Of a stretch of 22,952 nt of DNA, positions 1-22,952 are shown piece after piece. This DNA comes from Delftia acidovorans NBRC 14950. GTDB lineage: Bacteria; Pseudomonadota; Gammaproteobacteria; Burkholderiales; Burkholderiaceae_C. Position numbers and translations under genes: made by a program. The notes beneath the pieces were generated by a model. It was not told the DNA's origin. It ran no database searches and was given only the letters and a program-made list of their open reading frames with translations. Location of the stretch: NCBI RefSeq assembly GCF_001598795.1, contig NZ_BCZP01000044.1, positions 1 through 22,952 of the forward strand, in the 5' to 3' direction. Numbering within the stretch: position 1 is the first letter of the stretch; the number at the start of each line of letters is the position of its first letter.

Positions 1-1755
1 CCCACCCCCGCCCCCGCCCCACTCACCATCGTTTTCTGCGACGACTATCTGGACCCGCGCCTGGGCGCCATTGACGCCAACCAGCGTGCCGCAGGCCGGC
101 CCTGGCTGCTGGTGCGGCCAACAGGCGAGCAGGCCATGGCGGGACCGCTTTTCAAACCCCAGGCAGCGGCCTGCTGGCATTGCCTCGCACACCGCTGGCA
201 ACGCAACCATCCCGCACGCGGCGGCAAGCACGGCCAGCCTCAGGACGGCGACCGCTGCCCGCCCGTGCGCGCCGGCGCCGACCTCATCGCCACGCGGCTG
301 CAGGCCCTGCTGCCCACGGTGCAGCGCCTGCTGGCGCACACCGATGCGGCGCAAACCGTGTGGACGCTGGAGCCTGACCAGCCCCACCCGGTGGCCGCCC
401 GCCCGCAATGCCCGCACTGCGGCACGCCAGGGCTGATGGCCCTGCGCCAGCGTGAACGCATTGCGCCAGTTCCCGGCACGCATGCCGCGCGCGCCGATGG
501 CGGCTGGCGCAGCGTGCCGGCCGAGACCACGGTGCAGCGCCTGTCGCAGCACGTCAGCCCGCTGACCGGCGTGATTGCCAGGGTCACGCCGCTGACGGCC
601 GAGACCGACGAAGCACTCACCGTCTACCGCAGCGAAATCTTCAGAACACCGGCCCCCGGCAGCACCAGCCTGGCCGGCTCCGGAACACAGCTGTGTCTGG
701 GCAAGGGCCTGTCGGCCATGCAGGCCCGCGCCAGCGCCATGTGCGAAGCGGTGGAACGCTACGCCGCCTTCCACCAGGGCGACGAAGCCGTAATCGTCGC
801 CCCCGCCGCCGAGCTGGACGCGCCCTGCATCGCGCCCACGGAACTGGCTCGCTTCAGCGAGCGGCAAACCGCCGGCTTTGCCACCGACAGGCCACCGCAT
901 GCCGTGGCCCCCAGCGCCGGCCAGGGCGAGCCCCTGTGGTGGGCTCCCGCCTGGTCCCTGACCGCCGATGCGCGCCGCTACCTGCCGCTGGCCTTCTGCC
1001 TGGCCCATGCGCCCGCGCAAAGCCAGCACCACGTGGGCTGGACCTCCAACGGCTGCGCCGCAGGCAACACGCGGGAAGAGGCCATCCTGCAAGGCTTCAT
1101 GGAACTGGTGGAACGCGACGCCGCCGCCATCTGGTGGTACGGCCAGATCCGCAGGCCCGCCATTGCGCTGCAAGGCATCGACCAGGCCACGCGCCAGCGC
1201 CTGGACCGCAGTTGCGGCCCGCAATGGTCGTACTGGCTGCTGGACATCACGCATGACTTCGGCATACCCGTGGTCGTCTCCGTGGGCCGCCATGCACAGA
1301 CCGGCCAATGGGCCGTGGGCTTTGGCTGCAGCCTGGACCGCGCCCTGGCCTGCGAACGCGCCCTCACCGAAATCAGCCAGCTGATCGCGGCCGGCAAAAG
1401 CTTTGCCGTGCCCGAGCCACTGCAGGCCTTCCTGCACCCTGCGGACAGCGCCGATGCGCCGCCGCAACAGCCTGCGCCTCTGTCTGGGCACACGCCGGAC
1501 ACCACGCCGCCGGACATTGCCCAGGCCATTGCGCGCTGCGTGGACATCGCACGCGGCCTGGGCCTGGAAACCATCGTCTACGACCACTCGCGCCCCGACA
1601 TCCCTGTGCACACCGTCAAAGTCGTGATTCCCGGCCTGTGCCATATCTGGCCGGAACTGGGCAATCCACGGCTGCGCAACGTACCCGTGGCCCTTGGCTG
1701 GCGCAGCCGGCCGCTGCAGGAATCCGAACTGAATCCGCAGGCTCTGTACGTTTGA
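1..1755 (+). CDS. Fused E1-like (cyclodehydratase C-type) / YcaO (D-type) protein of a TOMM/RiPP azoline-forming system; 5'-truncated by the window edge
   Basis: Frame 1 is open from nt 1 (PTPAPAPLTIVFCDDYLDPRLGAIDANQRAAGRPWLLVRP...), so the GTG at 112 used by the track is internal. Two CxxC pairs (CWHC nt 172-183, CPHC nt 409-420) resemble the Zn site of E1/ThiF-like domains. From about nt 520 the YcaO hallmarks GKGLSAMQARASAMCEAVERYAA and GCAAGNTREEAILQGFMELVERDAAAIWWY appear. GC3 is high throughout. Confidence 0.85.
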   Translation, partial: PTPAPAPLTIVFCDDYLDPRLGAIDANQRAAGRPWLLVRPTGEQAMAGPLFKPQAAACWHCLAHRWQRNHPARGGKHGQPQDGDRCPPVRAGADLIATRLQALLPTVQRLLAHTDAAQTVWTLEPDQPHPVAARPQCPHCGTPGLMALRQRERIAPVPGTHAARADGGWRSVPAETTVQRLSQHVSPLTGVIARVTPLTAETDEALTVYRSEIFRTPAPGSTSLAGSGTQLCLGKGLSAMQARASAMCEAVERYAAFHQGDEAVIVAPAAELDAPCIAPTELARFSERQTAGFATDRPPHAVAPSAGQGEPLWWAPAWSLTADARRYLPLAFCLAHAPAQSQHHVGWTSNGCAAGNTREEAILQGFMELVERDAAAIWWYGQIRRPAIALQGIDQATRQRLDRSCGPQWSYWLLDITHDFGIPVVVSVGRHAQTGQWAVGFGCSLDRALACERALTEISQLIAAGKSFAVPEPLQAFLHPADSADAPPQQPAPLSGHTPDTTPPDIAQAIARCVDIARGLGLETIVYDHSRPDIPVHTVKVVIPGLCHIWPELGNPRLRNVPVALGWRSRPLQESELNPQALYV

Positions 1756-1874
1756 CAAACTGAAAAGCGCAGCGGGCATGTACTCTCTCAGCTTGGCAAC
1801 AGGCTGCCGGCTCCGGGCCAATGCGCCCCCAGCCCACCCCCTGTTCACACAAGCCCCAAGGAGAATTCGAGGCG

Positions 1875-2819
1875 ATGGCCCTCTTTCGTAACCAACTCGA
1901 CGGCCGCATCGTCGTGCTGCGGCCCCTGCATACCTTCGGCCGCCATCCCTCGGTCTGCCAGACCGTCATGAAGGCGCCCGACGTCTCCCAGGTCCACGCA
2001 CTGTTCCGCTGGAACCGGCAGACCTGGGAAATCGTGGACCAGAGCCGCAACGGCACCATGCTCAACGGCGTGCGCCTGGTCGCCGGCCGCTGGACCGTTT
2101 TGGCGGTGGGCGCCAAGCTCAGCATGGGCGAAGGCGCAGAAGCGGCCTGGACCGTGGAAGACCTGGGCCCGCCCATCACCTGCCTGAGCCCCGGCCCGGG
2201 ACTGCCCCAGGACGGCCCCCTGGCCCTGAACCCGCGCGGCACCCTGCTGCCCGACGCGCAGGAGCCCGAAGCCAACGTCTTCTTCGAGGATGGCCGCTGG
2301 CTGCAAGAGTCCGGCGACGGCACCGAGCCCCTGGTGGACGGCGCCATGGTCCACACCTCCGCAGGCAGCTGGGAATTCGTGCAATGCGACGACCTGGAAT
2401 CCACGCGGGAAAGCAGCTTCGACCCGCGTGCGCCCAAGCCGCCGGAAGTGTCCTTTCGCTTCACCGTCAGCCAGAACGAAGAGCACGCCAGCCTGACCGT
2501 CATGAGCGACGGCAAACCCATTGCGCTGGGCGAACGCATACACCACTACACCCTGGTCACCCTGGCCCGCGTGCGCCAGCAGGACGCAGAAAAAGGCCTG
2601 GCCCCCGCAAGCCAGGGCTGGATAGAACTGGATGCACTCTCACGCATGCTGGGCGTGGAGCCCTCGTACGTGAACATCCAGATCTTCCGCGCCAAGCACC
2701 AGATCCTCAGCGCCCTGCCCGAATGCGCTGCCTCGCCCGCCCTGGTGGAGCGGCGGCGCGGCAGCCTGCGCTTCGGAGACTTTCCGTTCGAGATCGAAGG
2801 CGGGGCGCGCAGCGCCTGA
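1875..2819 (+). CDS. FHA-domain protein with a C-terminal OmpR/PhoB-like winged-helix DNA-binding domain
   Basis: ATG at 1875 is preceded by AAGGAGA (nt 1858-1864), so the track start at 1821 is less likely. N-terminus is FHA-like: IVVLRPLHTFGRHPSVCQTVM...VSQVHALFRWNRQTWEIVDQSRNGTMLNGVRL. C-terminus has the wHTH pattern LTVMSDGKPIALGERIHHYTLVTLAR...SYVNIQIFRAKHQIL...LVERRRGSLRF (compare VDVHIxRLRxKL ... TVRGxGYRF). Confidence 0.8.
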   Translation: MALFRNQLDGRIVVLRPLHTFGRHPSVCQTVMKAPDVSQVHALFRWNRQTWEIVDQSRNGTMLNGVRLVAGRWTVLAVGAKLSMGEGAEAAWTVEDLGPPITCLSPGPGLPQDGPLALNPRGTLLPDAQEPEANVFFEDGRWLQESGDGTEPLVDGAMVHTSAGSWEFVQCDDLESTRESSFDPRAPKPPEVSFRFTVSQNEEHASLTVMSDGKPIALGERIHHYTLVTLARVRQQDAEKGLAPASQGWIELDALSRMLGVEPSYVNIQIFRAKHQILSALPECAASPALVERRRGSLRFGDFPFEIEGGARSA

Positions 2820-3006
2820 ACGGTGAACTGGAAGGGAGAACGGCAGGCACACGGCGCATCGCTCGCCGCATGTAATCAGCTGTAATTTTCTTGTTGTGCA
2901 CACGTGAATAAAGTGGGAACCGGTTCTTGCCGCCTGCGGTGCGAACCCTCTCACCCTCCTCCCGGACCGGGTTGCCCGAGTCCACTGGCGCACCTGGAAG
3001 ACGCAA

Positions 3007-3354
3007 ATGAGCATGGACATGCGACGTGTACTGTTGATCCCCGCCAGCGCGCGGCCTGTTGACCCTGGCCTGGCCAGCCTTTCCATGGACGCACAGGTCT
3101 GGGAAAACGGCTATCCGCTGGTCGTAGGCAAGGCCCGCCACGGCCTGCTTCAGGACTTCTGGCGGCACTACTACGGCGAATCCGCCGCCATGTTCGTTGC
3201 CGCCGACCAGCTGCTGGAACTGCACAACGACATCATGGCCGCCATCCCCGCCTGCGTGGGCGAGATGCCCGTGCTGCGCTTTCTCAACGATCTCGGAAGA
3301 ATGTGCCTGCAGGCGCATGGGGATGGCAGCGGGCTGCAGGTCATCGGCGACTGA
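3007..3354 (+). CDS. Hypothetical 115-aa cytoplasmic protein (no family recognised)
   Basis: ATG at 3007 follows GGAAG. Codon usage is strongly GC3-biased (ctg/gcc/ggc/gac), as in neighbouring genes. An intrinsic terminator follows at 3403-3432. There is no signal peptide or TM segment. Confidence 0.65.
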   Translation: MSMDMRRVLLIPASARPVDPGLASLSMDAQVWENGYPLVVGKARHGLLQDFWRHYYGESAAMFVAADQLLELHNDIMAAIPACVGEMPVLRFLNDLGRMCLQAHGDGSGLQVIGD

Positions 3355-3402
3355 CGAAACGGATGACTCCTGGGGTTGCCGCGCGTCCCTCTCGCGGCAT
3401 TG

Positions 3403-3432
3403 GGCGCATGCACAATGGCATGCGCCTTTTTT
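3403..3432 (+). terminator. Rho-independent terminator
   Basis: Perfect 9-bp stem ggcgcatgc / gcatgcgcc with the 6-nt loop acaatg, followed by tttttt (3427-3432). Confidence 0.75.
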
Positions 3433-3446
3433 GCGCCCGACTGACC

Positions 3447-3854
3447 ATGAGCAACGCCCCGGATAGCCCCCCTCTTGCCCTGACCGGCAGCTGCCTGTGC
3501 GGCGCCATCGCCTATGAACTGCGGTCCAGCCCCAAGGCCGTGTCGCACTGCCACTGCCGCATCTGCCAGAAGGCCCACGGCGCCGCATTCGCCACCTACG
3601 GCAGCGTGCCGGCAAAGGACCTTGTCTTCACCCAGGGCCAGGAGCAATTGCGCTCCTTTGCCTCATCGCCAGGCATCACGCGCTGCTTTTGCCAGCAATG
3701 CGGCTCATCGCTGACGTGGCACAGCGCGCATTACGCAGAGGGCTCCTGGATCTCTGTTGCTTTGGCCACGCTGGATTCGGAGTTGGCGGTGGGTGGGCAG
3801 CGGCATGTGAATCGGGGGATGGGGATGGGGTGGGTGGATTTTGGAATGGATTGA
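3447..3854 (+). CDS. GFA-family (glutathione-dependent formaldehyde-activating / CENP-V-like) Zn-binding protein
   Basis: ATG at 3447 lies downstream of the terminator, so the track start at 3303 would read through it. Motifs GSCLCGAIAYEL, VSHCHCRICQKAHGAAF and RCFCQQCGSSL match the two Cys clusters of the GFA domain. Confidence 0.85.
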   Translation: MSNAPDSPPLALTGSCLCGAIAYELRSSPKAVSHCHCRICQKAHGAAFATYGSVPAKDLVFTQGQEQLRSFASSPGITRCFCQQCGSSLTWHSAHYAEGSWISVALATLDSELAVGGQRHVNRGMGMGWVDFGMD

Positions 3855-4398
3855 TCGGGGGCTGGTTCGGCCAGGAGCGGCTGGTTGCGACGCCCGCTTG
3901 GGTTGGCTGCTTCAGGCTGAACTGCGACATTCACGGCGCAGTGCGTGAGTGGCTGCAACGGTCAAGACCGGTCACTCGCTGGTTGTTCTGCAAGGCGCTG
4001 CCGGCGCCCAAGTTCCGAGATTTTTGAATTGGCGGTCATGGCGTCTTCCGTGCGTGGCATTTCTTCGTTTTTTAGTTGCGTAGGCTGGTCAGCGTTATTT
4101 TTGGATCTATTTTTTCTATTTTTCTGTTCGCCAGCGCACATCATGGAAAAAATATTTTGGATGCGCAATTAAATGACCTCATCTCGGATTCGGCAGCAGA
4201 ACTGATTTTCATATGAAAAAACCGCCTTCCCGGCAGCTGGCTTTGCGTACGCAGCCGCACATACATGGAATCAAAAAATCACCATGATCAATAGTGCGGC
4301 CTGCTTGAAGAGAAAAATCATCTGATGACCCGGCTTCAGCATCAGTCATCGAGGTATCCATCACGAGAAATGAACGAAACTCATTTCATTGGAATTGT

Positions 4399-5133
4399 AT
4401 GAAAAATTCGGGCACCCATCATGCCAATGTTGAAAACAGGATAATACGCCTGCTTTATCCTTCATCGGCAGATTACTTTGTTGAGCACTGTGAAGTGTTC
4501 GAATTGATTGCACTATCAGAATTGAGCAAAGCAGGCAACCCTCTGGAGCACGCTTACTTTCCTGAAAGCGGATGCATCTCCTTGGTTATGGAAATCAACA
4601 GCAACCATTCCCTGGGACATTCCCTGGGAATAGGCATGGTAGGGAATGAGGCGATGGTCGGGTCAGAAAGCATTCTAGGCCATGCAACACCTCCTCCTTG
4701 GAAGATTTTGGTACAGCAATCTGGTACCTGCTGGCGAATAAGCCGCACGGATTTAGAAAAGCAGTGCACAGAGATCCCCATGCTCGGTGAACTGATTAAA
4801 AAATTCATACTTGTGCGCTTGCATCAACAGGCACGTTTCACAGTCTGCCTGAACTACCATACGGCAGCCTCCCGTCTGGCCCGATGGCTGTTGATGAGCA
4901 GCGACCGATGTGCCGGCAGCTTCCATGTCACACAGCAATTCATGGCATTGATACTGGGCGTACGGCGTGTCAGCATCACCAACATCGCCAGCAGATTTCA
5001 GAACGACGGCATGATTGCCTACAAACGTGGTGAGATGATGGTATTGAACCGCGCAGCGCTGGAAAACAGGGCGTGCAGCTGCTACGCGGCAGACAGACAA
5101 ATCTATTCAAGAATCATGGGCACCCCGGCCTGA
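4399..5133 (+). CDS. Crp/Fnr-family transcriptional regulator (cNMP-binding-like domain plus C-terminal HTH)
   Basis: HAYFPESGCISLV...VGNEAMVG (beta-roll); RLARWLLMSSDR...VTQQFMALILGVRRVSITNIASRFQNDGMIAYKRGEMMVLNRAALENRACSCY (HTH_Crp). ATG at 4399. The gene sits in the AT-richer patch. Confidence 0.85.
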   Translation: MKNSGTHHANVENRIIRLLYPSSADYFVEHCEVFELIALSELSKAGNPLEHAYFPESGCISLVMEINSNHSLGHSLGIGMVGNEAMVGSESILGHATPPPWKILVQQSGTCWRISRTDLEKQCTEIPMLGELIKKFILVRLHQQARFTVCLNYHTAASRLARWLLMSSDRCAGSFHVTQQFMALILGVRRVSITNIASRFQNDGMIAYKRGEMMVLNRAALENRACSCYAADRQIYSRIMGTPA

Positions 5134-5251
5134 AAGACCAAAGTCAAAAATTCAAAAATCCAAGGACGTGCGCCAGCGCACAGACCATCGCTTGGGAACA
5201 CGATGCAATGCAACTCTACGCCGTGCATTGCAAAGCGCCTTGGAGAGCATC

Positions 5252-5410
5252 ATGAGTCTGACCACCATTCTTCTAATCGTCCTGATCCTGGTGCTTGTAG
5301 GCGCTCTGCCTTCATGGCCCCACAGCCGTAGCTGGGGATACGCTCCCAGCATTGCGATAAGCCTGCTGGTGGTGGTGGTCGTGGTATTGCTGCTTACGGG
5401 GCGGGCCTAA
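5252..5410 (+). CDS. DUF3309-family small membrane protein (52 aa)
   Basis: ATG at 5252 is preceded by GGAGAG (5242-5247). Sequence MSLTTILLIVLILVLVGALPSWPHSRSWGYAPS...LLLTGRA matches the pattern I recall for DUF3309 (two TM helices flanking a W-P-x-S-R-x-W-G-Y motif). Confidence 0.75.
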   Translation: MSLTTILLIVLILVLVGALPSWPHSRSWGYAPSIAISLLVVVVVVLLLTGRA

Positions 5411-6195
5411 GTGCCCTCAAAAACACTGAACTGATAGCCGCTGCGCATGCGCTTGGCCCGATACATGGCGCGATCCGCATCAGCAATCAATTGCTCCGCA
5501 GACACAGGCCATTCGTGTGCGATCACGATGCCCATGCTGGCCTCCACTTTCAGCTCCAGCCCGTTGCAGTGAATGGGGTTGGCTATTTCCCTGCAGATCA
5601 TTCTGGCCAAGGCGCGCAGCTGCTCCATTTCCGGAGAGGGCTCCAGCAGGCATGCGAACTCGTCGCCTCCCAGCCTGCACACCAGATCCTCTCGGCGGAT
5701 GAAGGATCTCAGGCGGCCCGATACGACCTTGAGGACTTCATCTCCTGCACTGTGGCCATGGAGATCGTTGATTGTCTTGAAGCCATCCAGATCCATATAC
5801 AACACCGCGATGGGAATGGCCTGGGGCATGGCAAAGCCGATCGCCCTGGAAAGCCGATCCAGGAATGAGAACCTGTTCGGCAGGGAGGTCAGATGGTCAT
5901 GTGTCGCCAGGTGATGCGCTGCGCGTTCATCCGCCTTGGTCCTGTCAAGCTCGAAATGCGCCTTTCCCAGGGCGATACGCGTGTTGTGCAACTCCTCGCG
6001 CAGTGAGTCGCATTGCCGCTGCAGGCCTTGCAAACAGGCTTCAAGCCCCTTGCGCATTCGATTTTCCACGGAGACGCCCAGCCAGTGATTTCGCTCGAAA
6101 TCCGACTGGATGGCGTGGGGGCGAAGGCCTGCTTCGTCTGCAAAAAAAGCACCTGTTCTTCTTGATCCGATGTGCCTTGGATACCTTTGAGCCAT
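5407..6195 (-). CDS. GGDEF-domain diguanylate cyclase with an N-terminal coiled-coil and no recognisable sensor domain
   Basis: ATG (cat at 6193-6195) with GAGGA upstream. Motifs LTSLPNRFSFLDRL, LYMDLDGFKTINDLHGHSAGDEVL and RLGGDEFACLL. An RxxD I-site candidate (RRED) lies 5 residues before GGDEF. Confidence 0.9.
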   Translation of the reverse strand: MAQRYPRHIGSRRTGAFFADEAGLRPHAIQSDFERNHWLGVSVENRMRKGLEACLQGLQRQCDSLREELHNTRIALGKAHFELDRTKADERAAHHLATHDHLTSLPNRFSFLDRLSRAIGFAMPQAIPIAVLYMDLDGFKTINDLHGHSAGDEVLKVVSGRLRSFIRREDLVCRLGGDEFACLLEPSPEMEQLRALARMICREIANPIHCNGLELKVEASMGIVIAHEWPVSAEQLIADADRAMYRAKRMRSGYQFSVFEGT

Positions 6196-6313
6196 GGTGT
6201 TCCTCAGAATTCGCCATGCTTGAGGGAAACGGATGATTCGCAGATCCGGAAGATGAATATCGCCTTCACCATTTCACAGACAAGCCCTTGATCCGCCAGC
6301 GATTTCTACATGA

Positions 6314-6339
6314 CCATGCAGGATGCCAAGCCTGCATGG
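6314..6339 (-). terminator. Hairpin immediately downstream of the lipoprotein gene; possible terminator without a clear U-tract
   Basis: Perfect 9-bp stem ccatgcagg / cctgcatgg with an 8-nt loop, ending 7 nt from the stop codon at 6346-6348. No T-run follows on the minus strand. Confidence 0.35.
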
Positions 6340-6345
6340 CACGGT

Positions 6346-6570
6346 TTACTTCTTGTCCTTGCCGACCTGGTTGCCGATGACTCCACCGACCGCAGCACCA
6401 CCGACCGTCCCCACAGCGCTGCCTCCTGTGAGCACGGCCCCGCCGATCGCTCCTGCACCCGCACCGATCGCCGTGCTTTGATCCCTTTTGGACATATTGC
6501 CGCAGCCGGCCAGGCCCATCAGCAGGACTGTCGCCGCCAGGGCGAGCGCATTGACCTTGATTTTTTTCAT
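6346..6570 (-). CDS. Glycine-zipper lipoprotein (OsmB-like, 74 aa)
   Basis: Internal ATG (cat at 6568-6570) of the 161-aa track ORF. MKKIKVNALALAATVLLMGLAGC forms a lipobox (L-A-G-C). It is followed by the glycine zipper GAGAGAIGGAVLTGGSAVGTVGGAAVGGVIG. Confidence 0.8.
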   Translation of the reverse strand: MKKIKVNALALAATVLLMGLAGCGNMSKRDQSTAIGAGAGAIGGAVLTGGSAVGTVGGAAVGGVIGNQVGKDKK

Positions 6571-6845
6571 GGGAGAACCTCTTTGAAACGTAGTGGACTG
6601 GCGCATGGCGTGGAGGCTGCCCGCCCTGGTCAGGAACGCCGTCCACCGCACCCACGCGCTGCGCTGTGCCTGCCATGCCATCCCACAGTGGCCTGTTCGC
6701 ACATCGCCGTCGGTGCGGTAGGGCACATCGCCGCGTGTTGCCCGTGAATGTTCGTCTGCGCACAGACGCCGCGGCCTGCGCCCCCTACAAGAGGGCATGT
6801 GTCCAAGGGATTGCATCCGCGCAATCCGCACCAGGAGTTCCGCCC

Positions 6846-7088
6846 ATGCCCCGCTTTTCCAACCTCGTCCCGACCTGGGACACCTCCTGCGTCGGCGGGC
6901 CTGCCAGCCTGTCCCAGATGGATCGCCTCATGCTCACCGAGCACCTGGCGCACTGCGATGCGCTGAGAAGGCCATTGCTCGCGCTTTGGACGGGATTCAC
7001 GGCCATCCACCGCATGCTGGGCGAGCGCACGCTGACGGGAATGCTGCTGATCGCAACCCTGGCCGCCGTCGTGTGGCTTGCTCTGTAG
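6846..7088 (+). CDS. Hypothetical 80-aa protein with a C-terminal TM helix, just upstream of ndvB
   Basis: ATG at 6846 lies 8 nt after AGGAG (6833-6837). Third codon positions are strongly GC-rich. The C-terminus GMLLIATLAAVVWLAL is hydrophobic. The stop is 21 nt before the ndvB ATG. No family recognised. Confidence 0.45.
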   Translation: MPRFSNLVPTWDTSCVGGPASLSQMDRLMLTEHLAHCDALRRPLLALWTGFTAIHRMLGERTLTGMLLIATLAAVVWLAL

Positions 7089-7109
7089 TGCGCTGCCCGG
7101 AAGCCATGA

Positions 7110-10100
7110 ATGCAAATGCGCAAGCGCTGGAAATGGATACCGCCACATATCAGCCACCTGCTGGATGCCCGCCATGGAGAAGTCCTGGCACCCATCAGGT
7201 CGGAGCTTTTTGGCTGCGCACACTTTGAACAGTATGGGATGACCCTGGGGGGCGCGCATGCCGTGGGCCGCCCCCGTTTTGGCCAGGCGACGTTCTATCC
7301 ACGTCTTGAAAACAATCTCAGATCCCTGCGCACCTCATTCAGGTACATCGCCGGCCTGCACCAGGAGGGCCATGAGCTGGGATCTGGCGCAGAGTGGCTT
7401 TTCGACAATTTCCACCTGATCGAGGATCAGTTGCGGGAGATCAGCGAAGGCCTTTCCATCCGCTACTACCGCTCGCTGCCCGTCTTGCAGGAGGCCCCCC
7501 TCACAGGCCTTCCACGCATCTACCAGGTGGCATGGTCCTTTGTCGCCCACACCGATGGTGCCTTCGATGAATCGCTATTGACCTGTTTTCTTGACGCATA
7601 CCAGAGCAAGAGCGAACTCAGCCAGGGTGAGCTCTGGGCGCTGCCCACCACGCTGCGGGTGATTCTGGTCGAGAATTTGAGGCGCCTGGCGGAGCGGATT
7701 GCGTGCCAGGCGGCGGCCAAGGAGGTGGCTACCCTGGCTGCGGGCCATATCGACAGGCTCGATGCCGCCGGCTTCCACGAAATCCACCGCTTGATGCAAT
7801 TGCGCGGTGTAGGCCAGGTCTTCCTGTCCCATCTGGCGCAAACACTCTTTGGGCATCGCTCGGTCTTCAGCGACGGCGCGTACATGCAGATCGAAGAGTG
7901 GCTGCGCAGTGCAGTGCCCGATCTGGCGGCACTGCAGGTGCAGCAGCATGCCGACAGCGCGGCCGACCACCTGAGCGTGGGCAATGCGGTGGCCTCGCTG
8001 CGGCTGGTGGGCGCCGGGGACTGGCCCGGTATCGTGGGCAGGACCAGCCTGGTCGTGCGCGCACTGCAGGCCTCGCCCGTTTTCCTGGCCGAGGACGATG
8101 CCAGCCGCAACACTACGCTGCATGGCATAGAGCGCCTGGCCGCGCGCAGCCCTGATCGCTCCGAGGCCGCCGTGGCCAGGGCCCTCATCCGGTTGATGGG
8201 CCAGTCGCAGGGCGCAGCCCAACTGGCCGGGTACTGGCTGCAGGGCGAGGGACGCGCCCAACTGGAGGACATGTTCGGCGCGCGACGGCCCCTGTCGGAC
8301 CGCTGGTATGCCATCCTCCTGCTGTCGCGCACGGTCACCTACATCGGCGCCGTTGTGGCAGCTTCGCTGGCCCTGGTGGCATGGATGCTGCACCTCAACG
8401 GCGCAGGCAATGCCGCCGCGATGCAGGGTCCGCTGGGTCCCCTGGGCCCGCTGGACGCATGGGTGGGCCATGCAGGCCTGGCCCTGCTGGGACTGCTCAT
8501 GTTTTTCCCGGCCTCCGAGGCGGTTTTGGCCCTGGTGAACCGGCTCATATGCGAGTCCGCCACTCCAGCGCATCTGCCGCGCTTTCTCTTGAAGGAGGGG
8601 ATCGGCCCCTCGGCGCGCACCCTGGTCGTCATTCCTGCGCTGCTGAGCAAGCCTGCTGCCATCTCCGAACTGGCACACCGCCTGCTGTTGCACTATCTCG
8701 CCAATCCGGAGCACTGTGTCCATTTCGCGCTGCTGAGCGATTGGGCGGATGCGGACCGGCAGGGCACGGCCGACGATGAGCCGCTGCTCGCGCAGGCACG
8801 CGAACAGATACAGGCGCTCAACCTGCGCTACCCCGCCGGGGAGGGCCAGGCCCAGCGCTTTTTGCTGCTGCACCGCCCCCGGTCCTTCAGCGCGACGCAG
8901 GGCCTGTGGATGGGCTGGGAGCGCAAGCGCGGCAAGCTCGAGCAACTGGTGACGGCGCTGGCGACGGAAATGCCGGCCCCCTTCCTGGAGATGGGCGTGC
9001 TGTCCGACCTGCCTGCCGGCGTGCGCTATGTGCTGACGCTGGACAGCGACACCGAACTGCCGCCGGGCCAGGTCAGGGCCTTGGTGGGCATCGCCGAGCA
9101 CCCGCACAACCAGCCCGAACTGGATGCCACCGGGCGCAAGGTCATACGCGGCTACGGCATCCTGCAGCCGCACGTGGTGGCACCCTTGCCGCAGACGCGG
9201 CAAACCTCTGCCTGGCAGTGGCTTTTTTCCGGACAGCGGGGCATGGACCCCTACAGCGCAGCCACTTCGGATGTGTACCAGGACCTCTTTGGAGAAGGCA
9301 GTTTCATCGGCAAGGGCCTTCTCCATGTGCAGGCCCTGCACACCGTGCTGTCGCAGCGCCTGCCCGAGGACCGCATCCTCAGCCATGACCTGCTGGAAGG
9401 CTCGCTGGCCCGCTGCGCGGCGATCTCCGATGTGACCGTGATGGAGTCGGACCCGCTGCACAGCGACACGGCAGCAGCCCGGCTGCATCGCTGGGTGCGC
9501 GGGGACTGGCAATTGCTGCCCGTGCTGTGGCACGGCAGATACTGGCAACTGGCGGTCATCCACCGATGGAAGCTGTTCGACAACCTGCGCCGCTCCCTGG
9601 TTGCGCCCGTGTCGCTGTTGCTGATCGTGCTGTCCATGGCAGGACATGGCCTGGCCCTGCCTTTGTCCCTGGCACTGGCGGCGGCGGCCTGCATCACCGG
9701 GCCGTTGATAGGCGCCATCGCCGGTGCCCTTCCGCACCATGCGCGATTCGTGGGCAGCCGCTTCGCCCTGCAGTGCGCAAGGCAGTTGCTGCAGGTGGCA
9801 CTGTCCGGCGCGTGGTACCTGGCGCAACTGCTGCCGCAGGCCATGCTCCAAGCGGATGCCGTGGCCCGCACGCTGTACCGCATGGCCGTAAGCAAAAGGC
9901 ATCTGCTGGAATGGACCACCGCCGAAGCATCCCATGCCGCCATCCGGCCCGGCTGGGCGCCGGCCTTGTCAAGGCACTGGCACAGCACCGTGCTCGCGCT
10001 TGCGCTGCTGGCGGCCCTGTGGCTGCTGCCCGCCCCGCTGCCAGCCGCGGCATGGCTGCTGCTGTCCGCCTGGGTTTTCACCCCGGCCCTGGTCTGGCTG

Positions 10101-13100
10101 TGCAATGCCCCGTGGCGGGCCCCTTTCAGCCATGCAGGGCTGCAGACCACAGACCGCGAACTGCTGCAGGACATTGCGCGTGACACCTGGCGGCTTTTCG
10201 AGCGCTGCGTGGGCGACGGCGACAACCACCTGCCCCCGGACAACCTTCAGACGGCGCCGTTCGAGGTGCTCGCCCACCGGACCTCTCCCACCAACATCGG
10301 CCTTTATCTGCTCAGCGCCGCCTGTGCGCGGCAGTTCGGCTGGATCGGCACCCAGGATCTGCTGATGCGCCTGGAAGCGACCTCGGCCACGCTGGCCAGG
10401 ATGGAGCGCCACAACGGCCACTTCCTCAACTGGTATGACACCCAGAGCCTGCAGCCGCTGCTGCCTCGCTATGTCTCCACCGTGGACAGCGGCAACCTGG
10501 GAGCCCATCTGCTTGCCGTATCCCGCGCCTGCCTTGAGCTGGCCCGCGCCCCGCTGGATCCTGCGGCCAGCCAGCAGGCGATCCATGCGGCCAGGCGCCG
10601 GTTGAAACCCTGCCTGGCGGGCGCAGCGCGCCTGTTGCAGCGCCCGCTGCAGCAGACGGCTATCGGCCAATTGCTGGACAGCCCCCTGGCCGATCCCGCA
10701 GACATATCGGCCCAGATGATGCTGCAGGGATTGCTGCGCGACGCCTTTGCGGAGCTTCACGCGCTCGATCTGCCGGAACCTGGGGCCGTGGCCGACACCC
10801 CGCCCGGGCCGCAGGACCCCTTGCCATGGCTGCTGGCCGACCTGCTGGCCACCCTGCAGTCGGCGGCCCTGGACGTCAGCGCCGTCGGCGCGGGGCAGCA
10901 AGATGCGATCTCCCTGCGCCTGCGGACGATGGCCCACACCCTGGAGCAGCTGGCGTGGGATGCGGATTTCCGTTTCCTGCTCGACCCGCGGCGGCAATTG
11001 CTGCACATAGGCTACCGGCTCGAGGAGCAGCAACTCGACGCATCGTTCTACGACCTGCTGGCCTCCGAGTCCCGCACCACCAGCTTGCTGGCCATTGCCA
11101 AGGGCGACCTTCCCGCCAGGCACTGGAAGGCGTTGGGCCGGCCGTTCTTCGCCCATGGGCGCAACGCGATTTTGCGGTCCTGGTCGGGGTCCATGTTCGA
11201 GTATCTGATGCCTTCGCTGGTGGCAGTGGAGCCAGCGGGCAGCGCGCTGGACGAGGCCAACCGCTGCGCACTGCGCGAACAGATGGCTTTTGCCAAGGGC
11301 CTGGGCATTCCCTGGGGCATGTCGGAAAGCGCCTATGCGGCGCGCGACCAGTCGCTGGCCTACCAGTACGCATCCCAGGGAGTGCCCTGCCTGGCACTGC
11401 GCCGCACGCCGATGGCAGAGAAAGTCATCGCCCCCTATGCCACGGCGCTGGCCTGCCAGGTGGCTGCGGTACCTGCGTGCGCGAACTTCCGCGCGCTGGC
11501 CGCCCTGGCTGCGCGCGGGCGCTATGGCTTCTACGAGGCCCTGGACTTTTCTGCCGCACGGCAAATCCATGGCGGAAGGTTCACGCTCGTCAGCACCTAC
11601 ATGGCCCATCACCAGGGCATGACCATCGTGGCCCTGGCCAATGTGCTGCTGCAAGGGGTTGCACAGCGCTGGGGCTCTGACCACCCCCGCATCCAGGCCA
11701 TGTCCACGCTGCTGCAGGAGCGCACCCCCCGCGAGCTTGCAGGCCTGAGGCCCGGCGCGCTGGCCGCACCCTTTTTGCATGCCCAGTCCCGACGGCCTGC
11801 CAACGCGATCCGCACCGTCGTCCCGGGGGCCCGGGCCCTGGAGCCGACCCTCTTGCTGAGCAATGGGCGTTACAGCGTTGCATTGCGCGCCAACGGAGCC
11901 GGATGGAGCCGCCTGGGCAACACCCACATCACGCGTTGGCGCGATGACCTGCTGCGCGATGCGCACGGGAGCTTTGTCTACCTGCGAACGGACCGGGACA
12001 GCGCCCCGGTGTCCGTGACCCGCAGCCCGGCACCCGATCCGCAGGCGGCCTACACCAGCACGTTCCACCCGGACCGCATGTGCTTCGATGCCCGCTGGCC
12101 GCAATGGCGTGTGCGCACCACGGTCTGGATCAGCCCTGAAGACGATATCGAGCTGCGCAAGGTCGTGCTGAACAACCTGGGTAACCTGCCCATGGACGTG
12201 GAGCTGATATCGGCCATGGAGGTGGTCCTGGCCGGCGCGGGCGCGGACGAGGCCCACCCGGCGTTCTCCAGCATGTTCGTGAAGGCGCAGTGGCTGGCGC
12301 AGCAGCAGGGCATGCGTTTTGAGCGGGTTGCCCGCCACAAGGAGGAGAAGGTGGTGCAGATGGCCCATTTCGTGGCCGGCACGCAAGGGGAGGTCCTGGG
12401 CCTGCGCTACCAGAGCGATCGGGCGAAATGGGCCGGCCGCAATCACGCGGCCAGCCAGCCGCAGGCGTGCCTGGAGCCCGCACCGGGTGAAGCTGTCGCG
12501 CTGGACACCGGCCTGGATCCCGTCGCCGTGCTGGGTGTGCGCATGCGCGTGGGCCCTGGCGGACAAGTGAGCGTGGTGTTTGCGACGGCTGCCTGCGACA
12601 GTGCCAGCACCCTCATGGCCATCCTGGACAAGTACCGCCAGCCCAGCTATGTGGAGCGCACCTCCGTGATCTCCGCCACCTTGGCGCAGGGCCAGGATGC
12701 CCTGCAGCACCGGCCCCGGCCCGAGTACCTGCCGGCACTGCAACTTCTGGGCACGGCGCTGATGTTCACCCTGCCCAAGCTGCAGCCCGGCCTGCACCCG
12801 CATCGCGCAGGCGCCGTCCGCCTGCCGCAGATCCAGGACCGGCGCGTGCTGTGGCAGTTGGGCCTTTCGGGCGACAGGCCGATCATCGTGGTGAGTGCCG
12901 CGGCGCCCCAAGGCCTGGGCCTGCTGCGCATACTGGGACAGGCCCTGGGCGAATGGTCGCGTGCCGGCGTGGCCTGCGACCTGGTCGTGCTCAGCAGCGA
13001 GTTCCACTCCTACTACATGCCGGTGCAGGCCGAGCTGAACGCCATCGGCGAACAGCATGAGGCGGCCGGCAACGCCCGCCCAGGGCTCAGCACGACAGGC

Positions 13101-15794
13101 TTTCATGTCCTGGGCCAGGATACGCTCACCCCCGCGCAGGCAGCCTGCCTGGAGCGCCTGGCATGTGTGCGCCTGCATGCCGATGGCCGTGCATTGCTGC
13201 AACAGATCCATGCCTGGAGCGAGCAGTTCGAGGCCCAGGCCAGCCGGCGACGCACAGCGCATCTGCCTCAGAAAATACCGGTCCAGCCAAGCCGGGGCTC
13301 GGCTGTCCCCGCATCGACCGGACAGTTCCTCGGCGACCGTGGCCACTTCCAATTCGATGTCAGCGCATCCCGGCGTCCGGGCAGGCCGTGGATCAACGTC
13401 CTGGCCAACCCGGGCTTCGGAGGGCAGATATCCGAAAGCGGCGCAGGCAATACCTGGGCGATCAACAGCCGGCTCAATCAGGTCACGGCCTGGTCCAATG
13501 ATCCCGTCTGCGACATGCCGTCCGAGTGGTTTTTTCTCCAGAACCGGCGCACACGCGAGACATGGAGCGTGGCCCCCAGCGCCTGGGGGCATGCCCAGGC
13601 CCGCTACAGCGTGGTGCATGGCCAGGGCTTCACTGAAATCGCCCACCGCCACGGCGACCTGGGCATCCGTGCGCGCTGGTGCGTGGACATCAGGACGGCC
13701 GTCAAGCAAGTGCGCATCACCGTGGTCAACCATGGCAACTCCAAGATGCACCTGAGGATGGCGGGCATGGTGGAGTGGATGCTGGGCGAGCGCCGGGCCG
13801 ACCGCGCCACGCTGGAGACCATGGCCCTGTGGGCACCGGCGCCCGACAAGCGCTTTCTGGGCCTGCTATGCACCCAGACCGAGGCTGCGGGCGGCTTTGG
13901 CGGCGGCACGGCTTTCTTCTGCGAATCGCATGCCGGCGAAGGCACCCTCGCGGGAAAGCACGACAGCCTTGACTGGACCTGCGACCGCAGCGAGTTCTTT
14001 GCATCCGACGGACATTTGCAGTTCCCGGCACAGCTGGGGCAGCGCAGCGGATACGGGCTCGAACCCTGCGCAGCCCTGTCGCGCCTGGCCACGCTTCGGC
14101 CCGGCGTGACCTGGGAGCAGACCTATCTGATCGGCCATGCAACGAGTCCCGATGCGGCGCGCCAGTTGCTGGAGCAAGCCACCGTCCTGGCCCCCCAGGC
14201 ACGAGAACAGGCCAACAGCGACTACTGGGATGGCCTGCTCCAGGCCACGCAGATCCACACGCCCGATCCGCTGATGGACGTGCTTGTGAACCGCTGGCTG
14301 CCCTACCAGACGGTCTCCTCGCGGCTGTGGTCCAAGGCCGGTTTCTACCAGGCGGGAGGCGCCACCGGTTACCGCGACCAATTGCAGGACGCCATGGCGC
14401 TTGTCTGGGCCGATCCCGGCGTGCTGCGGCAACAGATCACGCTGTGCGCCTCACGGCAATTCCTCGAAGGGGACGTGCAGCACTGGTGGCATGCGCCTGC
14501 GGGTGCCGGCGTGCGCACCCGCTGCAGCGACGACCTGCTGTGGCTGCCCTTCGCCTGCTCGCACTATCTCCAGGCCACTGGCGACACGGCGCTGCTGCAG
14601 CAGCAGGTTCCGTTCCTGGAGGCGCCCGCCATTGCCGACGGCGTGGACGACGTCTACGAAACACCGGGCATCAGCGAAGTTTCGGCTTCGGTCTACGAGC
14701 ATGCGGCGCGCGCCATCGACCGCAGCCTTGCCGTGGGCGTGCACGGCCTGCCCCTGATGGGCGCAGGAGACTGGAACGATGGCATGAGCGCTGTTGGTCA
14801 CCAAGGCCGGGGCGAATCGGTATGGCTCGCCTGGTTCCTGTGCGCCATCGTCACGGACTGGATACCGCTGGCACGCGGCTGCGGCGACGAAGCACGCGCC
14901 GACGCCTGGCAGACAGCCCTGGCCGGCTGGCGCCAGGCCCTGGATGTTGCGGGCTGGGATGGGCGCTGGTACCGGCGGGCGTTCTTCGATGACGGCACGG
15001 TGCTGGGCTCGGCCCGGCAGCCCGAGGCGCGCATCGATCTGATTGCGCAGGCCTGGTCGGTCCTGGTCACCACGGCAGGCACATCGCGCCCGCGCATTGC
15101 CATGGAAGCGGTGGACACGGAGCTGGTCCAGCCCGATACAGGCCTGATCCCGCTGCTGGCACCGCCCCTGGTCCATGGCCTTCCGCATGCGGGCTACATC
15201 CAGGCCTACCCGGCAGGGGTGCGGGAAAACGGCGGGCAGTACACCCATGCCGGAGCGTGGGCCGTGATGGCCGCCGCTTCGCTGGCCCTGCGCCAGGCGG
15301 CGCATGCCACCGCCACCGGCAGCGAGCGCCTTCAGGACACACCCTACCGGTACTTCACCTACCTGAGTCCGGCCCATCGCGCCAGCCATCCCGTATGGGG
15401 CAGCCATTACGCCATCGAGCCTTACGCCATGGCAGCAGACGTATACACCCAGCCCCCTTTTGTCGGACGGGGCGGATGGAGCTGGTACACGGGCTCGGCT
15501 GCATGGATGCATCGCGCCGCGGTGGAATCCATCCTGGGGCTGCACATCCACGCCGGGGAACTGTTCTTCACCCCTTGCCTTCCTTCCCATTGGCCCCAGG
15601 CCGAACTGGTATTGAAACGGGAGGGCCGCAGCATGCGCTTTCTCCTGGTTCGCGGCAGCACCGACGCGCTGGCGGCCAGGTGTGCCGTGGAGGGTGCAGT
15701 GATGCTGCAGGTATCGCAGAGGCTGCGCTGGACAGAGCTGGCAGCGCACAGCTGCTTTGTCATCCCTTTGCAAGAGGCCGCGATCGGGACCTAG
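7110..15794 (+). CDS. ndvB: Cyclic beta-1,2-glucan synthase (NdvB/ChvB/Cgs type): membrane GT84 glycosyltransferase, central domain and C-terminal GH94 phosphorylase-like domain
   Basis: Single 2894-aa ORF. GT84-type motifs are GWERKRGKL, LTLDSDTELPPG (about nt 9034-9069) and HRWVRGDWQ (about nt 9486-9512). Several hydrophobic segments are present. The C-terminal region carries GGATGYRDQLQD (about nt 14355-14390) and GAGDWNDGMS, typical of GH94-like (alpha/alpha)6 phosphorylases. Length matches known Cgs/NdvB proteins of roughly 2800-2900 aa, from memory. Confidence 0.92.
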   Translation: MQMRKRWKWIPPHISHLLDARHGEVLAPIRSELFGCAHFEQYGMTLGGAHAVGRPRFGQATFYPRLENNLRSLRTSFRYIAGLHQEGHELGSGAEWLFDNFHLIEDQLREISEGLSIRYYRSLPVLQEAPLTGLPRIYQVAWSFVAHTDGAFDESLLTCFLDAYQSKSELSQGELWALPTTLRVILVENLRRLAERIACQAAAKEVATLAAGHIDRLDAAGFHEIHRLMQLRGVGQVFLSHLAQTLFGHRSVFSDGAYMQIEEWLRSAVPDLAALQVQQHADSAADHLSVGNAVASLRLVGAGDWPGIVGRTSLVVRALQASPVFLAEDDASRNTTLHGIERLAARSPDRSEAAVARALIRLMGQSQGAAQLAGYWLQGEGRAQLEDMFGARRPLSDRWYAILLLSRTVTYIGAVVAASLALVAWMLHLNGAGNAAAMQGPLGPLGPLDAWVGHAGLALLGLLMFFPASEAVLALVNRLICESATPAHLPRFLLKEGIGPSARTLVVIPALLSKPAAISELAHRLLLHYLANPEHCVHFALLSDWADADRQGTADDEPLLAQAREQIQALNLRYPAGEGQAQRFLLLHRPRSFSATQGLWMGWERKRGKLEQLVTALATEMPAPFLEMGVLSDLPAGVRYVLTLDSDTELPPGQVRALVGIAEHPHNQPELDATGRKVIRGYGILQPHVVAPLPQTRQTSAWQWLFSGQRGMDPYSAATSDVYQDLFGEGSFIGKGLLHVQALHTVLSQRLPEDRILSHDLLEGSLARCAAISDVTVMESDPLHSDTAAARLHRWVRGDWQLLPVLWHGRYWQLAVIHRWKLFDNLRRSLVAPVSLLLIVLSMAGHGLALPLSLALAAAACITGPLIGAIAGALPHHARFVGSRFALQCARQLLQVALSGAWYLAQLLPQAMLQADAVARTLYRMAVSKRHLLEWTTAEASHAAIRPGWAPALSRHWHSTVLALALLAALWLLPAPLPAAAWLLLSAWVFTPALVWLCNAPWRAPFSHAGLQTTDRELLQDIARDTWRLFERCVGDGDNHLPPDNLQTAPFEVLAHRTSPTNIGLYLLSAACARQFGWIGTQDLLMRLEATSATLARMERHNGHFLNWYDTQSLQPLLPRYVSTVDSGNLGAHLLAVSRACLELARAPLDPAASQQAIHAARRRLKPCLAGAARLLQRPLQQTAIGQLLDSPLADPADISAQMMLQGLLRDAFAELHALDLPEPGAVADTPPGPQDPLPWLLADLLATLQSAALDVSAVGAGQQDAISLRLRTMAHTLEQLAWDADFRFLLDPRRQLLHIGYRLEEQQLDASFYDLLASESRTTSLLAIAKGDLPARHWKALGRPFFAHGRNAILRSWSGSMFEYLMPSLVAVEPAGSALDEANRCALREQMAFAKGLGIPWGMSESAYAARDQSLAYQYASQGVPCLALRRTPMAEKVIAPYATALACQVAAVPACANFRALAALAARGRYGFYEALDFSAARQIHGGRFTLVSTYMAHHQGMTIVALANVLLQGVAQRWGSDHPRIQAMSTLLQERTPRELAGLRPGALAAPFLHAQSRRPANAIRTVVPGARALEPTLLLSNGRYSVALRANGAGWSRLGNTHITRWRDDLLRDAHGSFVYLRTDRDSAPVSVTRSPAPDPQAAYTSTFHPDRMCFDARWPQWRVRTTVWISPEDDIELRKVVLNNLGNLPMDVELISAMEVVLAGAGADEAHPAFSSMFVKAQWLAQQQGMRFERVARHKEEKVVQMAHFVAGTQGEVLGLRYQSDRAKWAGRNHAASQPQACLEPAPGEAVALDTGLDPVAVLGVRMRVGPGGQVSVVFATAACDSASTLMAILDKYRQPSYVERTSVISATLAQGQDALQHRPRPEYLPALQLLGTALMFTLPKLQPGLHPHRAGAVRLPQIQDRRVLWQLGLSGDRPIIVVSAAAPQGLGLLRILGQALGEWSRAGVACDLVVLSSEFHSYYMPVQAELNAIGEQHEAAGNARPGLSTTGFHVLGQDTLTPAQAACLERLACVRLHADGRALLQQIHAWSEQFEAQASRRRTAHLPQKIPVQPSRGSAVPASTGQFLGDRGHFQFDVSASRRPGRPWINVLANPGFGGQISESGAGNTWAINSRLNQVTAWSNDPVCDMPSEWFFLQNRRTRETWSVAPSAWGHAQARYSVVHGQGFTEIAHRHGDLGIRARWCVDIRTAVKQVRITVVNHGNSKMHLRMAGMVEWMLGERRADRATLETMALWAPAPDKRFLGLLCTQTEAAGGFGGGTAFFCESHAGEGTLAGKHDSLDWTCDRSEFFASDGHLQFPAQLGQRSGYGLEPCAALSRLATLRPGVTWEQTYLIGHATSPDAARQLLEQATVLAPQAREQANSDYWDGLLQATQIHTPDPLMDVLVNRWLPYQTVSSRLWSKAGFYQAGGATGYRDQLQDAMALVWADPGVLRQQITLCASRQFLEGDVQHWWHAPAGAGVRTRCSDDLLWLPFACSHYLQATGDTALLQQQVPFLEAPAIADGVDDVYETPGISEVSASVYEHAARAIDRSLAVGVHGLPLMGAGDWNDGMSAVGHQGRGESVWLAWFLCAIVTDWIPLARGCGDEARADAWQTALAGWRQALDVAGWDGRWYRRAFFDDGTVLGSARQPEARIDLIAQAWSVLVTTAGTSRPRIAMEAVDTELVQPDTGLIPLLAPPLVHGLPHAGYIQAYPAGVRENGGQYTHAGAWAVMAAASLALRQAAHATATGSERLQDTPYRYFTYLSPAHRASHPVWGSHYAIEPYAMAADVYTQPPFVGRGGWSWYTGSAAWMHRAAVESILGLHIHAGELFFTPCLPSHWPQAELVLKREGRSMRFLLVRGSTDALAARCAVEGAVMLQVSQRLRWTELAAHSCFVIPLQEAAIGT

Positions 15795-16510
15795 CAAGCC
15801 GTGATGTCCGGCAGCAACCGGTCGTACTCTTTTCTCACCACCGCATAGCACTCGCAGGAGCGCTGCTCCAGGCCCGTACGGTCCAGCACACTGATGCGGC
15901 CACGCGAATAGCGGATGATCTCGGCGCGCTGCAGCTTCAGCGCGGCCTCGGTCACTCCCTCGCGGCGGACTCCGAGCATGTTGGAGATCAGCTCCTGCGT
16001 CATCACCAGGTCCGTGCCCTGGAGCCGGTCCAGGCTCAGCAGCAACCAGCGGCAAAGCTGCTGGTCAAGTGAATGGTGACGGTTGCAGACGGCGGTCTGG
16101 GCCATCTGGGTGATCAACGCCTGCGTGTAGCGCAGCAACAGGTGAAGAACCGGGCCACCGCGCTCGAACTCCGCCTGCATGGCACCGACCTTCAGCCGAT
16201 AGCCCCTGCCGGCGCTTTGCACGACCGCCCTGCTGGTCGTGGACCCTCCGCCCATGAAGAGGGAAATGCCCACAATCCCTTCGTTGCCCACCACCGCGAT
16301 CTCCGCCGACGCACCGTTCTCCATCACGTACAGCAGGGAGACGATCGCCGTCGTGGGAAAGTACACGTGACTCATGACCCGGCCCGCTTCATACAGCACC
16401 TGGCCCAGGGCAAGCTCCACGGGCTCCAGCGCAGGCTCCCACCGCTGCCATGGCTCGGGTGGCAAGGAGTCGAGCAAATGATTGCCGGTGGACGCGGCGC
16501 AAGAGGGCAT
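15791..16510 (-). CDS. Crp/Fnr-family transcriptional regulator, paralogue of the 4399-5133 gene
   Basis: Internal ATG (cat at 16508-16510) gives MPSCAASTGNHLLDSLPPEPW.... Motifs HVYFPTTAIVSLLYV, VGNEGIVG and RWLLLSLDRLQGTDLVMTQELISNMLGVRREGVTEAALKLQRAEIIRYSRGRISVLDRTGLEQRSCECY. The longer track start at 16666 adds an Arg/Cys-rich tail that looks non-coding. Confidence 0.85.
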   Translation of the reverse strand: MPSCAASTGNHLLDSLPPEPWQRWEPALEPVELALGQVLYEAGRVMSHVYFPTTAIVSLLYVMENGASAEIAVVGNEGIVGISLFMGGGSTTSRAVVQSAGRGYRLKVGAMQAEFERGGPVLHLLLRYTQALITQMAQTAVCNRHHSLDQQLCRWLLLSLDRLQGTDLVMTQELISNMLGVRREGVTEAALKLQRAEIIRYSRGRISVLDRTGLEQRSCECYAVVRKEYDRLLPDITAC

Positions 16511-16812
16511 AAAGGCAATTCCAGTGCAGTCATCCCGGCACTTCAAGAGAGTCTGGAGGCAGCAGAAATGACGCTCTTGCATCTTACGGGCCAGGCCCAC
16601 CAGCTCTGTGCGGTACCGCACATACCGGCAGTGGCATCTGTGCCTGGCCCTGCGGGACCCCCGCATCCAGAAAGCCCCCCGAAAACCCTTGTGCCGCCAC
16701 GCTTACAACATAATCTGTCCGCGGCCGGTTTGACTACATCCCATCACCTTGACCAGGAACACAGTGGACTTTCAGGAGCCATCTTGGCTTTTGAAGACCA
16801 TAGGAGTTTCAC

Positions 16813-16965
16813 ATGTCCGTTTCCCAGAACACGCCAGGCAAAAGCCAGCAGCCCGTTGGCCAGCCCAGCAAGCCCCAGCCACAGCAAACTGCTCCCAAGC
16901 AGCATCAGCCGGGCTCCGCTGAAGAGCAAAAGAAGCAAGCCCATCAAGGGCAACCGAAGCAGTAA
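16813..16965 (+). CDS. Small hydrophilic Gln/Pro/Lys-rich protein (50 aa), absent from the ORF track
   Basis: TAGGAG (16801-16806) lies 6 nt before ATG 16813. Translation is MSVSQNTPGKSQQPVGQPSKPQPQQTAPKQHQPGSAEEQKKQAHQGQPKQ*. A near-perfect intrinsic terminator starts 19 nt after the stop. Confidence 0.6.
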   Translation: MSVSQNTPGKSQQPVGQPSKPQPQQTAPKQHQPGSAEEQKKQAHQGQPKQ

Positions 16966-16983
16966 TCCAGCCGCTCCGTAACG

Positions 16984-17007
16984 AAAAAGGGCCCTCGGGC
17001 CCTTTTT
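16984..17007. terminator. Bidirectional rho-independent terminator
   Basis: aaaaagggccc-tc-gggcccttttt: a GC stem (gggccc/gggccc) flanked by A5 and T5, so it reads the same on both strands. It lies between the convergent genes 16813-16965 (+) and 17054-17377 (-). Confidence 0.8.
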
Positions 17008-17053
17008 GATTTCAATGGACGCAAAGGACGGGTTTCTGCATTCGGCCGGTCCA

Positions 17054-17377
17054 TCAATCCTTGTGTTTGATCCACGTGGCTCCAGCCGCCTCCCCGCATC
17101 CGGCGCCCACCAGGCCACCGACGGCGCCCCCCACGAATATTCCAACCGGTCCTCCCACGGCCGCGCCAAGTACAGACCCCAGTGCTGCGCCAAAAATCAT
17201 GAAGCCGGCCACCATGGTTGATTTGGACTCCCGCAAGGCCTCTGCCTTGCCCATTCGAATCTGTGCTGCCTGGTCGGGGTCCTGCGAAGGAACGCCGTGC
17301 CCTGGGACCGCCTGATCGGCAAGATCAGGGTCCTGAGGCCTGCCAAGCAGTGACCTCAGTGAAATCGATGCAGTCAT
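17054..17377 (-). CDS. Glycine-zipper membrane protein (107 aa)
   Basis: ATG (cat at 17375-17377) is preceded by GGAGAAGG. The N-terminal half is hydrophilic. The C-terminal half, MVAGFMIFGAALGSVLGAAVGGPVGIFVGGAVGGLVGAGCG, is glycine-zipper/TM-like. Confidence 0.7.
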   Translation of the reverse strand: MTASISLRSLLGRPQDPDLADQAVPGHGVPSQDPDQAAQIRMGKAEALRESKSTMVAGFMIFGAALGSVLGAAVGGPVGIFVGGAVGGLVGAGCGEAAGATWIKHKD

Positions 17378-17535
17378 GGCCTTCTCCTCGAAGATGAGGA
17401 AGAGATAGATGCACCCCGCCTCGACCATGTTTTAAGCCCATGCCAGAATTTTCGATGAGGTCCGCCCCGCCGAAATTGCGTAAGCAAACAGCCTCATAAG
17501 GACGGCAGGGTGTCGAAGCCATGAATGGCAGGAGG

Positions 17536-18189
17536 TCAGGCGAGCAAACCGGCTACCGCGACGGTATGGCAGGCGCTGCCGGCAACCACGAACAGATGCC
17601 AGATGCCGTGCGCGTGGCGCATGCTCGCCAGACGACGGTAGAACACCGTTCCTGCCGAATAGAGCAGTCCGCCGGCGAGCAGCCAGGCCAGGGTCTGCGC
17701 ACCATGGCCAAAGGCCACCGGCACCGCGCCCCCCAAGCTGAGCCAGCCAAGGCTGATGTACAGGGACAGGCGCGGCGGCGAATCGAAACCCAGTGCACGT
17801 ATCGCACCCTGAAATGCGAGCCCCCATACGCCGCCAAGCAGCAGCCAAGCCCACAAGCCAGGGGGCGCCATCAAGGCAAAGGGCGTGTAGCTGCCGGCAA
17901 TCAGCAGGTAAATGCAGGCGTGGTCGACGCGCTGCCAGAAACGCTTGCGCACCCCGGTACAGCCATGAAAGAGGGCCGATGCGCCAAACAGCGCCGCCAG
18001 AGACAGGCCAAACACCACAGCGCCCACAATCTTGCGCGCATCGCCGCCGGCCACCGTTTCGCAGATGAGAACCACACTGGCCGCCAGGCCCACGGGCAGG
18101 GCTGCCAGATGACTCCAGGTATTGAACCGTTCGCCTGGCTGGCCCCAAACGCAAGGGCCGTGCGGCGAGCCTGCCTGCAAATCTTGCAT
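17536..18189 (-). CDS. Hemolysin III / PAQR-family channel protein
   Basis: FNTWSHLAALPVG, ALFHG, WQRVDHACIYLLIAGSYTPF and HGIWHLFVVAGSACHTVAV are classic HlyIII/YqfA motifs across 7 TM segments. ATG at 18189 is preceded by AGGAGG. The track start at 18216 is a TTG without an SD. Confidence 0.85.
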   Translation of the reverse strand: MQDLQAGSPHGPCVWGQPGERFNTWSHLAALPVGLAASVVLICETVAGGDARKIVGAVVFGLSLAALFGASALFHGCTGVRKRFWQRVDHACIYLLIAGSYTPFALMAPPGLWAWLLLGGVWGLAFQGAIRALGFDSPPRLSLYISLGWLSLGGAVPVAFGHGAQTLAWLLAGGLLYSAGTVFYRRLASMRHAHGIWHLFVVAGSACHTVAVAGLLA

Positions 18190-18365
18190 GGAGCCTCCTG
18201 GCGCATGGCTGAGCAACGCCGGGCGCGGTGGCCCGGCTCGGCCACCTTACGGCCCAGACGTGACAGGGCAATGATGGCAACGGACACGCTGGAGCGCCCA
18301 TCCACCGGACACCACACGACGTGCAGCGCCAAATTGAAACATCAGGCCTTGAAACCATCCTCAAA

Positions 18366-18381
18366 CCATCCATATGGATGG
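18366..18381. promoter_or_regulatory. Perfect 16-bp palindrome; candidate operator of the RHH regulator
   Basis: ccatccatatggatgg is its own reverse complement and ends 15 nt before ATG 18396. The half-site belongs to a direct repeat of aaaccatcc (18352-18360 and 18363-18371). Confidence 0.5.
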
Positions 18382-18395
18382 CATAAGGATGTTCC

Positions 18396-18809
18396 ATGGC
18401 CACAACCACCTCCACCCCTCGCGTGAGCGAATCCGAGAAGCTCACCATCAATCTGGGCTATGTCGACCTGGGCCAAATCGACCTGCTGGTCGCCGAAGGC
18501 TTCTACGCAAACCGCAGTGATTTCATCCGTACAGCGATACGCAATCACCTGCGCAGCCACGCGGACGCGTTGCAACAGGTCGTCGCCCGCAAGATGCTGG
18601 TCCTGGGTATGCAGCATTTCTCCCAGGCCGATCTCCTGCGGGTGCAGGCTGCCGGGGAAAAGCTGCAGATCCGGGTGCTGGGCTTGGCCAGCATCGCGCA
18701 GGACGTGCCTGCGCAGCTGGCCGCAGAAACCATCGAATCCATCACGGTGCTGGGAGCGCTCCAGGCCAGCCCCGCCGTTCGTGCCGCTCTGGCCGGCCGC
18801 ATTACCTGA
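18396..18809 (+). CDS. Ribbon-helix-helix (CopG/MetJ-type) DNA-binding protein with a C-terminal extension
   Basis: AAGGA (18385-18389) then ATG 18396. KLTINLGYVDLGQIDLLVAEGFYANRSDFIRTAIRNHL fits a beta-strand/helix/helix RHH fold. About 80 further residues are of unknown fold. Confidence 0.8.
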   Translation: MATTTSTPRVSESEKLTINLGYVDLGQIDLLVAEGFYANRSDFIRTAIRNHLRSHADALQQVVARKMLVLGMQHFSQADLLRVQAAGEKLQIRVLGLASIAQDVPAQLAAETIESITVLGALQASPAVRAALAGRIT

Positions 18810-18819
18810 GAACCATTCC

Positions 18820-19935
18820 ATGAAACAGCTTTTTCACGACATGCTGGGCGAGGCTACACGCCTGACTCGCACTGGCAATTTGCTGGAAGCAACCGAGCTG
18901 ATTCAGCGCACGTTGCGAGGCGAAAGCGCGCCCGCGCCCGCGCCCCACGGCAAGACAGCCGCAACCAGTCATAGGGAAGAAGGCTGGATCGTCGATGCCG
19001 AAGCCCGTTTCATCGACGATGCTCCCGAACTCGCCGTGCCTGCGGGCTCATCGCAGGCAGACACCTCCAGCGACGAGCAATGGCTGCGCGGCAGCTACTC
19101 GCACGGAGGCCGGCAGCTGGCCTATCGGCTGTATGTGCCGCCAGGCAGTGCACTTGAAGCGGGGCCTCGGCCGCTCGTCCTCATGCTGCACGGTTGCACC
19201 CAAGGGCCGGAAGACTTCGCCGCCGGCACGCGCATGAATGACCAGGCACGCAGGGCTGGTGTATTGGTGCTCTATCCTGAACAAACACAGCATGCGAACT
19301 CGCAAAAATGCTGGAACTGGTTCAAGGCCCAGCATCAGCAGCGGGGCCGGGGCGAGCCAGCACTGCTGGCGGGCCTCACACGCCAGATGGTGGCTGACCA
19401 TGGCGCGGACGCATCGCGTGTCTATGTCGCCGGACTATCGGCTGGAGGTGCAATGGCGGACATCTTGGGACGCACCTATCCTGAGCTGTTCGCCGCCGTG
19501 GGTGTGCATTCGGGCTTGCCCGCCGGTGCTGCGTCCAATCTGCCATCAGCCCTCGAGGCGATGCGAAGAGGCGCAGCATCAGGCTCGGCCAGCGGTCCCA
19601 GCGTGTGTCCAGTGATCGTGTTTCACGGCGATGCCGACACGACGGTGCACCACGACAACGGCGCGGCCGTGGTGAATGCTGCACGCAGCGCGCAAAGTCC
19701 CCAAGGCGCACCTCGCGTCATCCAGGGCCATGCGCCGAACCGCCAGCGATTCACCCGCTCTGCCTATATCGCGGCCGACGGAAGTACCGCCATTGAACAC
19801 TGGCAACTGCATGGCGCAGGCCACGCATGGTCCGGCGGCAGCTCAGAGGGCAGCTACACCACGCCAGGAGGAATCGACGCCAGCGCCGAGATGCTGCGCT
19901 TCTTCCTTTCGCACAAGCGTGCTCACGGCTGCTGA
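18820..19935 (+). CDS. PHB-depolymerase-family esterase (alpha/beta hydrolase) with no signal peptide
   Basis: Internal ATG at 18820 lies 10 nt after the RHH stop, and the track ORF start overlaps the RHH gene out of frame. Motifs PLVLMLHGCTQGPEDFAAGTRMN, LYPEQTQHANSQKCWNWF, nucleophile elbow GLSAGGAMA, FHGDADTTV and GAGHAWSGG. The N-terminus MKQLFHDMLGEATRLTRTGNLLEATELIQRTL is helical, not a leader peptide. Confidence 0.85.
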   Translation: MKQLFHDMLGEATRLTRTGNLLEATELIQRTLRGESAPAPAPHGKTAATSHREEGWIVDAEARFIDDAPELAVPAGSSQADTSSDEQWLRGSYSHGGRQLAYRLYVPPGSALEAGPRPLVLMLHGCTQGPEDFAAGTRMNDQARRAGVLVLYPEQTQHANSQKCWNWFKAQHQQRGRGEPALLAGLTRQMVADHGADASRVYVAGLSAGGAMADILGRTYPELFAAVGVHSGLPAGAASNLPSALEAMRRGAASGSASGPSVCPVIVFHGDADTTVHHDNGAAVVNAARSAQSPQGAPRVIQGHAPNRQRFTRSAYIAADGSTAIEHWQLHGAGHAWSGGSSEGSYTTPGGIDASAEMLRFFLSHKRAHGC

Positions 19936-20274
19936 CGCGCGGCACCGGCAGCGAGCTCGCGAGGAGGCCCTGGGCGGCAGCAACCGCTGCGGAGCAGCCG
20001 GCAGCTGCAGGTTTCCGAACAATGGTCTCAGGCTGAGAGCTGACGCAGGAGCTTCAACATCGAACATCGGCGGCGATCAACAGTTGAACTTGATGGTCTC
20101 TGGCTGCAATCTCCAAGAATCGGCATCCAGGGATTTCCGCAGCCCTTGTCGGCGGGCACCTCGGCCCGGCCCCTTGGCGACGATTCACCGTGCCATCAGG
20201 CAAAATCCGGAACATCGGGAAAGCTTGGCGTCAGGTCTGCCGAGAGGCCCAACTTGAAGAATGGAACAGTATCA

Positions 20275-20715
20275 ATGGCACTGACGAAGAAGGGCGAGTT
20301 CTGGTACGGGACAACTTCCGGCGACACCCAAGCCGAGCTGCGCAGCTACAGCATTGCGAATCTTCATGAGGCCGTCCGGTTTGCCTCGTCCAAATGCGAT
20401 TGCGGGTGCCGGACTTTTGCGCTGCAGACGGATGAAGAAGCCGGCGTGGCCATCCGCACCTGCACCGACTGCGGGCAGGAACACCTGATGGGCGACAGCG
20501 CGGAATATGTTGAAGAGGCCACCCCCGAGGCACACGAGTGCGTGTGCGAGAACGAGACGTTCGAACTGGTGTCTGGCGTCTCCGTGTACGAGGGCACACA
20601 CGACGTGCGCTGGTACTACATCGCTTGCCACTGCGTGGAATGCAATCTGGTTGGGGTCTTCGCAGACTGGAAGTGTGAAGCGGGTGATGCGGCGGCCTTC
20701 CTCGCCAAGGTGTGA
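20275..20715 (+). CDS. Hypothetical Cys-rich protein with two tandem zinc-ribbon-like modules (146 aa)
   Basis: ATG at 20275 (MALTKKGEFWYG...). Module 1 is KCDCGCRTFALQ...TCTDCGQEHL and module 2 is ECVCENETFELV...ACHCVECNLV. No family recognised and the SD is weak. Confidence 0.6.
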   Translation: MALTKKGEFWYGTTSGDTQAELRSYSIANLHEAVRFASSKCDCGCRTFALQTDEEAGVAIRTCTDCGQEHLMGDSAEYVEEATPEAHECVCENETFELVSGVSVYEGTHDVRWYYIACHCVECNLVGVFADWKCEAGDAAAFLAKV

Positions 20716-20737
20716 GCGCGTGGGATCAAGACGCGCT
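20715..20737. terminator. Weak hairpin between convergent genes
   Basis: 7-bp stem agcgcgt / acgcgct with a 9-nt loop. It overlaps the stop of the 20275-20715 gene and lies 15 nt from the stop of the GNAT gene. There is no U-tract. Confidence 0.3.
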
Positions 20738-20751
20738 GCTCCAATATCTGG

Positions 20752-21231
20752 TCAAGCGGGTTTGCCGGGTGCATGCAGGCGATAGCGCAAAAAGCGAGTC
20801 CCCTCGATATCCAATGCGCCATCTGGCCGAAATCCCAGCTTGAGAATCCCTTTTATTCTGGTTCTTGAAGGTGGCAGCAAAATTGTGATGGAGTTCAGCC
20901 CCAAGCCAGTGAATGCACGTTTCACTATCTCTTGATAGATGGCTTTGCCACTTCCCCAGAACTTGGGGTGAAGCACCAAAGCGAGGTCGGCATCACCTTC
21001 CTCGTACTGCAAGCCGCCCCAGCCGGCAAATTGCTGATCAATTTCAAACGCCCATGGCCCATAGCCGTATTGCTGCCACTGGGCATCTTTTTTCTGAGCC
21101 CATTCATTTGCTTTCGCCAGGTCGAAATTCGCACTTCCAAGCGGCATTTGTCGCAGCACATCTGGATTGTTGTTCAGCGAAACAATGTGAGCCGGATCAA
21201 CTTCAGTGAGCCGCTTGAATTTCAAATTCAT
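20752..21231 (-). CDS. GNAT-family N-acetyltransferase (RimJ/RimL-like)
   Basis: Internal ATG (cat at 21229-21231) gives MNLKFKRLTEVDPAHIVSLNNNPDVLRQMP.... GPWAFEIDQQFAGWGGLQ and LHPKFWGSGKAIYQEIVKRAFTGLGLNSI match GNAT motif A (Q/RxxGxG/A-like). The gene is visibly AT-richer than its surroundings. Confidence 0.8.
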   Translation of the reverse strand: MNLKFKRLTEVDPAHIVSLNNNPDVLRQMPLGSANFDLAKANEWAQKKDAQWQQYGYGPWAFEIDQQFAGWGGLQYEEGDADLALVLHPKFWGSGKAIYQEIVKRAFTGLGLNSITILLPPSRTRIKGILKLGFRPDGALDIEGTRFLRYRLHAPGKPA

Positions 21232-21375
21232 GCCTGTATCTGGTTGTCTATCCATCAAATTCAAAGCGTACCAAAACGGTGGTTGCCGACCGTGTATCTG
21301 AGCGTCAACCAAGGGGGCAGCAGTCCACAGTAAGGGGTTGCTGCTGCAAGGCAGGCCCCAGCGGCCTGCTTCCAG

Positions 21376-21813
21376 CTAGCCCTGGTATCGCAGGTGAACA
21401 AGAGGATAAGGGCGTCCCTGCGAATCCACCTCCGAACGCCCTGTTTCAACGAACCCCATCCGTTGATAGAAGCCAACCGCTTGGGAGTTCTGCATGTTGA
21501 CGTCTGTGCTCAATTCCCCGTGCAGCGCCAATCCATGCTGCAACAACCTGCGGCCGATGCCGGTGCCGCGGACATCCGGATCGATGAACAGCGCCTCCAT
21601 GTGCGTGCCATCAATCAGCATGAAGCCATGGGGCTGGTCATGTTCATCCACAGCAACAGTCACCGGCGCATGAGGCAGAAACTCGACCACTTCGGCATCA
21701 ATTGCCTTTCGATCATCGGGACTGAGAAAGTGATGGGTGGCGTCTACGGAACGCCGCCAAAGGTCAACCAGAGCGGCACCATCTTCAGGACGTGATGTGC
21801 GGAGTGTGTACAT
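21376..21813 (-). CDS. GNAT-family N-acetyltransferase (YjaB-like small acetyltransferase)
   Basis: MYTLRTSRPEDGAALVDLWRRSVDATHHFLS..., EALFIDPDVRGTGIGRRLLQH (motif A) and NSQAVGFYQRMGF (motif B). ATG is cat at 21811-21813. Confidence 0.85.
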   Translation of the reverse strand: MYTLRTSRPEDGAALVDLWRRSVDATHHFLSPDDRKAIDAEVVEFLPHAPVTVAVDEHDQPHGFMLIDGTHMEALFIDPDVRGTGIGRRLLQHGLALHGELSTDVNMQNSQAVGFYQRMGFVETGRSEVDSQGRPYPLVHLRYQG

Positions 21814-22027
21814 GGCAACTTTGCAAATGATTCAGCGTTGCGTGAAGTATGACGGGACACAGCTGCGAAGTCGCCTCGGCCCCCGTTGTACACACTCAAC
21901 GGCGGCGCTGTTTCGGCAGCACTTATGCATGGGCCGCAACAGGAAACTTTGCGGAGCCCCTGTGTCCCGCCGGCAACTCATCTGAAACCCGTCGCTGGGG
22001 CGGCTTTGCCTTGGTGACAGTTTGGCT

Positions 22028-22952
22028 TCACTTTCTGATCAGCGGTGCGCCACCACCGCCCAACGCTCGGCGACGCACCGCCACCAGACCCGCCGCCAGC
22101 AGCGAAAGCAGCGCCAGCGCCCAGGGCCCGAGTGCGGGAATGGCCTGCGGGGCCAGCAGCACGGGCATGCCGGGGTCGGTGATCTGGTTGGGCACGGAAT
22201 CGCTGTCACCGACGCCGCCATCGGCCAGGGTGAAGGTCACGCTCAGGCCGTCGGGCGCAAACTGCGCGCCCGGCAGCGCATACCAGTGCGGCTGCGCGCA
22301 GGCAGCGCCGGTGCAGCCCAGCCCGTCGGGGCTGGGGCCGTATTTGTAATAAACGGCCCCCTGCGGCACTGGTGTGGTGAAGTGCACGGTCACCTGTGCA
22401 TCTGCATTGCCAGCGACACGCCCCAGCACCAGGCCCAGCGGCGCGTGCACCGCACGCACATGGGACGGCAAGGGCGCGGGCAAGGTGGAGGCAAAGGCGG
22501 CGCTGCTGATCTCCCAGCCGTTCGCGCTGTCCACCTCCACCGCCCCCAGATTGCCGTTGCCGCCCGCACCCTGCCACGGTGCGCTGCACTGCTGCGCTGC
22601 GCCGCCATATTCACCGCTGCACTGCCATTTGTATTGGCCGCCAGCGGATAGCACGGTCCCTGGCGTGCCCGTGGCGCACAGATTCGCGCTGGGCTTGAAG
22701 GCCACAGCGCCATTGGCCGCTGAGCCGCAGGTGGCATCGACCGGGTCGTGGGTGAAAGTGGCCGAAACGCTGCGCGGGCTGGTCACATTGGTGAGCTGGC
22801 ATGCACCCGTGCCCGTGCAATCGCCCGACCAACCAGTGAAGTGGTAACCCGCATCGGGCGTGGCGGTGCAGCTTGCGCCCTGCCCATGGTTAACGGGATT
22901 GGGTGTGCAGGTGACCGTGCCGTTGGTGGTGGCGGGGGTGATGCTGATGGAG
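22028..22952 (-). CDS. IPTL-CTERM-sorted surface protein with an InlB-B-repeat-like module and a choice-of-anchor-U-like module; 5'-truncated by the window edge
   Basis: My hand translation shows the minus-strand frame stays open from 22786 to 22952 (...TPDAGYHFTGWSGDCTGTGACQLTNVTSPRSVSATF), so the GTG at 22786 is internal. The C-terminus is IPALGPWALALLSLLAAGLVAVRRR (about nt 22067-22141): an IPxL motif, a TM helix and an Arg cluster. Upstream lies FTLADGGVGDSDSVPNQITDPG. Confidence 0.8.
   Translation of the reverse strand, partial: SISITPATTNGTVTCTPNPVNHGQGASCTATPDAGYHFTGWSGDCTGTGACQLTNVTSPRSVSATFTHDPVDATCGSAANGAVAFKPSANLCATGTPGTVLSAGGQYKWQCSGEYGGAAQQCSAPWQGAGGNGNLGAVEVDSANGWEISSAAFASTLPAPLPSHVRAVHAPLGLVLGRVAGNADAQVTVHFTTPVPQGAVYYKYGPSPDGLGCTGAACAQPHWYALPGAQFAPDGLSVTFTLADGGVGDSDSVPNQITDPGMPVLLAPQAIPALGPWALALLSLLAAGLVAVRRRALGGGGAPLIRK

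Follow-up and report, generated by a model that had tools for sequence, protein, structure and literature searches.

The gene that runs off the 5' edge of the window (the whole stretch of 22,952 nt analysed here, from Delftia acidovorans NBRC 14950) can be assigned as the fused E1-like/YcaO cyclodehydratase of an NHLP-Burk TOMM cassette on a chromosome of the D. acidovorans group. As a kind, this cluster is already known since 2010, when it was described computationally by Haft, Basu & Mitchell (BMC Biol, PMC2887384), and their text names D. acidovorans SPH-1 with its fused precursor, terminal Cys and large kinase. The Delftia cluster is the same system, with TIGR03795, TIGR03903 and TIGR03882 passing their cutoffs and TIGR03604 staying slightly under, and it shows no categorical difference. 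Relative to the available part of the 2010 account, four points are new: the membership of an FHA protein, the distribution of the LCM methyltransferase, the degenerate cyclase-like domain and a near-invariant tail of the precursor throughout the family. Its hosts are Burkholderia, among them the B. pseudomallei and B. mallei group, Acidovorax plant pathogens, and rhizosphere Delftia and Variovorax; the first-pass annotation, made without database searches, had named Burkholderia, Acidovorax and Delftia, in agreement with the 2010 paper (PMC2887384). It had also stated that no product of this cluster type is characterised, and our literature searches likewise yielded no characterised product and no report on product or function of the NHLP-Burk cluster, an orphan since 2010. 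The window adds little to this: all it contains is the 3' margin of a cluster already named by current annotation pipelines; the upstream genes were read in close relatives (L036 and L005), outside the window.

The cyclodehydratase gene and its cassette

The coordinates of all features are collected in Table 1. Frame 1 of the forward strand is open from nt 1 to the stop codon, and, with the true start cut off at the 5' edge, an ORF listing gives only an internal GTG start at nt 112. Full-length orthologues have 722-749 aa. In the nearest chromosome (L036, Delftia acidovorans), nt 1 of the window corresponds to nt 478 of the YcaO gene; therefore about 159 codons lie outside the window, and these should contain the N-terminal leader-binding domain. 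The encoded fragment is 97% identical to the protein P0001, 'TOMM precursor leader peptide-binding protein [Delftia acidovorans]'. The NCBIfam model TIGR03882 (E1-like 'TOMM precursor leader peptide-binding' domain) scores 97.4 bits against a cutoff of 36.9, the YcaO domain is intact (PF02624, E=4.2e-81), and it shares the acidic motifs CEAVERY and ELVERD letter for letter with LynD. A chance match is ruled out for this E1-like/YcaO identity. The SagD model TIGR03604 scores the fragment at 215.3 bits and the whole L005 protein at 213.3 bits, both slightly below the cutoff of 219.25. At the C-terminus of the enzyme, which reads LNPQALYV, no PxPxP was found, and the family consensus there is LNPxxL[YFL][VIL] (about 118 of 120 homologues); PxPxP is associated with azoline-forming YcaOs (PMC12338566). 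The first-pass annotation had described a YcaO protein fused to an E1-like domain, with paired CxxC motifs and running off the window, which PF02624, TIGR03882, the CWHC and CPHC motifs and the open frame bear out.

Table 1. Coordinates of the features discussed in the text
Feature	Position	Strand	Remarks
Fused E1-like/YcaO cyclodehydratase gene, 3' part	1..1755	+	584 of about 743 codons; stop codon 1753-1755
E1-like domain (cyclo_dehyd_2, TIGR03882)	97..576	+	aa 33-192 of the fragment; aligns with domain 2 of LynD and TruD
First CxxC motif, CWHC	172..183	+	aa 58-61; aligns with CWDC (LynD) and CWHC (TruD)
Second CxxC motif, CPHC	409..420	+	aa 137-140; aligns with CPTC (LynD and TruD)
YcaO ATP-dependent amide-activating domain	700..1638	+	aa 234-546; Pfam PF02624, 273 bits
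FHA-domain protein	1875..2819	+	314 aa; Pfam FHA, 48 bits; alternative ATG at 1821 gives 332 aa
FHA phosphothreonine-binding domain	1932..2129	+	GR, SxxH and NG signature residues invariant in 45 homologues
C-terminal domain of FHA protein	2448..2801	+	predicted three beta strands, three helices, beta hairpin
115-aa ORF	3007..3354	+	downstream of FHA gene; tblastn conservation
Terminator-like hairpin, G+C-rich, then T run	3402..3427	+	10-pair stem, 7 G-C pairs; consensus match only

The window is collinear with L036 over 11.7 kb at 98.5% nt identity, and the gene order upstream there is TOMM kinase/cyclase, RNP_Burkhold precursor, LCM methyltransferase and YcaO. In OZ338672.1 the genes met on going upstream from YcaO are those for the LCM methyltransferase, the 261-aa precursor and the 1362-aa kinase. 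This upstream context was taken from genome contigs and from the chromosome carrying P0001, as the only exact matches of the window's FHA protein are short metagenome contigs (L001-L004) ending inside or just before the YcaO gene. The partners that the first-pass annotation had named, a kinase/cyclase of about 1350 aa and a precursor, were found where it had placed them, upstream in L036; the dehydrogenase it expected beside them was not, and no FMN-dependent SagB-type enzyme is encoded in the 10 kb flanking the gene on each side in L036 or in the 10 kb upstream in L005. Two conserved cluster members had no place in that annotation, namely the FHA gene and the LCM methyltransferase gene between precursor and YcaO. 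Overall, the comparison of loci shows a Comamonadaceae cassette of a STAND Ser/Thr kinase with a cyclase-like domain, a 261-aa precursor, an LCM-family methyltransferase, the E1-like/YcaO enzyme and an FHA protein. Delftia, Comamonas, Variovorax and Xylophilus preserve this order of five genes at about 25 loci, and the last 1.8 genes of the cassette fall inside the window.

Outside this group the composition varies. The Burkholderia stagnalis cluster has FHA, kinase, two split precursors and YcaO, and an LCM methyltransferase gene is part of the cluster in Comamonadaceae and Bacteroidota and is absent from Burkholderia clusters. In a Roseivirgaceae MAG, LCM and YcaO are fused in a single ORF of 1024 aa; a search of the LCM methyltransferase against PDB sequences gave spurious titin matches only. 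Two Variovorax genomes are without kinase and FHA and yet keep precursor, methyltransferase and YcaO. An Irp3-like thiazolinyl imide reductase is encoded in a distant version of the cluster, that of Oleiphilus. No protease, ABC exporter or immunity gene was found within 10 kb of the cluster in L036, and no TfuA-type partner among the neighbouring genes there. Downstream of the FHA gene, the 115-aa ORF has tblastn matches in about 27 loci (43-65% identity outside D. acidovorans) and a GC3 of 0.81, like the cassette genes, with no family match in Pfam or NCBIfam; it is a possible further member of the cassette. The hairpin behind it likely marks the 3' boundary of the transcription unit.

The precursor, the kinase and the FHA protein

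The L036 precursor has 261 aa, ends in YPFTC and is encoded upstream of YcaO, with the LCM gene between; PF27793 is recorded for it. The L005 precursor matches TIGR03795 (RNP_Burkhold) with 168.7 bits against a cutoff of 41, in two tandem domains, and the family comprises at least 509 clusters at 50% identity. The precursor is the most conserved gene of the cassette, with a median identity of about 73% compared with about 60% for YcaO, and its final ten residues are the most conserved block (column identity 0.88-1.0). Among 127 full-length representatives at 50% identity, 115 have a YPF(T/S)C-type motif within the last 14 aa, the tail consensus being ...YNNTGxAYPF(T/S)C. The precursors of Delftia and Variovorax end on the Cys itself, as YPFTC, and those of Burkholderia in YLFTCC. 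In most family members 1-3 residues follow the tail Cys. In close relatives this Cys is usually the sole one of the precursor. AF2 models the body with a pLDDT of 87.5 and a pTM of 0.85 and gives low confidence to the last ten or so residues (means of 58 and 41 for 10-residue blocks), so that a folded two-lobed protein with a flexible tail is predicted. Foldseek gave no significant match of this fold in the PDB. The weak Foldseek matches are mostly nitrile hydratase alpha chains (E about 1.5, TM about 0.3), which fits the family name and is not evidence. A Gly-Gly cleavage motif ahead of the tail was not found.

The kinase/cyclase-like STAND protein has 1362 aa in L036, and its L005 counterpart reaches 1276.3 bits with TIGR03903 against a cutoff of 705.75. 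Its architecture is that of a STAND signalling ATPase with AAA_16 and TPR parts, and the kinase motifs and the Walker A/B motifs are intact. Class III adenylate and guanylate cyclases have a canonical catalytic motif with two metal-binding Asp residues. In the cyclase-like domain of the partner kinase, which has only a partial Pfam match of 32 bits, the position of the first metal-binding Asp reads VLCCSVS or similar in all 10 aligned members, and in L024 and L030 the second Asp is missing as well; by these residues the domain is to be regarded as degenerate. A cAMP link from this domain to the Crp-like regulator encoded at 4399-5133 was considered and rejected, since the metal-binding Asp is missing in all members and linkage of the Crp gene to the cluster is confined to Delftia.

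About 25 loci of Comamonadaceae, and Burkholderia as well, have the FHA gene beside the cluster. In the window, AGGAG lies 11 nt ahead of the ATG at 1875, and public records use the 314-aa form. In the protein the FHA domain is N-terminal, a beta domain takes the middle and the C-terminal part is predicted to have a winged-helix-like topology; the AF2 model has a pLDDT of 90.6, and Foldseek with the whole model returns nothing but FHA matches among the best 50, including the FHA domain of EmbR (2FF4, E=6e-6). The C-terminal domain may tentatively be compared with the winged helix of OmpR/PhoB type, a reading drawn only from the predicted topology and a motif recognised by eye. In hhalign it falls in the expected register with PhoB at a probability of 1%, which is not significant; its profile search of PDB sequences gave no match, and at E<=10 in Pfam there was nothing relevant, only a weak Bac_rhamnosid-like_N (E=0.011, 15.7 bits). 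Some NCBI records call homologues of the FHA protein 'DNA-binding protein'. An FHA-kinase pair is present in a Myxococcales MAG with neither YcaO nor precursor, and the two proteins can be considered a separable, putative signalling pair.

Proposed chemistry and competing readings

The best joint explanation, which we hold with moderate confidence, is that the cassette encodes a cyclodehydratase forming a thiazoline at the tail Cys, with the azoline as endpoint, methylation by the LCM enzyme and a regulatory role for kinase and FHA protein. The N-terminal part of the YcaO enzyme, outside the window, would dock the structured NHLP-type body of the precursor; the YcaO domain with ATP would activate the backbone amide preceding the near-invariant tail Cys, and the Cys thiol would attack the activated amide to give the thiazoline (-18 Da). 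The ring would stay at the azoline level because the cluster is without a SagB-type dehydrogenase. The LCM-family enzyme probably O-methylates a carboxylate on the same substrate (+14 Da), and in Delftia and Variovorax, with Cys last, the methylated group could be the C-terminal carboxylate. Together, kinase and FHA protein would make up a phospho-dependent signalling or regulatory pair and have no biosynthetic role.

Several observations bear on the single parts of this explanation. For the tail as the site of modification speak its high conservation and near-invariant motif, the usually single Cys in close relatives and the low model confidence at the end of a confidently modelled body. An ATP-dependent thiazoline at (T/S)-Cys is the most likely chemistry of the cluster, judged from the kinship of the enzymes: LynD and TruD, which heterocyclise Cys, are the closest solved enzymes, the Oleiphilus version has its thiazolinyl imide reductase, and MprC and NstD provide a precedent. 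The C-terminus NPQALYV without PxPxP and the SagD score slightly below cutoff count against the azoline. The LCM-YcaO fusion ORF is a point for coupling of the methyltransferase. For the regulatory role of kinase and FHA speak the Variovorax losses, the Myxococcales pair, the intact kinase and Walker motifs and the invariant FHA residues. Before the daptide DapY enzymes there was no precedent for a YcaO working directly on a residue that is truly C-terminal, and in their case the step follows decarboxylation (PMC12338566). Methylation of the C-terminal carboxyl as a general prerequisite for cyclisation was downgraded, and cannot be a general requirement, because Burkholderia is without the LCM gene and most members have 1-3 residues beyond the Cys.

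As to the product, a tentative reading, doubtful on present weight, is that the precursor is a folded two-lobed, nitrile-hydratase-like protein whose invariant tail is converted by YcaO (with LCM in some lineages), and that the product is a prosthetic end or one conserved small molecule acting intracellularly with the STAND kinase and the FHA protein. In this intracellular reading the tail product is compared with PQQ and mycofactocin, which derive from invariant precursor tails. The near-invariant tail, the predicted fold, the absence of a nearby protease or exporter and the linked kinase/FHA point to a conserved modified protein, cofactor or signal over a conventional bacteriocin.

A classical exported bacteriocin would have its long NHLP-type leader removed by a protease and exporter that are not linked to the cluster, and its short thiazoline peptide would hit competing bacteria. 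In favour, NCBIfam calls the precursor family 'TOMM bacteriocin', and Haft et al. (2010, PMC2887384) proposed a two-chain microcin. We consider this reading unlikely: besides the lack of protease, exporter and immunity genes within 10 kb in L036 and the missing Gly-Gly motif, the presumed core is near-invariant in 115 of the 127 representatives, whereas cores of antagonistic RiPPs are normally variable, and the precursor is more conserved than its enzymes. The same authors noted the absence of a matching transporter in these species (PMC2887384). Somewhat more improbable is that the cluster and substrate are as proposed and the YcaO product is no azoline, being instead a thioamide, an amidine or the result of a MusD-like ATP-dependent peptidase, for example one trimming the 1-3 residues after the Cys. 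The missing PxPxP and the lack of any protease in the cassette fit such a product, as does MusD itself, one of the three best PDB matches (E=1.5e-90), whose peptidase activity was reportedly found by Zheng and Nair in 2023. A partial match of 105.8 bits to the thioamidation model TIGR03266 also counts in favour. This score is, however, far under the cutoff of 365, and L036 has no TfuA-type neighbour; moreover, the E1-like fusion and LynD/TruD-like architecture are typical of azoline formers, a nucleophilic Cys stands at the conserved site, and the distant cluster version has the thiazolinyl reductase.

That the kinase is biosynthetic and phosphorylates the tail Thr/Ser for elimination or recognition, as in class III/IV lanthipeptide synthetases, appears very improbable. 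In favour, the kinase domain weakly matches the kinase models LanL (89 bits) and LanKC (52 bits), the tail has conserved Thr and Ser, and the FHA domain could read a phosphothreonine of the precursor; however, both scores are far under the cutoffs of 650 and 575, a lyase or cyclase partner is missing, and the protein is built as a STAND signalling ATPase. The two Variovorax genomes dispense with kinase and FHA, and the FHA-kinase pair exists without precursor or YcaO. Next to no weight is left for a YcaO with a housekeeping role outside RiPP biosynthesis, like the RimO/S12 accessory type of E. coli, a possibility that the first-pass annotation had raised against itself. Several homologues are labelled 'ribosomal protein S12 methylthiotransferase accessory factor' by JGI, an over-propagated name, and the profile scores refute it, with NF040716 (YcaO_for_S12) at 19.3 bits against a cutoff of 700; in addition, the enzyme has the E1-like fusion domain and a dedicated precursor nearby.

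Comparison with known systems and meaning for the family

Like LynD, TruD, PatD and MusD (PDB 4V1T, 4BS9, 7U58), the enzyme is a three-domain E1-like/YcaO fusion with two CxxC motifs, acidic ATP/Mg motifs and ...LNP... in its C-terminal region. The closest solved relatives are LynD, TruD and MusD, with E-values of about 1e-90 to 1e-98 and most of the protein covered in two stretches. The leader-recognition domain (RRE) of LynD has no detectable similarity in the N-terminal 130 aa of the Delftia-type enzyme, which ends NPQALYV where the LynD alignment stops at NPT. LynD and TruD have a Pro-rich C-terminal ending. Cyanobactin systems differ further in having a short leader, hypervariable core cassettes and PatA/PatG-type proteases, whereas the Delftia substrate is a folded NHLP-type protein of 261 aa with a single conserved Cys and the cluster is without such proteases.

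NHLP leaders are structured, and the azoline-forming YcaOs MprC and NstD act on such leaders (PMC12455567), so that engagement of a structured, protein-like leader by a YcaO cyclodehydratase would be common to them and to Delftia. Their precursors are of TIGR03793 type, with leaders of about 80 aa, a Gly-Gly site, variable cores and many copies, while the Delftia precursor is single, of TIGR03795 type, with two fused leader-like domains and an invariant tail of 5-10 aa. A likeness on the signalling side is the pairing of a Hanks-type kinase with a protein of FHA and putative winged-helix domains. In M. tuberculosis, the Ser/Thr kinase PknH works with EmbR, an FHA-containing OmpR-like transcription factor. 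Unlike in EmbR, the Delftia FHA domain is N-terminal (the order being reversed), there is no BTAD and the DNA-binding assignment is not significant; the kinase differs from PknH in being cytoplasmic and of STAND type, with a cyclase-like domain. The daptide enzyme DapY (PMC12338566) is a YcaO whose target is the extreme C-terminus of a ribosomal peptide, as is proposed for Delftia. It has PxPxP and cyclises an amine installed by other enzymes after decarboxylation, whereas the proposed nucleophile in Delftia is a native Cys thiol and the carboxylate would be retained or perhaps methylated.

With one fused precursor and a single Cys at its extreme end, Delftia is a simple test case, which could reveal whether a YcaO enzyme cyclises a true C-terminal residue and whether carboxyl methylation enables the cyclisation. 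If the intracellular reading is true, the NHLP-Burk cassette would be a RiPP-like pathway that yields a cofactor, a signal or a modified protein rather than an antibiotic.

The truncated cyclodehydratase gene and its upstream partners

The gene at the left edge of the window is open from the first base through 584 codons of frame 1 to a stop codon at 1753-1755, and its sole start in the ORF listing is an internal GTG at 112, because the gene continues past the 5' edge. The fragment carries a complete YcaO domain at residues 234-546 (Pfam; 273 bits, E=4.2e-81) and the E1-like cyclo_dehyd_2 domain TIGR03882 at residues 33-192 (NCBIfam; 97.4 bits, cutoff 36.9), and the SagD-family model TIGR03604 scores slightly below its cutoff (NCBIfam; 215.3 bits against 219.25). 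Together with the alignment of the two CxxC motifs (see table), this bears out throughout the first-pass annotation, which had described a fused E1-like/YcaO gene with paired CxxC motifs running off the window.

The missing part was read in relatives. A homologue of 743 aa (P0001), 97% identical to the window protein, is recorded as 'TOMM precursor leader peptide-binding protein [Delftia acidovorans]', and its 6.5-Mb chromosome (L036) is collinear with the window at 98.5% identity across 11.7 kb, with window nt 1 corresponding to nt 478 of the YcaO gene. When a single genome was scanned for each species, 31 loci were obtained; identical copies of the window FHA protein lie on four metagenome contigs, all short. 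In L036 the YcaO gene is preceded by genes for a kinase/cyclase, a precursor and a methyltransferase (see table). At locus L005, which is 95% identical, TIGR03903 matches the kinase/cyclase with 1276 bits (cutoff 705.75), and TIGR03795 matches the precursor, as two tandem domains, with 168.7 bits (cutoff 41). The precursor and the kinase predicted upstream of the YcaO gene are thus present in both relatives, but the dehydrogenase predicted along with them is absent: no SagB-type dehydrogenase, TfuA, protease or transporter was found within 10 kb on either side in L036, nor in the 10 kb upstream in L005. The initial interpretation as the edge of a TOMM cluster is supported with three corrections, namely that there is no dehydrogenase, that a methyltransferase is present and that the FHA gene of the window is a cluster member.

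Composition of the cassette and its putative regulatory pair

When the Delftia proteins were compared with every locus by tblastn, the order kinase/cyclase, precursor, methyltransferase, YcaO, FHA was constant in about 25 loci from Delftia, Comamonas, Variovorax and Xylophilus, and the genes on either side (aldolase-like, GFA, Crp, GGDEF, GH94) were common to the Delftia loci only; on these grounds we assign the window FHA gene to the cassette. The 115-aa ORF, which may be a sixth cassette gene, follows the FHA gene in about 27 Comamonadaceae loci, conserved at 43-65% identity outside D. acidovorans, and matched no Pfam or NCBIfam family. Between these two genes, Variovorax and Comamonas have an extra 218-aa protein of unknown function (L020 13263-13919, L011 13198-13890, L008 13376-14107) and some of their loci also a lipoprotein of about 145 aa with an LTGC lipobox (L020 about 14600-15038); both are absent from the D. 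acidovorans window.

Versions of the cluster differ in gene content. Burkholderia stagnalis has FHA, a kinase gene overlapping the FHA gene, two split precursors and YcaO, with the methyltransferase absent. In two related Variovorax genomes (L021 and L033) kinase and FHA are both lost, and precursor, methyltransferase and YcaO are kept. In a Myxococcales MAG (L039, L040; 8592-14469), a full-length FHA homologue directly precedes a 1458-aa kinase/AAA_16 STAND protein, and no YcaO or precursor was found near this pair, which can exist as an independent module. From these patterns of presence and absence we infer two putative modules, a biosynthetic core of precursor and YcaO, joined by the methyltransferase in some lineages, and a separable pair of kinase and FHA. 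A Roseivirgaceae MAG (L029 2593-5667) encodes one 1024-aa ORF with an LCM-family methyltransferase (residues 36-199) and an E1-like/YcaO part (YcaO domain at 668-986), and this fusion ties both activities to one pathway. An expanded cluster in an Oleiphilus MAG (L027 5163-19949) includes three fused YcaOs, an Irp3-like thiazolinyl imide reductase, a PhyH dioxygenase, a class I methyltransferase and a kinase/cyclase, with single-domain precursors ending in KIFPFTS and SYPFTTCA; L028, from a different contig of that MAG, looks like a duplicate of the region, its tblastn hits agreeing in coordinates and identities. In Burkholderia cepacia, two degenerate copies (L037, L038) have an intact FHA gene and no precursor genes called; the former has a YcaO remnant of 95 aa, and the latter a kinase shortened to 926 aa.

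The kinase has intact GxGxxG, VAIK, HRDLKPxN, DFG and APE motifs, and its Walker A and B motifs are likewise intact. Measured against the canonical metal-binding Asp motif of cyclases, its cyclase-like domain is missing the first such Asp in all ten aligned members (VLCCSVS or similar), and L024 and L030 are missing the second too. The domain is therefore, judged by its residues, probably a pseudo-cyclase and not a working cyclase, so that the family name kinase/cyclase may mislead. The FHA gene likely starts at ATG 1875, with AGGAG 11 nt upstream, and public records use the resulting 314-aa form. The protein, modelled with high confidence (pLDDT 90.6), has invariant phosphothreonine-binding residues (GR, SxxH, NG), and the many matches of its N-terminal domain to FHA structures include one to EmbR. 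The predicted C-terminal domain has three beta strands, three helices and a beta hairpin, with an invariant ERRRG...R.G motif; the model is reminiscent of the OmpR/PhoB winged helix, an assignment that was significant in none of the searches, and some NCBI records name homologues 'DNA-binding protein'. By analogy with PknH-EmbR, which we take as the model pair, the kinase and FHA protein are read as a phospho-dependent regulatory pair rather than biosynthetic enzymes.

The remaining window content is unremarkable as regards the cluster. G+C falls to 0.476 at about 4000-5200, compared with about 0.67 elsewhere, and this drop, with the GC3 of the Crp-like gene inside it, suggests a small foreign insert.

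Features of the window and of the collinear chromosome L036
Feature	Position	Strand	Remarks
YcaO gene, 3' part	1-1755	+	fused E1-like/YcaO
CxxC motif 1, CWHC	172-183	+	aligns with CxxC of cyanobactin heterocyclases LynD and TruD
CxxC motif 2, CPHC	409-420	+	aligns with CxxC of LynD and TruD
115-aa ORF	3007-3354	+	
Strong terminator-like hairpin	3402-3427		after 115-aa ORF
GFA gene	about 3449-3856		upstream of low-G+C stretch; GC3 0.57, overall G+C near normal (0.64)
Crp-like regulator	4399-5133		in low-G+C stretch; GC3 0.58
DUF3309 small ORF			adjoins low-G+C stretch
GGDEF diguanylate cyclase	5407-6195	-	adjoins low-G+C stretch
2894-aa GH94 protein	7110-15794	+	Glycoamylase, GH94 supersandwich and GH94 catalytic domains; resembles cyclic beta-1,2-glucan synthase
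Second Crp-like regulator	15791-16666	-	after GH94 gene, opposite strand
PHB-depolymerase-type esterase	18460-19935	+	ordinary, unrelated to cluster
Two GNAT acetyltransferases; IPTL-CTERM sorting-motif protein	20752-21312, 21376-21813, 22028-22786	-	ordinary, unrelated to cluster
1362-aa kinase/cyclase	4312-8400 in L036		upstream of YcaO; Pkinase, Guanylate_cyc, AAA_16, TPR domains
261-aa precursor	in L036		upstream of YcaO; RNP_Burkhold (PF27793)
288-aa LCM-family methyltransferase	in L036		directly before YcaO gene

The precursor and its predicted modification

No other gene of the cassette is as well conserved as that of the precursor: its median identity between Delftia and other genera is about 73%, followed by kinase (68%), FHA (64%), YcaO (60%) and methyltransferase (59%; tblastn). 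Its most conserved block is the last ten residues (NNTGxAYPFTC), with column identity of 0.88-1.0 when 47 diverse members are aligned, and the tail Cys is usually the sole Cys in the Delftia-to-Variovorax range (P0121 to about P0150). Searched with a precursor profile, 1.84 billion representative proteins yielded 509 clusters at E<=1e-3; 115 of the 127 full-length representatives have [YFW]PxxC within 14 residues of the C-terminus. The Cys is followed by one residue in 64, two in 32, three in 12 and none in four, so a Cys at the very end, as in Delftia and Variovorax, is the minority state. AlphaFold2 with the precursor alignment gave a confident two-lobed fold (pLDDT 87.5, pTM 0.85); confidence is low for the linker between the lobes and for roughly ten C-terminal residues, which are read as a flexible tail; against solved structures the model had no significant match, the weak ones being mostly nitrile hydratase alpha chains. 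A typical RiPP has a conserved leader and a variable core; here the pattern is reversed. NHLP leaders have been shown to be structured and protein-like, with azoline-forming YcaOs acting on them (PMC12455567), a picture that the precursor fits.

The closest solved proteins to the YcaO enzyme are LynD, TruD and MusD (E=5e-98 to 1.5e-90, in two stretches that together cover most of the length), all having the acidic motifs CEAVERY and ELVERD in common with it. Scores were well short of the cutoff for the non-RiPP, S12-type model NF040716 (19 bits against 700) and for the thioamide model TIGR03266 (106 against 365), and the earlier placement in a RiPP-type rather than the E. coli RimO-associated clade holds. 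Many JGI records give members of this fused family the name '(ribosomal protein) S12 methylthiotransferase accessory factor', an over-propagated misannotation in view of that S12-type score.

The enzyme would catalyze ATP-dependent cyclodehydration of the (T/S)-Cys amide, and thiazoline formation there is the most likely reaction, a reading supported by the Irp3-like thiazolinyl reductase of the Oleiphilus version; in a cluster without dehydrogenase the ring should remain an azoline. LCM-family enzymes (LCMT1/PPM1, TcmP) carry out carboxyl O-methylation, and the C-terminal carboxylate could be the target of the Delftia methyltransferase, whose action might ease cyclisation. Such methylation cannot be general, because Burkholderia is without the LCM gene and most tails continue beyond the Cys. 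Two caveats apply to the azoline reading. A C-terminal PxPxP motif is linked to azoline-forming YcaOs (PMC12338566), whereas this family ends in LNPxxL[YFL][VIL] instead (NPQALYV in the window protein, PxPxP absent). Also, the first precedent for a YcaO acting directly on a true C-terminal residue is DapY of the daptides, where it acts after decarboxylation (PMC12338566).

Relation to the known cluster family

The cluster is the one that Haft, Basu and Mitchell described as NHLP-Burk TOMM (BMC Biol 2010, PMC2887384); their paper names D. acidovorans SPH-1, a fused tandem precursor, a terminal Cys or Cys-Cys and a large Ser/Thr kinase, and reports a matching transporter as lacking. Clusters of this kind have therefore been known since 2010, and the annotation given by current pipelines is correct. 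In a survey of 2015 the cluster is still uncharacterised (PMC4603692), and no later characterisation was found in the largely open-access literature searched; this agrees with the earlier statement that no product of the cluster type has been characterised. The window supplies only the 3' edge of the cluster. A tentative reading, which we consider less likely than not, is that the product is not a bacteriocin but a folded protein that is conserved, or else a single conserved small molecule, derived from the invariant tail and tied to a kinase/FHA circuit. For that reading Delftia, with one precursor and one Cys, would be a simple system.

Follow-up and report, generated by a model that had tools for sequence, protein, structure and literature searches.

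An FHA and winged-helix-like protein genetically linked to Ser/Thr kinases, and a conserved TGTAAT direct repeat as its predicted operator, in an NHLP-Burk TOMM cluster of Delftia acidovorans

The stretch of DNA analyzed here, hereafter the window, comprises 22,952 nucleotides of Delftia acidovorans NBRC 14950 and opens within the gene of a fused TOMM cyclodehydratase (Table 1). A preliminary description of this DNA, made from the sequence alone, had named a YcaO gene at this place, and profile searches agree, as the truncated ORF matches YcaO of Pfam (E=4e-81) and TIGR03882 (E=1e-27) and TIGR03604 (E=1e-63) of NCBIfam. The gene that concerns us lies on the same strand and starts, as had been described, exactly 119 nt past the YcaO stop at 1755. 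It is a real and conserved ORF encoding a protein of 314 aa, whose full-length homologues form 105 clusters; the assigned start is backed by a near-invariant Met-Ala N-terminus among these homologues and by an AAGGAG that precedes the ATG by 11 nt, and AlphaFold2 models the protein with a mean pLDDT of 90.9. The next ORF, of 115 aa, has no match in Pfam, NCBIfam or PADLOC and recurs behind the FHA gene in 38 loci of the same gene order, at 35-100% identity. An Rfam search of positions 1700-3400 found no non-coding RNA match in the spacers, and a promoter and terminator scan of positions 1600-3400 returned two terminator-like hairpins, both on the minus strand, inside a gene and at chance level.

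Table 1. Positions of genes, protein domains and predicted regulatory elements in the window
Feature	Position	Strand	Remarks
Fused TOMM cyclodehydratase gene, 3' part	1..1755	+	TIGR03882 leader-binding domain and YcaO/SagD domain; the window start cuts the gene
Gene of the FHA / β-domain / winged-helix-like protein	1875..2819	+	314 aa; ATG at 1875, stop ending at 2819
FHA domain	1875..2165	+	aa 1-97; canonical phospho-Thr-binding residues, judged by sequence
Central all-β domain, no family assignment	2166..2399	+	aa ~98-175; seven strands, pLDDT ~90
Flexible linker with conserved Thr177	2400..2444	+	Thr177 codon at 2403-2405
C-terminal winged-helix-like domain (modelled)	2445..2804	+	aa ~191-310
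TGTAATcagcTGTAAT, tandem direct repeat TGTAAT-N4-TGTAAT, 10-bp period, predicted operator	2871..2886	+	sole match in the window
TAAAGT, -10-like hexamer	2909..2914	+	22 bp downstream of the repeat
115-aa ORF, function unassigned	3007..3354	+	predicted target of the repeat-bearing promoter in the Delftia strain

The cluster of the window is a known NHLP-Burk TOMM cluster, of whose marker genes the cyclodehydratase alone is visible inside the window (NCBIfam scan). Three Delftia loci (L001-L003) encode an FHA protein 99% identical to that of the window together with a complete cyclodehydratase of 723-741 aa, and the genes directly upstream of the FHA gene in these loci are those of a kinase, a precursor and the cyclodehydratase. 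The kinase is a kinase/cyclase fusion (TIGR03903, 1279 bits), which bears out the earlier supposition that the cluster encodes a fused Ser/Thr kinase, as is typical of TOMM clusters of this class, and the precursor is of the fused two-domain type (TIGR03795, E=9e-50). For the cluster of the window itself the TIGR03903 gene is predicted at the head of the operon, upstream and beyond the window.

The N-terminal FHA domain of the preliminary description was readily recovered by profile search, with PF00498 covering aa 20-85 (E=1.6e-12; 48.1 bits against a cut-off of 20.7), and the same profile matches all 102 representatives of the family. The signature is complete in the Delftia protein, with the Gly-Arg loop (G22/R23), Ser-x-x-His (S38/H41) and Asn-Gly (N59/G60), and these phospho-Thr-binding residues are kept among the 102 representatives as follows: G22 in 101, R23 in 95, S38 in 100, H41 in 100, N59 in 95 and G60 in 100. 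By its sequence, then, the domain is a canonical one that retains all phospho-Thr-binding residues, and it is predicted to bind phosphopeptides. AlphaFold2 folds aa 1-97 into the eleven-strand β-sandwich of FHA domains at pLDDT ~95-98, and Foldseek aligns the full model with solved FHA domains at E about 1e-6 and probability 1.00, with a target-normalised TM-score (TMt) of up to 0.86. All 50 Foldseek matches listed for the full model fall on FHA domains, and the family profile retrieves FHA chains only from the sequences of the PDB. The TagH/Fha1 protein of type VI secretion (TIGR03354) was considered and rejected, as its profile reaches 24.9 bits against a cut-off of 120 over the FHA region only and the window contains no T6SS genes.

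The central region of about 125 aa, which had been described as unassigned, does not stand as one unit. In the AlphaFold2 model it resolves into an all-β domain of about 75 aa (aa ~98-170) and a disordered linker (aa 176-185, pLDDT <50), while the remainder is the N-terminal β-sheet of the C-terminal domain. The all-β domain has no Pfam match and may be a degenerate FHA-like sandwich, since hhalign, when given the family's own FHA domain for comparison, aligns only the last strands, at a probability of 45% (E=2e-4). In the linker T177 is kept in 92 of the 102 representatives although its flanking residues vary, which makes this threonine a candidate phospho-acceptor and FHA ligand on grounds of conservation. 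The position +3 from it is mostly L, I, V or A across the representatives, whereas the Delftia protein carries a Ser there and not the aliphatic residue preferred family-wide.

The preliminary description had assigned the C-terminal part to an OmpR/PhoB-like winged helix, and of this assignment a winged-helix-like fold is supported by modelling and the family membership is not. The last 120 aa are modelled with confidence as β3-α1-α2-α3-β-hairpin (stand-alone model: pLDDT 91.3, pTM 0.85), namely three strands, helices 223-239, 252-259 and 263-280, and a β-hairpin with an RRRG motif. The order of these elements agrees with the OmpR/PhoB topology in both the full-length and the stand-alone model, and as modelled the domain is thus winged-helix-like, with helix 263-280 as the putative recognition helix. 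This third helix carries invariant Asn, Gln and Arg residues and the hairpin is rich in Arg; among the 102 representatives R272 is kept in 102, N267 in 101, Q276 in 101, R274 in 99, R299 in 102 and R293 in 93. Membership in Trans_reg_C is not supported, as PF00486 was absent in 129 scans, with no match at E<=10 among 27 C-terminal domains or at E<=1 among the 102 representatives, nor at E<=1 in the 314-aa protein, whereas genuine OmpR-family domains score 1e-20 to 1e-31 with the same library. Across these three sets the FHA domain alone was significant in Pfam and NCBIfam. Searched with Foldseek in PDB and BFVD, the C-terminal model gave nothing at E<=0.001, and its weak matches are to MarR, IclR and other winged helices (best winged-helix E=0.28), with OmpR/PhoB structures absent among the 50 PDB matches listed. 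The C-terminal profile was also compared by hhalign with those of PhoB, OmpR, a 13-member OmpR set and a 5-member set of ECF sigma region 4, in each case yielding short in-register alignments that are not significant; the alignment with the 13-member OmpR profile brings helix 3 and the wing into register at a probability of 5% (E=0.007). The domain is divergent and fails all tests of Trans_reg_C membership that were run.

The best sequence-level similarity of the C-terminal domain is to region 4.2 of ECF sigma factors. Sigma70_r4_2 of Pfam is matched by 6 of the 27 C-terminal domains and 8 of the 102 representatives (best E=0.0036), and hhalign against ECF sigma region 4 gives a probability of 22% (E=1e-3). 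It could be argued on this basis that the domain contacts not DNA but RNA polymerase or a sigma factor, as a region-4 mimic or an anti-sigma-like module, and that the kinase in this way tunes transcription globally. We regard this as most improbable, as all the Sigma70_r4_2 and HTH matches of Pfam are below significance, region 4.2 is itself a DNA-binding HTH, and the local operator-like repeat with fixed promoter geometry described below favors a site-specific factor.

The family to which the protein belongs resolves into about 2,023 clusters when grouped at 50% identity and is currently annotated only as 'FHA domain-containing protein'. The synteny of the FHA gene with YcaO and TOMM genes that had been expected is found, as the gene keeps company with kinase, precursor and YcaO genes in Delftia, Variovorax, Paracidovorax, Curvibacter and Burkholderia, but it is not specific to YcaO. 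YcaO is present in 55 of the 89 loci examined, whereas a Ser/Thr kinase is present in 78 of the 89, usually adjoining the FHA gene, and in 9 of the 11 kinase-less loci the flanking DNA is too short on at least one side to tell. The FHA-kinase pair stays together despite rearrangement of gene order between lineages, one family member (P0116) is itself naturally fused to a Pkinase domain, and distant members adjoin ordinary Pkinase-TPR genes. The conserved partner of the FHA protein is therefore the kinase and not YcaO. As no DNA-binding domain was found in the kinase proteins of the pair, the FHA protein is the sole candidate DNA binder in it. A reading of the module as a defence system was discarded, as the FHA protein has no PADLOC match and the matches of the kinase are generic kinase-domain ones.

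The same neighborhoods bear on the possibility that the FHA protein is an accessory of TOMM biosynthesis, in which the FHA domain would hold a kinase-phosphorylated precursor and the C-terminal β3-α3 part would serve as a PqqD-like RiPP recognition element (RRE) presenting the NHLP-Burk precursor to the cyclodehydratase or the methyltransferase. Co-transcription of the FHA gene with those of the precursor, the methyltransferase and YcaO is indeed suggested by intergenic gaps that measure 23-29 nt in most genera, and the strand-then-helix order of the C-terminal domain is, as we take it, superficially like that of the PqqD-like RRE fold. Nevertheless, 27 of the 89 loci have the FHA-kinase pair with neither YcaO nor precursor within up to 10 kb on each side, and distant members lie beside the ordinary Pkinase-TPR genes. 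Moreover, the YcaO protein already has a leader-binding domain of its own (TIGR03882), PqqD or RRE structures are absent among the Foldseek matches listed, and the residues conserved at the surface are not hydrophobic but Arg, Asn and Gln. We thus find such a role very unlikely.

A tandem direct repeat, TGTAAT-N4-TGTAAT, follows the FHA gene and is unique in the window even when up to two mismatches are allowed, against a chance expectation of 0.10. It falls inside the spacer 2820-3006, one of two stretches that the preliminary description had singled out. A perfect copy occurs in 51 of 93 loci, and in 41 of 41 checked loci of the same gene order the repeat lies 5-58 nt past the FHA gene; the hexamers are invariant and the 4-nt spacer is free. 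At a fixed distance it is followed by TAnAnT, whose key positions over 54 distinct contexts are A in 52, A in 48 and T in 52. A relaxed scan allowing up to two mismatches and requiring A and T at two positions of the -10 box gave 66 sites, compared with 4 in reversed-sequence controls. The generic scan of positions 1600-3400 detected no full sigma-70 promoter, which is consistent with a missing -35 element at the repeat-bearing promoter. The position of the repeat varies between loci, as it is found past the FHA gene, upstream of this gene in divergent orientation, or past the kinase gene, and it precedes unrelated cargo genes at a constant distance of 22 bp to the -10 box; behind it is an Hcp gene in one distant locus (L055), and in one SAR324 locus only it stands directly before the precursor gene. 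In the Delftia-type arrangement the predicted operator would drive the gene or genes downstream of the FHA gene and not the RiPP operon. The cargo genes at YcaO-less loci of Polaromonas and Burkholderia lata show no common theme. A search of the DNA preceding the first operon genes in 35 lineages revealed no family-wide k-mer above shuffled controls, and TAnAGTAAC upstream of the kinase gene, considered as a shared operator, turned out to be a lineage-restricted feature of orthologous promoters.

We attribute the repeat to the FHA protein as its predicted operator because the two co-localize and the kinase is eliminated as a DNA binder. An alternative is that an unlinked canonical OmpR/PhoB response regulator binds the repeats and that the FHA protein does not bind DNA but acts as an adaptor or substrate, modulating the kinase/STAND protein or another target by phospho-Thr docking, like GarA/OdhI or TagH/Fha1. 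TGTAAT does fit the WalR/VicR consensus half-site TGTWAH and resembles the half-sites of pho boxes (PMC4168254, PMC10294691), the C-terminal domain fails the Trans_reg_C and Foldseek tests, and the repeat is absent from about a third of the loci (32 of 91, usually over up to 10 kb on each side), among them most of the YcaO-less Burkholderia loci. Such a regulator would, however, leave unexplained why the repeat tracks the FHA-kinase module through rearrangements, and the spacing of the repeat is 10 bp and not 11. The HTH-like helix pair of the C-terminal domain, with the invariant polar and basic residues of its third helix and its Arg-rich hairpin, likewise argues for DNA binding by the FHA protein itself. 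We therefore consider an unlinked regulator unlikely.

Based on our data we propose, with a probability of roughly 0.6, that the FHA protein is a kinase-controlled transcription activator, the transcriptional output of a one-step Ser/Thr-kinase pair that works in an OmpR/PhoB-like manner. Its partner would be the large TIGR03903 protein (kinase/cyclase/AAA/TPR), whose gene heads the same operon, and this kinase would phosphorylate itself or the FHA protein, in the latter case most plausibly at Thr177 of the linker. The FHA domain would then dock on the phospho-Thr of the kinase or of a second protomer, leading to oligomerization, upon which two C-terminal winged-helix-like domains would load head-to-tail on TGTAAT-N4-TGTAAT. 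The direct repeat would span about -50 to -35 of a promoter devoid of a -35 box, and its occupation would activate rather than repress the gene or genes behind the repeat, in Delftia the 115-aa ORF. The FHA/phospho-Thr switch would in this way take the place of a receiver domain.

To our knowledge, Ser/Thr kinases are common in Proteobacteria and few have a known direct transcriptional output. It is conceivable, although we advance this broader view only tentatively and lean slightly against it, that Hanks-type kinases and FHA-winged-helix factors form a widespread proteobacterial one-step alternative to two-component systems, in which phospho-Thr/FHA oligomerization loads a divergent PhoB-like domain on TGTAAT repeats and which in NHLP-Burk clusters links the expression of small, uncharacterized cargo proteins (the 115-aa protein, RhiA- or PixA-like proteins, Hcp or the precursor) to the modified peptide, through its production or its sensing. 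If our proposal is true, a family of ~2,000 clusters provides the direct transcriptional output of Ser/Thr kinases, and, as the partner kinase is identifiable, the operator predicted and the promoter geometry defined, the circuit can be tested by EMSA and reporters. It would also provide a first regulatory entry to NHLP-Burk TOMM clusters, for which the 2010 description (PMC2887384) and our literature searches yield neither product nor function, and it would draw attention to a group of small, uncharacterized proteins under common control.

NHLP-Burk TOMM clusters with a 'TOMM system kinase/cyclase fusion protein' were described by Haft et al. in 2010, who named Delftia acidovorans as a host; their report is silent on the FHA protein, the methyltransferase, the 115-aa gene and any regulatory element (PMC2887384). 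Unlike the clusters described there, the FHA-kinase pair occurs also without TOMM genes. Our literature searches retrieved no paper on this FHA-winged-helix family or on a RiPP cluster with an FHA regulator, in keeping with the earlier statement that no RiPP regulatory circuit of this kind had been described, and the TGTAAT-N4-TGTAAT element near the FHA-kinase module is a new finding.

EmbR of Mycobacterium tuberculosis, which works with PknH, had been named as the known example of an FHA-plus-winged-helix protein. In both systems an FHA domain couples a transcription factor, in ours a predicted one, to a Hanks-type Ser/Thr kinase, and Foldseek superposes the FHA fold of the Delftia model on that of EmbR (2ff4: E=7e-6, rmsd 1.8 Å). 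The domain order is indeed the reverse, as EmbR consists of a SARP-type OmpR-like winged helix, a BTAD domain and a C-terminal FHA domain, whereas the Delftia protein has its FHA domain at the N-terminus. The latter has neither a BTAD nor a Trans_reg_C match in Pfam, resembles EmbR in the FHA part alone, contains an extra central β domain, and has as its kinase partner a kinase/cyclase/AAA_16/TPR protein. EmbR is not, however, the sole comparator, as EspM of Mycobacterium marinum and M. tuberculosis has an N-terminal FHA domain and a C-terminal HTH, and its C-terminal half alone binds DNA in EMSA (PMC7002343). The order of the Delftia protein is that of EspM, FHA domain first and DNA-binding half, here a predicted one, last, yet the C-terminal halves share no detectable homology and the EspM profile (NCBIfam NF052403) reaches 14.2 bits against a cut-off of 550, over aa 19-67 only. 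EspM is also tied to ESX-1 secretion, has no described kinase partner and belongs to a different phylum.

With the OmpR/PhoB family (PhoB, WalR/VicR, OmpR) the C-terminal domain, as modelled, agrees in the order of its elements, an N-terminal β-sheet, three helices and a C-terminal hairpin, and its helix 3 LNIQIFRARKQ and RRRG hairpin fall in register with VDVHIRRLRK and TVRG in a non-significant hhalign alignment. The predicted Delftia site is, like those of WalR/VicR (TGTWAH-N5-TGTWAH) and PhoB, which has the same type of half-site (PMC4168254, PMC10294691), a tandem direct repeat, here of TGTAAT, although its period is 10 bp and theirs is 11 bp. The Delftia protein differs further in lacking a receiver domain and in the tight turn of three residues between helices 2 and 3. 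A conserved Thr in a disordered segment beside an FHA domain is shared with GarA and OdhI, which also act with Ser/Thr kinases and whose FHA domains in the PDB are matched by the family profile, and by analogy a cis/trans switch of their kind may operate in the Delftia protein. GarA and OdhI, however, are phosphorylated N-terminally and act by inhibiting enzymes, whereas the Delftia protein carries a winged-helix-like domain at its C-terminus.

The FHA protein is probably a Ser/Thr-kinase-coupled FHA transcription factor, and it is a member of a large uncharacterised family. Its start codon is well supported, since homologues share a near-invariant Met-Ala N-terminus and AAGGAG lies 11 nt 5' of the ATG. 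The preceding ORF, truncated by the window start, ends at 1755, which reproduces the 119-nt gap of the preliminary description, and encodes a fused TOMM cyclodehydratase (YcaO PF02624, E=4e-81, with the TIGR03882 leader-binding domain and TIGR03604). The N-terminal FHA domain claimed in that description is well founded: aa 20-85 match PF00498 (E=1.6e-12), the PDB chains matched by the family profile were FHA only, the full-length AlphaFold2 model (mean pLDDT 90.9) resembles solved FHA domains in Foldseek, that of EmbR included, and the phospho-Thr-binding residues G22/R23, S38-x-x-H41 and N59/G60 are kept in 95-101 of the 102 sampled family representatives, all of which carry the domain.

What had been described as one central region of ~125 aa is not a single unit; AlphaFold2 resolves it into an all-beta domain of ~75 aa (aa ~98-170), a disordered linker (aa 176-185, pLDDT <50) and, for the rest, the beta-sheet of the C-terminal domain. 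The all-beta domain has no family match; hhalign finds its last strands weakly similar to strands of the FHA domain of the same family (probability 45%). An aliphatic residue at +3 is the usual pattern of FHA ligands. As Thr177 of the linker is kept in 92/102 representatives despite variable neighbours and its +3 position is mostly aliphatic across the 102, we consider it a candidate phospho-site.

The C-terminal domain is winged-helix-like, probably DNA-binding, and stands outside any matched family. Its assignment to the OmpR/PhoB-like winged helices stood in part: the order of elements in a confident stand-alone model (pLDDT 91.3, pTM 0.85) is that of OmpR/PhoB effector domains, namely three strands, helix 223-239, a two-residue strand, helix 252-259, a three-residue turn, helix 263-280, a hairpin and a final strand. 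Family membership did not follow, as Pfam Trans_reg_C gave no match at E<=1 to the FHA protein or the 102 representatives, nor at E<=10 to 27 isolated C-terminal domains, whereas true OmpR-family domains reach 1e-20 to 1e-31 against that library. Foldseek searches of PDB and BFVD returned nothing at E<=0.001 and no OmpR/PhoB entry among the 50 matches listed; the best interpretable matches, MarR 4b8x (probability 0.91, E=0.28) together with IclR, DsrD, replication initiators and MarR-type phage proteins, were winged helices of a generic kind. Using hhalign with OmpR and sigma control sequences, ten of which were confirmed by Pfam (the profiles also contained TorR, M. tuberculosis PhoP, QseB, CusR, FecI and AlgU), helix 3 and the hairpin fall in register with PhoB and OmpR (consensus hLNIQIFRARKQ with VDVHIRRLRK, ERRRG with TVRG) at non-significant scores (probability <1-5%, E=0.007-0.08). 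hhalign also aligns the helix-turn-helix with ECF sigma region 4.2 (probability 22%, E=1e-3), and the sole recurrent weak Pfam matches are Sigma70_r4_2 and other HTH families; the rival reading of the domain as a sigma-4 mimic is less well supported than that of a kinase-gated activator. The conserved residues of helix 3 (N267 101/102, R272 102/102, R274 99/102, Q276 101/102) and of the hairpin (R293 93/102, R294 88/102, R299 102/102) resemble a surface for nucleic-acid binding.

The part of the cluster missing from the window was taken from the Delftia contigs L001-L003, which encode a 99%-identical FHA protein and, as anticipated from the TOMM class, a Ser/Thr kinase fusion. The Delftia cluster is the NHLP-Burk cluster of Haft et al. 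2010 (PMC2887384), a paper that notes the kinase and names Delftia acidovorans and makes no mention of an FHA protein. The same gene order occurs in Variovorax, Paracidovorax and Curvibacter; in Burkholderia it is FHA, kinase, precursor, precursor, YcaO.

Coordinates of the features discussed
Feature	Location	Description
Kinase/cyclase/AAA_16/TPR protein	L001-L003	1362 aa; TIGR03903 'TOMM system kinase/cyclase fusion protein', 1279 bits
Fused double precursor	L001-L003	TIGR03795
LCM-type methyltransferase gene	L001-L003	
Fused YcaO gene, then FHA gene, then 115-aa ORF	L001-L003	
FHA gene	window 1875 (ATG) to 2819 (stop)	314 aa by translation
TGTAATcagcTGTAAT	window 2871-2886	Spacer after FHA gene; TGTAAT-N4-TGTAAT direct repeat, predicted operator
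TAAAGT	window 2909-2914	-10-like box behind repeat
115-aa ORF	window 3007-3354 (+)	No Pfam, NCBIfam or PADLOC match
Crp-family regulator	window 4399-5133 (+)	cNMP-binding + HTH_Crp_2
Diguanylate cyclase	window 5407-6195 (-)	GGDEF
2894-aa ORF	window 7110-15794 (+)	Domains in the identical Delftia locus: Glycoamylase, GH94 beta-supersandwich, Glyco_hydro_94
Another 115-aa gene	L001 1472-1819	Directly 5' of kinase gene, outside window
TAnAGTAAC[A/G]AA element	L001 1895-1913; equivalent spot in L012-L035	~90-100 nt 5' of kinase start codon, outside window
Palindromes GGACATGTCC and GGACACGTCC	L008 2190-2250	Near-identical, 10 nt apart; 5' of a distant FHA-family gene
Repeat before T6SS Hcp gene	L055 ~9750 (-)	PF05638, E=1e-39
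Repeat before PixA inclusion-body protein gene	L082 ~19268 (-)	PF12306, E=2e-30
P0116	L092 8001-10040	FHA, central domain, C-terminal domain, Pkinase (aa 364-655); metagenomic

The invariant partner of the FHA protein is the kinase, with the YcaO cluster as one cargo among several, because a Ser/Thr kinase ORF, usually adjoining the FHA gene, is present in 78 of 89 loci, 27 of the 89 have a kinase without YcaO, and more distant members also have ordinary Pkinase-TPR genes as neighbours or overlap with a kinase gene 3' of them; in P0116 a family member and a Pkinase domain are naturally fused. The expected co-occurrence with YcaO was found (55/89 loci), whereas a link specific to YcaO was not, and the YcaO share is probably overestimated for the whole family, since 80 of the loci, from a genome scan, are the query's closest relatives (nine were fetched via homologues). 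For nine of the 11 loci without a kinase, the flanking DNA on one side or both is too short for a judgement. An RRE-like biosynthetic role of the FHA protein, which its place in YcaO clusters might suggest, is less well supported than a regulatory one. A profile of aa 98-314 matched 2,023 representative 50%-identity clusters when the cut-off was E<=1e-3 and 753 when it was E<=1e-30, and a scan of species genomes gave 236 stretches encoding a relative. In most of the 150 listed clusters, and nearly all full-length ones, the match sets in at about residue 98, which means that these relatives retain the FHA domain. On the contig of P0116 we also observed, close to it, a Trans_reg_C + nSTAND1/AAA_16 + TPR protein of AfsR-like architecture.

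No second match to the repeat behind the FHA gene turns up in the window, even when two mismatches are allowed (chance expectation 0.10). Perfect copies occur in 51/93 loci, and the looser GTAAT-N5-GTAAT, imperfect copies included, has 61 occurrences in 3.3 Mb, most of it GC-rich. In 41 loci with Delftia-type gene order (Delftia, Comamonas, Variovorax, Paracidovorax/Acidovorax, Curvibacter) it lies 5-58 nt 3' of the FHA gene, its hexamers invariant and its four spacer bases free. Polaromonas and other Acidovorax carry it 400-500 nt 5' of the FHA gene and on the other strand; in a SAR324 genome the kinase gene and an NHLP-Burk-like precursor gene flank it directly, and a distant metagenomic locus of low GC has three hexamers in tandem. 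In 54 distinct contexts the repeat is followed, at a constant distance of 22 bp, by a -10-like TAnAnT (A 52/54, A 48/54, T 52/54 at its three key positions), and hence the repeat spans about -50 to -35 of a promoter without a good -35 box. A relaxed scan gave 66 sites in 59/91 loci against 4 in reversed-sequence controls; about a third of loci had no repeat within DNA usually reaching up to 10 kb on each side. The genes behind it vary: Delftia has the 115-aa ORF there, Variovorax a RhiA-like protein, and other loci a lipoprotein-like protein, Hcp, PixA, a RiPP precursor and several function-unknown proteins. The Hcp and PixA sites, both in loci of distant members, hint that the predicted regulon consists of small secreted or aggregating proteins.

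The 115-aa ORF has conserved counterparts (35-100% identity) 3' of the FHA gene at 38 loci, which belong to Delftia, Comamonas, Variovorax, Paracidovorax/Acidovorax and Curvibacter; in some of these, RhiA-like, 'Collar' and lipoprotein-like genes intervene. Burkholderia-type loci lack it. The other 115-aa gene, 5' of the kinase gene, has a product with a faint low-molecular-weight phosphatase likeness (Wzb-type, E=3e-5, far below threshold), which could be a cognate phosphatase or a chance likeness. The kinase of the cluster bears a nucleotide-cyclase-like domain, and the Crp-family and GGDEF genes lie 1.6-3.4 kb 3' of that cluster; a functional link is doubtful because this neighbourhood is strain-specific, with an HNH gene and others at that place in the other Delftia strains L002 and L003. 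The 2894-aa ORF suggests a protein of the cyclic beta-1,2-glucan synthase type, unrelated to the FHA finding.

No family-wide motif was found before the operons. In front of the kinase operon, there is a different, conserved but lineage-restricted element: a -10-like box followed by GTAAC-N5-GT[A/G]T[C/T], limited to Delftia, Comamonas and Variovorax, with 22 of its 23 occurrences in 3.2 Mb of loci at this one spot, which may be the promoter and 5' leader of that operon. In L008, three GACCACAC direct repeats lie directly upstream of the palindromes; as the TGTAAT repeat is missing there, a different operator may serve. About 110 nt 5' of Burkholderia FHA genes (L005, L072-L091), CAGGTAACGAG stands before a perfect and conserved inverted repeat (GCGAACG-N8-CGTTCGC), which could be an operator or an RNA hairpin.

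We propose that the FHA protein acts as a kinase-gated activator: its FHA domain would dock on a phospho-Thr of the kinase or on pT177 in another protomer, and the resulting oligomerisation would allow tandem binding at about -42, switching on the gene(s) behind the repeat. The protein's DNA binding, its phospho-site and the sense in which it regulates are predictions. In the Delftia arrangement the predicted direct target is the downstream 115-aa gene and not the RiPP operon. The phosphorylation-dependent output proposed in the preliminary description is partly supported, and its domain observations are partly confirmed. As the kinase proteins have no DNA-binding domain, the FHA protein is the only candidate reader of the repeat in the conserved pair. 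An unlinked OmpR-family regulator sitting on it, to which the form of the repeat would be suited, is less well supported. The concrete predicted operator makes the FHA-regulator reading testable.

WalR/VicR bind TGTWAH-N5-TGTWAH, and PhoB likewise binds tandem direct repeats (PMC4168254, PMC10294691); like the repeat described here, these sites are tandem TGTnAn hexamers about one helical turn apart, with a period of 11 bp rather than 10 bp. The FHA protein is proposed to work like an OmpR/PhoB regulator, yet is not filed as a member of that family. We group it with the kinase-coupled FHA transcription factors already known, EmbR and EspM: EmbR has the reverse domain order and an additional BTAD domain, whereas EspM (PMC7002343) shares the domain order and differs in its unrelated DNA-binding half.
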